Part shown: positions 1 through 41,200 of the stretch, piece after piece
Position numbering within the stretch: position 1 is the stretch's first letter
Layout: the number at the start of each line of letters is the position of its first letter
Source: Acidobacteriota bacterium
GTDB taxonomy: Bacteria > Acidobacteriota > UBA6911
Direction of reading: 5' to 3'
Assembly: GCA_049511215.1 (NCBI GenBank)
Contig: JBEKYG010000001.1
Coordinates: 1-41,200, forward strand
Length of the DNA stretch: 41,200 nucleotides
Program-made: the position numbers and the translations under genes
The notes under the pieces: generated by a model
Seen by the model: only the letters and a program-made list of their open reading frames with translations
Told to the model about the DNA's origin: nothing
The model's database searches: none

Positions 1-1
1 T

Positions 2-160
2 GAGACCGAAATCCTCTATGGCAGCTTCGAGACTCTGTTCACGCAGATGGACAAATACGCAGCAGTCAAGAAAGAACAGATCCAGGAAGCAACCAGGAAA
101 TATTTCACGGAGAACAACAAGACGGTTGGGCGGCTCATCCCCGAAGGAGGTGCGAAATGA
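2..160 (+). CDS. M16-family (insulinase-like) peptidase, 3' end only (gene starts left of the window)
   Basis: The frame is open from the window edge and reads ...ETEILYGSFETLFTQMDKYAAVKKEQIQEATRKYFTENNKTVGRLIPEGGAK*, a typical M16 C-terminus. Its TGA (158-160) overlaps the next ATG (ATGA), the usual paired-subunit layout. Confidence 0.65.
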   Translation, partial: ETEILYGSFETLFTQMDKYAAVKKEQIQEATRKYFTENNKTVGRLIPEGGAK

Positions 161-1551
161 GGAATTTAATCAAAAGAACCATATTCGCGGCCATCATCTT
201 TACAATCGTAGCCACCCTGGCCCAGGGCGCATTCCTACCCACGCCCGAAAAGTTAACGCTGAAAAACGGCATCGTGGTCTATTACCTGAAAAACTCTGAT
301 CTCCCCTTGATCAGTTTCAGGATGTGGATCAAGGGTGCCGGCACTGCAAATGAGCCGGCCAATCTCGAAGGGGTATCCAATCTCACGGCCACACTGCTAC
401 TTAAGGGCACAACGACGAAGGATGCCAACGCGATCGCGGAAGCACTGGATTTCATGGGTGCCCGGTTCAGCATTACCTCTGCTGATGAGTACGCAGGCGT
501 CAGCGCTGAGAGCCTGGCTGAGCATTTTCCGAAGCTCCTGGAAATTGCCGCCGATTGTTTGATGAATCCATCGTTCAAGGACGATGAGTTTGCCAAAGAG
601 AGAAAGACGCGTCTGGACAGCCTCAGAGCCGTCAAGGACAATCCCGCGGCGGCCGTCAGAAATTACTTTCAAAAGGCCTATTTCGGCTCCCACCCGATGG
701 GACATCTTGCCTCGGGAACGGAAACGTCGCTCAACCAGATCATGGTCGCGGATCTAAAGAGCTATTATCAGAAGTACCTGCGTCCGGAACGATGCATGGT
801 GGCCGTCGTCGGCGATATTGAGAAAACCAAACTCGTTGATCTTTTAAATGCCACCATCGGTGCTTGGAAAGGCGTGGGGGAAGCGGCGGCGCTGGCGCCG
901 ATTCCTCAGGCTCCCAAACCGGCCGGGAAGAAACTCATCCTGATCGACAAACCCGATGCCACGCAAGCCTATTGGGTGCTCGGCGCTCCGGGCTATCCGA
1001 TGGGCGACAAGGTGACGCCTCAGGCCGACGTCATGAACACGCTCTTTGGCGGACGATTCACGTCCTGGCTGAGCACAGAACTCCGGATCAAGCGCGGCCT
1101 CACTTACGGTGCCAGCAGTAGCTTCCGGACTTGGTCAGTGGGCGGACTTTTCAGCGCCAGCTCCTATACCAGGAATGAAAAAATCGGGGAAATGCTGGAC
1201 ATCACTTTTGACCTGCTCAAAAAAGTCCGCAAAGATGGGTTCGCCGCCGAAGAGACCGAAAGCGCGCGCAACTATCTACAAGGCCAGTTCCCTCCAACCC
1301 TGGAATCGAATGCCAGCAAGGCGACGGCGTTCTTGCGGCTGGTGTTTTACAATCTCGGGTTTGACTATTACGATAAATATCTGGCCAATATCCAAAAGGT
1401 ATCTCAAACTGCCGCCAAGGAAGCCGCCGGCAGTCTTATTCCGGAAAGTGATTTCGTTTTGGTGGTCGTGGGCAAAGCGGCCGATATCAAAAAGCAACTG
1501 GATAAGTACGGAACATGGACCGAAAAAAAGATCACTGATCCTGGGTTCTAG
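157..1551 (+). CDS. M16-family peptidase, probably the non-catalytic partner subunit
   Basis: 464-aa ORF with a signal/TM-like N-terminus and M16 two-domain architecture. Where active M16 enzymes carry HxxEH ahead of ..KGT, this protein reads GVSNLTATLLLKGT, with no His/Glu. Confidence 0.85.
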   Translation: MRNLIKRTIFAAIIFTIVATLAQGAFLPTPEKLTLKNGIVVYYLKNSDLPLISFRMWIKGAGTANEPANLEGVSNLTATLLLKGTTTKDANAIAEALDFMGARFSITSADEYAGVSAESLAEHFPKLLEIAADCLMNPSFKDDEFAKERKTRLDSLRAVKDNPAAAVRNYFQKAYFGSHPMGHLASGTETSLNQIMVADLKSYYQKYLRPERCMVAVVGDIEKTKLVDLLNATIGAWKGVGEAAALAPIPQAPKPAGKKLILIDKPDATQAYWVLGAPGYPMGDKVTPQADVMNTLFGGRFTSWLSTELRIKRGLTYGASSSFRTWSVGGLFSASSYTRNEKIGEMLDITFDLLKKVRKDGFAAEETESARNYLQGQFPPTLESNASKATAFLRLVFYNLGFDYYDKYLANIQKVSQTAAKEAAGSLIPESDFVLVVVGKAADIKKQLDKYGTWTEKKITDPGF

Positions 1552-1610
1552 CCCGGATTATTCAGGAAATCACCCGATAACTGGATGGCAAGAAAAGACA
1601 AAAGATTAAC

Positions 1611-1691
1611 GCAGAGAGCGCAAAGATAGAATCGAGGTCGCAGAGGAACAGCGTCATCCTCTGCGCCCGCGAGCTACTCCGCGCCCTCTGC
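1611..1691. repeat. Composite palindromic intergenic element between convergent genes (terminator-like)
   Basis: Inner perfect 9-bp stem cgcagagga/tcctctgcg (1639-1647 / 1657-1665). Outer arms gcagagagcgcaaag versus ctccgcgccctctgc are built from CGCA[GA]AG-like units. Confidence 0.6.
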
Positions 1692-1794
1692 TTTAAGGTT
1701 TTGAACTCAAAAAGAGCGATATCACACGATCGCTTCCCACACCCTGTGATTTTCCGGGTCCATCGGGCTTCCTTTGAACTCTGGCCCGCGTTTT

Positions 1795-2193
1795 TCACCA
1801 GAGGGTTGCGACGTGAGGGTAATTGCGCAACGCCTCATCTTTCGTGATGAGGCGTCCCCGGTGATGGCGCACCGTGGCCACGATCACCTGATCGGCCAGA
1901 GAACCGTGGAATGGTCCGGGAAGTTCACAACTCTCTATGAGTATCTCCTGCGTCAACTCGGCCACGAATAGTCCCGGCACTGCGAGCGCGGTGTCGAGCC
2001 AAATCCGGATTGGGCGGTCCAACGCAAGCTGACCTTTCTCGACTTTTTTGGCAACCTCCCAAATTGAGATCGCAGAAATCCAGACTCCTTGCCGCGGCGC
2101 AACAGATGAGATCAGAGCCTCGGCGGAGGAAGACAGCCTCTTGTCTTCGGTAACCCACCAGATCCAGGTGTGAGTGTCAAGGAAGGTCTGCAT
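1795..2193 (-). CDS. vapC: PIN-domain toxin, VapC family
   Basis: Reads MQTFLDTHTWIWW...WEVAKK...ADQVIVATV..., with the PIN acidic residues in the expected order. It overlaps the upstream antitoxin gene. The start could instead be the upstream ATG at 2214. Confidence 0.8.
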   Translation of the reverse strand: MQTFLDTHTWIWWVTEDKRLSSSAEALISSVAPRQGVWISAISIWEVAKKVEKGQLALDRPIRIWLDTALAVPGLFVAELTQEILIESCELPGPFHGSLADQVIVATVRHHRGRLITKDEALRNYPHVATLW

Positions 2194-2401
2194 CCCACTT
2201 TTCTCCGGTCCCAAAAGGGTTCCCGGTTTCCCTCAGAATGCTGCCGGCGAGACTCGCGAAAGCCTTATTTTCGCGATAGGGCACAACTTGAATCACCGGC
2301 CGCCCCCTCTTGGTCACCACCAGGGGAGTCTTAGTCTTGGCGACCGCATCCATGATCTTCAGGCACTGGTCCTTGAACTTGCCGGCGGATATCGTTTTCA
2401 T
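2177..2401 (-). CDS. Phd/YefM-family antitoxin
   Basis: Reads MKTISAGKFKDQCLKIMDAVAKTKTPLVVTKRGRPVIQVVPY..., the typical Phd/YefM N-terminal fold signature. The start at 2401 is preferred because a complete promoter sits inside the longer ORF. Confidence 0.75.
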   Translation of the reverse strand: MKTISAGKFKDQCLKIMDAVAKTKTPLVVTKRGRPVIQVVPYRENKAFASLAGSILRETGNPFGTGEKWDADLP

Positions 2402-2407
2402 GGGATT

Positions 2408-2437
2408 ATTATAGCCATGGCCAAATGGCCATGTCAA
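2408..2437 (-). promoter_or_regulatory. Sigma70-type promoter with an operator palindrome in the spacer; predicts a leaderless phd-vapC mRNA
   Basis: On the minus strand: TTGACA (2437-2432), an 18-nt spacer, TATAAT (2413-2408), 6 nt, then ATG (2401). The spacer contains CATGGCCA-nn-TGGCCATG (2416-2433), with 8-bp inverted arms. Confidence 0.5.
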
Positions 2438-2556
2438 CTGATTGGCGGAAGTCCTACTTTATCCGGATTTGAACTGTATCAGCAATTCCGGGGTTGCATA
2501 ATATGAAGCGCCCAAGCCGGCGAAAGTCGGCGGGATGCTGACTCCTGAATCTGATT

Positions 2557-3237
2557 TTAGGCCGGAGGTTGGAGTTGCCCGTTCTCGAGGCGGCAGCTAC
2601 GGCTGCAGGTTGCCGCTAACCTCTCGTTGTGCGTGACCAATATTGAGGTGAGGCCGTGGCTGGCGTGCAGCGTGTGCAGCAGTTCGCCGATGGCCATTCC
2701 TGTGTGGGCGTCCAGGTTTCCCGTGGGCTCATCCGCCAGCAGGAGCTTGGGCCTCCCCACCAGGGCTCTCGCGATTGCGACCCGCTGCTGCTCCCCGCCC
2801 GAGAGTTCTCCGGGCCGATGATCCACGCGTTCCTCCATCCGGACGTCGGCGAGTGCGTCGCGAGCCTGCTTCTCTGCCTGTGCCCTTTGCTCTCCGCGCA
2901 ACAGAAGCGGCATCATTACGTTTTCGATGGCCGTAAATTCCGGCAGAAGATGATGAAACTGGAAGACAAAGCCCACCGTGCGATTGCGAAAGCGTGACAA
3001 TTCCGGCAGGCCGAGGCCGGTGACCTCGGTCCCATCCATGAGGATTGAACCCTGATCGGGCCGATCCATGCCGCCGAGCAGGTGGAGCAAGGTGCTCTTG
3101 CCGGATCCGGAGACTCCCGTCACTGCCAGCATTTCCCCACTCTTCAGGACCAGGCTTAAATCCACCAGCACATCGATACGCTCGACGCCGGATCGGTACC
3201 CCTTATAGAGGCCGAGCACCGTCAGGAGATCACTCAT
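2557..3237 (-). CDS. lolD: ABC transporter ATP-binding protein, LolD-like
   Basis: Walker A GVSGSGKST, ABC signature LSGGEQQR and Walker B LLLADEPT. It overlaps the upstream LolC/E-type permease gene by 8 nt. The start is taken at MSDLLTV (3237). Confidence 0.8.
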   Translation of the reverse strand: MSDLLTVLGLYKGYRSGVERIDVLVDLSLVLKSGEMLAVTGVSGSGKSTLLHLLGGMDRPDQGSILMDGTEVTGLGLPELSRFRNRTVGFVFQFHHLLPEFTAIENVMMPLLLRGEQRAQAEKQARDALADVRMEERVDHRPGELSGGEQQRVAIARALVGRPKLLLADEPTGNLDAHTGMAIGELLHTLHASHGLTSILVTHNERLAATCSRSCRLENGQLQPPA

Positions 3238-4492
3238 AACGCAGAACCTCCACGGGATCCAGACGCGAGGCGTTGCGCGCCGGATAGAGCGTGGCGACAA
3301 AGCTGATAAGCAAAGCGGTACAGCAAATCAGTACTACATCCCAGACCTTCACATGAAAGGGGACATACGGGATGCTGTACACCTCGGCCTGAAGCTGAAT
3401 CAGCTTGTATCGGTCGAGTATCAAGCTGATACCGACGCCGAGTATGGCGCCCAGGGTAGTGCCTATGAAGCCGATGATCAGCCCCTGGAGCATGAACACC
3501 CACATGATGACCTTTTGTGGCGCACCCATGGCCGTGAGGATCGCGATATCACGCTGTTTCTCCAGAACCATCATAATCAGGGTGGTGACGATATTCAGCG
3601 CGGCGACGAAGACGATCAGGCTGATCGTAAGGAACAATGCGATCTTCTCCAGCTTCAGGGCGGAGAAGAGGGGCTTATTGAGGTCAATCCAGGTCGTGGT
3701 GATAAACCCGGGTCCGGCAGCAGTACGAATAACGTCCGCCACCGATTGAACATCCTCCAGGTTATCGGTTTTGAATTGCAGCACGGAGGCTGAGCCTTCC
3801 GGCAGGGATAATAGCCTGCGAGCCGCATACATGTCCGTATAGATCCAATTGGAGTCGTAATCCCACAAACCCGATTCGAAAATGGCGGCAATGCGAAATG
3901 TCTTCTCCCCTACGGTGAATATCCTTCCGGCCAAAGGTGTCAAGCTCCCCTTCGGGTAGATTACCCGCAATGTATCACCCAGCCTGACTCCGAGCGAATG
4001 AGCCATTTCTTTCCCGATGATGGTTGGCAGGAGGGGGGACGGGTCCCCTGACCCATCATATGCGCCCCCGTCGAATGCATGAGGATTGCCTTCCACGATA
4101 TGGGAGAAGAAATCTGAGATCTCCCGCTCACGCACGGGGTCGATTCCCTTGAGTACTGCGCCCTGATTGTGAGTGGGACTGGCGACAAACACCTGGTTGA
4201 AGATCGCCGGCGCAACCCCGGTTACGTGCGGGACGCGGCCCAGGTTGGCGATCATGCCTTCGTACTTGAGGAGTGGAGCATTGTCCGTGTGCAGGAGGTT
4301 GATATAGGACGTGGCACCCACGATCTTGGTCTGGATGTCCTCCCGGAACCCCGTGGACATGGCCAGGGCGATCACCAGGGCCATCACGCCGGCCGCGATG
4401 CCAAGTACGGAGATCGCGGAGATCACCGATATCATGGTCTGCTTGCGTTTTGCTTTCAGGTATCGGAGCGCAACGAACAGTTCAAATTTCAT
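3230..4492 (-). CDS. LolC/LolE-family lipoprotein-releasing ABC permease (FtsX/MacB-type)
   Basis: 420 aa: N-terminal TM helix, large periplasmic domain and a C-terminal FtsX-like 3-TM bundle. Starts MKFELFVALRYLKAKRKQ, as in LolC/E. Confidence 0.85.
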   Translation of the reverse strand: MKFELFVALRYLKAKRKQTMISVISAISVLGIAAGVMALVIALAMSTGFREDIQTKIVGATSYINLLHTDNAPLLKYEGMIANLGRVPHVTGVAPAIFNQVFVASPTHNQGAVLKGIDPVREREISDFFSHIVEGNPHAFDGGAYDGSGDPSPLLPTIIGKEMAHSLGVRLGDTLRVIYPKGSLTPLAGRIFTVGEKTFRIAAIFESGLWDYDSNWIYTDMYAARRLLSLPEGSASVLQFKTDNLEDVQSVADVIRTAAGPGFITTTWIDLNKPLFSALKLEKIALFLTISLIVFVAALNIVTTLIMMVLEKQRDIAILTAMGAPQKVIMWVFMLQGLIIGFIGTTLGAILGVGISLILDRYKLIQLQAEVYSIPYVPFHVKVWDVVLICCTALLISFVATLYPARNASRLDPVEVLRYE

Positions 4493-4513
4493 TTGCCAGG
4501 CGGAAATTTTTTA

Positions 4514-4589
4514 ACCGCCAAGGCCCCAAGACGCCAAAAGCTTTAATCTTTTATTTCTTGGCGGCTTTGCGGCTTTGCGCCTTGGCGGT
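4514..4589. repeat. Composite palindromic intergenic element downstream of lysS (terminator-like)
   Basis: Perfect 10-bp outer stem accgccaagg/ccttggcggt (4514-4523 / 4580-4589). The arms are tandem GCCAA[GA]-type units (ccaaggccccaagacgccaaaag / cttggcggctttgcggctttgcgccttgg). Confidence 0.65.
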
Positions 4590-4631
4590 AAGTTTTGGTT
4601 GTGGCTATGCTGCCTCATGGGTTTCTTGGTT

Positions 4632-6143
4632 CTATTCTCGGACCTCTCCTCCGGATTCGGGCCGCAATAACGGGAACAGGATGACATCGCGGATAGAACG
4701 GGAGTTGGTCAGGATCATGGTGAGCCGGTCGATCCCGATACCTTCGCCGGCCGTGGGCGGCATGGCATAGCTCAGGGCGCGGATGTAATCCTCGTCCATC
4801 TGATGAGCTTCTTCATCGCCGCGGCCTCGTGCCGCGAGCTGTTCTTCGAAGCGCGCCCGCTGCTCGGCTGGATCGTTCAGCTCGGAGTAACCGTTAGCTA
4901 ACTCCATCCCCGCAATGTAAAGCTCGAATCGCTCCACCGTATCGGGGTCATCGGGCTTGGTCTTGGAGAGTGGCGAGACCTCGGTTGGATAATCAAAGAT
5001 GAAAGTGGGCTGGATAAGGTTGGGCTCGACGACGTGCTCGAAAATGGCAGCCAACATCTTGCCGATCCCAGCGGAAGGCTCGAATTCGGCGCCCAGGGCG
5101 CGCGCAAGTTCACGCAGCCTCTTCTCCGAGCGCAACTCATTTGCCGAGGGCTTTGGGACGGATTCAGGCCAGAAGTGCAGGATCGCGTCCTTCATCGTGA
5201 ACCGCTGCCAGTGATCAAAATCCAGAATGTAGTCCTGGTAGGAGACCTGGCGCGAACCGTTGACCGACTCGGCAATCTTGGTGATCATCTCCTGGGTCAT
5301 GTCCATCAGATCATGGAAGTCGCTGTATGCCTGGTAGAACTCGAGCATGGTAAATTCGGGATTGTGCTGCGTTGAGATCCCTTCATTGCGGAAGATCCGG
5401 CTCATTTCGTATACCCGGGGGATGCCGCCGACGATCAGGCGTTTGAGATGGAGCTCGAGAGCGATGCGCAGATACAGCTCGATATCCAGGGCGTTGTGAT
5501 GAGTTTGGAAAGGGCGGGCCAGGGCGCCGCCGGCAACGGTCTGCAGCACCGGCGTTTCCACCTCCAGATAGCCCACCGCATCGAGGAAGTTGCGGATGCC
5601 CCGAATGATCTTGGCGCGCTTCACAAAGACTTCGCGCACCTCATGGTTGACGATCAGGTCAACATAGCGTTGGCGGTACCTGGTCTCGACATCGGTGAGA
5701 CCGTGCCACTTTTCAGGCAAGGGCAGCAGGTCTTTCGCCAGGTGCTGCAAGGAAGAAGCCAAAACGGTGAGCTCATTCGTGCGCGTGCGAAACAGCGTTC
5801 CCTCCGCCCCTACGATATCGCCAAGGTCGAAGAGCTCGTAAAGAGCGAAAGCTTCCGGCCCAACGCGGTCGCGCCGAACATAGACTTGCAGGCGGTGTTC
5901 GCCGTCGAAAAGGTCCAGGAAACCCGCCTTGCCGTGCGGGCGCAGCGCCATGATGCGGCCGCAAACGCGCACGGGCGATTTGGATCCCTCCAGATCCTGA
6001 GCCGACACGGCGTCGAAGCTGCGATGAATGCCCGACAGGGTATGGCTATAGTCGAATTTGTGGGGGTAGGGATCGTAACCGCGGCGCTTCAATTCTTCCA
6101 ATTTCAGGAGGCGTTGGACCCGTGGGTTGGTTTCGTGCTCCAT
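4632..6143 (-). CDS. lysS: Lysine--tRNA ligase (class II)
   Basis: 503 aa with an N-terminal OB anticodon-binding region and class II motifs (e.g. FRNEGIS, GGIGIDRL-type C-terminus ..[13 protein letters not shown]). Confidence 0.95.
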
Positions 6144-6565
6144 TACTCCTTCACCCTTTCTTGCGAGAGGTCTTTCTTGATGCTATCGAGGATGCCGTTC
6201 ACGAATTGCGCCGACTCGTTGGTGGAGAATTTCTTGGCAATCTCCAGGGCCTCGTTGATCACCACGGTGTCTGGCGTTTTGGCGTCCGAGGTTAATTCGA
6301 AAACCGCCAGGCGCAGAACATTGCGGTCGACCGCGGCCATCCGGCTCAGGCGCCAGTTCTTGGTGTGGCCTTGGATGAGCCGATCGATTTCCTTCAGGCG
6401 GTTGAGCGTCCCCCTGAACAGGTCGTTGGCAAATTCGCGCACCTTCTCGGGCTGCTCGTTCATGTCCCAGAAAGTCTCCAGGATCGTGTCGAGGGCATGC
6501 TTACCCACGTCATGTTCGTAGAGCATTTGAAGTGCGCATTCGCGTGCGGTCCTTCTAAGTCCCAT
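6143..6565 (-). CDS. nusB: Transcription antitermination factor NusB
   Basis: 140 aa, [20 protein letters not shown]...[13 protein letters not shown]...FVNGILD. Its stop overlaps the lysS start (TAATG). Confidence 0.9.
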
Positions 6566-6623
6566 TTTTGATGATGCGGTCCAAGGATGTGGTAAACAGG
6601 GATGCGCTGGTGCGTTCGCGGCT

Positions 6624-7088
6624 CTATAACTGTTTCAAAACCTGAACCATTTCTATCGCCGAAAGGGCGGCGTCAAACCCTCGGTTCCCTGACTTAAGGC
6701 CTGCCCGATCAATTGCCTGTTCCAGGGTGTTGCACGTAAGGATACCATAGATCACCGGGATTCCGGATTCCAGGCCGATGTTCCCGATTCCCTTGGTCAC
6801 GGCCGAGGAGAGGTACTCAAAATGCGGGGTCTCCCCTTGCAGCAACGCACCCAGACAAATGACGGCGTCATAATTGCGCGAGAGCGCCAGCTTTTTGGCT
6901 GCCAGGACAATTTCGAAAGCGCCGGGTACCCAACACGTGGTGATATCGTCCGCCACGGCGCCGTGCCGCTCCAGAGCGTCGATCGCGCCGTTTAAGAGAC
7001 GATCGCTGATAAATGAATTGAATCGGCTGATGACGATCGCGAATCGACTTCCGGTCGCATCCAGTTTCCCTTGGATAATCCTGGACAT
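6624..7088 (-). CDS. ribH: 6,7-dimethyl-8-ribityllumazine synthase
   Basis: Reads MSRIIQGKLDATGSRFAIVISRFN...VPGAFE...GVIYGILT, the lumazine synthase signature. GGAGG lies 5 nt upstream of the ATG at 7088. Confidence 0.9.
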   Translation of the reverse strand: MSRIIQGKLDATGSRFAIVISRFNSFISDRLLNGAIDALERHGAVADDITTCWVPGAFEIVLAAKKLALSRNYDAVICLGALLQGETPHFEYLSSAVTKGIGNIGLESGIPVIYGILTCNTLEQAIDRAGLKSGNRGFDAALSAIEMVQVLKQL

Positions 7089-7166
7089 ATTGCCTCCGCT
7101 GAGGTCATACATTCTGCAGGAGATACCCCGGAAAAACAACTGCTAAAAGCTCGCCGCGAACTCGAA

Positions 7167-7306
7167 GGGGCCACGCGACTGGGGCGCTGGGGAGCAGGGG
7201 AGCGGGCGGGGAAAACTCAATTTAGGTTCCCTTGCCCTTCTCTGGGCCGCCAGAGCTCCTCTGCCCCCCTGCTCCCGTGGCCCCCCTGCTCCCTAGCTCC
7301 CGTGGA
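7167..7306. repeat. Composite G-rich palindromic element (GGGAGCAGGGG-type arms)
   Basis: The left arm ggggccacg...ggggagcaggggagcgggcgggg pairs with the right arm cctctgcccccctgctcccgtggcccccctgctccc. The stem is imperfect, with a loop of about 50 nt. Confidence 0.5.
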
Positions 7307-7639
7307 GCTGATGGAAGAGCAAAGTGAAGAAGTCGCGCGGGTGCGGCCGCTGGGGAAGACCGGCTTGCCGAGGCGGCGCGCGAGGTCGTCCGGCGACCAG
7401 TCATCGGCGAAAACCCCCTCGACCTGGGAAACGGACTCGTTCGGAATAATGACGAAATCACCCAGCCGGCGATTGGCGAGGGCACTGGCAAAGTCCTGCC
7501 CGGCAAGCAGTCCCGCCACCGTAATGCTCTTTCCCATGAACCGATTCTCCACCTCAACTACTTCGAGACCGGATCCGAGTTTCCGGTTGAACTGCTCGAT
7601 GCAATCCCGCAGGAACGGATAAAACAGCTTTCCAGATCT
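7217..7639 (-). pseudogene. 3' fragment of a DUF512 (radical-SAM-associated) protein gene, truncated by the Y1-transposase element
   Basis: Reads ..LFYPFLRDCIEQFNRKLGSGLEVVEVENRFMGKSITVAGLLAGQDF...FVIIPNESV.., which matches the DUF512 C-terminal region only. The apparent N-terminus MRRSRRDKYYVPRS is read out of the element terminus (7640-7675). Confidence 0.55.
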
Positions 7640-7822
7640 GGGGACGTAATACTTATCTCTGCGCGATCGACGCACTGCTGCAAGTCGGATTCCTGCGGTC
7701 CAAGCGGGACCGTCCTTGCCGCTACCCCTCGAGAAGAAGTTGATCCTTCAAGAAAGAGTCGCTCATTCGCACCTTTGGGCAGTTAGTAAAAGTGAAGTGT
7801 TTCGGGAGGACCCATAGCCCGC

Positions 7823-7855
7823 ATGGCGCGCGTTGTAGTCCCCGGCATTCCACAC
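7823..7855 (+). pseudogene. 5' stub of the Y1 transposase gene (MARVVVPGIPH...)
   Basis: Aligns with the first codons of the copy-2 transposase. Homology stops after ccacac at 7855. Confidence 0.6.
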
Positions 7856-8008
7856 GCTTGTTTTTCCTATGCGTTAGATTCTTCGCACCGCGGAGAATCT
7901 GAACTTATCTTGCCTCTCAAATATCTAAATCACTAGTTGGATACTTCCGAAAACTAACACGCGAAGTGACAATGCCTCAAAGACTCCGGCATTAGTGGAG
8001 CACAGGAT

Positions 8009-10303
8009 ATGACCATGAAGATGCATTGGTGTTTTGTTCTCTGCCTGGCACTGACCGTACCTGCGGGCGCGCAGACCATCACCCGGCAGAATCTGGCTCA
8101 AATCCTCGGTTTCGAGAACGGGACGCCTGGCACTTTTCCGGCGGGGTGGGGCGGCAGCACGGATGGCACGATCGTCACTGACGGCCAGGTTGCTCACAGC
8201 GGGAAGTACTCCGCTCGAATTGAGCGCAACGCCTCCAGTTCCGGGACCTTCTCCTTTCTCCAGGTCTGGATTCCCATCGATTTCTCAGGCCAAACGATTC
8301 AATGGAGAGGGTGGGTTAAGACCAATAACGTCAGTGGCTATGCGGCCATCTATTTCGGCGAATATGATGATAACTATAGCAATTTCGGGTTCGCTACCAC
8401 GCAGGGGTTGAGGGTACAGGGAACCAGGGATTGGACGGAGTACTCCATCACGCTGCCCGTTTATGGCCAAGCCACACAATTACAGATGGGCTTTCTTCTT
8501 GGCGGAACGGGCATGGCGTGGGCCGACGATCTGCAACTGCTGGTTGATGGTCGGGCGGTTGGGGACCACGAGTTTGATGGCGGTTCCGGCATCACAATCA
8601 CCAGCCTCTCGGATATCCAGATCCAGAACCTGGCGAAGCTGGCAAAAGTATGGGGATTTCTCAAGTACCACCACCCCGCGGTCACAAGCGGGCAGCACCA
8701 GTGGGACTATGACCTGTTTCGCGTTCTTCCCGCGGTGCTCGCCGCGGCCGATGGCCCGACCGCAAACCAGGCCATTGCCGACTGGATCACCGCCCGCCTC
8801 GGCACCGTCACCCCATGCACCGTCTGCGCTACGCTCGACACGAGCGACTTGTACATGGACACGAATCTTGACTGGCTCTCCGACGGGTCGCTTCTCGGCT
8901 CCAGCTTAAGCCAGACTCTGCAATCGATCTATGTCAACCGGACTCCGGCGGCCAGGACCTTTTTTGTTTCGATGTATCCGGGTGCAGGCAGTCCGCTGTT
9001 TCAAAACGAGTCCTACTATGCAGGCATCAGCCTGCCGGATTCGGGTTATCAGTTGCTCGGCCTCTTTCGCGCCTGGAACATGGTTCAATATTTCTATCCG
9101 AATCGCGATGTGATGGCGGACGATCCGGCCAGTTCACCGAACTACTGGGACGACGTTCTGCAACAATCGATTCCGGGCATCGCATTGGCGCAAAGCAGCC
9201 TGGAGTATCAACAGGCGCTGCTGCAGTTCACCGCCATGATTAACGATACGCACTCCGGCATTTCGAACTTTACTGGCGCGCGCCCGCCGATTGAACCTTG
9301 CCAACTGCCCGTGCAGGTCCGTTTCGTGCAAGGCAGCCCGCTGGTGGTGGGCTATCTCTCGACGGACGGTGCCAGCTCCGGCCTGCAAATTGGAGACGTG
9401 ATCGAGCAGTTGGATGGTACCGCTATGGCTGACCTGGTCACGCAATGGACGCCGTACTATACGGACTCCAATGAGGCCGCGCGCCTGAGGGATATTGGAA
9501 GAGCCATGACGCAGGGAGCTTGCGGTCCGGCCTCCGTGTCAGTATGGCGCGGACGCAAACGACTTCGCCTGACAGCCGACCGGGTGCTGAGCAGTACGCT
9601 CAACCTCAGTTCTAACCGGGAGCACGACCTGCCCGGGAGCACTTTCCAGATGCTCTCGGACGACATCGCCTACCTCAAATTGAGTTCCGTGCAGGCGGCG
9701 CAATCGGCCAATTACATTGAGTCGGCGGCAGGAACCAAGGGACTGATCATCGACATCCGCAACTATCCATCGGAATTCGTCGTGTTTACCTTGGGCGATC
9801 TCCTGGTCTCTGAGCCGGTGAATTTCGTGCAGCTTACCTATGGTGACGTGACCAATCCGGGGGCATTCCATTGGTTGTCGCCGCCAGTGGGGCTGACGCC
9901 GGCACAGCCGCACTACGCGGGCAAGGTGGTGATTCTGGTGGACGAGATTACACAGAGCCAGGCCGAATACACGACGATGGCGTTTCGAACGGCGCCCGGG
10001 GCGATCGTCGTCGGGAGCACAACGGCAGGCGCCGACGGAAATGTCGCGACGGTCCCGCTGCCTGGGGGCTTCTGGTTCTATTTCAGCGGCATTGGGGTCT
10101 TCTATCCCGACCATCGTCCGACCCAACGCGTGGGGATCGTTCCGGATATCGTAGTGACGCCGACCATTGAAGGGATTCGAGCGGGACAAGACGAGGTGCT
10201 CAACGAGGCGGTTCGCCTGATTGAGGGGAAAATACCGAGAAAACCGATTGTCACTCCGGCACAGCCAGCCGCTGCTCGCCCTGTTCGGCGTCAACTGCAT
10301 TGA
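8009..10303 (+). CDS. Secreted S41-family peptidase (tail-specific-protease-like) with an N-terminal carbohydrate-binding-like module and a PDZ-like segment
   Basis: 764 aa with signal peptide MKMHWCFVLCLALTVPAGAQ. PDZ-like GLQIGDVIEQLDG. S41 blocks GLIIDIRNYP, VVILVDEITQSQAEYTTMAF, VGSTTAGADGNV and GIVPDIVV. Confidence 0.8.
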   Translation: MTMKMHWCFVLCLALTVPAGAQTITRQNLAQILGFENGTPGTFPAGWGGSTDGTIVTDGQVAHSGKYSARIERNASSSGTFSFLQVWIPIDFSGQTIQWRGWVKTNNVSGYAAIYFGEYDDNYSNFGFATTQGLRVQGTRDWTEYSITLPVYGQATQLQMGFLLGGTGMAWADDLQLLVDGRAVGDHEFDGGSGITITSLSDIQIQNLAKLAKVWGFLKYHHPAVTSGQHQWDYDLFRVLPAVLAAADGPTANQAIADWITARLGTVTPCTVCATLDTSDLYMDTNLDWLSDGSLLGSSLSQTLQSIYVNRTPAARTFFVSMYPGAGSPLFQNESYYAGISLPDSGYQLLGLFRAWNMVQYFYPNRDVMADDPASSPNYWDDVLQQSIPGIALAQSSLEYQQALLQFTAMINDTHSGISNFTGARPPIEPCQLPVQVRFVQGSPLVVGYLSTDGASSGLQIGDVIEQLDGTAMADLVTQWTPYYTDSNEAARLRDIGRAMTQGACGPASVSVWRGRKRLRLTADRVLSSTLNLSSNREHDLPGSTFQMLSDDIAYLKLSSVQAAQSANYIESAAGTKGLIIDIRNYPSEFVVFTLGDLLVSEPVNFVQLTYGDVTNPGAFHWLSPPVGLTPAQPHYAGKVVILVDEITQSQAEYTTMAFRTAPGAIVVGSTTAGADGNVATVPLPGGFWFYFSGIGVFYPDHRPTQRVGIVPDIVVTPTIEGIRAGQDEVLNEAVRLIEGKIPRKPIVTPAQPAAARPVRRQLH

Positions 10304-10307
10304 CCGA

Positions 10308-10754
10308 CGCAGAGCGATCGGCGAGGCCCATCGGCTTTACACTCGAGGCATCGACTTCAGGGTGGGGAAGCGCGGCTACCTGTTCCAGGGACGCCCCTTT
10401 TCCTGCCCCCTGGATGAGGACCATTATTTCGCGGCACTCCGTTATGTTGAGCGCAATCCTAATCGAGCAGGAATGGCAACGCAGCCATGGGATTATTTGT
10501 GGTCTGGAGCGCGATTCCACGTGGGGCTCGTGGGAACCGATCTATTGATCGACGTCGATGTCTTGGAGCACTGGCGCATCGACCCGGAGCAATGGCGACA
10601 GTTGTTGCAGACGGATCCGCACGAAATGCTGACTCTAAGGAAGAAAACCAGGACCGGTAGGCCATGTGGAAGCAGAGCATTCGTCGATCGGCTCCAGGAG
10701 ATTAGCGGAAGGGCTCTCCATCCCCAGCGCCCTGGACCATGCCCACGGGCTTGA
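10308..10754 (+). pseudogene. 3' portion of the Y1 transposase gene (copy 1)
   Basis: Reads ..RRAIGEAHRLYTRGIDFRVGKRGYLFQGRPFSCPLDEDHYFAALRYVERNPNRAGM.., collinear with the copy-2 C-terminal frame. It lacks the HUH-containing N-terminal third. Confidence 0.75.
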
Positions 10755-10882
10755 TGTTCGGGGATACTCGCCTCCCCACTTCAAAGAATCCCGACGGGCA
10801 GTTCGATACTACTGTCTCAGCGGATTCTGTGGCCGACCCCGCAATCCAAGATGAGTATTATGTCCCCGGATTTCCGCGACTC

Positions 10883-10912
10883 AAAAAAAACGGGGAGCCG
10901 GAAAGCTCCCCG
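10883..10912 (-). terminator. Rho-independent terminator of the TonB-dependent receptor gene
   Basis: The minus strand reads CGGGGAGC-TTTCCG-GCTCCCCG followed by TTTTTTTT, starting 27 nt after the stop at 10939. Confidence 0.8.
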
Positions 10913-10938
10913 TTTGGTGCTCTGGAAAGCGGAGTTGG

Positions 10939-13900
10939 TTAGAAGGTGATTCTCGCGGTGAGCTGGACCACGCGCACCGAAGAATCGAAGCCCAGGAACG
11001 AACCATAAGGGCTGACCGGTGCGTTCACCGTCCCTCCAATCAAACCGAACGTCGAGTCCCCAAGCCCATTGTCCGGGAGACTGAAATTCGGGTGGTTGAA
11101 CACGTTGAATGCCTGGACCCCGATTCCAAGGTTCATGCCTTCCCGGAAGGGGAGCTTGAAGTTGCGATGCAGGTTCATATCCACGTTAAAGTAATGCGGC
11201 CCGCGGAACTGGTTGCGCGTCTGCGGCGACCAGGCCGTGAAGTTGTTGAAGCTGGCGGCGCCGCTGTTCAGGAACACGTTCGGATTCAGGCAGGGCGTTC
11301 CCGTGCCGTCAAGGTTCTGAATATTGCCACTGCCACAAGAGGTTTGAGCCGCGCCCCCGCCTATCGGCGTAGCCAGAATCACTCCGCCGCCGTTGCCGAG
11401 CCCGCCGTTCCAGTTCCCATCCTCAATCGAGAAAGGCAGGCCGCTGCGCCAGTACCACTTGCCCGACCAACTCCATCCGTTCAGAAGCTGCCGGAGGAAC
11501 GGGTTGCTCATCTGGGGCGTCGGGGTCACGACCCAGTCGGCATTGAAGTTGTGCCGGATGTCGTAATCCGAGTTGCCGTAGTTGTTGGCACGAAGGCTGG
11601 TGGGGTTGATCTGCGAGAGCGTCTGGGAGTCGCCATAGGTGAACACACCACCGTTGGAGGCCTCGTCCAGGTTGTGCGACCAAGTGTAGTTCAAGTGAGT
11701 CGAGAACCAACGCGAGAAGCGTTTCGTCAGGGTCACAGTCATCCCGTTGTAATCCGAGATCGCACCGAACTGGACCAGGCTCACCTGCCCATAGTTCGGC
11801 ACGGGGGCACTCGCCGGGATGCCCTTGACGCCGGGGTATATGCCATATAAGTCGAAGGCATTCGCCCAGGAATTGGTATAGGGCAGGTGGATGCCGTGAT
11901 TGCCAACGTAGTTGACAGTCAGCGCCATCGAGTTGCTCAACTGCCGCTGCACTTGCAGGTTCCACTCTTGCCATCGCGGAGAGGCGATGTTGCCCTGGAG
12001 CGACGTGAATGCGGGAGCTGCGAACACGGCCCCCAGCACCTTCAAACTTGCCGAGATCTGGCTATACGTCTGACTCAGGCTGAAGGAATTCGCGGAAGCC
12101 TGCCAGATCGCAGCTCCGCCATTCGGGCCCGGATCGAAAGGCAACACGCCCGCCGACGGGCGGACACGAATGGCAACCGACGAGGGGGGATTCGCGAGCA
12201 AATCATCCACGAGCCCGGCGGCGGGGTTGTCATAGAATAGGCCGAAGCCGCCTCCGACCACCCACTTATTGCTCTTCCCCGGAGACCAGTTAAAGCCAAA
12301 GCGCGGCGCGTAGTCGAGCCCGTCCGTGCTCGGGTAGGCCTGGTGCAGGCCGGTGGCGATATCGGAGCTATAGGGCACGTTGCCGGGCGCTGCGCTGGTT
12401 ACGCTCGGCAGACCCTGCCAGGGGCCGTTGAAGTCCGCGAAACAATTGAATTGGCACACCGGGTTCGAATTGTGCTCAACGCGCAGGGTCAGGGTGAGCT
12501 TCAGGTTCGAGCGGACGTTCCACTCATCCTGCGCATAAACCCCCATGCCCCACATCGCTATCGGCACGTCGCTCGCCGCGTTCAGCGTCTTTCGGTACTG
12601 GTAGGCGAGGCCGTTGGCGAAATTTTGCAAGCCAGCGGTGACGTAGCCAAAGTAGACGCCAGGATAGTTGAAGAAGAAATTTTGATCGCTCACGTCGTAG
12701 CGGCGGAAATTTTCACCAAACTTCATGTTGTGCTTTCCGCGGATCAGCGCGAAGTCGTCGATGAACTGATACTGCGTGATATCGCGTCCCTGCGGAAAAT
12801 CGTACTGCGCGCCAAAGCTGGTAAAGGGAACCGCGCCCGAAGTGACGATGCCGACGGGGAACGTGTTGCTGGCCAGCGGCTCACTCTGCGAAAAGATGGC
12901 CACGTAATGGCTCGCCGACCCTTTAAATTCATTGGTCATCGACGGTCCGAAGATGTGCGTCTCGGTTAACTGATTGTCGTACTCGGGCTGGTTCGAGAGC
13001 GCATTGAAGTTCGGGTTGATGAGAGAGATTGTCGTCGGCTGCAGGCCGTGATCGAGCTTGTAGCGATAAAAAACAACGTCCTTATCGCCGATCTTCTGGT
13101 CCACGCGGCCGGCCAGGATCCACTCGGATCCCAGGGCGCCCGCGCTCGTGTCGAACCTCGCTGCGCAGTTCTGCGTGTTGGGGTTAAAGCCCGACAAAAC
13201 GATGGAGTTGCAGTAGCTGCTGTTGGCGATCGGAACCGCACTGGCGGCGTTCGGCGCACCCGACCATATCCCGAACATCTTCTGATAGAGCGAAGCCTCC
13301 GCAGGCTGTTTGGCCTGGACGTTGGCCAGAACCGCATTGGCGAACGCCGTGGTCGGAATGGTCACCGCACCTTCGACCGGTAAAACGAAGCGGAGGCCTT
13401 AGAAATCCACAAAGAAGAACGTCTTGTCCTTGCGGATGGGGCCGCCAAACGAAGTCGCCCACTGGTTCGCATTGGAAAATGGCTGCGGAGTGCCAGACTG
13501 ATTCAAGAAAAAGTCGTTCGAGTTCATCGCCCGGCCGTTCCACCAATACTCCGCATTGCCGTGGTACTGGTTGGTTCCGGACTTCGTCGCGTAAACGACC
13601 TGCGCGCCCGAAAGTTGCCCGTATTGGCCCGCGTAGGGATTGGCAACGACGGTGGTTTCCTGCATCTCGTTCTGGCCGATGCCGAGGTTGCTGGCGCCCG
13701 AATTGTTGATATTGAAGTACGGGTCCATGAAGTTCTCGCCGTTGATCGTGAACAGGTTCGAGGTCGCCGGCAGGCCATTCAGCGTGAAGTTGCCATAGCC
13801 GCCCGTGTTGTTGACCACGACGCCAGGCACGCTGAAAGCGATGGTAGTGATGTCGCCCCCCGCCGCCGGGAGATTCTGCACCTCCTGCGGCGAGAAGGTC

Positions 13901-14322
13901 GTGTTGATGCTGGACTCCGTATTCAGCAGAGGCGCGACCCCCGAAACCACAACCGTCTCGTTTGTCGCGCCAACTTCCAGGGTCAGATTAGCGGTCACAA
14001 TCTGCCCGACCGCCACCTCGACCGGACGCTCCGCCTTCCGAAATCCGGTGTACTCCACGGTTACCGTGTAGTGGCCCGGCTTCAGTAGCCGGAAGCGGTA
14101 TTCGCCGGCCGCGCCGGTCGCCGCGTTCTGAACTGCGCCCGTGTCCAGATTCTTCAAGGCGACGCTTGCATTTGGGATGACGGCGCCGCTGGAGTCGGTG
14201 ACTGTCCCGGCGATGTCGCCAGTCAGCAGCGATTGCGCGAAGGCCGGCTGTGCCACCGAGAGCGCCAGCCCGAGGGTCGCCGCGGTAAAGACTAGAAAAA
14301 GCTTACTGATATGGCCTTGCAT
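10939..14322 (-). pseudogene. TonB-dependent receptor (CarboxypepD_reg N-terminus + plug + beta-barrel) interrupted by one in-frame TAA
   Basis: ORFs 13399-14457 and 10939-13365 are in the same frame. The junction reads KTFFFVDF*GLRFVLP, where the intact paralog has FFFVAYEGL. Start MQGHISKLF at 14322 follows AGGAAAGGAG. The C-terminus ends ..VQLTARITF. Confidence 0.85.
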
Positions 14323-14550
14323 CGAAATCTCCTTTCCTGGTCCAAGATATAAGACGTTTACCAGCCACAGAGGGGGTCGTTGTGCGCGGCGCATTCGTTG
14401 CCCATTGCGCACTGTGATGGTCGCGCTTGGAACTACCGCACCGCTCTGATCTTTCACGGTGCCGCCGACTCAGCCGGTCTCCTGCTGCGCCACCAAACTG
14501 CCGGGCAGCAGTAACACCACGGCCAGTGCCACCAAACCACGGTGCGTCAT
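14323..14550 (-). pseudogene. Degenerate N-terminal remnant of another TonB-dependent receptor
   Basis: The minus strand from ATG 14550 reads MTHRGLVALAVVLLLPGSLVAQQETG*VGGTVKDQSGAVVPSATITVRNG.. This is a signal peptide plus the start of a CarboxypepD_reg domain, with an in-frame TGA at 14470-14472. The similarity then decays. Confidence 0.4.
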
Positions 14551-14961
14551 TAAGGCTATCCTTTTAGCCAAATCCATTTGGATGTCCTCCTTATTAGGAT
14601 TCGTTAAACAGTCATTTCGAGGATTGAATCGAATCCGCGCAGGGTTCGATCGGAAAACCCTGCAAAAACGTTTTTCCCCCCATTTACGCCTCTAATTAAG
14701 GCAAGAACAAGACCAGTAACAAGAAAGGGATGAAGATTTGTCTCATAAACCTTTTCTTTTTAAGAGAATACAGGGTATTCTACACTATAGGCGTTGCGCG
14801 GGAATCGGTCGTGCTCTTCTGTTATTCATATTTCTAGATTAGATTTCCAACTATTTGGATTCCCGGGATTCCTTTACTGCAATCTGCGATTCAGACACTG
14901 CAAAAGAAGTAGAGGCCACGAATAACACAAGCCAGCATAGCCGCAACCAAAATCTACTTAA

Positions 14962-15020
14962 GGGACTCAGAGGTTCTAAGAAATCAATTTAGATTCTTTG
15001 AGTCTTAGGGCCTTTGAGTC
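14962..15020. repeat. Imperfect composite hairpin (GACTCA[GA]AGG / TCTAAGA units)
   Basis: The arm gggactcagaggttctaagaaatc pairs with gattctttgagtcttagggcctttgagtc; one arm carries an extra tandem unit. Confidence 0.4.
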
Positions 15021-15178
15021 TTTGAGGCAAAAATCCTTGCCAACTGAGCAAAGATTGGCAAGTAAATAGTACGAATAACTCAAGAGGGCTATTCAATTTA
15101 CTCCACAAGCCCCTATATATTGTGGTTATGCTTTTTACGACCTCGCACAATTTTGGCAAGAAAAGCTGAACCGCAAAG

Positions 15179-15237
15179 ACCACAAAGACCTCGAAGAAAA
15201 AATATCCTGGAGATTATATCTTCGAGGTCTTTGTGGT
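15179..15237. repeat. Perfect 19-bp stem hairpin built from tandem CAAAGAC-like units
   Basis: accacaaagacctcgaaga (15179-15197) and tcttcgaggtctttgtggt (15219-15237) are exact reverse complements with a 21-nt loop. It is preceded by one more unit, ccgcaaagac. Confidence 0.75.
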
Positions 15238-15423
15238 TCATAGTCCTCCATACCCCGAATCACTAGTAGAACCGGTTTCTGCTATCACTGCGCGGGCACT
15301 CTTATCGTATACTCATCAGCCGGATCTGTTTTAGGCCGGCTCGATCGTGTGGTTATGAATTCGCAACACATCCTGGCGGCCTCATCCAGATGAAGAAACT
15401 TCCGGATGCCCTTGGCCCCCGAC

Positions 15424-15520
15424 CATCGGGATCGGAATCGGGATCGCAGTCGCTATTGGTTCTTAACCGCGAACCACCACCGTTGTCGGTTTCAAGAGCC
15501 GATAGCGATGCCGATTCCGA
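15424..15520. repeat. GATCGG-type hairpin element, copy A
   Basis: The left arm catcgggatcggaatcgggatcgcagtcgctattgg pairs with the right arm ccgatagcgatgccgattccga. The left arm is nearly identical to the reverse complement of 17705-17740. Confidence 0.6.
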
Positions 15521-16251
15521 AAATGCTTGCGGCCCTCGCCGCTGCCTTGCATAGTTGCTAGAGTCGTTGGACACATCGTTTTGAAGACACACAAATTCAC
15601 AAGCTCGCTTCGCGGAGAGACAGCATGAGAGTACTTCTTCTGACCGGACCTGGCGGTGATGCTCAAGGATGGGATGACCTGGCTGTAACGAAATGTGTCG
15701 GCGAGGTTGCGGAGGCCTCGGGACACGCTGCCCGTATCGCCGATGTCGAAGCCGAGGCTGATTTTTTCGGGTTGCGGGGTGTCGCGGCAGCCGGCCCGAA
15801 GTTGACATAAGACCCGCATATCAGAAGCTGCCTGCCTTCGGAAGGGAGGTAGCATCGGGCCGATTTTGCAGCTTATTTCACCTACCGCTGCCGGTGGCCG
15901 CAACCAAGTATGGCGGAGATTGTGACGCCGGGCGCTTTCAGCTTTCAGCTTCCTCCGAAATTTCTTTGCAAAATGCAAAGAAGTCACATATAGAGAATCT
16001 ATCCGTCACCGTGCGGCATTCAAGGCGGCAGTTTGACGACGAGGAGCTGAACGAAGGCTGACGATTATCGTTCCCACGAATGATCATGCCCAGGTGATTT
16101 GGGCGCAACCGCGAAACCGGATAAAGCCCCCCTTTCGGCATCACCGGTGAGGTATTGTCCGAGTACGCCACGATTCGTTCAGAATCCTAGGACATCGCTT
16201 GGGCCTGCTCTGATGGCAAGTCCATTGTCCCCATGGCGGGAGAAGCGTAAG

Positions 16252-17514
16252 ATGCACAAGTTAGAGATCCAAATTCCAGCTCAATCCGATGGAGAAGTAT
16301 CATCTGCAACTTCTCGGCAGGCCATTGGAGGCCACTTGAAGAGCACTCTTCTGTATTGTGCATTTATCCTGACGGCGTTCGCCGCCGCCGGGTCAGTGGT
16401 TTTTCATGCAAATGCTCTGGCGACGCTGACCAGTCAGTCTCAGGGGAAATCGTTCAATGCCGGCGGCCTGCGTTCGTTTGAAATTGTTCCGTTGGAGACC
16501 GTTTCGGAAACATCCGCCAACGCCAGCATTGGCGACCTCAATGGCGATGGGAACCTCGATATTGTGTTGGCCAAGGGCCGTCATTGGGAGGTGCCCAGCC
16601 GGATTTTTTTCGGTGACGGCAAAGGAAACTTCACGCCGGGGCCACCTCTTCCGAGTAAAGCCACCAAGACCTACTCGGCGTCCTTGGTCGATATGACCAA
16701 GAGCGGCCATCTGGATATGGTTCTGAGCAATGATGAGCCGGAACCGAAGTTGGTCCTACTCAACGATGGCAAAGGTAATTACACCATTGGCGGGACTTAT
16801 GGCGACCCAAAGTGGTCAACCAGAAACGCAGCCGTTGGGGACTTGAACGGTGACGGCTATCCGGATATCGCTGTCGCGAATCGCGGCATGACGAGCTATG
16901 TCTGCTTCAATGATGGCAAACTCCATTTCCATTGCCGTCCGCTGCCGGACTCGCCGAGCTCGGCGACGGTGGCCATTGCCGATATTGACGGCGATGGCGC
17001 GAACGATGTGATTTATGCCTGCCGGGATGAATGCCAAAGCGCTGTCTATTTCAACGACGGCAAGGGAAACTTCACTCGCAAAGAGCCCTGGGGACCGCCG
17101 AAATCATCCACACGCGCGATGGCGGTCGCCGACTTTGACGGTGATGGCCATCTGGACATCGCCGCGTGCCACGAGAAGCTGGGCTGCTTTGTGTACCTCA
17201 ATGACGGCAAAGGCCACTTTGGCAGGGGTATTCAATTCCAGACGCCCGAGGCGTTGCCCTATTCCATGACCGCCGCGGATCTGAATCGCGACGGTCGGCC
17301 TGAGATTATTGTCGGCTATGTCAAAGCTCCGGGAGTAATCTATTTCAACGACGGCACGGGGAAAAAGTATCAGCCAGAGCCATTCGGCGACGGCAAGGGA
17401 GCGATCTATGGCATGGCGGCAGCCGATCTGGATGGCGACGGATGGCCCGATGTCGTCGTGGCGCGATCCGACGCGCCCTGCTTTGTGATGTTTAACCGCC
17501 CACCCAAGAAATGA
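16252..17514 (+). CDS. FG-GAP/VCBS-repeat beta-propeller protein, membrane-anchored or secreted
   Basis: Seven Dx[DN]xDGxxD-type blades: GDLNGDGNLDIV, VDMTKSGHLDMV, GDLNGDGYPDIA, ADIDGDGANDVI, ADFDGDGHLDIA, ADLNRDGRPEII and ADLDGDGWPDVV. N-terminal hydrophobic helix TLLYCAFILTAFAAAGSVVF. The start is uncertain (16252, 16213 or 16099). Confidence 0.8.
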   Translation: MHKLEIQIPAQSDGEVSSATSRQAIGGHLKSTLLYCAFILTAFAAAGSVVFHANALATLTSQSQGKSFNAGGLRSFEIVPLETVSETSANASIGDLNGDGNLDIVLAKGRHWEVPSRIFFGDGKGNFTPGPPLPSKATKTYSASLVDMTKSGHLDMVLSNDEPEPKLVLLNDGKGNYTIGGTYGDPKWSTRNAAVGDLNGDGYPDIAVANRGMTSYVCFNDGKLHFHCRPLPDSPSSATVAIADIDGDGANDVIYACRDECQSAVYFNDGKGNFTRKEPWGPPKSSTRAMAVADFDGDGHLDIAACHEKLGCFVYLNDGKGHFGRGIQFQTPEALPYSMTAADLNRDGRPEIIVGYVKAPGVIYFNDGTGKKYQPEPFGDGKGAIYGMAAADLDGDGWPDVVVARSDAPCFVMFNRPPKK

Positions 17515-17646
17515 GTGTAAAGTTGGCCTTCCTCAAGCTTGATAGCAGTCTGGGCTAAAGTCTGTTCACTCCATCTCTCCCTAAAGCAATCACTATCGAA
17601 AACTCCTGCTGTGACGCATGAAAAGGTCATGATCCCTCTGGGTGGC

Positions 17647-17740
17647 GATCATCGGTATCGCTATCGCAGTCGCAATCGCAATCGGCTTTTTCAGGCTGGC
17701 AAGACCGATTGCGACTGCGATCCCGATACCGATCCCGATC
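17647..17740. repeat. GATCGG-type hairpin element, copy B, one base from the transposase-element terminus
   Basis: The arm gatcatcggtatcgctatcgcagtcgcaatcgcaatcgg pairs with ccgattgcgactgcgatcccgataccgatcccgatc, giving a stem of about 33 bp with a 6-nt tandem indel. Confidence 0.7.
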
Positions 17741-17741
17741 T

Positions 17742-18690
17742 GGGGACATAATACTTATCTCTGCGCGATCGGCGCACCGCTGCAAGTCGGATTCCTGCGG
17801 TCCAAGCGGGACCGTCCTTGCCGCTATCCCTCGAAAAGAAGTTGATCCTTCAAGAAAGAGTCGCTCATTCGCGCCTTTGGGCAGTCAGTAAGAGTGAAGT
17901 GTTTCGGGAGGACCCATGGCCCGCAGGGCGCGCGTTGTAGTCCCCGGTATCCCACACCACATCACCCAACGCGGCGTCCGCGCCATGAGGATCTTTTTCA
18001 GCCTGGAAGACCGTCTCGAGTATCTGTGGCTTCTGCGTTATCATGACGGGATTCACGGTTTGCATTTCGCATCTTACACGCTCATGGACAATCATGTCTT
18101 GTGGTTATTCCCGAACGGGAAGATAGCCTGCGCAGAGCGATCGGCGAGGCCCAGCGGCTTTACACTCGAGGCATCAACTTCAGGGTGGGGAAACGAGGCT
18201 ACCTGTTCCAGGGACGCCCCTTTTCCTGCCCGCTGGATGAGGACCATTATTTCGCGGCATTCCGTTATGTTGAGCGCAATCCTACTCGAGCAGGGATGGC
18301 AGCGCAGCCATGGGATTATTTGTGGTCTGGAGCGCGATTCCACGTGGGGCTCGTGGGAATCGATCCATTGATCGACGTCGATGTCTTGGAGCACTGGCGC
18401 GGCGACCCGGAGCAATGGCGACAGTTGTTGCAGACGGATCCGCCCGAAATGCTGACTCTCCAGAAGAAAACCAGGACCGGCCGGCCATGTGGAAGCAGAG
18501 CATTTGTCGATCGGCTCCAGGAGATTAGCGGAAGGGTTCTCCTTCCCCGCCGCCCTGGACCACGCCCACGGGCTTGATGTTCGGAGATACCCGCCTCCCC
18601 ACTTCAAAGCATCCCAGCGGGCAGCTCGATACTGCTGTCTCAAGGGATTCTGTGGCCGACCCCGCAATCCAAGATGAGTATTATGTCCCC
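17742..18690 (+). mobile_element. Y1/HUH (IS200/RAYT-like) transposase element, copy 2 (about 0.95 kb)
   Basis: Termini ggggacataatacttatct (17742-17760) and agatgagtattatgtcccc (18672-18690) are 18/19 inverted repeats. They enclose a single transposase gene. Confidence 0.75.
17916..18577 (+). pseudogene. Y1 (HUH) tyrosine transposase, frameshifted inside the HUH motif
   Basis: Frame 1 reads MARRARVVVPGIPHHITQRG...YTLMDNHV, then runs off. Frame 3 continues (L)VVIPEREDSLRRAIGEAQRLY...FAAFRYVERNPTRAG. The canonical sequence would be NHVHLVVIP, implying a 1- or 4-nt deletion near 18093-18100. Confidence 0.8.
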
Positions 18691-18962
18691 GGATTTTTGC
18701 CAGCAGTGCGGTTCACCTTCTGAGAGAAGAAGAGATACTCGATCTAACCCGGAATTTCTAGAGGGAATCACTTGCCTTCTAACCGGAATTTTGTCAATAA
18801 TTTAGCCTTTAGACTTCTTGTCCTGTCCATGGCCGCGAATTCCATTCTGTTGCGATCTGAGGTGGGGCGGATGCGGGATATTATGTGGAAGGGCAATTGC
18901 CGTACGCATGATCTGGTGTTGCCGATCCCGATCAGCAAATCGTATTCTTCAAGTAGGGAATC

Positions 18963-19256
18963 ATGATGCGGTTTAACTTTGAATAGGACCCTGCCAAGGC
19001 AAGATCGAACAGGAAAAAACATGGTGTGAGTTTTGAGCTTGCCGCAAGCGTCTTCAGGGATCCGCGGGCATTGTCCGTTTTCGACACGGACCACAGTGAG
19101 GATGAAGGCCGTTGGATCACGCTCGGAGTGGCAGCCACCGATGTCATTCTGATCGTGAACCACACATTTGACGCGATCGACGAAGAAACCGTCGAGATTC
19201 GAATATTTTCGAGCCGCAAGGCAACGAAACGGGAGCAGAAGAACTATGCTGAGTAA
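18963..19256 (+). pseudogene. brnT: BrnT-family (DUF497) ribonuclease toxin with an amber codon at codon 8
   Basis: Reads MMRFNFE*DPAKARSNRKKHGVSFELAASVFRDPRALSVFDTDHSEDEGRWITLG...IRIFSSRKATKREQKNY. TAG (18984-18986) sits where the family has the conserved Trp of F-x-W-D. Confidence 0.75.
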
Positions 19257-19461
19257 GGGCATGAGAAAGGAATATGATTTCTCCAAGGGGGAACGAGGCA
19301 AATTCTTCAGGAAAGACGCCGAGTCCAATCTCCCGGTCTACTTGGATGCTGACAACCTGTCTTTCATTACCACGATCGCCGAGCGCAAGAAATCCGATAT
19401 TTCCGAGGTCGTTAACGATCTGATCCGATCAGATAAGGATCTCGCGAAGGTGATGAAATAA
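19246..19461 (+). CDS. BrnA-like antitoxin with a ribbon-helix-helix C-terminus
   Basis: Reads (MLSKG)MRKEYDFSKGERGKFF....LPVYLDADNLSFITTIAERKKSDISEVVNDLI. It overlaps the end of brnT. An alternative start lies at 19261. Confidence 0.6.
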   Translation: MLSKGMRKEYDFSKGERGKFFRKDAESNLPVYLDADNLSFITTIAERKKSDISEVVNDLIRSDKDLAKVMK

Positions 19462-19620
19462 GCGCATCGTAATAGAGTTCGATCGCGACGCGCGCCATTG
19501 CGGCAAAGAAAGGGCTGTTTGTGGCGTTTGGGAAACCGGCGATTCACGAAGTTGACCTTTGGGGGATCGGTGCCGGACCAGGCGAAGTCTTTCGAATCTG
19601 ACAGAATGAGCATTCATGGA

Positions 19621-19690
19621 GGGCCTGAAAATAGGGCTTGCGTTCGATTTTCGACCCTCTTTTTTCGTTCTATGGCATTCCCCAGGCGAC
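19621..19690. repeat. Left arm of an inverted-repeat pair of about 70 bp (MITE/REPIN-like)
   Basis: gggcttgcgttcgattttcgaccctcttttttcgttc... matches the reverse complement of 19903-19970 at roughly three quarters or more of positions by eye. Confidence 0.55.
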
Positions 19691-19902
19691 GAATCCCGGC
19701 GGTGCCGATCAAAATGTTGGCCGGGCGCATGACGGTGCGCTTCGGGCGACCGTCTACTGCCTCGGCACAAGAATGGGCGGGAGTAGCAAAAAAAGCGGTC
19801 GACGCGACGCGCCTTTTGCGCCGCTCTTCCTCATTGCTTTTCCTCTTTGTCCGAGGCGTTCAGCGGCTACAGAAGTATCAGTTTTTTCGTGTCGCGATCA
19901 AG

Positions 19903-19970
19903 CCACGGGGAACAATCCTTGGAACGAAAAAAACAGGCCCGAAAATCGAGCGCAAGCCCGGTTTTAAGGG
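19903..19970. repeat. Right arm of the inverted-repeat pair of about 70 bp
   Basis: ggaacgaaaaaaacaggcccgaaaatcgagcgcaagccc is the reverse-complement partner of 19621-19690. Confidence 0.55.
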
Positions 19971-20017
19971 TATGTCTGAGAGGCATCGTTTGGGAATCAT
20001 TCAACTTGCCGTGGTCC

Positions 20018-20034
20018 GACTTAACCGGCCAATC
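20018..20034. repeat. Left terminal inverted repeat of the integrative element
   Basis: Exact 17-nt reverse complement of 23938-23954. Confidence 0.75.
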
Positions 20035-20063
20035 GGGCAGGATAGAACCATAGATGAATGGTT

Positions 20064-20098
20064 TTTTTCTTCAGTTGAGTGCTGTTTTTCTTCAGTTG
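20064..20098 (+). repeat. Two direct 14-bp repeats (TTTTTCTTCAGTTG) spaced 21 bp apart, 30 bp inside the left terminus
   Basis: 20064-20077 and 20085-20098 are identical. Confidence 0.7.
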
Positions 20099-20217
20099 GT
20101 TTATTTTGTTTCCCAGAGGCAGAAAAGAGCAAGGCCCCAACCGTTCACAGCGGCTGGGGCCCGAAACATCCGGAACTGGTCTTAGCAGCTCCGCACCCGA
20201 GGATAAGCCTGCCATGA

Positions 20218-20688
20218 TCGACGTCCGTTGTCGAGCCCTGCCTTCAGGAAGACAGCGACACCCTGCCAAGCGAGTTTCGCCAGCGGACATGTCGAGGCCC
20301 AGGATGCGCCAGAGCCTTTTTTGTCTGCCGCCATTGTGACCGAGGGCAGCGTTACTGCAGTCAAGAGTGCCGCCGCCAAGGGCGGTTAGAGCAACGACGC
20401 AAGGCCAACAAGATCTACCAGCAAACCCTGACTGCAAAGCTCGATCATGCAGATCGCCAACGCGCGTATGTCCAGCGCCAGAAGCTCAAAAGCAAAAAAG
20501 TGACAGGTCAAGGTAGCGACGCGGGCGATCCGTCTGCCAGGATGGTTGCGGCACCAAAAAGTACCGGGGATACATCTCGACCCGTGCAACGACAGGCGGC
20601 TGATGAAAAGCCGATCCATTCCAGCCTGGTTTTTTGCATTATTTGCGGCGGATCTGGGTTGCCCACGTTTTTGCAGCACTCGCCGTGA
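20218..20688 (+). other. Cys-rich zinc-ribbon-like ORF without a canonical start (possible decayed accessory gene of the element)
   Basis: The open frame reads ..RQRTCRGPGCARAFFVCRHCDRGQRYCSQECRRQGRLEQRRKANKIYQQTLTAKLDHADRQRAYVQRQK....SLVFCIICGGSG.. There is no ATG/GTG/TTG before the GTG at 20500, and an ATG at 20214 lies in another frame. Confidence 0.35.
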
Positions 20689-20764
20689 GAGAACACCGGG
20701 GGTTCCGCCGCGACCTTGATTGCAGATATCAGCCGAGGTCCTTGGGTCATGAGAAGGGCTTTCC

Positions 20765-21769
20765 ATGCAAAGCGATTTTGAATCCTTGAAGCGAGAGATT
20801 CCGTTGTTGCCCTACCTGGCCCGGTATGACTGGAAAGGACGGCCAGTCGGTTCCCAACAGGAGTTTGTGGGATTGTGTCCACTCCACACGGAAAGCAAGC
20901 CGTCGTTCTACGTCAACGCCCGCAAAAATGTCTTCTACTGCCATGGATGTGGCCATGGCGGCGATGTAATTCGTTTTGTCCAGCTTTATCGAAATCTTTC
21001 ATTTCACCAAGCTCTTGTGCAGCTGAAGCAAGAACTGGCTGTGCCTGAAGCGTCTCCCCACGAGGTGCTGAAGGAATCATGGGCTTTCTACCAAAGCCAG
21101 GTCCCCTGCCACGGTGAGGCTCTTTACTACCTCCACACCCGAGGCCTGCATGATCCCGCACTCATGCGCCAGATCGGCATAGGGTATGCCCCCGGAGGAT
21201 CTCTGCGCCGTCACCTGATTCAATTGGGCTACCCATTGGGTCGGCTCCTGCAATCAGGGCTGATTAATGGAAGCGGCCATGACACTTTCTTCCGTCGCAT
21301 CGTGTTTCCATGTTTCGATCAAGATCGTCTCGTCAATCTTTACGGTCGCAGCATCGGCAGTGATCCGCCCCATCGGTTTCTTCCTTTTCCAAAAGGCGGC
21401 CTTTTTGCCTGGAATACGGTACGCACCTGCCCTGCCGTGATTTTGGTCGAAGGTCCGCTCGATCTGGCGGTCCTTTGGCAGGCCGGCTTTGTGAACACCA
21501 CCTGTGGTTTTGGCATACACCTGAGCCGCCTGCAACTTTCGCAACTGTGCGATGCTCCCGAACGCCAGGTTTTCATAGCCTTCGACTCTGATCCGAACGG
21601 CGCCGGCCAAAGTGCCGCTCGCTTCTTGGCGCAACGGGTCACTCATGCCGGCCTGACAGCGCACATTGTCGACCTCCCCCTGGGACATGACCCCAACAGC
21701 TACTTTGTCTCAGGGGCAAGGGCGGCAGACTTCCGCCGCTGCCTTGATCTGGCGGAGGCCTTGCCATGA
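20765..21769 (+). CDS. DnaG-like primase (CHC2 zinc finger + Toprim), no helicase-binding domain
   Basis: CHC2 finger CPLHTESKPSFYVNARKNVFYCHGCGHGGDVIRF. Toprim acidic motifs VILVEGPLD and AFDSDPNG. Its stop overlaps the next start (ATGA). Confidence 0.8.
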   Translation: MQSDFESLKREIPLLPYLARYDWKGRPVGSQQEFVGLCPLHTESKPSFYVNARKNVFYCHGCGHGGDVIRFVQLYRNLSFHQALVQLKQELAVPEASPHEVLKESWAFYQSQVPCHGEALYYLHTRGLHDPALMRQIGIGYAPGGSLRRHLIQLGYPLGRLLQSGLINGSGHDTFFRRIVFPCFDQDRLVNLYGRSIGSDPPHRFLPFPKGGLFAWNTVRTCPAVILVEGPLDLAVLWQAGFVNTTCGFGIHLSRLQLSQLCDAPERQVFIAFDSDPNGAGQSAARFLAQRVTHAGLTAHIVDLPLGHDPNSYFVSGARAADFRRCLDLAEALP

Positions 21770-22797
21770 TGCCCTTCCGCCTCCGCTTTGACGATTCTGG
21801 CACCGCAGGCACTTCTCCATACCGGATCGTGGATGCCCGGAACCAGGAGCTACGTTGGACTAACCACTTTCTCGACGTGCAGTGCCTACGCAACTTCTCG
21901 CCCCGGTCACTTCGGTCCTATGGCTATGACCTGTTGAACTTCGCGCGCTGGTGGTGCCGCCGCAAATCCAGTTCTCTGGCTCAGCTGAATGAATCTCTTC
22001 TTCTGGAGTACGTCCGTCATCAACTTCAAACGCAACCCCAGCCCACACCTCAGACCGTGAATCACCGCCTTGGTGTGGTGCGTTGCCTTTACCGTTTTCA
22101 CTATCGCCGGGATATCCCACACGACCGCATCCGAACCTAGTACCAAACCCGACGCCCTGTCGGTTATGGCAGACCCGTGCGCAAAATCGTCGGCCTGCGT
22201 TTGAAACAGCCCCGCCGCGTCATCATCCCTCTATCTCATGAAGAGGTCGCTCGGTTCTGGGCCAGCTTCCGTACCTATCGCGATCTCGGCATTATCGCCT
22301 TGATGCTCTTTAACGGCCTCCGCTCGCGCGAGATCATCGAACTCCGGCTTGAGGATGTCCGTTTTCCCGAGCTCCAGTTCCGCGTCTGTGGCAAGGGCAA
22401 CAAAGAGAGAATGCTGCCGCTTTCGGAAGACACCATGGCGACGCTGCAGCGGTATCTCGACTTTGAAAGACCTCGTGTCTCATCGCCTTTTGTCTTCCTG
22501 TGTTTGAAAGGCCGCCGGCGCGGCCGTCCTATGACCGCCGCGGGCCTCCGCTCCCTGTTTCGCCATCATCGCCGGACTGCTGAGGTCCCCATGGCCAACC
22601 CTCATAGATTCCGCCATACCTTCGGAGCGGATATGGTACGTTGCGGCATCTCGCTGCCCGCCTTAATGCATTTGATGGGACACTCCCGCATTCCAACCAC
22701 CATGCTTTACGTGAGGCTTTCTCCCGAGGATGTCTGGCGCGAATATCGCCGGGCACTTCAAAACAGAATTCCACTCTCCCCGCCACTGCAACCATGA
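21766..22797 (+). pseudogene. Tyrosine recombinase A, interrupted by an in-frame TAG
   Basis: The N-terminal SAM-like domain (21766-22137) and the catalytic domain (from 22141) are in the same frame and are separated only by TAG 22138-22140. Catalytic R (NGLRSRE), HxxR (HRFRHTF), H (GHSRI) and Y (MLY) are present. Confidence 0.75.
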
Positions 22798-23932
22798 AAA
22801 AACACCCGCGCCGCAACCTGCAAGAGTGGTTTGACTACGAGATCCAAAACCTTGCCACCGTGCTGCGTCCGACGACCATCGAGCTGTATCAGCTTGCAGC
22901 AAAATCCTTTCTGTCCTACCTTCATGCTCAGTGGCCGAATGTCCGCGGACCCTCGCACTTGCGCCGTGATCCCCATATCCTCGGCTGGCTCCGCAGCCTG
23001 TGTCAACGACAGCCGCCGCTGGCGAACAAAACCCGTACGGAAAGGATCATCAATGTTCGCCGCCTGATCCGCGATCTGGAGACAAGCAGCGATCCGCCCC
23101 GCGAAAATTTTTCGCCCCTGGAGATTGCCCCGCTCCTGACAGGTACCTTCCTAAACCGCTATCCCCGGAAGACGACCGGCGGCTGCAACAACGACTTCTC
23201 GAGAGACCGACTTTGCGTTCGAAAGCCCTATGGATTCTCAGAGCAACTGGAATGCGCATCGGCGAATGCCGCATGCTTACGGTTGATTCCTTGCGCGACC
23301 TGGGGCAGGACCAGTGGGCTGTGCGCGTTCCCTTGGGAAAACTCCATACCGAAAGATGGGTTCCGGTCGATGACGATACCCGCAGGATCTTTAACAGCAT
23401 TCTTGATCAGAGGCCTTCGAACCCAGACATGCGGGACACCCGGAACCCCGGGTTTTTGCTGCTGCAGAAAAACGGCAAGCCTCCTTCCTATATGTCCATG
23501 AGAGAAGAACTCATCATTGCGGCCCACGAGGCGGGGTGCTCTGTCCAACCTACGCTGCACCAGATGCGGCATACCTTTGCAACAGAAATGCTCAGAGCCG
23601 GAGCGAGTTTGCCTGCTGTCAAGGCACTACTGGGACACCAAACGCTGGAAATGACCATGCGCTATGTTCAGGTCAGCCAAGTCGATCTGCAACGCGAATA
23701 CCACCGAGCCCGAGCCAAAATGGCAGAAATCCATGCCGCCCCTGGACTGCCTAAGACACTTGCGCCCGATCTGACGAGCCTGCACGGGCTGCTCACTGAG
23801 GCTGCCCACGTGATGGAAATGTATCGACGTCAGATCAGCGACGTGAAAAAGAATCGTCACTTGGCACGACTCGTCAATCGCATAGCCAAAATTTTAGCCG
23901 AGTTCAAACTTGCTCAAGGAAGTACAAAATAA
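22794..23932 (+). pseudogene. Tyrosine recombinase B, frameshifted in an A4T5 run
   Basis: The N-terminal frame (MKKHPRRNLQEWF...RLIRDLETSSDPPRE) switches frame near 23104-23112 to ..DRYLPKPLSPEDDRRL...ATGMRIGE..HQMRHTFA..LLGHQTLEMTMRY. The start overlaps the recombinase A stop (ATGA). Confidence 0.75.
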
Positions 23933-23937
23933 GCACA

Positions 23938-23954
23938 GATTGGCCGGTTAAGTC
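23938..23954. repeat. Right terminal inverted repeat of the integrative element
   Basis: Exact 17-nt reverse complement of 20018-20034. It begins 5 nt after the recombinase B stop. Confidence 0.75.
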
Positions 23955-24443
23955 CCTGATCAGTTTGGTTTGACGGTCCTCGCCGGTTACCAGGTCGTAG
24001 GCCAGCTGGATCTGCTGGTCCGAACCCACCACTTCCGATGCGTGCATGCCGCCGTCGATATAAACGACGGCCTTGCCTTCCTCTGCGAGTTTGTGGGCCT
24101 CGGCCGCAGCTGTTCCCCGCGCCAGGCTCAGCTTTTTGGTGATCCCTTTGAAGCGGTCGAGGTCTTTCATGGCCTCTTCCGAGGAAATGACCGCATATTT
24201 CTGGCGTCTTCCCATCGAGGTCGGCCCCATATCGAGTACTTTGATGCGCGGGGACTGGCTCGCCAGCAGCTCGAGATAGCCGATGGCCTGCTCGTAGGTG
24301 GCCAGCTTGTAGTCCGCACCGACCTTGAACCCGAGGAACTTCTCCGGCGTCGTGATTTCGGCGGAACGTGCCGGAAGACATACAGCGATGAGCATAATGG
24401 TGCCCGCAAGAAACAGCAAAGACGTGCGTCGCACGGTTGCCAT
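23955..24443 (-). pseudogene. M14-family metallocarboxypeptidase, N-terminal fragment of about 165 aa only
   Basis: Reads MATVRRTSLLFLAGTIMLIAVCLPARSAE (signal peptide) ..EKFLGFKVGADYKLATYEQAIGYLELLA...GKAVVYIDGGMHASEVVG (HxxE zinc motif) ..TKLIRD. The frame then runs into the element repeat and stops. AGGAG lies upstream of the ATG at 24443. Confidence 0.7.
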
Positions 24444-24597
24444 AATTTCTCCTGTCATGAAGGACTGATGGTTGCAAGGTATGAAGGCGGCTGCCCATGC
24501 ACGGCCGATTCGCCGCAGCGGGCGCGGCGGAGAGGATTTTTAACGAGGATTCTGGTGAGCATGGCACCAAGCAGCATGTGGCTGCGACCGAGGTAAC

Positions 24598-24633
24598 GGC
24601 TGAAGCGGCGGCCGTCCGGCCACCGCTTCAGCC
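24598..24633 (-). terminator. Perfect 11-bp stem hairpin just downstream of the TonB-dependent receptor gene (no U-tract)
   Basis: ggctgaagcgg (24598-24608) pairs with ccgcttcagcc (24623-24633); the receptor stop is at 24641. Confidence 0.4.
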
Positions 24634-24640
24634 CCTTGAG

Positions 24641-27600
24641 CTAATAGCTGATTTTCAAGCCGAACTGAACCTGACGGTTTGGTCCCAACGTGCTGGTTAT
24701 GGTCCCGAAAGCCGGATTTGTCAGGGTCGAAACCGGCTGATTGAGAAATGGATGGTTGAAAGCATTGAACAATTCCGCCCGGAACTGGATGCCGAATTTC
24801 TCGGTCTTGAAGTTCTTCGCAAGTGTGAGATCAAAGTTGTTCGTCCCCGGACCATTTATATTGTTACGCGGGTCATTTCCAAAGGTGCCTGCGGGCGCGG
24901 ATACAAAGGCTGCCGGGTTCAGGTAGACGGTCTTGGAACCGCTATTTTCAAGTAACGGGTCCACGCCGGCGACGATGTTCGGGCGATCATTATTCACACC
25001 TGTGCTGCCGTTGTCCTTGCCCAGTTTGATAAAGATCGGCCTGCCGGACTGGAATGCGGTGATCCCGGAGAGCTGCCAGCCGCCAACCACGTAGTTCAAA
25101 ACGGGGGGCAAGGATTTACCGAAATGCCGGTCGTGTCCGACCGGCAGATCATAGACGTAGCTGATCACGAGCCGCTGACGCGCATCGAAGTCCGAGTTTC
25201 CACGATCGGGCTGCGTGTTTCTCGCGTCCTGAGTGACTCCGCCACCCCCGGCGCCGCTGTCGATCGAGTGACTGTAGGTGTAGGAAGCGAGCAGGGAAAG
25301 TCCTCCCGAAAACCTGCGTTCCAGCCCGCCGACGAGCGCATTGTAGGTCGAATCTCCAATGCTCGTCAGCATCGATATCGTGCCGTACTGTGGAAAGGGC
25401 CGGCGTGATTGCACGGACCCGGTGGTTCCAGGGAACGCCTGGTTCAGGTCGATGGCTCTGGTGAGACGTGTGCCTTTCGTCCCGATATATCCGGCCTCGA
25501 ACACCATGTTTTTCGCGAACTCGAGCTGGTAGCCAAAGTTCCACTGCTGGATATAGGCGTCGCGGAATCTTGGATCAACGCCGGGCGCGTTGTAGATAGT
25601 GGTAGAGGACTGGGAAGCCGGGAACGGATTCGACAATGTCAGAGCATTGGGATTTCCAGGAGTCGAGCTGTAGGTTTCCGGCTTGTCGAAGGGATAGCCC
25701 TTGCGCGTGGGATCGAGGTCGTTGCCGAGCATGACGAGATCATAGAAGATGCCGTAACCGCCGCGAAACACGGATTTCGAAGAGTCGCCTGGGCGAAACG
25801 CAAACCCGACCCTCGGTCCCCAGTTGTTCCGATCAGGATCATACAGAGCCCTGGACGCACCGTTCAGGCCGGCGGTCTGGTATTGGCCGGTCTGGATGTT
25901 GAAGTCCGCGTAGCGATTGTACTTTTCAACGTCGGGCGTGTTGAATTCATAGCGAAGTCCGAGATTCACGGTCAGGCGATTGGAGGCCTTCCAATCGTCC
26001 TGGAAGTATCCGGCGTAAGAGTAGATCCTGTGGTAGCGGATGTCCGCCGCGAGCAGATCACGGCTCGTCGAGGCCGGCAAGCCCAGCTCGAAGTCGGCAA
26101 ATGCGTTTCCCGTCCACCTCCCATCAAATGTGAAACCCTCGCGCGTAGCTTGGGTTGCATTGAACTCCTGCTTGCGCCATTCGAAGCCGGCGCGCATCCA
26201 ATGCGAGCCCTTGGAAAAGCTCACACCTTCGGAAATCTGATAGGTGTTGCCGACGCGCGGAGACCACGGCATGTCTCCGATCGTGCCCGTACTCGAAATG
26301 GAAAATGTGGGCATCCCCCACGCCATCGGGAACGGATTGGTTGGGAGTCCCAAGGTTCCCCCGATATTATTCGTGGCGGCGGTGAGCGCCACTCGAGGCT
26401 CAAGGAAACGGTTAAACCCGGCCCGCACTTCGTTCAGCAGCTTGCTCGAAAACACGTGGGTGTCGGTCAGCGAAAGGGCCTGCGAATTCGTCGTGTCCAG
26501 CATACCGTAGCCAGGAACGCAGGTCGGCACCTGAGCAGCACTGGGGCAGGGTTGATGGAGCAGGTCGTGCGTCAAGCTATACCGTGCGAATAACGTGTTC
26601 GCGTTGCTGAGCCGGTGATCGATGCGCCCATTGATCGAGCTTACGTTTTCTACCTGGGCGAGGGTAGCCTGAAGGTTCGAGGCGCCCGTCAGTCCGGGAG
26701 TCGGTTGCGGCCACGCCCCCATGGCAATTACCTTCTGAGACACCGGATTGAACAGGGTCGGCGATATTTGATTTCCGGTAAAGGTCGCGCCGCCTGCGCC
26801 AAACGGATTCTTCAGCGCCGTCTTCACCGAGGAAAAGTCGCCCTGCAAAAAGGCCAATGAAGGCACCTGCTGCAGGCTGGTGAATGACTGCTTCCGATTC
26901 AAGCCCTCATAGGCCACAAAGAAAAAGGTCTTGTCGTGCCTGATCGGCCCCCCGAAGGTGGCACCATACTGGTTGCGCAGGAATGGCGCCTTCGGGCCCG
27001 TCGTGTTGAAAAAATCCCTCGCATCCAGCACGTCATTGCGCAGGAATTCCCAGGCCGCTCCGTGAAAACTGTTCGTGCCTGATTTCGTGGTTACGGTAAC
27101 CTGCGAGGCGCCGCTGCGCCCGAATTCCGCCGAATAGGAGTTCTCGACCACCTTGAACTCCTGGATGGCATCCACAATCGGGCGCACCGCCCAATTGTTG
27201 GTCGCCGGATCATTGTTGTTGATGCCGTCCAACATGAACGAATTCTGCGTCTCGCGCCCCCCAGACGCATTGAAGCCGCCGCGTGCGCTCAGACTCGACC
27301 CCGGTGCGGGCGATACCGCTCCAGGGACAAGTTGTGACAGAGACTCGAACTGGCGTCCGTTGAGCGGCAACTCGAGGATCTTCTGGTTGTCGAGCACCTG
27401 GCCGACCGACGATGTTTCCGACTGCACCAGAGGCGCGGCGTCGGTTACCGTCACCTGCTCATTGTTGCCCCCGACCTGCAGCGTAAAATCGATGCGCAGC
27501 TTGTCGTTGACGTTGAGCATGATGTTGTCCGCCAGGCCTGTCTTGAAGCCGGAGCAGCCGGCCTGGATTTTGTAGACACCGACCGGGAGCAGCGCAATGG

Positions 27601-27802
27601 TGTAATCACCGCGCTCGTCGGTCGGAGCCGTCCGTTGAGCATTGGTTCCCGTATTGGTGATTGTGATCATCGTGCCCGGCATGACTCCGCCGGAGCTGTC
27701 TTTGACCGTTCCGGTGATCGAGCCTGTCTGTGCCCAGACTGTCGAAACCGAAAACAAACAAACGAAAATACCTAGCAGACCAAAATTCCGAAGAGTTCCC
27801 AT
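24641..27802 (-). CDS. TonB-dependent receptor with a CarboxypepD_reg-like N-terminal domain (intact)
   Basis: About 1050 aa. Signal peptide MGTLRNFGLLGIFVCLFSVSTVWAQ, then TGSITGTVKDSSGGVMPG.., a plug region and a long barrel ending ..QFGLKISY. GGAGG lies upstream of the ATG at 27802. Confidence 0.9.
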   Translation of the reverse strand: MGTLRNFGLLGIFVCLFSVSTVWAQTGSITGTVKDSSGGVMPGTMITITNTGTNAQRTAPTDERGDYTIALLPVGVYKIQAGCSGFKTGLADNIMLNVNDKLRIDFTLQVGGNNEQVTVTDAAPLVQSETSSVGQVLDNQKILELPLNGRQFESLSQLVPGAVSPAPGSSLSARGGFNASGGRETQNSFMLDGINNNDPATNNWAVRPIVDAIQEFKVVENSYSAEFGRSGASQVTVTTKSGTNSFHGAAWEFLRNDVLDARDFFNTTGPKAPFLRNQYGATFGGPIRHDKTFFFVAYEGLNRKQSFTSLQQVPSLAFLQGDFSSVKTALKNPFGAGGATFTGNQISPTLFNPVSQKVIAMGAWPQPTPGLTGASNLQATLAQVENVSSINGRIDHRLSNANTLFARYSLTHDLLHQPCPSAAQVPTCVPGYGMLDTTNSQALSLTDTHVFSSKLLNEVRAGFNRFLEPRVALTAATNNIGGTLGLPTNPFPMAWGMPTFSISSTGTIGDMPWSPRVGNTYQISEGVSFSKGSHWMRAGFEWRKQEFNATQATREGFTFDGRWTGNAFADFELGLPASTSRDLLAADIRYHRIYSYAGYFQDDWKASNRLTVNLGLRYEFNTPDVEKYNRYADFNIQTGQYQTAGLNGASRALYDPDRNNWGPRVGFAFRPGDSSKSVFRGGYGIFYDLVMLGNDLDPTRKGYPFDKPETYSSTPGNPNALTLSNPFPASQSSTTIYNAPGVDPRFRDAYIQQWNFGYQLEFAKNMVFEAGYIGTKGTRLTRAIDLNQAFPGTTGSVQSRRPFPQYGTISMLTSIGDSTYNALVGGLERRFSGGLSLLASYTYSHSIDSGAGGGGVTQDARNTQPDRGNSDFDARQRLVISYVYDLPVGHDRHFGKSLPPVLNYVVGGWQLSGITAFQSGRPIFIKLGKDNGSTGVNNDRPNIVAGVDPLLENSGSKTVYLNPAAFVSAPAGTFGNDPRNNINGPGTNNFDLTLAKNFKTEKFGIQFRAELFNAFNHPFLNQPVSTLTNPAFGTITSTLGPNRQVQFGLKISY

Positions 27803-28150
27803 GGTTGCCTCCGTTTTGAGCAGGCCTGGACACGGCAAGGAGATGCGAAATCGCCGGCTCCTCTGAGATCATCCAGCTGCGACCTCGCATTGAACAACAT
27901 ATTCCATGCAATTTTACATGCACGTTAAAACAAGCAGCTGGAGGCGCGCTCAGGGCGCGGCAGAGTCGCCGAAGAGGTAACCGTCCGCGCGGGGAAAAAT
28001 CCCGATCCACCTGCACCGTCCGTGCTTGGGTTCTAGTGCCCTCAATGTTGCCAACTGTAAGCCCGAGTTCTTCCGCATGTCCAATGAAACTTTTTTATGG
28101 TAACGATAAACGCGCATGCCGTCGGGGAGAAAGGCAAAGGCAACTGTCAA

Positions 28151-28206
28151 GACGCCAGGACGCCAAGAAAGAACAATATTATTGACTCTCTTGGCGGTCC
28201 TGGCGG
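28151..28206. repeat. Composite palindromic element downstream of the CoA-transferase gene
   Basis: gacgccaggacgccaagaaag pairs with ctcttggcggtcctggcgg with a one-base bulge. Each arm is two tandem GACGCCA[AG]G-like units. Confidence 0.6.
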
Positions 28207-28227
28207 TTCAGCGATGATCCGTTCTTC

Positions 28228-29460
28228 CTAAATCACACCATCCCTCTTCAGTTGATGAACGGCTTCTTTGGAATAACCCAGCAAGCTGCAATAAATCTCT
28301 TCATTGTGTGCGCCGAGATATGGGGCGGGGAGGTCGAACTCCCCCTTGGACTCGGAGAGTTTGACAGGGATATCGTGGCCGACAGCGCCTTTCACCTTCC
28401 CGAGTTCTGGGTGAATCAGGTCGACAATCATGCCCCGGTGCTTCAACTGGGGATCCGCAAGAACTTCCGGAATCGTGGCCACGATCCCACTGGCCACTCC
28501 ATGTTTCCTGACGATTTCAACCACTTCCGCCTTTGCCTTGGTAACCGTCCAGCTCTCGATGATCGAGTCCACGGCATCGGCATTCATCATTCTCTGATCA
28601 AGTCTCTTGAACCGGGCGTCGTCCACCAGATCTTCGCGGCCCATGGCCTTCAGCAGGTTCGTCCAGTGGCTATCGGCGGCACTGCAGATCACCACATATC
28701 CGTCTTTGGCCTTGTGCGAATTGAATGGAGTCAGCCGCAATCGGCGGTTGCCGGTGCGAATCGGGATTCCCCTCTCCACATAGACATCGAGTGACTCATC
28801 GAAAAGAAAGGAGAAAAGACTGTCCATCATGGAGATATCAACAGCCTGCCCCCTGCCGGTCTTCTCGCGATAACGAAGTGCCGCTTGAAGGCCAATAACC
28901 ATGTAAAGAGCAGAGACCAAGTCCCCGGCAGCCACGCCCATCCGCACGGGCGGGTTCTCCGGGTATCCGGTCACCTCCATAACGCCGCTCATGCCCTCGA
29001 CCACAGGATCGAATGCCGCGAGACTGCGATAGGGTCCATCCTGCCCGAAGCCTGAAATAGAACAGAGGATGATGTCGGATTTGATTTTCTTTAATTCCGG
29101 ATAACCAAACCCCAGCCGCTCCATGGTTCCGGGCGCGAAATTCTCCGCGACAATATCAACCTTCTTCACCAACTCCCGGCAGAGTCGTTTGCCGGTTTCG
29201 TTTTGCAGGTTCAGGGTGATGCTCTTCCTGCCTCGCGCGCGCTTGAGAATGCACAATGAAAGGTCCCGGGGATCTTTCTTTTCAAATACGATTCCCTCCG
29301 GCCCATAATAGGGGCCGTTGGCGCGCACGGCATCTCCCCCATCAACCTTTTCCACTTTGATCACCTCAGCCCCAAGGTAAGCCGCGATCTCCATGGCATA
29401 AGGACCCGAAAGCCAAGCGGTCAAATCCAGGATGCGAACATTCTCCAGTGGCCTTTTCAT
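28228..29460 (-). CDS. Family III CoA-transferase (CaiB/BaiF type)
   Basis: Reads MKRPLENVRILDLTAWLSGPYAMEIAAYLGAEVIKVE..., the typical CoA_transf_3 N-terminus. GGGAGGG lies upstream of the ATG at 29460. Confidence 0.9.
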   Translation of the reverse strand: MKRPLENVRILDLTAWLSGPYAMEIAAYLGAEVIKVEKVDGGDAVRANGPYYGPEGIVFEKKDPRDLSLCILKRARGRKSITLNLQNETGKRLCRELVKKVDIVAENFAPGTMERLGFGYPELKKIKSDIILCSISGFGQDGPYRSLAAFDPVVEGMSGVMEVTGYPENPPVRMGVAAGDLVSALYMVIGLQAALRYREKTGRGQAVDISMMDSLFSFLFDESLDVYVERGIPIRTGNRRLRLTPFNSHKAKDGYVVICSAADSHWTNLLKAMGREDLVDDARFKRLDQRMMNADAVDSIIESWTVTKAKAEVVEIVRKHGVASGIVATIPEVLADPQLKHRGMIVDLIHPELGKVKGAVGHDIPVKLSESKGEFDLPAPYLGAHNEEIYCSLLGYSKEAVHQLKRDGVI

Positions 29461-29516
29461 CCTGCCCTCCCTAAGCGTCATAACCGACAATTGAAATTTC
29501 CGAACCTTGACGAATC

Positions 29517-30659
29517 CTAAAACCCCGACTCGCGAGCGATGACCAGGTGGTGGATTTCGGATGTCCCTTCGGTGATGGTGAAGAGTCTTCCATCCCTCCA
29601 ATAGCGCTGGACCGGATATTCCATCATGTACCCGTAGCCGCCGTGAATCTGCATGGCTTGCGCCAAAATCTCCTCCAGGGTTTCCGCGCAGAAAAGCTTG
29701 ACCATGGAGGCCTCTCTGGCCACCTTGCGCCCGGCGTCGTAGAGCCGCGCCACTCGATAGGTGTATGACCTCATGATGTCGCTCTTCATGGCCATTTCGG
29801 CGAGCTTGAAGCGCGTGACCTGGAACTCGACAATCGGCCGCCCGAACTGGACGCGGCTTTGTGCATACTGCAGGCTGGCTTCGTACGCAGCCTGAGCCAC
29901 ACCCGTGCAGCGGCCGCCGTAAGTGATTCTTCCGGAAGTTAGCGTGTCCAGAATCTGGCTGAATCCGCGGCCTTCCTGGCCTCCAACGAGACGCGCCGCG
30001 GGCACGCGGCAGGCTTCAAAGAGCAGCTCCCCGGTTTCAGCGGACCGGTTTCCCACTTTGTCGAGTTTTCGGGTGACGGCGAAACCGGGAGTGCCCTTCT
30101 CCACTACGAAGAGACAAACGCCCTCTGCCTTGCGCGCCGGATCCACAGTGGCTGCGACGACGGCATAGTCACAGATCGGACCATTGGTAATGAATGTCTT
30201 TGACCCATTGAGGACGTAGTGATCGCCGTCCTTGGTCGCCCGGGTTTTGATGCTGGCCGCGTCCGACCCCACATCCGGCTCGGTCAAAGCGAACGCGCCG
30301 ATTTTCTCCCCCTTAATTGCCGGAAGAAGAAACTCCTGCTTGAGCTCATCGGAACCGAACCGATAGATGGGATTCGTAGCCAGGCCCCCCTGGACCATGA
30401 GTCCGGCGGCGATTCCCGCGCAAATGCGGTTGAGCTCCTCGGCGAGAATGCATTCGGCTATTTTGTCCGCACCCCCTCCACCCATCTCCAGGGGATACCG
30501 GATGCAGAGGAGACCCAATTCACCCATCTTGCGGAAAAGTTGGATGGGGAACTTGCCCGACGCTTCCGCCTGCTCGACGAGCGGCGCAACTTCTTCTTCG
30601 GCAAAGCGCCTGGCGGTCTCTTTGATCATCTGCTGTTCTTCAGTCAGCTCGAAATCCAT
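29517..30659 (-). CDS. Acyl-CoA dehydrogenase
   Basis: 380 aa, MDFELTEEQQMIKETARRFAEEEV..., with the C-terminal TITEGTSEI motif typical of ACADs. Confidence 0.9.
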   Translation of the reverse strand: MDFELTEEQQMIKETARRFAEEEVAPLVEQAEASGKFPIQLFRKMGELGLLCIRYPLEMGGGGADKIAECILAEELNRICAGIAAGLMVQGGLATNPIYRFGSDELKQEFLLPAIKGEKIGAFALTEPDVGSDAASIKTRATKDGDHYVLNGSKTFITNGPICDYAVVAATVDPARKAEGVCLFVVEKGTPGFAVTRKLDKVGNRSAETGELLFEACRVPAARLVGGQEGRGFSQILDTLTSGRITYGGRCTGVAQAAYEASLQYAQSRVQFGRPIVEFQVTRFKLAEMAMKSDIMRSYTYRVARLYDAGRKVAREASMVKLFCAETLEEILAQAMQIHGGYGYMMEYPVQRYWRDGRLFTITEGTSEIHHLVIARESGF

Positions 30660-30671
30660 AGCGCTCTTCTC

Positions 30672-31940
30672 CTATTGATCGTTGCTTTCGACGATTGCGC
30701 AGATGCCTTGTCCTCCACCGCCGCAGACCGTTTCCAGTCCGTAGCGCGCACCGCGCCGTTTCATCTCATGAATCAAAGTCACCAGCCTCATGGCTCCCGT
30801 TGCCGCGATCGGATGGCCCAGGGAAATCCCGGAACCGTTGACGTTGATTTTTTTGTCGAAATCTTCCTGCCGGACCGCCATCAGCTTGGCATCGGCCAAG
30901 GTCTGCACCGCAAAAGCCTCCTGAATTTCAATCAGATCGATCTGGCCGATGGAGAGTCCGAGCTTCTTCACCGCCTTGTCTACAGAGGCGGGTACCGCCG
31001 GATAGGTAAGTGTCGGATCCGTGCCCGCGATGGCACAGGACCGGAAATATGCCATCGGCGCCACGCCGAGTTGCTTTGCCTTGGTTTCGGACATCAATAC
31101 CAGTGCGGCGGCGCCGTCGTTTTCACTGGAGGAATTTCCTGCCGTGCATATGCCGTCGGGATACACCGGAGGCAATTTGGCGAGTTTTTCCATGGTGGTG
31201 TCCCGCCGCGGGGTTTCGTCCAGAGCGAAAACCGCGGTCTCGCCTTTCTTTTTGGAGATGGCAATGGGAACAATTTCGTCGCTGAATTTCCCGGCATCAA
31301 TCGCGGCGATGGCTCTCAAATGGCTGCGCAATGCCCATTCATCCGCTTCCTGGCGGGATATCTGTTCCTTTTTCGCCGCGGTTTCCGCCCAGGTCATCAT
31401 GGAAGGAAGCTCGCCAAACCTCGCGATCGGCTGAGACATCACCCGAGCCCGCTGGATCCTGTCATAGAGGGGCACTCCCCACATCGAGAGTGCGCCATGA
31501 CCTTTCGGCATGAATCCCCATTTGTCGTCCTTCTTTCCGCCCAAGCCCCATTTGATATCGCCGGGGAAATAGAGCTCCGCCTGGCTCATACTCTCGATTC
31601 CACCCGCGACAATAATGTCGGCATTGCCGGTTTGAATCTTCATGACACTGAAGAAAACGGCGTCCAAACCCGAGCAGCAACGGCGATTCAGCGTCACGCC
31701 GGGGACCTCGGCCGGCCATCCGGCATCGAGAAGCGACATGCGCGCCCCATTCGCGCATTCGCCGTTCTGATAGGCCTGCCCCATAATCACATCATCAACC
31801 CAGGCGGGCGCAACCTTGGCTCTCTTCACCGCTTCATTCAGGACTACACTTCCCAGCCGGTACGCCGGGAAATCCCGCAGCGCTCCACCATATCCTCCAA
31901 TGGGCGTCCTCACACCTGCGACAATTACGACAGTCTCCAT
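30672..31940 (-). CDS. Acetyl-CoA C-acyltransferase (thiolase I/II type)
   Basis: Reads METVVIVAGVRTPIGGYGG.., with active-site blocks NRRCCSGL, NGSGISLGHP and CGGGGQG. Confidence 0.9.
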   Translation of the reverse strand: METVVIVAGVRTPIGGYGGALRDFPAYRLGSVVLNEAVKRAKVAPAWVDDVIMGQAYQNGECANGARMSLLDAGWPAEVPGVTLNRRCCSGLDAVFFSVMKIQTGNADIIVAGGIESMSQAELYFPGDIKWGLGGKKDDKWGFMPKGHGALSMWGVPLYDRIQRARVMSQPIARFGELPSMMTWAETAAKKEQISRQEADEWALRSHLRAIAAIDAGKFSDEIVPIAISKKKGETAVFALDETPRRDTTMEKLAKLPPVYPDGICTAGNSSSENDGAAALVLMSETKAKQLGVAPMAYFRSCAIAGTDPTLTYPAVPASVDKAVKKLGLSIGQIDLIEIQEAFAVQTLADAKLMAVRQEDFDKKINVNGSGISLGHPIAATGAMRLVTLIHEMKRRGARYGLETVCGGGGQGICAIVESNDQ

Positions 31941-31977
31941 CCAAACACCTTCCTTTCGGGCTCCGTCACGGCCGCCG

Positions 31978-32757
31978 CTAGTGGTTTGCAAAAGTCGGCT
32001 TTCTTTTCTCGAGGAAGGCGGTCACTCCCTCCATGAAATCTTTGGTTCTGTAAACCTCGCCGTATAGCTCTGAATCCTTCCGCAACGACTCGAGGAAGGA
32101 ATTTTGCGCCGCCAGGAACATCGATCTTTTGGCAATGTGGATCGCCGCCGGCCCTTTAGCAATGAGTCCGGCCAGCGCCATGACTTCTTCCATCAGTTTT
32201 TCGTGGGGGACCACACGGTCGACCAGGCCGATTTTCTCGGCTTCCTGAGCCTTGAGAACCTTCCCGGTGAAGATCATCTCCTTGGCTCGGCCGGCTCCGA
32301 CCAGCCTCATGAGACGGACATTGCCTCCATATCCGGGCATGATCCCGATTCGAACTTCCGTCTGGCCAATCTGCGCGCGGTCGCCGGCGATCCGGATGTC
32401 GCAAGCCAGCGCGAGCTCGCAACCGCCGCCTAGCGCCCAGCCGTTGATGGCGGCGATCACGGGCTCATCCATCGATTCCATAAAGAGGAGGATTTCATTG
32501 ACTTTCTTCGAGGCATCGATGGCATCCTGCGGGGTCCGGTCCTTGAGCATGCGCACGTCCGCACCCGCAATAAAAGCATCATCTCCGGCACCGGTGATTA
32601 TGCCCACACGCACGGCCGGATCGGCGTGCAGCCGCTTCAGTACATCCTCGAACTCCATCCAGGTCTCCCAGTTGAGGACATTCCTCACCTCGGGGCGGTT
32701 GACCTTAATGACCCCCACTCCTCCGTTGATCTCGTAAATCAGGTTTTTGTATGACAA
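31978..32757 (-). CDS. Enoyl-CoA hydratase/isomerase (crotonase family)
   Basis: 259 aa: ..VIKVNRPEVRNVLN...ITGAGDDAFIAGADV...INGWALGGGCELALACD.. Confidence 0.9.
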   Translation of the reverse strand: MSYKNLIYEINGGVGVIKVNRPEVRNVLNWETWMEFEDVLKRLHADPAVRVGIITGAGDDAFIAGADVRMLKDRTPQDAIDASKKVNEILLFMESMDEPVIAAINGWALGGGCELALACDIRIAGDRAQIGQTEVRIGIMPGYGGNVRLMRLVGAGRAKEMIFTGKVLKAQEAEKIGLVDRVVPHEKLMEEVMALAGLIAKGPAAIHIAKRSMFLAAQNSFLESLRKDSELYGEVYRTKDFMEGVTAFLEKRKPTFANH

Positions 32758-32784
32758 AGCTTTTCCCCCCAGGTTGGATCGCGG

Positions 32785-33660
32785 TCACTTCGCTTTTGCG
32801 CTGGCTTCCTGCTTGTACTCGTACCAGCCGCGTCCTGTCTTGCGGCCCAATTCCCTCGCTCTGACCTTGCGTCTAAGGAGTTGAGGCGGGTAGTAGCGCA
32901 GGTCCTGGCTTTCCTGGTAAATGGCCGTCAGCGCTCCACAGGAAACATCCAGCCCTACGAGGTCTCCGGTCTCAAAAGGACCCATCTTCCTGCCGAAGGC
33001 CAGCCTGACCCCTTTGTCGATGTCCTCCACCGTTCCGATCCCCTGCTCTAGCAGACGGATGGCCTCGACGTAGCTCACGAGGTTGATCCGATTGAGGAGA
33101 AAGCCGGGGACGTCGCTCTCAACCCGCACAGGTTCCTTTCCCACTCTCTTGACGAAACTCAGCGCCGTCTGCATGGTCTGCTCGGAGGTCTTGATTCCTC
33201 GAATGACCTCTACCACCTCCATCATAGGCACCGGATTGAAAAAGTGGAGTCCGAGCACCTTTTCCGGACGCCTGGTGACGCACGCAAGCTCGGTAATAGG
33301 GATGGCGGAAGTATTGCTGGCAATCAGCGTGTCGGGACCGCACATCTCGTCGAGTTTTTTGAAGATCTCCTGTTTTACCTCGAGTCTCTCGAACACGGCT
33401 TCGATCGCAAGGTCCGCATCCACGGGCGGAGCGAACTCGGTGCCGGCCTGAATCCGCCCCATCACGGTTTCGAGACTCTCGGCCAGTTTGCCTTTTTCAA
33501 TGAATTTCTTAACCGACCAGGCAATGCTCTTCAGGGCCTGATCCAGGCTTTCGCGGTTGATGTCATTTAGGAAGACCTGGATGCCGGCCTGGGCGCAAAC
33601 CTGGGCGATTCCGTTCCCCATCGTTCCGGATCCGACCACAAAGACCTTCTGGATAGCCAT
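32785..33660 (-). CDS. 3-hydroxyacyl-CoA (3-hydroxybutyryl-CoA) dehydrogenase
   Basis: Rossmann N-terminus KVFVVGSGTMGNGIAQV, followed by the 3HCDH N- and C-domain layout. Confidence 0.9.
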   Translation of the reverse strand: MAIQKVFVVGSGTMGNGIAQVCAQAGIQVFLNDINRESLDQALKSIAWSVKKFIEKGKLAESLETVMGRIQAGTEFAPPVDADLAIEAVFERLEVKQEIFKKLDEMCGPDTLIASNTSAIPITELACVTRRPEKVLGLHFFNPVPMMEVVEVIRGIKTSEQTMQTALSFVKRVGKEPVRVESDVPGFLLNRINLVSYVEAIRLLEQGIGTVEDIDKGVRLAFGRKMGPFETGDLVGLDVSCGALTAIYQESQDLRYYPPQLLRRKVRARELGRKTGRGWYEYKQEASAKAK

Positions 33661-33691
33661 GTCCCCTCCTGCGGGCTAGATTGCATTGTAT

Positions 33692-33703
33692 ATTACATGT
33701 AAT
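33692..33703. promoter_or_regulatory. Perfect 12-bp palindrome ATTACATGTAAT flanked by TTGTAT direct repeats in the AT-rich region upstream of the dehydrogenase gene
   Basis: It lies 32-43 nt upstream of the ATG at 33660, and TTGTAT occurs at 33686-33691 and 33705-33710. This is a candidate operator; no factor can be assigned. Confidence 0.3.
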
Positions 33704-33904
33704 TTTGTATGCTATTATGCGGATCGTGTCAACCATAAAATCGACGATCACGAGTGTGAAAGACGAATTTGCGGATGGCAACGATTTTTCAAGACCACTT
33801 TACGCATCTGCCGAGATCTCCCCGGCGAAAAAGGTGACTGTCCCGAATGGCGTTTAACTAAGAGTGCCCGCAATCACCTCGTGGTACCGCCAAACCGAGC
33901 GTTT

Positions 33905-34085
33905 AAGCCCCGAAGGGGCGGGGCAGAAAAGCCCAGGGCGTGAGCCCTGGGATCATGAATATCCAGGAGACAAGCCCTATAAGGGCGAAGCAGCCTGCGC
34001 TGCCCTTACAGGGCTGGTTCCGTGCTCGCCGTCATTTCCCAGGGCTTGCGCCCTGGGCTTTCCTGCGGGATCCTTTCAGGGTCCT
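33905..34085. repeat. REPIN-like imperfect palindrome of about 180 bp made of nested hairpins
   Basis: cccagggc-gtga-gccctggg (33932-33951) and cccagggc-ttgc-gccctggg (34038-34057) are inverted copies with flanking similarity. Inner hairpins are gccctataagggc / gcccttacagggc, and the centre is gcagcctgcgctgc. Confidence 0.7.
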
Positions 34086-34100
34086 AATCGGATTCCTTGA

Positions 34101-35324
34101 TTAAACGCCATTCATGACTGTCCCCAATATCGCGAGGGCGAGCGGGCGCGCAAGCCTGGAGGCATCAGCCCTTGAGTATGTGGACGGCGACGATTGCCGT
34201 TTCCCCAGCCACATTGCCCCCCCGTTTTCCACGAGCCCGATATCGGGGGCAGGTTTGATCTGCCGATCTCCGGCCTCTCCTCGCATCTGCCAGACGATTT
34301 CAGCCACCTGAGCCAGACCCGTCGCGCCCGCGGGGTGCCCTTTGGCGCTCAATCCTCCGGAAGGATTCACGGGCAGCTTGCCGCCCAGCCAGGTCACGCC
34401 CTCGTCGATCATGCGGCCGCTTTCACCCGGGCCGCAGAGCCCCAGTTCTTCGTACAAAAACAGCTCGACCGGAGCCACGGCATCATGGACTTCCGCGACC
34501 TGCACATCCCCGGCGGTGATGCCCGCTTCCTTATAGGTTTGCGCCGAAACGCGCACAACGATGCCGGGCTCATCCTTCCCGGTGAAGCCGAAACTGCCCA
34601 ATGCGGTCGCGCCGATCTTGACCGGCCTCTTCCCCATTCGCAAAGCCATCTCCTTGGTTCCGACGAGGACTGCCGATCCGCCGTCTCCCATTGGACAGGT
34701 CATCAGGAGGGTTATCGGGTCGGCAATCATCCGGGACTTGAGCACCTCCTCGACCGTGACGCGGTTGCGATATTGGGCGTGAGGGTTCAAGGCGCCATTG
34801 TCGTGGTTCTTGACCGCAACCTTGGCGAACTGTTCGCGCGTCAGACCATACTTTTGCATGTGCCCGCGGACGCGCATCGAATAGATGCCGGCGAACAGAA
34901 TTCCCATTCGCCCTTCGATATCGATATCAGAGGAGGTGGAAAGCGCCTTCAAGCTCTTACCGATGTCATCGCAGAAAAGCTTCTCCACACCCAGGGCCAA
35001 AGCTAAATCCGCCTGTCCCGACGCGACCGCCATGTTCGCCAGATAAAACGCCGTTGAACTGGAAGCGCACGCGTTCTCGACATTGATGATGGGTATCCTG
35101 TTGATGCCGACGTCCCTCAGTATGACCTGCCCCCGAACCGACTCCTGACCTGTGATCATGCCCGCGTAGGCATTGCCGACGAAGGCAATATCAATGTCGT
35201 GAGGATCAATTTTCGATTCGTGGATTACATTCCAAACAGGCTCGTAGGCCAGATCTTTCAATGTCTTGTCGAGGAGTTTCCCGAAGCGGGTCATGGAAAC
35301 TCCGAGCACATAGGTGTCTCTCAA
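34101..35324 (-). CDS. SCP-x-type thiolase-like protein (DUF35 partner), with the 3' end shifted by a G7 homopolymer
   Basis: Reads MRDTYVLGVSMTRFGK.., active-site NVENACASSS, GHPAGATG. After ..LVENGG the annotated frame gives an atypical 41-aa tail. Adding one G to the run at 34217-34223 gives ENGGGNVAGETAIVAVHILKG* with the stop at 34165-34167. Confidence 0.8.
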   Translation of the reverse strand: MRDTYVLGVSMTRFGKLLDKTLKDLAYEPVWNVIHESKIDPHDIDIAFVGNAYAGMITGQESVRGQVILRDVGINRIPIINVENACASSSTAFYLANMAVASGQADLALALGVEKLFCDDIGKSLKALSTSSDIDIEGRMGILFAGIYSMRVRGHMQKYGLTREQFAKVAVKNHDNGALNPHAQYRNRVTVEEVLKSRMIADPITLLMTCPMGDGGSAVLVGTKEMALRMGKRPVKIGATALGSFGFTGKDEPGIVVRVSAQTYKEAGITAGDVQVAEVHDAVAPVELFLYEELGLCGPGESGRMIDEGVTWLGGKLPVNPSGGLSAKGHPAGATGLAQVAEIVWQMRGEAGDRQIKPAPDIGLVENGGAMWLGKRQSSPSTYSRADASRLARPLALAILGTVMNGV

Positions 35325-35396
35325 TCTAACCTCCTACTTGGCCTAAGGGAATCTCTCCCGAAACTCGCTGGTTATATCGAAAAACCGAATGAGCAG

Positions 35397-35524
35397 CTTG
35401 GACCTCGACGTGGACCTCGACGTGGACCTGGACGGTCTTGTTCGAGGTAAACTTTCCAGACATAACATTTATCAGATCGCCATTTATCCGTGCATGCCCA
35501 CGTCCAAGTCCAAGTCCAGGACGG
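35397..35524. repeat. Composite palindromic element with tandem 12-mers (GGACCTCGACGT x2 + GGACCTGGACGG) opposite tandem hexamers (GTCCAA GTCCAA GTCCAG)
   Basis: Tandem units lie at 35400-35435, and the complementary arm cccacgtccaagtccaagtccaggacgg at 35497-35524. Confidence 0.55.
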
Positions 35525-35535
35525 AGGGTTAGGTA

Positions 35536-35549
35536 GTTTCGCGACAGAA
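35536..35549 (-). promoter_or_regulatory. Conserved 14-nt motif (minus strand TTCTGTCGCGAAAC) one nucleotide after a TAG stop, copy 1
   Basis: Identical 14-mer to 39499-39512. On the minus strand it follows the stop of the B12/DUF35 gene after a single nucleotide. Confidence 0.4.
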
Positions 35550-35550
35550 C

Positions 35551-36357
35551 CTAAGCTACCGGTCGAAATCGATAACCGAGGATTGCCCGGTCATCCTTGT
35601 CCCTGCCGACCCTGATGGCTTTCATGATCATTCGGCAGCCGATGCTCAGGCTGGAGCCGTCGCCATAATCAGTGAGCAATGAGAAAATCCGCGGCCCTCC
35701 CCCGCATATGTCGATGTAACCTTGGGCGTGAGGAATGCTGTATCCCGGGGGAGCTATACTGGCGATCGAATAGGTCTGCAGGATTCCCTCGTCACTCAGT
35801 GTCAACTCTTTTGTGAACTGATCGTCGAGACATCGAGGGCAGTTTTTTCTCGTTGGGAAAAAGATCCGTCCGCATCGTTCGCATCGGGTCCCCATCAGGT
35901 GAAGCTCCTCGGGGCTTCTGCCGGCCAGCGTTCCGGGGACCTCCAGAACCCAGGATCGCGCCTTCACGATATACTGGACGATCTGTTTGACATCCGAACC
36001 TGGAGGAAAGATCGCGCCGACGCCCAGTGCGCGAAGCGCCTCATAATCTTCCTCCGGGATCACGCCTCCCATGATCACGGGGATATCGGCGGCCTTCTGG
36101 GCTTCCAGTTCTTTCCGGACTTTTTTCATAACTTCCACGTGAGCGCCAACCATGGAAGAGATGCCAATGACGTCGACGTCTTCCTGGACCGCTATTCTGG
36201 CCACCGTGGCTGGGGTTTGCCGGATTCCGGTATAAACCACCTCCATGCCCGCATCCCGCAGCCCCTGAGCCACCACCTGCGCCCCCCGGCTGTGCCCGTC
36301 CAGGCCGATCTTGGCGATCAACACCCGCGGCGCCCTTTGCGATTCCGTCATAACCAT
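35551..36357 (-). CDS. Fusion protein: B12-binding (mutase small-subunit) domain + DUF35 zinc-ribbon/OB-fold domain
   Basis: The N-terminal half has KIGLDGHSRG (DxHxxG), IGISSMVGAH and VIMGGVIP. The C-terminal half has CERCGRIFFPTRKNCPRC followed by an OB-fold-like segment ..GILQTYSIA...GYIDI... Start ATGs at 36357 and 36351 overlap the mutase stop. Confidence 0.8.
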   Translation of the reverse strand: MVMTESQRAPRVLIAKIGLDGHSRGAQVVAQGLRDAGMEVVYTGIRQTPATVARIAVQEDVDVIGISSMVGAHVEVMKKVRKELEAQKAADIPVIMGGVIPEEDYEALRALGVGAIFPPGSDVKQIVQYIVKARSWVLEVPGTLAGRSPEELHLMGTRCERCGRIFFPTRKNCPRCLDDQFTKELTLSDEGILQTYSIASIAPPGYSIPHAQGYIDICGGGPRIFSLLTDYGDGSSLSIGCRMIMKAIRVGRDKDDRAILGYRFRPVA

Positions 36358-38006
36358 GTGACACCTTCCTGATGAACACCCCACACTTGGGCCAGAACCC
36401 GGCACATCTCCCCGATCGTGGCATAGGCGCGAGCGCACTCGACCAGTGCAGGCACCGTGTTCTTGCCGGCTCGCGCCTCACTTTCCAATTGGCTGAGAGA
36501 GTTGTTCACCTTTTCATGATCGCGGCTCGATTTGAGTTGCTGAAGCTTTTGAATTGCCCGCTCCTGGACGCCTTTCGGGACCTTGAATGATTCGATCTTG
36601 ATTCGTTCGTTTTCCTCTTTGAACTTGTTGAGCCCGACGATGACTCGCTCTCCTCTTTCAATCTCCTGCTGGTATTCGCCGGCGGCTTTGCGCATGAGCA
36701 TTTGATAGAAGCCGCCTTCGATGGCCCTCTGGGCGCCGCCTTTCCCGTCAATTTCCTCCATCAATTTCAGCGCCCTGGCTTCGATTTCGTTCGTCAAGGA
36801 TTCGATGTAGTAGGAACCGCCCAGAGGATCGACGGCATCGGCGATCCCGGTCTCATTGGCCAGGATGTGCTGGGTCATCAGTGCCACGTGAGCGGCTTCC
36901 GCCGTCGGAATGGAGAGCACTTCATCCATGGCATTGGCCGAGAGGCTTTGGGCGCCGCCTAAAATGGCAGCCAGCGCCTCAAGAGCAACCCGCACGATAT
37001 TATTGAGGGGCTGCTGCGCGGTCATGGTATAGCCGGTGGTATACACTCGGATGAAGCACTTCAGGCTCTCCTGCTTTTTGGGGTGGTAGCGGCTCTCGAG
37101 CAGGCGGGCCCACATCCGGCGAAACGCCCGATACTTGGCAATTTCCTCGAACAGGTTCATGGGAACCGCGAGCTGGCACTCCATCAGGGGGGCGAAATCG
37201 TCAATGTCCAGGCCCCGGCCGATCGCTTCATCTATATATGCCTTGGCATTCGACAGGGTGAACGCGACTTCCTGCACGGCCGTGGCGCCTCCCTGTCCCA
37301 TATGGGAACCGCACACAACGATGGGCTTGAAGTGCGGGTGCTTGCAGGTGCAGTATTCGACGGCATCGATGGAGAATCTCAACGAGGGGTTGGGAGGATA
37401 GATATAGGTTCCTCTCGCCACGAATTCTTTCAATATGTCGTTTTGCAGGACAACGGTGAATTGGCTTGGTTCGAGTCCTTGTTTCTCGCCCAACGCGATG
37501 AACAGGGCGAGCATGATCGGTCCGATGGCGTTAGCGGTGGTGAAGATCTGCTTGGATTTGTTGAGCGGGATGCCGGCAAAGATGTCCTCCATATCCTGCA
37601 AGGAATTGATGGCCACGCCGGCCTTGCCGACTTCGCCGTCGGCGAGTTCATGATCCGATTCCAGTCCTAGTTGCGTCGGCAGGTCCAAAGCCACAGCCAG
37701 CGCAGTTTGGCCCTTGGAGAGAAGATATTTGAATCTTTCGTTGGTGGCTTCGGGGTTTCCAAAACCGGAATACTGCCCCATGATCCAGAAGCCGCCGCGG
37801 TACATCGAAGGATAAATCCCGCGGGTATACGGGAAGGCGCCGGGCAATCCCAGATCTTTTTCATGGTCAAATCCCGATTTCAGGAGGCTGTCGTGATCAT
37901 ACAGATCGGCGAGCGGGATTTTGGAATCCAAACAAAAAAGTTGCTTTCTGCGTCCCCTGGCTTTCTGATCCTGGGCCAGCAGGTTCCGCCATTCCTCAGC
38001 ATTCAT
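36348..38006 (-). CDS. B12-dependent acyl-CoA mutase, large (substrate-binding TIM-barrel) subunit, methylmalonyl-CoA-mutase family
   Basis: 552 aa: ..PGAFPYTRGIYPSMYRGGFWIMGQYSGFG..., ..LQNDILKEFVARGTYIYPP.. It retains the Tyr and Arg positions that bind a substrate carboxylate in MCM-type enzymes. Confidence 0.9.
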   Translation of the reverse strand: MNAEEWRNLLAQDQKARGRRKQLFCLDSKIPLADLYDHDSLLKSGFDHEKDLGLPGAFPYTRGIYPSMYRGGFWIMGQYSGFGNPEATNERFKYLLSKGQTALAVALDLPTQLGLESDHELADGEVGKAGVAINSLQDMEDIFAGIPLNKSKQIFTTANAIGPIMLALFIALGEKQGLEPSQFTVVLQNDILKEFVARGTYIYPPNPSLRFSIDAVEYCTCKHPHFKPIVVCGSHMGQGGATAVQEVAFTLSNAKAYIDEAIGRGLDIDDFAPLMECQLAVPMNLFEEIAKYRAFRRMWARLLESRYHPKKQESLKCFIRVYTTGYTMTAQQPLNNIVRVALEALAAILGGAQSLSANAMDEVLSIPTAEAAHVALMTQHILANETGIADAVDPLGGSYYIESLTNEIEARALKLMEEIDGKGGAQRAIEGGFYQMLMRKAAGEYQQEIERGERVIVGLNKFKEENERIKIESFKVPKGVQERAIQKLQQLKSSRDHEKVNNSLSQLESEARAGKNTVPALVECARAYATIGEMCRVLAQVWGVHQEGVTWL

Positions 38007-39412
38007 TTTGTCATCCCTCCCAGCACCTGAGCTGCCCCGGTCATGACCTGGAACAGAGATTCGGCCGAATCCGTCATGTCCGAGACTTCGAGCATGTTTT
38101 CAACCCGATCCATACTGCGCCGGGACAGTGTATCGCCGGCAGCCTGGCGAAATGTTTCTCGCGTCATCGAAACCGGCAGGGGACTTTCCGGTTCGCCCAA
38201 CGCGTAGTTCACTTCGCCGCTGTGAACGATCTCGTCGAGGCAGTGGACTTCGACGATGGCTCCCCTCTGATTCGGATAGAGACGCTCCACCTCTGGATCC
38301 ACGCGGACATGCACCCTTTTCATGAGATCAAGAATTCTCCGGTCCGTAAAATGCCGCTCGTCAAACGCATCCCAGTCGCACCTGCCCAGAACAATCCTGG
38401 CGGCGAGCGCGTAAGGAATGTTGAAATAAGCATCTCCACGCTGCTTCAGTGAATCGATCTCGGACTCCACTGCGACCTTGTAGGTCCGCACATCGATTCG
38501 TGCCACCTGTGAAGGTTCGAGCTTGGTCTTTTGCAAAATGCCGGCCAGCGCGTCTATGGATGGATGGACATGCCGGCAGCCGGGATAAGGCTTCAGATAG
38601 CTGCCTCGAATGGCATATCCATGTTCAAGAGCTTTATCCACAGGCACGAGCGGTTGTTCCGCAAGGTAAGCAGGATAAAAAGCATCCTCGATGATGGACA
38701 GGTAGCCTGAATGGTCGCACCCGCCCATCATTGCGGCCGCCAGACCGCTTCGTACGGACCAGGCCACCTGAAGCGGTTGGGTGGTGCCGTTTCTGAAGGA
38801 ATGCATCAGGCCGGAGCCGCCCATGGCGGCAAGACAAAGGGCATTTTGTGTCCTCTGCGTGTCGTAGCCCAATAGCAATGACGCGGTAGCCGCGGCCCCA
38901 AAGGGCGCGCCAATGGCAGTGGGATGGAAGCCTCGACGGGTAAATCCAGGATTGCCGCTCCGGCTTATTCGAACCATCACATCATATCCGGCGATGGCCG
39001 CTCTATCGATGTCCAGCCAGCTCCTTCCCTCGGCCAGGGCAAGTATCGTCGGAACAACCGCGGCTGCCGGATGGCATGCCCCTTCCCTGGACCCGTCTTC
39101 GAAGACCGAGGCGTGGATAGCAAAGGACCAAACCATGGCGGCATCGAGCGAATGAACGCGTTCGGGACCGCCGCCAGGCCAGCCGCGCCCCCCAGGTACA
39201 CTGGCGCAGAGTTTGGTCAAATCATCGAATACCTTCGTCCGGCGGCCGATGAACGACGCGGCGGACGCATCCAGCATGTGCTGCCGGACGAGCGCACGGT
39301 CCTCGATGGAGGGTTGCGAGGCTCCAATCTCGTGCACGAGCTCCGCCAGATAGCGCGATATGAGTACTTCCGATTTGGCAGACACAGCACGATCCTTTGC
39401 TCGGCGCCACAT
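38003..39412 (-). CDS. MmgE/PrpD-family protein (2-methylcitrate-dehydratase-like)
   Basis: About 470 aa with PrpD-like layout (..ASFIGRRT.., ..HPSIDA.., ..YLKPYPGCRH..). The start is uncertain (ATG 39412, or GTG 39385 preceded by AAAGGA). Confidence 0.8.
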   Translation of the reverse strand: MWRRAKDRAVSAKSEVLISRYLAELVHEIGASQPSIEDRALVRQHMLDASAASFIGRRTKVFDDLTKLCASVPGGRGWPGGGPERVHSLDAAMVWSFAIHASVFEDGSREGACHPAAAVVPTILALAEGRSWLDIDRAAIAGYDVMVRISRSGNPGFTRRGFHPTAIGAPFGAAATASLLLGYDTQRTQNALCLAAMGGSGLMHSFRNGTTQPLQVAWSVRSGLAAAMMGGCDHSGYLSIIEDAFYPAYLAEQPLVPVDKALEHGYAIRGSYLKPYPGCRHVHPSIDALAGILQKTKLEPSQVARIDVRTYKVAVESEIDSLKQRGDAYFNIPYALAARIVLGRCDWDAFDERHFTDRRILDLMKRVHVRVDPEVERLYPNQRGAIVEVHCLDEIVHSGEVNYALGEPESPLPVSMTRETFRQAAGDTLSRRSMDRVENMLEVSDMTDSAESLFQVMTGAAQVLGGMTK

Positions 39413-39498
39413 CTTGGAATGCCGGGGAGCTTCATGCAAAGCAGAGCAAGCCCGCACACCCCAGGACACGTCGCGCGATCCGGCTGTCGTCTAAACGA

Positions 39499-39512
39499 GT
39501 TTCGCGACAGAA
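39499..39512 (-). promoter_or_regulatory. Conserved 14-nt motif (minus strand TTCTGTCGCGAAAC) one nucleotide after a TAG stop, copy 2
   Basis: It follows the GntR gene stop (39514-39516) after a single nucleotide and lies upstream of the PrpD-like gene. It has a GT-N7-AC core, as in GntR/FadR-type operators. Confidence 0.4.
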
Positions 39513-39513
39513 G

Positions 39514-40194
39514 CTATTGCAGCACGGCGGAAAAGATATATTCCCTGCCCACGCGGATGTGTTCCTTGACGACTTGAATGGCTTTCTTCACGTCCTTCAA
39601 ACGTATGGCGTTGAATATGTCCTCGTGTTCCTTCACAACCTCTTTTGCGCGCCCGGCAGGCAGACCCTCAATGCGGTGGCGGAGGAATATCCGCTGATAG
39701 ATCTCTCGGAAATACTCAGCCAGGTATGGATTGTCGGCCATCAGAATATAACTGGCATGGAATTCCTGATCGAGGGTGAATCTTCCCCTGCTCACGTTGT
39801 CCACGACGGACTTCTCATAAAGGCTCTTCTGCCTTTTAAGGCGTTCCAGTTTTTCGGGATTGACCTTTTGAATCGCCCTCTCGATGGCACCGACCTCGAC
39901 GATTTCCCTTAGCTCATAGAGGGCACTCGCCTCCTGACGCGTAATCTGATGGACCGTGTATCCCTGGTTGGGAACGAAGTCCAGGAAGCCCTCGTTCGCC
40001 AGAATGCTCAGGGCATTGTTCACCGGAGTCCGGCTTACTCCCAGCCGCTTGGCCAGGTCCACAAAAATCAGCCTCTGCCCAGGGACAATATCGTAGTTCA
40101 ACATCATCTCCCTGATCTTTCCGTAGGCCATCTGGGTCAGATTCTTGTTCCGTTCAACAACGGCTTCCGGTTTTGCTTTTTTTTGGTCAGCCAC
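39514..40194 (-). CDS. GntR-family transcriptional regulator (FadR/FCD subfamily)
   Basis: The N-terminal winged HTH is ..AYGKIREMMLNYDIVPGQRLIFVDLAKRLGVSRTPVNNALSILANEGF.., followed by an all-helical C-terminal domain. Confidence 0.9.
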   Translation of the reverse strand: MADQKKAKPEAVVERNKNLTQMAYGKIREMMLNYDIVPGQRLIFVDLAKRLGVSRTPVNNALSILANEGFLDFVPNQGYTVHQITRQEASALYELREIVEVGAIERAIQKVNPEKLERLKRQKSLYEKSVVDNVSRGRFTLDQEFHASYILMADNPYLAEYFREIYQRIFLRHRIEGLPAGRAKEVVKEHEDIFNAIRLKDVKKAIQVVKEHIRVGREYIFSAVLQ

Positions 40195-41191
40195 GTTGGC
40201 TTATCTCCTTCTGGTATTTTGTCGGAACCTTCACATTCAGCAGTTTTGCCAGGTTAAGACCCTGCATGTTGGCCCTGTCCTGTTCACTGATCGGAGGATA
40301 CCCCCACCCCTCCTGCAGCTCCTCCGGGATCTTGAGGTTCAAGACGGCCTTCACCGAAAGATCGGCCGGAGATGCCGGCCAATCCGTGCCGAAGACGATC
40401 CTTTCGCTTCCTCCCAACATGTTCATGATCGATCCTACCATGTGCGCGAGCTTCATGGGCGCATAGTACCATGGTCCTAACATTCCGCTCATGCCGATGT
40501 AAAGGTTTCGGTGCTTCCACGCCAGGGCGTTCAAAACGTCACTTTCGGGCCAGCCGAAATGGTAGGCAACGATCTTTAGCTCCGGAAACCTCAGGCAGAG
40601 ATTGTCCAGGAGAATGGGCTGGCAGTATTCCGAGTGTCCGCCCACTGCAAACCCGGTATGGATGAACACCGACACTCCCAACTCGAGGCATCTCTGATAA
40701 AACGGAAATAGATCCGGGTGATTGAAGGGCCCGGAATCCTCCGGCGAGTAGATTTTCGTGCATTTGAAGCCGTACTCCTGGTGGAGAATTTCCAGCTCCT
40801 TGATTGCGTTGCTGACGCCCCGAATGAGATGAGGGCCCACGTTGGAACAGCCGATGATCCGATCCGGATACTTCTGCATGGCCTCGATGGTGTGGTAGTT
40901 CGTTGAACACGGAACGGCATTGTAGGACATGTTCAAAAAGGATTCTCTCAGCATGCAGGCCATGTCGATGCCGGCATCGTCCATCGCCTTGATCATTCCC
41001 TCCGCTGTCCAGTCGGACGGCTTTGGCCGCCGCTCTTTTGTGATCGGATTCGTGTTCCACCATTTCCCGGTGGGGGATTCCTCCGGCTTGGAAAAGTAGG
41101 CCGTCGCCGGATAGTAGCTGATGTGCTTCCGAAACTCCCAAGGCATGACGTGCGCTTCACAATCGATGATGAAGAAGTCCTCTTTGTTCAT
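40187..41191 (-). CDS. Amidohydrolase_2-family protein (metal-dependent hydrolase/decarboxylase fold)
   Basis: 334 aa: MNKEDFFIIDCEAHV.. (metal-binding motif near the N-terminus), ..VFIHTG.., ..IVFGTDWP.. Confidence 0.8.
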   Translation of the reverse strand: MNKEDFFIIDCEAHVMPWEFRKHISYYPATAYFSKPEESPTGKWWNTNPITKERRPKPSDWTAEGMIKAMDDAGIDMACMLRESFLNMSYNAVPCSTNYHTIEAMQKYPDRIIGCSNVGPHLIRGVSNAIKELEILHQEYGFKCTKIYSPEDSGPFNHPDLFPFYQRCLELGVSVFIHTGFAVGGHSEYCQPILLDNLCLRFPELKIVAYHFGWPESDVLNALAWKHRNLYIGMSGMLGPWYYAPMKLAHMVGSIMNMLGGSERIVFGTDWPASPADLSVKAVLNLKIPEELQEGWGYPPISEQDRANMQGLNLAKLLNVKVPTKYQKEISQRG

Positions 41192-41200
41192 CCCATGCTC

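Follow-up and report, generated by a model that had tools for sequence, protein, structure and literature searches.

In the 41.2-kb stretch of DNA analyzed here (the window), which is an entire contig of a metagenome-assembled genome (MAG) and the one contig on which our inspection of the source genome is based, an S41 peptidase gene lies between the two halves of a small transposable element, bordered on the left by a truncated DUF512/radical-SAM gene and on the right by an outer-membrane barrel gene (Table 1). The source is a soil Acidobacteriota genome. The left and right parts of this element copy (copy 1, 7631-7855 and 10308-10873) align without gaps in BLASTN to 17733-17957 and 18131-18696 of a second copy in the window (copy 2), with 212 of 225 (94.2%) and 532 of 566 (94.0%) positions identical, and are separated by 2,452 bp that carry the peptidase gene. 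An earlier reading, made from the sequence alone, had described the element ends, the 5' leader, the first codons and the last two-thirds of the transposase gene as collinear with copy 2; this description holds at 94% identity, and the BLASTN boundaries at 7855 and 10308 confirm its claim that the 2452-bp S41 segment stands in place of the HUH-coding part.

Table 1. Features of the composite and of the second element copy, in window coordinates
Feature	Position	Strand	Description
DUF512/radical-SAM gene fragment	7217..7630	-	3' third; the cut coincides exactly with the element's left end
Left element part	7631..7855	+	Inverted repeat, ~180-nt leader and first 14 transposase codons; from a three-way alignment with L005
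Left terminal inverted repeat	7636..7658	+	ATCTGGGGACGTAATACTTATCT; one A-to-G change relative to the other copies
S41 upstream region	7856..8008	+	AT-rich, 44% GC; 13-pair hairpin at 7874-7902
S41 peptidase gene	8009..10303	+	764 aa; Pfam Peptidase_S41 (PF03572); signal-peptide-like N-terminal segment
Tail region	10253..10307	+	55 nt; encodes a 16-residue tail and the stop at 10301-10303
Transposase 3' two-thirds	10308..10754	+	Codons 74-221 and stop, with the catalytic Tyr motif RYVERNP; from a protein alignment
Right terminal inverted repeat	10849..10871	-	Homology between element copies stops at 10873
Hairpin resembling an intrinsic terminator	10888..10915	-	Belongs to the outer-membrane barrel gene downstream; 15 nt from the element end
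Element copy 2	17733..18696	+	Full length apart from a 4-nt gap; 95% identity to intact L005:54-1017

Two details of that reading require adjustment. It put the replaced stretch at about 173 bp, which is accurate relative to copy 2; measured against intact L005 the loss is 177 bp, equivalent to transposase codons 15-73 with the HUH motif included, and the smaller figure results from copy 2's own 4-nt deletion. It also counted 11 retained codons, which is correct from the ATG at 7823, while the count from the ancestral start, whose ATG has mutated to ATA (7814-7816), is 14. The transposase remnant on the right is an open frame that lacks a start codon of its own. The inner junctions of copy 1 carry neither direct nor inverted repeats, and an Rfam search returned no match inside the composite.

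The S41 peptidase gene and its borders

The inserted gene has the hallmarks of an ordinary Acidobacteriota S41 peptidase of the C-terminal processing/tricorn-core type, with a full-length match to a secreted-looking family of about 750 aa. The Peptidase_S41 domain scores 57.3 bits against a curated cut-off of 24 over residues 552-716, and the protein keeps every column that is invariant across 13 aligned sequences. Among 1,735 homologues the nearest shares 88% amino acid identity. At the nucleotide level, comparison with one homologous locus (L003) gives 90.7% identity and a dN/dS of 0.31, with homology covering 7992-10252 only. Codon usage is host-like, with a relative synonymous codon usage (RSCU) correlation of r 0.91 with the other window genes, and GC and GC3 match as well; the compositional comparison that had been suggested as a check shows the S41 gene in agreement with the host genes. 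The peptidase is probably still functional and secreted, with expression driven by the region upstream of its gene.

What distinguishes the window gene from its Acidobacteriota counterparts, apart from its location inside a dead mobile element, is the 16-residue C-terminal tail. In five of the seven nearest homologues aligned, the protein ends in KPIVR-stop or a close variant; the window gene lacks this last codon and stop and has the tail in their place. The stop codon lies 4 nt upstream of the point where element homology resumes, exactly as first described. The original description of a complete 764-aa gene is right as regards the open reading frame (8009-10303), while the 3' end departs from that of native homologues after 10252. 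The tail region derives either from filler or from the 3' flank of the donor itself. Because the C-termini of S41 homologues vary, the 55 nt may be the native 3' end of the donor gene; in that case the gene is complete, and a stop 4 nt from the junction is tidier than a random break would leave. The region upstream of the gene is presumably the donor's intergenic region. Short-word BLASTN with 7856-8008 and 10253-10307 against the window and all 44 S41-homologue loci yielded only chance-level matches of 10-15 nt.

The element and its second copy

The element is a unit of about 964 bp with terminal inverted repeats of 23-30 bp (23 nt in the window and in L005, 30 nt in L053) and a single gene, which encodes a 221-aa Y1/HUH transposase of the RAYT-like type. 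A 21-nt terminal motif occurs exactly four times in the window, at 7638-7658 (+), 10849-10869 (-), 17740-17760 (+) and 18672-18692 (-), against none expected in shuffled sequence. The same repeat core flanks a transposase only 70% identical in L053, and conservation across such a distance indicates that the repeats are probably functional sites. The motif was absent from all 49 other loci searched (0/49), and an exact-pattern scan of 185,579 species genomes, among which the source genome is not included, found it in three stretches. A few solo or doublet copies exist away from element ends; one is an ends-only doublet of about 95 bp in another Acidobacteriota MAG (L008). The element ends fold no better than shuffled sequences (z -1.4 to +1.0). 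In the three copies compared, the left flank always ends in GAT and the right end is GGAT; no target duplication is visible, but this GAT may belong to the repeat.

Copy 2 has lost 4 nt between 18096 and 18097, within the HUH motif NHVH, and this loss shifts the transposase frame and makes the copy a pseudogene. At the deletion site, the alignment shows MDNHVHLVVIPE for P0121, an intact 221-aa protein that has both the HUH residues H60-V-H62 (NHVH) and the catalytic tyrosine Y119 (RYVERNP). Intact elements with intact transposases, 94-95% identical, occur in other samples. The 5-6% divergence among the three element copies makes recent activity less likely. An exact-protein look-up of P0125 gave no match.

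Distribution and origin of the composite

The composite occurs at one locus only (nusB-ribH-DUF512), its flanks being alike in all four assemblies that contain it. An ENA contig (L057) matches window positions 1-18359 with two mismatches and spans the whole composite with both outer flanks, a JGI contig (L001) matches 1-10597, again with two mismatches, and a Logan contig (L002) is identical over 7741-10403. The search for further termini-S41-termini arrangements that had been proposed thus led back to this single locus. As to the S41 gene in a non-element context, the other arrangement that had been asked after, its homologues do occur in this way: in none of the 44 loci that carry them is there a terminal motif, a piece of the transposase gene or any other element DNA.

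The left flank is interrupted where the element begins. The DUF512 fragment covers positions 103-199 of 202 in the Pfam DUF512 profile and 332-420 of 433 in TIGR03279; the 5' two-thirds of the gene is absent from the window, and two related loci (L006 and L007) carry the gene at full length. Homology to the syntenic relative L006 reaches window position 7627 and then stops, which places a synteny break at the left end of the element, and L006 has other genes at the position of the composite. Nothing matches the right-hand flank; the DUF512 fragment drew only nine homologues, with L006 giving the left-hand synteny. Apart from unrelated paralogue matches, the S41-homologue loci have no genes in common with the window neighbors, and an exact-protein look-up of the 808-aa outer-membrane ORF gave no match.

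We consider it likely that 7631-10873 is a dead element copy in which a chromosomal S41 fragment was captured by illegitimate recombination inside the transposase gene. A single such event, either fragment capture during double-strand-break repair or a template switch, would have put 2.45 kb of unremarkable Acidobacteriota chromosomal DNA in the place of the 177 bp of the transposase gene. This segment would comprise some 150 bp of intergenic DNA, an S41 gene lacking the final codon and stop of its nearest homologues, and 55 bp that are either filler or flanking DNA of the donor. The outcome would be a functional-looking protease gene with an inert element around it, and a separate rearrangement, by deletion beside the element or by recombination between two copies, may have removed the DUF512 5' two-thirds. 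The composite in this form looks like a one-off rearrangement scar and not like a new kind of cargo-carrying transposon. Weighing against this explanation are the fact that no donor locus of the S41 segment was found, the tidy position of the stop should the tail be native, and the kept terminal repeats, with one substitution on the left, together with the 94-95% identical intact transposases of other samples, which leave mobilization in trans physically conceivable.

It is improbable that two copies in the same orientation once flanked a resident S41 gene, with two later deletions trimming the upstream copy on its 3' side and the downstream copy on its 5' side. The position of the composite at a synteny break, with outer flanks that do not belong together, is in keeping with such a history, and by our own estimate two independent breakpoints would fall less than ~175 bp apart in a 964-bp element with a chance of about 1/3. 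However, two insertions and at least two deletions would be required, together with an account of the 55-nt tail; the left and right halves stand at the same distance from copy 2 (94.2% and 94.0% identity); and no relative has an S41 gene beside DUF512 or outer-membrane barrel genes. The sequence-only reading had itself named a native S41 gene between two separate insertions as the finding that would overturn its proposal. This was not seen, given the other genes in L006 and the S41 loci that share no neighbors with the window.

Its central suggestion, that the S41 gene is a passenger that could be mobilized in trans, fares poorly. A non-autonomous derivative of this kind, whose two terminal repeats would be acted on by the transposase of another copy, is in our view very unlikely, even though both repeats are present in near-consensus form, the repeats are conserved across 70%-identical transposases, intact transposase genes exist in related samples, and the ends-only doublet in L008 hints at internally deleted derivatives. 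Confinement of the composite to one locus, the absence of element DNA from the other S41 loci (0/44) and the 5-6% separation of the three element copies all speak against passenger transport. No working transposase is present within the window, where the sole other copy is frameshifted. With a truncated gene on its left and unrelated DNA on its right, copy 1 does not sit at a simple insertion site, and the repeat-less junctions and the altered 3' end of the S41 gene likewise count against mobilization.

We give scant credence to the broader proposition that the Y1 family moves internally replaced derivatives, the S41 composite being the first carrier of a housekeeping-type-enzyme passenger in the IS200/RAYT superfamily. 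In a weaker variant, the truncated transposase could be retained for a non-catalytic role; both window copies have lost exactly the HUH motif and kept an open C-terminal two-thirds. The dN/dS of the copy 1 remnant (10308..10754) against L005 is 0.37, within a range of 0.28-0.55 for the transposase remnants that rests on too few substitutions to judge selection on the C-terminal part.

An assembly chimera that arose at the repeated element was rejected as having a negligible chance, since L057, L001 and L002 reproduce the window junctions: the L001 and L057 contigs do end inside the element, with copy-2-like terminal bases in L001, so that the repeat does disturb assembly, but both inner junctions lie at non-repeat positions and are exact in four assemblies from different pipelines, albeit with sampling sites that are possibly common to them.

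To our knowledge, the ferrying of ordinary genes is not part of the known biology of single-strand HUH elements. Were the composite mobile, such elements could do so; the evidence points the other way. The locus instead offers a clean case of a chromosomal gene inserted in a transposase gene at a rearrangement hotspot, and its main use is as a caution against reading a gene between two transposon ends as cargo.

Relation to known transposon families

The pattern of ends kept, transposase lost and a foreign gene inside is shared with transporter IS elements and with MITEs and PATEs. These classes are defined by the same unit recurring at several sites, whereas the composite is known from one locus only.

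The element itself resembles members of the IS200/IS605 family such as IS608 and ISDra2 in its small size of about 1 kb and, to judge by the HUH and Tyr motifs of the intact relative P0121, apparently in a single-domain Y1 HUH transposase. Against the Pfam Y1_Tnp cut-off of 23, P0121 falls below at 14.4 bits, while the relatives P0138 (32.3) and P0166 (26) lie above. Canonical IS200/IS605 elements have subterminal hairpins, lack terminal inverted repeats and insert 3' of a fixed short target that they do not duplicate, and where they carry an extra gene it is usually tnpB or iscB and not a housekeeping-type enzyme. In contrast, the present element has terminal inverted repeats of 23-30 bp and no significant hairpins at its ends.

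Likeness to the RAYT/TnpA-REP group is indicated by the best curated match, NCBIfam REP_Tyr_transpos (NF047646), which is the sole model matched, although P0121 (35.6 bits) and its relatives (48.7 and 50) all score below the cut-off of 80. Among solved structures, the best match is E. coli TnpA-REP (4ER8), and the gene likewise has a short motif on either side, in inverted orientation. As a rule, RAYTs are present in one copy alongside abundant dispersed REPs (PMC5581495). Here, two copies of the whole 964-bp unit lie within 41 kb, and the motif is rarely seen away from element ends. The more unusual part of the locus is the element family, which unites classical terminal inverted repeats and IS-like copy behavior with a Y1 transposase of the RAYT-like type. 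The family is widespread in Acidobacteriota metagenomes and may deserve a description of its own.

The composite and its S41 segment

The most fitting description of the composite is an IS-like Y1 element copy (copy 1) that is disrupted and inert, its two halves separated by an insert that carries an S41 peptidase gene. BLASTN and the ORF and stop positions bore out the coordinates that the sequence-only reading had given for copy 1, copy 2 and the insert. The S41 stop ends 4 nt upstream of the resumed element homology, and no direct or inverted repeats were found at the composite junctions.

Features of the window and of related loci
Feature	Coordinates	Details
DUF512 / radical-SAM remnant	7217-7630 (-)	last third of gene; Pfam positions 103-199 of 202
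Copy 1, left half	7631-7855	matches 17733-17957, 94.2%, ungapped
Insert	7856-10307	2,452 bp
Hairpin upstream of S41	7874-7902	13 pairs
S41 ORF	8009-10303	764 aa; Peptidase_S41, 57.3 bits (cut-off 24)
Copy 1, right half	10308-10873	matches 18131-18696, 94.0%, ungapped
Outer-membrane gene	10939-14457	1,127 aa; CarboxypepD_reg / OMP_b-brl_4
In-frame TAA	13399-13401 (-)	splits outer-membrane gene
AT-rich stretch	14560-16100	~1.5 kb, apparently non-coding
Palindrome	15179-15237	near-perfect; 29-nt arms
ATCGNN half copy	15425-15460	2.2 kb from hairpin
ATCGNN-type hairpin	17651-17733	28-nt arms, 93% complementary
Copy 2	17733-18696
Toxin and primase genes	19026-21769
Acido-Lenti-1 RNA motif	33906-33951 (-)	Rfam, 51.9 bits (gathering score 37)
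Inverted partner of Acido-Lenti-1	34037-34081
Intact element	L005:54-1017	964 bp
Terminal-repeat doublet	L008:4011-4105	~95 bp; Acidobacteriota MAG JBGQNR010000054.1
Solo terminal motif	L010:4530-4552	23 nt; Planctomycetota MAG JBDREM010000123.1

The S41 protein is one of a large family in Acidobacteriota (1,735 homologues, the nearest at 88%, then 85% and 77%), and nucleotide homology to the nearest native gene, in locus L003, is limited to 7992-10252 (90.7%). The gene has the look of a functional one, native either to this lineage or to one close to it: its GC (0.588; GC3 0.70) and codon usage are host-like (its RSCU correlates at 0.91 with that of the other genes, one of the window's highest values), its dN/dS relative to L003 is 0.31, and it keeps every column invariant across 13 aligned sequences. 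Read by eye, its N-terminus (MTMKMHWCFVLCLALTVPAGA/QT) resembles a Sec signal peptide. Of the seven nearest homologues aligned, five have ...KPIVR-stop or a close variant as their C-terminus, and the window protein reads ...KPIV followed by 16 unrelated residues and a stop. C-termini are somewhat variable among more distant homologues, so the last 55 bp of the insert could be either filler or 3' flanking sequence of the donor. Neither these 55 bp nor the 153 bp upstream of the gene (44% GC) matched anything in the window or the fetched loci.

The element family

Both copies end in inverted copies of a 21-23-nt motif, ATCYGGGGACRTAATACTYATCT, for which a scan of the window at up to three mismatches gave four matches, only at element ends (none in shuffles). 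The element ends fold no better as hairpins than shuffled sequence. Away from element ends the motif is rare: it was absent from all 49 other loci, and three stretches were found in the genome collection, two of them with a single motif and one, in L008, with a doublet. In the doublet, a third, degenerate copy of the motif separates a left-type from a right-type repeat; this is a MITE-like derivative of the family that consists of ends only. The solo motif in L010, on a contig assigned to another phylum, could reflect horizontal spread or a binning error.

The reconstructed copy-2 protein has 1,487 homologues, typically of 217-237 aa. The best of these is P0121 (94%, 221 aa), an intact transposase from another sample, encoded in the L005 element, which has the same ends as copy 2 and 95% identity to it; locus L058 is near-identical. 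In alignment A2 the HUH motif reads NHVH, at residues 59-62, with RYVERNP as the tyrosine motif. Relatives score 32.3 and 26 bits against Pfam Y1_Tnp (cut-off 23) and P0121 14.4 bits; the sole NCBIfam match, REP_Tyr_transpos, reaches 35-50 bits where its cut-off is 80, and the best solved structure by sequence is E. coli TnpA-REP 4ER8 (E 0.15). A transposase only 70% identical (P0123, locus L053) is bordered by 30-nt inverted repeats with the common core GATCCGGGGACATAATACTTGTCT, indicating that terminal repeats are conserved across the family. The family thus joins a RAYT-like Y1 enzyme to terminal inverted repeats of the classical kind and to copies of the whole unit, as in an IS, and does not fit canonical IS200/IS605 anatomy. 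Nor does it match RAYTs, which are described as typically single-copy and accompanied by abundant REPs (PMC5581495). This unusual combination is a more notable by-product than the composite itself.

Relative to the L005 element, copy 1 has lost 177 bp (codons 15-73, HUH included) and its ancestral ATG is now ATA, while copy 2 is frameshifted by a 4-nt deletion within NHVH, between 18096 and 18097. Neither window copy can yield an active enzyme. The HUH motif is thus damaged in both, and the C-terminal ~148 codons are open in each; NCBI annotates the 158-aa copy-2 remnant as 'transposase'. The three element copies differ pairwise by 5-6% (dS 0.09-0.12; dN/dS 0.28-0.55, from few substitutions) and are not recent duplicates.

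Flanks, history and mobility

The window is an entire 41.2-kb contig of an Acidobacteriota MAG. A truncated DUF512 gene adjoins the composite on the left; the window lacks the remainder of this gene as well as the genes upstream of it. In the syntenic relative L006 the order is ABC - FtsX - aaRS - nusB - ribH - full DUF512 - pgsA-like - PatA_N and so on; its synteny with window 2548-7627 ends exactly at the element end, and it has no matches to the window right of the composite, where 15 nt separate the element end from the terminator of a gene for an outer-membrane barrel. Given the truncated left gene and the unmatched right flank, copy 1 is not in a simple insertion site, and we infer that the site must have undergone either a deletion beside the element or recombination of two copies.

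In the simplest history, an element copy would have occupied this position, one illegitimate event would have swapped 177 bp of its transposase gene for a captured chromosomal fragment with S41, and a flank rearrangement, before or after capture, would have truncated the DUF512 gene. An unlikely alternative is that two insertions and two deletions took place around the S41 gene. Among 44 loci with S41 homologues (L003, L004 and 42 fetched from metagenomes), not one has neighbours in common with the window, leaving the scenario of an S41 gene native at this position unsupported.

The sequence-only reading correctly placed the S41 segment inside element halves; its further suggestion, a passenger gene mobilisable in trans, is improbable. 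The composite was found at one locus only, its junctions are repeat-free, and all 44 S41 loci lack transposase coding sequence, element DNA and the terminal motif; there is thus no sign that the unit ever moved. An assembly chimera is scarcely credible, as three further assemblies, which may share sampling sites, between them reproduce the two inner junctions and the outer flank on either side: L057 (ENA ERZ27250144; window 1-18359, two mismatches), L001 (JGI 3300038425; 1-10597, two mismatches) and L002 (Logan SRR13021855; 7741-10403, exact).

Other features of the contig

The outer-membrane gene is split by a stop codon where the otherwise identical L057 has GAA (Glu), so the TAA is either a nonsense polymorphism between strains or an error of sequencing. 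Upstream of this gene lies the AT-rich stretch, with the palindrome inside it. The hairpin of ATCGNN-type hexamer repeats, which directly adjoins the left end of copy 2 and has a 78%-similar copy at L006:1594-1669, may belong to a family of REP-like repeats and might serve as an insertion target. Copy 2 is closely followed on its right by a gene for a BrnT-type toxin, a small overlapping ORF (possibly the antitoxin) and a primase of DnaG type (zinc finger and Toprim), a setting that suggests that copy 2 lies at the edge of an integrated mobile island. The Acido-Lenti-1 motif sits in a larger inverted-repeat structure, and similar sequence occurs at L006:1768-1922.

Follow-up and report, generated by a model that had tools for sequence, protein, structure and literature searches.

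A compact transposon family, mainly of Acidobacteriota, that combines a Tn554-like recombinase pair with a DnaG-like primase

Bacterial tyrosine-recombinase transposons fall into five recognised groups, namely ICE/IME, SE, GInt, RIT and Tn554, and in Tn554 a short (6–7 nt) sequence beside the ends takes part in the exchange without a classical staggered-cut duplication (PMC10214605). The Tn554 family and the Tn554-related modules of Actinobacteria possess adjacent, overlapping recombinase genes, a short one followed by a long one (TnpA and TnpB), both catalytically complete by their residues. In the Tn554 family, TnpB is unusually long at 484–632 aa (about 480–630), TnpC (DUF6262) is encoded downstream of it and one chromosomal att site is preferred. 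SEs (strand-biased circularizing integrative elements) also use two tyrosine recombinases, within the core gene order intA-tfp-intB-srap (Tfp and Srap are needed), and have imperfect terminal inverted repeats of 13–19 bp around a short spacer. Their circular form joins the ends across the spacer, and the strictly asymmetric fate of this spacer implies one-strand exchange followed by replication (copy-out); SEs encode no primase, and the source of the copy-out replication primer is treated by the SE authors as an open question. They carry cargo (7–16 kb or more), are present at one or two copies per replicon and are restricted to Gammaproteobacteria. RIT (recombinase in trio) elements are compact (~3.5 kb), cargo-free and multi-copy in some genomes, with three overlapping tyrosine recombinase genes (ritA, ritB and ritC) and no primase gene between their inverted repeats (PMC3414803).

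The window analysed here is a stretch of 41,200 nucleotides from an Acidobacteriota bacterium (contig JBEKYG010000001.1). Its positions 20014–23958 are, on the best explanation taken as a whole and with its inferred steps included, probably one defective copy from a large family, mainly of Acidobacteriota, of IS-like transposons without cargo that measure about 4 kb (Table 1). The initial annotation had described a compact element of four genes between 17-bp inverted repeats, and much of this description holds. The sequence GACTTAACCGGCCAATC lies at 20018–20034 and its exact reverse complement at 23938–23954; a search of the window allowing up to three mismatches returned just these two matches, and none of 100 shuffles gave two. 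The gene set is real as well: a Cys-rich ORF, a primase in which Pfam places CHC2 and Toprim domains, and two recombinases with PF00589 catalytic domains. ATGA stop/start overlaps do occur at 21766 and 22794, and 5 nt separate the last stop codon (23930–23932) from the right repeat. The primase is intact, recombinase A is interrupted by a stop codon, recombinase B is frameshifted in the window and the Cys-rich frame lacks a canonical start.

Table 1. Features of the element and of the adjoining host gene, in window coordinates.
Feature	Position	Strand	Remarks
Left 7-nt spacer X, GTCCGAC	20014..20020	.	Carried with the element; first 4 nt (GTCC) recur at the right end
Left 14-bp inverted-repeat core, TTAACCGGCCAATC	20021..20034	+	Presumed recombinase-binding arm
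Subterminal motif TTTTTCTTCAGTTG, two copies	20064..20098 (20064-20077, 20085-20098)	+	Direct repeats D2/D3
GC-rich hairpin, 12-bp stem	20132..20162	.	Non-coding left arm; kept in 5/5 Cys-type elements
Cys-rich zinc-ribbon ORF	20218..20688	+	Frame without ATG, GTG or TTG start
DnaG-like primase, 334 aa	20765..21769	+	Intact; zinc-binding and RNA-polymerase (Toprim) domains only
Tyrosine recombinase A (TnpA-like)	21766..22797	+	In-frame TAG at 22138-22140
Tyrosine recombinase B (TnpB-like)	22794..23932	+	Frameshift at 23106-23108 in this assembly
Right 14-bp inverted-repeat core, GATTGGCCGGTTAA	23938..23951	-	Fixed position relative to the primase start
Right 7-nt spacer Y, GTCCCTG	23952..23958	.	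Target-derived; positions 1-4 identical to those of X
Host M14 zinc carboxypeptidase, N-terminal fragment, ~169 aa	23952..24458	-	Cut off by the insertion

The termini required revision. The 17-bp pair is exact, but the inverted repeat conserved in the family comprises 14 bp, and the outer GAC/GTC is part of the 7-nt direct repeat next to it. At most of positions 1–12 the two inverted repeats are 100% identical, and beyond position 14 their identity is no higher than background. Among 35 elements, X and Y match in 94–100% of cases at positions 1–4 and in 54–60% at positions 5–7, with an overall identity of 0.80; shifted registers give 0.18–0.29, and shuffled pairings do not exceed 0.535. As judged from these alignments, the true ends are a 14-bp inverted core with a 7-nt sequence in direct orientation abutting each core on the outside. 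In relatives the same motif recurs at either end, each time at a fixed distance from the start of the primase, the left core lying ~770 bp upstream (744 bp in the window) and the right core ~3,180 bp downstream (3,173 bp in the window). Within the left arm, motifs related to TTTTTCTTCAGTTG, of the form (T)TATTCTTTTCCAGTTG, are present in almost every one of 50 distinct left arms, 45–100 nt inward of the left core, and are a possible accessory-protein site. The evidence for the hairpin, which displays one covarying pair among the five Cys-type elements, is weak.

At the right end, similarity to the host M14 peptidase had been said to stop exactly at the repeat. This holds: M14 homologues align to exactly 23952, a position 3 nt inside the right 17-mer. 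On the minus strand, spacer Y encodes part of the M14 residues I-R-D. The fragment covers positions 4–84 of the 286 in PF00246 (E 3e-11). The window contains no further M14 sequence, so the DNA to the left of the element is not the second half of the interrupted gene, and the insertion at this locus is therefore not fully reconstructable. Two other loci permit such a reconstruction. When the element was removed in silico with one 7-mer kept, a full-length ADOP permease was restored at one of them (L058; TIGR03434, E 4e-226, a single stretch 1–803 of 803) and a helicase at the other (L049; one ungapped tblastn alignment that spans the junction with 61% identity, 2e-46). Going by these restored genes, the uninterrupted target holds one copy of the 7-mer.

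The window copy, which has decayed and lies in a peptidase gene that is itself truncated, matters less than the family to which it belongs. One scan of a genome collection identified 418 primase relatives in species-representative genomes, mostly of Acidobacteriota, and the same unit of zinc-ribbon ORF, DnaG-like primase, recombinase A and recombinase B in 78 of the 79 best loci among them. The hosts are Acidobacteriota and other environmental phyla, and the family is common in soil Acidobacteria. Copies inside single genomes are 99.9% identical over ~3,960 bp while their flanks are unrelated, and long-read MAGs contain three to four integrated copies per genome at different sites. This pattern of copies marks the family as mobile and recently active. 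As far as seen, an insertion site needs only 4 nt of identity to the spacer and a T-rich left flank. A published description was not found in the open-access literature, and the family is apparently undescribed.

Both recombinases belong to the Phage_integrase family (PF00589; 1e-28 for A, 1.5e-25 for B), recombinase A with an additional SAM-like N domain (4e-8), and the catalytic R, K, HxxR, H and Y are at least 90% conserved in each. The initial annotation had left the element without a named family. Recombinase A matches the short TnpA-like recombinase of the actinobacterial Tn554-related modules at 1e-57 to 1e-63, and recombinase B matches their long, TnpB-like recombinase at 1e-34 to 1e-40, whereas the cross-pairs (A with long, B with short) reach just 1e-12 to 1e-18. 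A canonical Tn554-family element yields the same pairing more weakly (A with TnpA 1e-20 to 1e-30, B with TnpB 1e-9 to 1e-18). By these comparisons, A and B are homologues of the Tn554-type TnpA/TnpB pair. The arrangement of adjacent, overlapping genes, short then long and both catalytically complete by residues, is shared with Tn554 and the actinobacterial modules, as is the use of a short end-adjacent sequence in the exchange without a classical staggered-cut duplication. Recombinase B is shorter than TnpB, with 373–385 aa in the family, and its alignment with TnpB-like proteins covers their C-terminal two thirds. No TnpC (DUF6262) was found in the 79 loci (tblastn with two TnpC query proteins), the stop codon of B lying 5 nt from the right core. 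The family further differs from Tn554 in its clear 14-bp inverted cores, in its added primase and zinc-ribbon ORF, and in having many target sites, no cargo and several copies per genome. Its recombinases are currently annotated as generic 'integrase' or 'XerC'.

Intact recombinase genes are the rule in the family (62 of 64 loci for A, 61 of 64 for B). The TAG in recombinase A was found in three independent assemblies, and intact relatives (339–344 aa) have S, C, V or T at this position. The frameshift in recombinase B occurs only in the assembly of the window (GAAAAT-TTTTC as compared to GAAGATCTTTTC); two other assemblies of the same locus (L102 and L103) encode an intact protein of 379 aa. 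The window copy probably cannot move on its own because recombinase A has acquired a stop codon.

The primase matches Zn_ribbon_DnaG (the CHC2 zinc finger, 7e-20), Toprim_3 (5e-11) and DNAG_N (2e-8) in Pfam, and its residues 1–327 align to residues 3–345 of Aquifex DnaG (2au3). Across 31 sequences, no variation occurs in the residues of the CHC2, EGxxD and DxD motifs (C38, H41, C59, C62, E229, D233, D274 and D276). The protein stops after Toprim and the C-terminal DnaB-helicase-binding domain is absent; against the dnaG equivalog TIGR01391 it scores 148.8 bits, under the cutoff of 283.6. Essentially every copy of the 4-kb, otherwise cargo-free element keeps the primase with its invariant catalytic residues. 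An unrelated DDE/IstB transposon with its own inverted termini carries a 64%-identical primase together with a homologous Cys-rich protein, which points to a role in transposition-linked DNA synthesis. It is more likely that the primase serves the transposition step itself than a free replicon.

The ATG at 20214 misses the Cys-rich frame by one base. The protein has 106 homologues, all uncharacterised and without a Pfam domain, and a conserved cluster C-x4-C-x6-C-x2-CDRGQxYC-x3-C. Its AlphaFold2 model has a core pLDDT above 90 and gave no fold match in the PDB. Since the majority of family elements carry an unrelated DUF6431 protein in its place, a role as primase partner specific to the first ORF is uncertain.

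An end-to-end junction was looked for, and circular or tandem junction contigs exist: two metagenome contigs contain the right core, 7 nt and the left core in succession. One (L110) measures 4,058 bp with a 90-bp terminal overlap, corresponding to a 3,968-bp unit, and the other (L112) is a circular permutation of the Cys-rich subtype of the window; both have a 7-nt spacer at the junction, as the insertion model predicts, and the layout is that of a lox- or dif-like 14-7-14 site. Tandem copies arranged head to tail, and not circles, could have given rise to these junctions. Nineteen heterologous insertions from seven lineages were informative: in all 19 the left spacer is constant while that at the right varies with the target, with none reversed, and X is constant inside each lineage. 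The 19:0 asymmetry points to one-strand exchange completed by replication. If the true crossover were shorter than 7 bp, the constant left 7-mer could merely be part of the left arm, and the count would then be uninformative on strand bias.

In the mechanism that we propose, A and B would join the two ends of the element into a circle with a 14-7-14 site, and this circle would recombine with degenerate targets that match spacer positions 1–4. The exchange would involve a single strand pair, because the element's own spacer is always on the left and that of the target always on the right, and replication would complete the recombination intermediate. The element's primase may prime this synthesis, perhaps with the zinc-ribbon protein. 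At the window locus, insertion into the M14 peptidase gene was followed by the stop codon in recombinase A. The family would then be a self-priming tyrosine-recombinase transposon that copies out and inserts by one-strand exchange of a TnpA/TnpB-like pair at a lox-like site, with a DnaG-type primase and a zinc-ribbon partner priming duplex completion, a module adopted independently by a Mu/IstB-type DDE transposon. This full reading is tentative, possible rather than probable.

The spacer pattern, with identity obligatory at positions 1–4 only and heterology at 5–7, could also arise from conservative cut-and-paste transposition of the Tn916/CTnDOT kind, in which both strands are exchanged, spacer heterology is tolerated and the primase is an accessory (for example in donor repair or host interference). 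IntDOT needs homology only beside the first exchange site, to which the spacer pattern of the family is similar, and two recombinases that are complete by residues would supply four active sites for a two-strand reaction. However, two-strand exchange across a heterologous spacer would produce heteroduplex at both ends and, after replication, the element's spacer equally often at either end, not the bias seen. Retention of a catalytically conserved primase in essentially every copy of an element with no other cargo also argues against an accessory, and cut-and-paste appears unlikely.

The initial annotation had suggested an excise-and-replicate element. The mobile unit is real, but initiator, helicase and iteron-type origin are all absent from the 3.9 kb, and the primase consists of zinc-binding and polymerase domains without one for helicase binding. 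An integrative mini-replicon, in which the excised element persists as a small plasmid-like circle and the primase starts autonomous replication, would fit the end-to-end junction in two unit-length contigs, the many members on contigs of just 4–5 kb and the primase as a typical replicon gene. The short contigs in short-read assemblies are explained by three to four integrated copies per genome alone, and this copy number in long-read MAGs, the same primase and Cys-rich pair riding in a DDE transposon and the lack of any close relative in 72,556 plasmid records make a mini-replicon improbable; the data fit a multi-copy, IS-like transposon better than a free replicon.

A further reading takes the segment as left over from a prophage, phage satellite or ICE, with the remaining genes lost or outside the repeat, and draws on the occurrence of integrase-family genes beside primases in satellites and prophage replication modules. 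Its probability is very low: in 78 of the 79 best genome loci the four-gene unit stands alone between the same cores, not embedded in a larger att-bounded element and without structural, packaging or conjugation genes, flanks differ wholly between copies, removal of exactly this unit restores two host genes, the window contains no tRNA and viral contigs gave no match to the junction pattern. The initial view of a self-contained mobile element, neither prophage nor ICE, is thereby upheld. A fixed chromosomal system of site-specific recombination, such as a Xer/dif-like resolvase pair or invertible segment, would agree with XerC, XerD and XerA as the closest solved structures to both recombinases and with the dif- or lox-like junction, but has next to no likelihood given several near-identical copies at unrelated sites per genome, interrupted host genes and a patchy distribution across phyla.

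Compared to SEs, the family shares two tyrosine recombinases, inverted repeats around a short spacer, ends joined across it (in junction contigs, circle or tandem) and the asymmetric spacer fate. It differs in having a primase and zinc-ribbon ORF with nothing between A and B or after B, and in lacking cargo, a distinction drawn from the description of SEs. The spacer is stably inherited here; Tn554 and SEs pass on that of the site occupied before. RIT elements resemble the family in their compactness, but all 78 loci encode two recombinases instead of three; NCBIfam and Pfam gave no RIT-specific assignment, and RIT is set apart by description. SCCmec-type elements combine a recombinase pair with an element-encoded helicase and primase/polymerase, taken to mean replication after excision, but their recombinases are serine recombinases, and they are much larger, carry cargo, use a single attachment site and have a different primase type. 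For IS3/IS911 copy-out/paste-in with the PrimPol-type excision enhancer IEE, the likeness is conceptual only, an abutted-end circle arising via one-strand transfer and replication with a primase-family protein linked to it; the chemistry is of the DDE type, and IEE is host- or island-encoded and an archaeo-eukaryotic-type PrimPol, not DnaG-type (bioRxiv 10.1101/2023.06.07.543989).

Taken together, an element that has its own DNA primase beside a Tn554-type pair is unusual, and the family is apparently undescribed. On the practical side, Acidobacteriota assemblies break at this unannotated repeat, which also interrupts genes. The movement of multi-recombinase tyrosine transposons is largely unresolved, and here is a compact, cargo-free family of four genes that is abundant and evidently active, with clean ends, a predicted lox-like junction and its own primase. 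If transposition does involve this primase, the family would provide a minimal testable model of replicative tyrosine-recombinase transposition, and the presence of the same primase/zinc-ribbon pair in a DDE transposon would be explained. Should the self-priming reading be true, the primase/zinc-ribbon module would be a portable 'replication-priming cassette' for replicative transposition generally.

Homologues of the primase number in the thousands and lie strikingly often on contigs of merely 4–5 kb. In relatives of the element the recurrent unit consists of a first open reading frame (ORF), the primase (~334 aa), recombinase A (~343 aa) and recombinase B (373–385 aa); in 78 of the 79 best loci, A and B follow the primase at fixed offsets. 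One scan of species-representative genomes returned 418 relatives, mostly from Acidobacteriota (Terriglobia, Bryobacterales, Solibacteraceae, Acidoferrales), with a minority in Nitrospirota, Planctomycetota, Verrucomicrobiota, Hyphomicrobiales and Methylomirabilota; a plasmid collection held no close relative (primase at most 32% identity, recombinase B at most 37%). Intact recombinases were the rule in sufficiently long loci (A in 62 and B in 61 of 64), and both retain the R, K, HxxR, H and Y residues at 90% conservation or more. The first ORF varies: of the best 79 loci, 67 encode a DUF6431 protein in this slot and 5 a Cys-rich protein resembling that of the window, and DUF6431 was rejected as a distant relative of the latter (hhalign probability 0.2%). 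A third type ('..CCFCHRQF..CSNKACQQQRR..') precedes the primase in a few elements (L041, ~6490–6990; L071), and the existence of three types implies that the family has swapped its first gene at least twice.

The initial annotation had bracketed the element with perfect 17-bp inverted termini. The 17-mer GACTTAACCGGCCAATC (20018–20034) and its exact reverse complement (23938–23954) are the sole two matches in the 41.2-kb window when up to 3 mismatches are allowed, 0 of 100 shuffles gave two, and the 5-nt gap between the last stop codon (23930–23932) and the right repeat is present as described. The inverted repeat is real, but its conserved part is a 14-bp core, the outer 3 nt belonging to two 7-nt spacers, termed X (left) and Y (right). 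Family-wide, the core reads T[TC][AG]ACCGGC[CT]AAT ~770 bp upstream of the primase start and recurs inverted ~3,180 bp downstream (744 and 3,173 bp in the window); identity between the inverted repeats is essentially full over 12 positions, drops to 77% at position 13 and 54% at position 14, and is at background further in. Directly outside the cores X is repeated as Y in direct orientation. Across 35 elements, X/Y identity by position is 0.94, 1.0, 0.97, 0.94, 0.54, 0.57 and 0.60, and 0.80 overall, as against 0.18–0.29 in shifted registers and a maximum of 0.535 in 1,000 shuffled pairings. The window follows this rule with X = GTCCGAC (20014–20020) and Y = GTCCCTG (23952–23958), so that the 17-bp repeat comprises the 14-bp core and 3 further nt taken from X and Y; these 3 nt are complementary by chance because the window X is itself palindromic (GTC-C-GAC).

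The left core usually has the form TTAACC and the right core TTGACC (86% versus 72%, family-wide), an asymmetry that might distinguish the two recombinases or fix directionality; one sub-lineage has ATAACC/GGTTAT cores, and the window carries TTAACC at both ends. All non-coding sequence is located in the left arm, which contains a conserved TTCTT(T/C)CAGTTG motif (TTCTTCAGTTG), present twice in the window, as well as a GC-rich hairpin (20132–20162 in the window). An Rfam search over 17500–24600 gave no match above threshold, and a promoter and terminator scan yielded no informative signal. Outside the element, T predominates in the left flank at −1 and −2, and some target flanks weakly resemble the cores. 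Solitary extra end motifs, some inverted, were also observed 450–4,700 bp from complete elements (L035, ~10629; L031, ~1365; L097, ~14892), which suggests either leftover fragments or insertions nested within or next to one another, a pattern to be expected if existing ends make good targets.

Metagenome-assembled genomes from long reads contain 2–4 copies each, 99.6–99.95% identical over ~3,960 bp and set in unrelated flanks, and the metagenomic element P0086 has at least 5 different left and 6 different right flanks; contigs L001, L002 and L003 are one locus seen in three samples and not three insertion sites. Intact copies occur in the Microflora Danica long-read genomes behind L058, L063, L064 and L080–L083. 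The insertion model was tested by deleting the element in silico while keeping one 7-mer. At locus L058 this restores a complete ADOP-family permease (TIGR03434, E = 4e-226, 753 bits versus a cutoff of 622), the match running in one stretch over the junction through profile positions 1–803 of 803, and Pfam MacB_PCD crosses it as well. At L049 it restores a helicase in which "..GSFDAY-MWQ-LLEVKARF.." aligns as one ungapped piece to plasmid helicase genes (61% identity, E = 2e-46), and the frame is broken if zero or both 7-mers are kept. These two loci are the usable ones, most of the 25 healed insertions being intergenic or beside other mobile elements; healing all 25 with 0, 7 or 14 nt gave spanning frames at 5, 3 and 3 loci, respectively, in GC-rich DNA that produces long spurious frames. 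Several P0086 copies adjoin the end of an ISAzo13-family IS (left flanks L007, L008, L010 and L014–L016); three different IS copies are involved, and the distance does not change. Four copies (L010, L012, L014, L015) have the first 42 nt of the right flank in common and then diverge. The P0086 element may have a preference for places where other repeats end, or chimeric joins at repeats may be present in the metagenome assemblies.

In the window itself, profile searches confirmed the N-terminal part of an M14 peptidase gene on the minus strand right of the element. The alignments of several M14 homologues end exactly at 23952; the match therefore extends through Y and stops where the right core starts, as predicted by the model. 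The other half of the gene was searched for across the whole window and not found, so either other DNA has taken the place of the left flank or part of the gene is deleted, and no empty site can be rebuilt for this copy. Homologues of the N-terminal fragment (P0122–P0161) are nearly all only 160–290 aa long, even on contigs of 50–490 kb; splitting or truncation of this gene may be frequent, or fragments may be favoured by the word-based search. The region at 17.8–20.0 kb otherwise looks degraded or non-coding, as would fit a rearrangement here in which the remaining M14 sequence was lost. It includes a BrnT toxin gene (Pfam 1.4e-14) overlapped by a downstream ORF in antitoxin position that has no Pfam match; the two together (19026–19461) are ~560–1,000 bp left of the element. 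A 42-nt inverted repeat pair (19624–19665 and 19928–19969; 83% complementary, 262 nt apart) lies 45 bp left of the element, has no further copy in the window and no Rfam match, and could represent either a MITE-like insert or a structured RNA. A RAYT-type transposase considered at 17916–18577 was unsupported by Pfam.

Profile searches also bore out the gene assignments within the element, namely a primase with CHC2 zinc finger and Toprim domain (20765–21769, 334 aa, intact) and both tyrosine-recombinase catalytic domains, and the ATGA overlaps at 21766 and 22794 are in place. The four-gene content is real, but three of the four, all except the primase, are not clean ORFs in the window.

Defects in the window copy of the element
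Feature	Position	Observation
Recombinase A	22138–22140	TAG, in-frame stop
Recombinase B	23106–23108	two halves in different frames in the window
Cys-rich frame	20218–20688	no start codon; ATG at 20214 one base out of frame

These defects were checked against two independent assemblies of the window locus, L102 (ENA) and L103 (Logan), both 99.96% identical to the window; SRR7028199 and ERZ27250144 are examples of samples in which the locus occurs. Recombinase B is intact in both (379 aa), the window differing by one substitution and a 1-nt deletion, and the frameshift is therefore a minor variant or consensus error. Unlike this frameshift, the TAG in recombinase A is present in all three assemblies and is for that reason counted as genuine; intact relatives have S, C, V or T at this poorly conserved linker residue. 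The out-of-frame ATG of the Cys-rich ORF is common to L005 and L104, relatives whose primases are only 78–82% identical to that of the window, in the same CC ATG A TCG... context (20214–20230 in the window) and with the Cys-rich frame kept; L005 has an in-frame TTG at this spot, and more distant homologues start in frame with "MPSVVE.." or "MGAVVE..". It is treated as a lineage feature, which could be a non-canonical start, a +1 shift or an old common lesion, and is not taken as proof of decay. A 232-aa ORF in L102 was rejected as an intact first gene, being a spurious frame across the left boundary (19519–20217). With the stop in recombinase A, this copy is a defective, decayed insertion, which corrects the initial annotation.

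If the ends were joined, they would read right core, 7 nt, left core (...GATTGGCCGGT[TC]AA, 7-mer, TT[AG]ACCGGCC...), a 14-7-14 site laid out like lox or dif. A scan of a metagenome collection for this pattern gave four matches; in viral contigs none was found. The L110 contig is 4,058 bp long and its termini overlap by 90 bp, giving a unit of 3,968 bp, in the order junction (spacer TCGGTAA), DUF6431, primase, A, B. L112, of the Cys-rich subtype, is a 3,973-bp circular permutation in the order A, B, junction (spacer CAAACTA), Cys-rich ORF, primase, the latter 68% identical to the window primase. Both are either circles or head-to-tail tandems, each of which a recombination system of this kind would be expected to produce. 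The remaining two matches, L111 (3759–3789 on a 45.7-kb contig) and L109 (2779–2809), are solitary and palindromic with no element genes nearby, for example TTGGCCGGTCAA-CACGCGG-TTGACCGGCCAA, and could be scars, non-autonomous derivatives of minimal size or target-like sites that occur naturally.

The two spacers behave differently. X is constant within each multi-copy lineage, and Y is conserved at positions 1–4 (sometimes just 1–3) and then site-dependent, so that 19 heterologous insertions in seven lineages combine a constant X with a variable Y and 0 show the reverse. If two strands were exchanged in the conventional way over a 7-bp overlap that is partly heterologous, heteroduplex would remain at each end, and after its replication the element spacer would land at either end equally often, an expectation under which 19:0 has a probability of ~2e-6. 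On these sequence comparisons, the simplest reading of the asymmetry is that only one strand pair would be exchanged, next to spacer positions 1–4, with replication then resolving the intermediate. If the true crossover lies within positions 1–4, positions 5–7 of X would be plain left arm and the 19:0 count would be uninformative on strands. One-strand exchange with replicative resolution, the reading preferred here, has already been proposed for SEs (strand-biased circularizing integrative elements; PMC10214605).

Set against solved structures, both A and B come out as Xer-like "simple" recombinases. The initial annotation could not place the element in a named family; paired similarity now puts its recombinases next to those of Tn554. 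In Tn554-related modules of actinobacteria, which comprise a short recombinase, a long recombinase and DUF6262, the counterpart of A is the short recombinase (1e-57 to 1e-63) and that of B the long one (1e-34 to 1e-40), while the cross-pairs reach only 1e-12 to 1e-18, and a canonical Tn554-family lnu(G) transposon gives the same pattern more weakly. In contrast to Tn554, the element has no TnpC and no long N-terminal extension on B, uses many targets rather than one, and carries no cargo and two additional genes. The elements with the ends described here very probably form a Tn554-related transposon family. Bipartite module (BIM) elements were rejected as an affiliation, since they combine one recombinase with an SMC-like protein. 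None of the five tyrosine-recombinase transposon groups in the 2023 SE paper has a primase (PMC10214605). In the open-access literature no description of this combination of genes was found, and among tyrosine-recombinase transposons the family seems to be a variant that has not been described before. The view of a minimal mobile element rather than a prophage or ICE withstood the attempts to refute it; autonomous replication as a free replicon is unsupported, the element having no initiator, helicase or obvious origin, which also counts against a plasmid-like maintenance role of the primase.

The primase consists of DnaG zinc-binding and RNA-polymerase domains only (residues 1–327 align to 2au3), lacks the helicase-binding domain and scores far under the dnaG equivalog cutoff; its CHC2, EGxxD and DxD residues are invariant across relatives. 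The Cys-rich protein has 106 uncharacterised homologues and no Pfam or NCBIfam family, and its confident structure model, a zinc-ribbon with a helical hairpin, has no significant match in the PDB (best E 0.88). Homologues of both recur in a second, unrelated transposon (contigs L017–L020, e.g. L018 ~500–5900), which encodes a ParB-like HTH protein, a Mu-type DDE transposase, an IstB-type ATPase and a primase (P0111) 64% identical to that of the window, together with a Cys-rich homologue in an uncalled ORF (BLASTP 9e-13, hhalign probability 98.5%). It was seen in four different flanks and has inverted termini of its own, ~50 bp long and of the TG...CA form (TGGGAGCGCCGGTTTGATATGCC...); GCCGGTTT(G/A)AT, present in these terminal repeats, bears a faint resemblance to the core of the tyrosine-recombinase element. 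The pair thus occurs in two transposons of unrelated chemistry, one belonging to a type for which replicative transposition is known and one with a one-strand signature, which argues for a role in DNA synthesis at the transposition intermediate and not in plasmid-like maintenance, a role that we propose tentatively and regard as possible rather than probable. For the question of how replicative tyrosine-recombinase transposition works, the family is of real interest.

Follow-up and report, generated by a model that had tools for sequence, protein, structure and literature searches.

As a rule, DUF35 domains have thiolase-like binding partners, and some are fused to the enzyme that acts one step earlier in the pathway (PMC12329534, PMC12960953). 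For example, a DUF35 domain fused to a preceding-step hydratase recruits the aldolases Ltp2 and Sal, although the authors of the Shy–Sal work argue against direct channelling, and a DUF35 tether need not mean that substrate is channelled (PMC12329534). A DUF35 protein likewise scaffolds a complex of thiolase and HMG-CoA synthase (HMGS), and an HMGS–DUF35 fusion exists (PMC12960953). In BbsAB (PDB 7PXP), a stand-alone DUF35 protein (BbsA) accompanies an SCP-x-type thiolase (BbsB), and the pair cleaves an alpha-branched 3-oxoacyl-CoA into an acyl-CoA and succinyl-CoA. Indeed, every solved DUF35 structure is bound to a thiolase-like protein.

The small subunits of B12-dependent acyl-CoA mutases tolerate C-terminal fusion to pathway partners, as in IcmF and in fusions to MeaB or to epimerase-type glyoxalase domains. 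To our knowledge, about half a dozen substrate specificities are established for these mutases, and we know of no such mutase with a DUF35 fusion or a link to a thiolase. Each specificity opened a pathway, including propionate metabolism, the ethylmalonyl-CoA pathway, and tert-butyl and acetone degradation.

A B12-binding domain joined to a DUF35 module

We analysed a 41,200-nucleotide stretch of an Acidobacteriota contig (JBEKYG010000001.1), hereafter the window. An earlier note made from the sequence had proposed that one open reading frame (ORF) in it combines a B12-binding domain with a DUF35 module. Pfam, the PDB sequence search and AlphaFold agree on this arrangement, and the motifs that the note quoted (LDGHSRG, ISSMVG, MGGVIP and CERCGRIFFPTRKNCPRC) are all present. 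The gene and its surroundings are as follows.

35551..36357, minus strand: fusion gene, 268 aa; B12-binding small subunit of an acyl-CoA mutase plus DUF35 module (zinc ribbon and OB fold)
35959..36357, minus strand: B12-binding domain, residues 1-133 (PF02310, E = 8e-27; TIGR00640, E = 5e-44; Foldseek matches 2yxb and 4r3u)
35554..35952, minus strand: DUF35 module, residues 136-268 (Pfam, PDB sequence search, homologue alignment, Foldseek)
36348..38006, minus strand: mutase large (substrate-binding) subunit, 552 aa (Pfam MM_CoA_mutase, E = 1e-181)
38003..39469, minus strand: MmgE/PrpD-family protein (Pfam), always directly upstream of the mutase
39514..40194, minus strand: GntR/FCD transcription regulator (Pfam), conserved in the cassette
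40187..41191, minus strand: Amidohydrolase_2-family protein (Pfam) with an N-terminal D-C-E-A-H motif
35325..35550, minus strand: spacer between fusion and thiolase, 226 nt
34101..35324, minus strand: SCP-x/BbsB-type thiolase, listed ORF 407 aa (Pfam, NCBIfam, PDB search)
33932..33951, minus strand: terminator-like GC-rich hairpin with a T-rich tail, after the thiolase
28228..33660, minus strand: adjacent five-gene unit, probably separate
32785-33660, minus strand: 3-hydroxyacyl-CoA dehydrogenase (five-gene unit)
31978-32757, minus strand: enoyl-CoA hydratase (five-gene unit)
30672-31991, minus strand: second thiolase (five-gene unit)
29517-30659, minus strand: acyl-CoA dehydrogenase (five-gene unit)
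28228-29601, minus strand: family-III CoA-transferase (five-gene unit), best match to the succinate-glutarate / succinyl-CoA:mesaconate type
24641..27838, minus strand: TonB-dependent-receptor-like outer-membrane barrel (CarboxypepD_reg + OMP_b-brl_4)

The fusion ORF runs uninterrupted from an ATG at 36357 to a stop at 35551-35553. As judged from its sequence, the N-terminal half is the cobalamin-binding small subunit of an acyl-CoA mutase: PF02310 (residues 11-123, 93.9 bits) and TIGR00640 (149.4 bits) score above their cut-offs of 32.1 and 57.45, a partner gene lies alongside, and the base-off/His-on B12 motifs D20-x-H22-x-x-G25 (here D20-G-H22-S-R-G25), S67-S68-M69 and G97-G98 are invariant in 57 aligned homologues. 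The small subunits of two-subunit mutases, namely archaeal-type methylmalonyl-CoA mutase (2YXB) and the 2-hydroxyisobutyryl-CoA mutase HcmAB (4R3U), are 48-57% identical to this domain, and the corresponding half of the AlphaFold model matches them with a target-normalised TM of 0.85-0.92 (Foldseek).

In the homologue alignment, the DUF35 module begins at a near-invariant W-x-x-E-V-P-G motif. The four zinc-ribbon cysteines (C159, C162, C173 and C176; nt 35830-35883) are invariant among aligned homologues and lie within a match to zf-ChsH2 (PF12172, residues 150-181, E = 5e-9, 36.2 bits, cut-off 23.2). The OB fold that follows is predicted by the PDB match and the model, although OB_ChsH2_C stays under the Pfam threshold of 27.1 (residues 187-243, E = 0.003, 17.9 bits). 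Specifically, residues 150-267 match the archaeal DUF35 chain 6esq_E (E = 8.8e-13) and also BbsA (7pxp_A), and the C-domain of the model (mean pLDDT 86.4) is all-beta and superposes best on BbsA (target-normalised TM of about 0.8, Foldseek). Further matches to this domain are PhlB, MucC-family chains (PDB 9vbo/9vbt) and ChsH2-DUF35, and each of the matched chains was solved together with a thiolase-like partner. How the two fused domains are oriented towards each other is uncertain in the model (pTM 0.57).

The earlier note did not recognise this architecture, and a text search of the literature found no description of it; it is nevertheless common in metagenomes. At least 120 protein clusters with 57-76% identity carry both domains, and the best 120 database clusters are all continuous two-domain proteins of 236-306 aa, with CxxC...CxxC in 120/120 and DxHxxG in 118/120. 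Residues in both halves are invariant and the W-x-x-E-V-P-G junction is conserved. The linker between the domains, which is 2-8 residues long in the window protein, comprises a few residues in most members and carries 30-aa insertions in some. Moreover, the exact 268-aa product is encoded on an independently assembled contig from run SRR13021855. By these sequence comparisons, the fusion is real and under selection. One outcome that the earlier note named as refuting, an overlooked stop or frameshift near 35940-35960 that would make the fusion two separate genes, is scarcely credible, because even though disruptions occur elsewhere on the contig (the thiolase is frameshifted at its 3′ end, a receptor gene has an in-frame TAA at 13399-13401, and an integrase gene is split), the ORF is unbroken here, in the independent assembly and in all of these diverged homologues from many samples.

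The fusion occurs in Acidobacteriota (the window, as placed by its LysS), in named matches from Syntrophaceae and Pseudomonadota (n = 2), and on contigs carrying dsr genes (L004-L006); a genome scan with generic B12-domain peptides returned ordinary small subunits and no fusion. A split form exists within the same mutase clade, in which the B12 subunit and the DUF35 protein are encoded by overlapping genes (P0137/L092), and the metagenomic pattern scan yielded a second split or frameshifted case (L160). A candidate stand-alone DUF35 protein (P0123, 55% identity) was not counted, because its ORF runs off the end of a 588-bp contig and may be a truncated fusion.

A conserved operon with a divergent mutase and a thiolase

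The stop codon of the large-subunit gene overlaps the fusion start by 10 nt, in agreement with the overlapping mutase gene that had been described upstream. The expected thiolase is indeed the next gene downstream and is of the SCP-x/BbsB type, but it does not abut the fusion. The 226-nt spacer includes two short tandem repeats with the potential to pair with one another, has no terminator-like site anywhere between 35325 and 35550, and is followed by a TTG start preceded by the ribosome-binding sequence GGAGG. The hairpin at 33932..33951 is the likely end of the operon in the window. At the other end of this core, the true start of the PrpD-like gene probably lies downstream of the listed GTG, because its homologues are 453-462 aa long.

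We compared gene order in 8 distinct looked-up neighbourhoods, 14 metagenomic loci that a pattern scan returned, and the window. The order PrpD-like protein, large subunit, fusion, SCP-x/BbsB-type thiolase is present in every neighbourhood with enough sequence, and the starts and stops of cassette genes usually overlap or lie within tens of bases of each other. The Amidohydrolase_2 gene comes first in most neighbourhoods, and an acyl-CoA ligase or a family-III CoA-transferase follows the thiolase. In some neighbourhoods the cassette is adjoined by family-III CoA-transferases (succinyl-CoA type) or by sucCD (the latter in L004-L006), which hints at the involvement of succinyl-CoA. A pyrogallol-transhydroxylase-like molybdenum enzyme, a FadH/OYE-like reductase, an Amdase-family protein, an alpha/beta-hydrolase and transporters vary between neighbourhoods and are outside the cassette core. 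Conservation across neighbourhoods does not extend to the beta-oxidation genes that adjoin the cassette in the window, and the receptor-like barrel at 24641..27838 is a possible uptake component. The idea of a mobile island is weak, as GC content is flat and the primase/integrase genes next to the cassette share only 26% identity between the window and L089.

Several genes known from related systems are missing. No separate DUF35 gene occurs in the window or in six neighbourhoods of 16-21 kb, and no MeaB-type G-protein chaperone or epimerase occurs in the window or in any 12-21 kb neighbourhood. Matches to the HMG-CoA synthase family are absent among cassette proteins and their neighbours, as are glycyl-radical, bss and bbs (BbsCD) genes from all neighbourhoods. 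A dehydrogenase able to make a 3-oxo group is absent from most. The earlier note called DUF35 normally a separate protein, but ChsH2, Shy and HMGS–DUF35 are known fusions; the B12–DUF35 fusion is therefore a new version of a known theme.

The large subunit comprises a full MM_CoA_mutase domain, like those of two-subunit acyl-CoA mutases, and its PDB matches include HcmA (6e-131) and methylmalonyl-CoA mutase (MCM; 2e-120). However, members of its clade score 915-997 bits against each other and at most 546 bits against 43 ordinary split mutases, and the NF006944 model gives 514.9 bits against a cut-off of 876. We found 28 clade-fixed changes at positions that are near-invariant in ordinary mutases. 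R87G, Y243S, H328R, Q330Y, E247Q, F287Q and others (P. shermanii MCM numbering) are fixed in 8/8 clade members at positions at least 85% conserved in the 43 ordinary mutases, and S114 and F117 are further MCM positions that are changed. The equivalents of Tyr89 and Arg207 (Tyr79 in GQYSGF and the Arg in VARGTY) are retained, as in the 43 ordinary mutases and unlike in ICM and HCM. From residue roles in MCM, ICM and HCM structures, we take these two residues to bind the free carboxylate of succinyl-CoA or methylmalonyl-CoA. The sequence comparison places the large subunit in a separate mutase clade with an altered active site, for which we propose a non-methylmalonyl specificity; with so many near-invariant MCM positions altered, plain succinyl-CoA is an unlikely substrate.

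The thiolase carries Cys86 in a CAS motif, HDAV and GHP, and C86-A-S and G329-H-P are invariant among homologues. In place of HDxF, it has HDA[V/A], which retains the His, has Ala at the Cys position of HDCF, as BbsB does, and lacks the Phe. With the Cys nucleophile and the HDx and GHP histidines in place, the enzyme looks active from its sequence. In the window copy, the reading frame shifts by -1 within a G7 run (34217-34223 on the plus strand), so that an aberrant tail takes the place of the last 17 residues; the canonical C-terminus GGNVAGETAIVAVHILKG lies in a different frame, with a stop at about 34165-34167. Unless the frameshift arose in assembly, this altered 3′ end and the 226-nt spacer may leave the window thiolase impaired. 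In homologous loci such as L001 and L090, the thiolase is intact.

Proposed coupling of the mutase to the thiolase

Because DUF35 binds thiolase-like partners and is fused to preceding-step enzymes in steroid pathways, the fusion is best read as a tether between mutase and thiolase. Specifically, we propose with a probability of roughly 0.6 that it is the small subunit of a two-subunit adenosylcobalamin (AdoCbl)-dependent acyl-CoA mutase whose DUF35 domain docks it to the thiolase, with rearrangement followed by thiolysis. We infer the physical coupling from gene order in more than 20 neighbourhoods and the published DUF35 rule; assembly of the complex, the sequence of the two reactions and their chemistry are likewise set out here as a proposal. 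The small subunit would have acquired at its C-terminus the docking module that SCP-x/BbsB-type thiolases need. Its N-terminal domain would sit on the large subunit encoded just upstream and its DUF35 domain would grip the thiolase dimer, whose gene comes next downstream, for a likely stoichiometry of (large subunit)2(fusion)2(thiolase)2.

The operon would then degrade an imported carboxylic acid. A ligase or a succinyl-CoA-dependent CoA-transferase would form the thioester, the mutase would move the thioester carbon in a carboxylate-bearing acyl-CoA to give an alpha-branched 3-oxoacyl-CoA, perhaps of the 2-acylsuccinyl-CoA type, and the tethered thiolase would at once split this product into two acyl-CoAs. 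One example would be the conversion of a carboxylated oxo-acyl-CoA to a 2-acylsuccinyl-CoA type and on to an acyl-CoA and succinyl-CoA. As most neighbourhoods have no dehydrogenase to form the 3-oxo group, this chemistry needs an oxo group already in the substrate.

The steroid side-chain systems ChsH1–ChsH2(DUF35)–Ltp2 and Shy(DUF35)–Sal (PDB 6OK1, 9MYR) share the proposed design, in that a DUF35 domain fused to the enzyme of one step recruits a nearby-encoded thiolase-fold enzyme for C-C cleavage, and a thiolase-fold dimer is flanked by two DUF35 domains. They differ in the fused partner, which is a MaoC-type hydratase instead of a B12-binding mutase subunit, and in pathway and organisms. 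Furthermore, Ltp2 and Sal act as retro-aldolases and do not have the nucleophile arrangement of thiolases, whereas the thiolase here keeps the Cys and both His residues. The archaeal thiolase/HMG-CoA synthase/DUF35 complex provides the closest solved thiolase (E = 5e-66) and DUF35 protein (E = 9e-13), and there too the DUF35 scaffold joins a thiolase to a second enzyme and has a fused counterpart. That complex serves mevalonate synthesis, whereas the second enzyme here would be a radical B12 mutase in a catabolic context (regulator, transporters and CoA ligase). With BbsAB the cassette shares HDA in place of HDC, but the DUF35 module is here fused to a mutase subunit, and the fusion and the thiolase fall far under the cut-offs of the BbsA and BbsB models (49.3 versus 250 bits and 252.3 versus 750 bits).

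DUF35 might instead be only the obligatory structural subunit of the thiolase, joined to the mutase by loss of a stop codon, so that the two enzymes serve the same pathway with no direct hand-over. The split form with overlapping genes and L160, which is itself split or frameshifted, indicate that fusion is not strictly required, some family members carry the 30-aa linker insertions, and the arguments against channelling in Shy–Sal (PMC12329534) point the same way. We regard this absence of kinetic coupling as doubtful, as the fusion is retained in at least 120 diverged clusters from several phyla and the short linker of most members holds the two enzymes close; mutase and thiolase would in any case be physically joined.

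The same complex could also run in reverse order, with a BbsAB-like thiolase cutting a 2-acylsuccinyl-CoA to a succinyl-CoA-type product that the tethered mutase converts to a (substituted) methylmalonyl-CoA. A parallel exists in methylmalonyl-CoA mutase acting after benzylsuccinate beta-oxidation. The retained carboxylate-binding equivalents of Tyr89 and Arg207, the scores of both thiolase and DUF35 on BbsB and BbsA models, the resemblance of the neighbouring CoA-transferase, acyl-CoA dehydrogenase, hydratase and hydroxyacyl-CoA dehydrogenase in the window to bbs logic, and the adjoining sucCD of L004-L006 all fit this order. It is nonetheless unlikely, given that these beta-oxidation genes are not kept across neighbourhoods, that the active site departs from ordinary methylmalonyl-CoA mutases at many near-invariant positions, and that known DUF35 fusions are on the enzyme one step before the thiolase-like enzyme (PMC12329534).

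A role of DUF35 unrelated to the thiolase, such as binding CoA esters or nucleic acid or loading cofactor in place of the missing MeaB-type chaperone, would suit the generic binding character of OB folds and zinc ribbons but is very improbable, as all solved DUF35 domains are bound to thiolase-like proteins and, wherever a neighbourhood has enough sequence, the fusion is followed by a thiolase that lacks a DUF35 of its own.

The preferred scheme, a mutase docked to the thiolase that acts after it, leaves the PrpD-like and Amidohydrolase_2 proteins unexplained. Their PDB relatives (IDS epimerase and cis-aconitate decarboxylase for the former, BB4693 and ACMSD for the latter) are too distant to assign a reaction, and an NCBIfam equivalog cut-off is reached by no cassette protein, the PrpD-like protein and amidohydrolase included, nor by the ligase, reductase, molybdenum enzyme, CoA-transferase or dehydrogenases. 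Among candidate substrates, itaconate/methylsuccinate, tricarballylate/aconitate, levulinate-type 4-oxo acids, alkylsuccinates and phenolic acids were considered; none fits all core genes, and literature support was found for none of them.

Implications for mutase diversity and catabolism

A distinct mutase clade with a reshaped active site recurs in one conserved operon in Acidobacteriota, Syntrophaceae and contigs with sulfate-reduction (dsr) genes. The cassette points to a so far unrecognised route by which a carboxylic acid is catabolised in soils and sediments, possibly with a new mutase specificity, and this conserved, uncharacterised acid-degradation operon suggests an undescribed mutase–thiolase complex. 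More tentatively, a new AdoCbl mutase specificity may be hard-wired through DUF35 to a thiolase, forming a rearrangement/thiolysis machine that would provide a new and widespread route for a branched or oxo (di)carboxylic acid in mostly uncultured bacteria. The set of large subunit, fusion and thiolase also raises the possibility that thiolysis pulls the mutase equilibrium. If the proposed coupling is true, the DUF35 docking principle would reach from hydratases and HMG-CoA synthase to a radical enzyme.

A single protein combining B12-binding and DUF35 domains

A minus-strand ORF with its ATG at 36357 and stop at 35551–35553 encodes a 268-aa protein, called here the fusion, which contains all the motifs quoted for it in the earlier note. 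Pfam models place a B12-binding domain at residues 11–123 (E = 8e-27), a ChsH2-type zinc ribbon at residues 150–181 (E = 5e-9) and a ChsH2-type OB fold at residues 187–243 with a sub-threshold E value of 0.003. Among NCBIfam models, the N-terminal half matches TIGR00640, a mutase C-terminal-domain model (149 bits), and the sole match of the C-terminal half is the BbsA model, far under its cut-off. PDB sequence matches divide the protein cleanly in two: residues 6–132 correspond to the Aeropyrum mutase small subunit 2yxb (1e-40) and HcmB (1e-31), and residues 150–267 to the archaeal DUF35 chain 6esq_E (9e-13), as well as to BbsA and PhlB. An AlphaFold model with 57 homologues as input (mean pLDDT 86.4, pTM 0.57) ends the last B12-domain helix at residue 133 and begins the first DUF35 strand at residue 136. 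When the modelled halves were matched separately using Foldseek, the N-terminal half resembled mutase small subunits (target TM 0.85–0.92) and the C-terminal half BbsA (target TM about 0.8), with further matches to 6esq_E, PhlB, the MucABC complex and ChsH2-DUF35.

The fusion is not an artefact. An identical 268-aa product is present on a second, independently assembled contig (run SRR13021855), and the best 120 clusters from a search of 5.8 billion proteins are without exception two-domain proteins of 236–306 aa with 57–76% identity, which confirms the two-domain ORF described earlier. The CxxC...CxxC ribbon is found in 120 of these clusters and DxHxxG in 118. Alignment of homologues reveals invariant residues in both halves and a near-invariant W-x-x-E-V-P-G-x-L-x-G motif at the start of the DUF35 part, directly before which a few members carry insertions of roughly 30 aa. 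Essentially one full-length representative of the family is left in a library clustered at 50% identity, indicating a single, tight family that, judging from these sequences, probably arose by one fusion event.

Split forms also exist. At one locus (L092, 337–1150), a B12 subunit (140 aa) and a DUF35 protein (134 aa, with 46% identity to the DUF35 domain of the fusion) are encoded by overlapping genes downstream of a large-subunit gene from the fusion-linked clade. A second split or frameshifted case (L160, 2436–3348) has overlapping B12 subunit and DUF35 genes downstream of a large-subunit gene that also belongs to this clade. These forms could represent the ancestral state, fission or a frameshift.

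A conserved, probably catabolic cassette

LysS in the window has 100% identity to a protein named as Acidobacteriota, which places the source MAG in that phylum. The fusion gene lies within the following cassette.

Features of the cassette, in order of transcription
40187–41191, minus strand, amidohydrolase_2
39514–40194, minus strand, GntR/FCD regulator
38003–39469, minus strand, MmgE/PrpD-family protein
36348–38006, minus strand, mutase large subunit
35551–36357, minus strand, fusion
34101–35324, minus strand, SCP-x-type thiolase
33932–33951, terminator-like hairpin after the thiolase gene

Both neighbours proposed in the earlier note are thus in place: the large-subunit gene lies upstream, its stop overlapping the fusion start at 36357, and the thiolase gene lies downstream across a 226-nt spacer. 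No cassette protein receives an equivalog-level name from the curated NCBIfam models. The mechanical PrpD-like ORF (488 aa, GTG start) exceeds its homologues (453–462 aa) by about 30 aa, and translation probably begins at a codon inside it.

The core order of PrpD-like protein, large subunit, fusion and thiolase is common to all eight distinct homologue neighbourhoods. In these, the large-subunit stop usually overlaps the fusion start by 4 or 10 nt, and the thiolase starts –4 to +70 nt past the fusion, with one case at +213 nt. A pattern scan of metagenome contigs uncovered 19 more fusion loci; where enough sequence was available, the thiolase lies 3′ of the fusion (14/14), the large subunit 5′ of it (all loci) and the PrpD-like gene 5′ of the large subunit (8/8). 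The regulator and amidohydrolase usually head the cassette, and nearly every neighbourhood has an AMP-forming ligase or family-III CoA-transferase after the thiolase.

Other content varies, including FadH/OYE-type flavoenzymes, alpha/beta-hydrolases, an Amdase-family protein and uptake systems of the TRAP, MFS, ABC or TonB type. The Amdase-family gene adjoins or lies near the cassette CoA ligase in two neighbourhoods (L126, 792–1574; L087, 17746–18528), which hints at malonate- or maleate-type dicarboxylate intermediates; the Amdase superfamily includes maleate isomerases as well. Contigs bearing dsr genes have a pyrogallol-transhydroxylase-like Mo enzyme and sucCD in the neighbourhood. Two of them, with dsrC and dsrMK-like genes, have this molybdopterin enzyme and its Fe-S/Ig-like beta subunit after the cassette (L001, 15614–19052; L004, 15697–19120); a FadH/OYE-type flavoenzyme occurs there as well, as does either sucCD or a fumarate-reductase-like flavoprotein.

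Elsewhere in the window, an in-frame TAA at 13399–13401 (FFFVDF*GLRF) splits a TonB-dependent-receptor-like gene (CarboxypepD_reg and OMP_b-brl_4; 10939–14457, minus strand) at a position where a Glu codon is expected. DnaG-like primase and tyrosine-recombinase genes lie at 20765–23932, a few kilobases from catabolic genes, with one recombinase split into a SAM-like N-terminal ORF (21766–22140) and a catalytic ORF (22177–22797). A primase–integrase pair directly adjoins the cassette in another neighbourhood (L089, 174–3926); the two primases are only 26% identical. GC content is flat across the window. Among the housekeeping genes is a PIN-domain protein (1795–2214, minus strand), possibly the toxin of a toxin–antitoxin pair.

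The mutase and thiolase subunits

The large subunit has a complete MM_CoA_mutase domain; among solved structures it is closest to HcmA (6e-131) and to the methylmalonyl-CoA mutases (MCM) of humans and bacteria. Alignment to P. shermanii MCM reveals retention of Tyr89 (GQYSGF), Arg207 (VARGTY) and His244. Judging from the MCM, ICM and HCM structures, the free carboxylate is bound by Tyr89 and Arg207, neither of which is kept in isobutyryl- or hydroxyisobutyryl-CoA mutases. Their retention here therefore points to a substrate that probably has a carboxylate adjacent to the carbons undergoing rearrangement.

Fusion-linked large subunits score 915–997 bits among themselves, versus at most 546 bits against 43 ordinary split mutases, and by this comparison form a clade of their own. 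Among positions at least 85% conserved in those 43 mutases, 28 are changed in the clade, including R87G, S114A, F117L, Y243S, E247Q, F287Q, H328R and Q330Y (MCM numbering); at Y243, H328 and Q330, HcmA has the MCM residues. The separate clade and its 28 differing positions rule out a methylmalonyl-CoA mutase in the strict sense, and a new acyl-CoA mutase specificity is most likely.

Among solved structures, the thiolase is closest to the archaeal acetoacetyl-CoA thiolase from the thiolase/HMGS/DUF35 complex (5e-66), BbsB (1e-65) and SCP2-thiolases. It retains the CxS nucleophile (C86) and the HDx-motif His, has Ala in place of the HDCF Cys, like BbsB, and also retains the GHP His. The motif His is reported to be essential for thiolysis in DUF35-associated thiolases (PMC12960953).

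The listed thiolase ORF departs from all homologues after ENGG. A G7 run (plus strand, 34217–34223) is one base short, which places the last 17 codons out of frame and adds an unrelated 38-aa tail; reading the neighbouring frame gives the canonical end, GGNVAGETAIVAVHILKG-stop (minus-strand 3′ end, 34165–34223). Either the assembly is wrong at this homopolymer or the lesion is real and the gene a pseudogene, and other disrupted genes occur on the same contig. The spacer preceding the gene (35325–35550) is unusually long compared with most homologues. It contains mutually complementary repeats, a 12-mer present three times (35399–35434) and a 6-mer present 3.5 times (35498–35518), predicted to fold as a long imperfect hairpin (MFE –76 kcal/mol, z = –2.0), and no terminator-like site was found within it.

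A putative mutase–thiolase complex

Solved DUF35 proteins are all bound to thiolase-fold partners (Foldseek matches; PMC12960953, PMC12329534). In steroid degradation, DUF35 is fused to the hydratase of the preceding step and recruits the aldolase (ChsH2-Ltp2 and Shy-Sal; PMC12329534), whereas here it is carried by a mutase subunit; a fused HMGS-DUF35 protein occurs in Pseudomonas (PMC12960953). Furthermore, the mutase small subunit is known to tolerate C-terminal partners, given the B12–epimerase-type and B12–MeaB fusions among its relatives. Proteins of this kind (P0133, P0203, P0147, P0229 and P0174) join the B12 domain to a glyoxalase-type (epimerase-like) domain, a MeaB GTPase fragment or a methyltransferase.

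Such precedents lead us to expect that the fusion bridges the mutase and a thiolase dimer, with the mutase acting ahead of the thiolase. A search with an HMM built from the fused DUF35 domain detected no second DUF35 across the window and six neighbourhoods, which leaves the thiolase there with no alternative supply of its usual partner. The coupling of mutase to thiolase suggested in the earlier note is supported by the DUF35-fusion precedents, the conserved gene order and the fusion being the only DUF35 found, and by analogy we assign a probability of about 0.6 to the two enzymes being tethered in one complex through the fusion.

SCP-x/BbsB-type thiolases act on alpha-branched 3-oxoacyl-CoAs. 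Such a compound, for example a 2-acylsuccinyl-CoA, would result if the thioester group of a carboxylated oxo-acyl-CoA underwent a 1,2-shift. This specific chemistry, a thioester shift and then thiolysis, is a tentative proposal that we consider less likely than not, and like complex formation and reaction order it is something we infer. Succinyl-CoA as a product would fit the succinyl-CoA-type CoA-transferase and sucCD genes near some cassettes.

Text searches of the literature returned no description of a B12-binding/DUF35 fusion or of a mutase–thiolase complex, and the sole publication naming a B12 mutase and a DUF35 protein together concerns separate genes of an acetone cluster. Recruitment of a thiolase-fold partner by a DUF35 domain fused to a pathway enzyme is a known principle; new here is a B12 mutase subunit as the carrier. 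The acyl-CoA mutase clade to which DUF35 is attached looks new, and the operon is widespread but uncharacterised.
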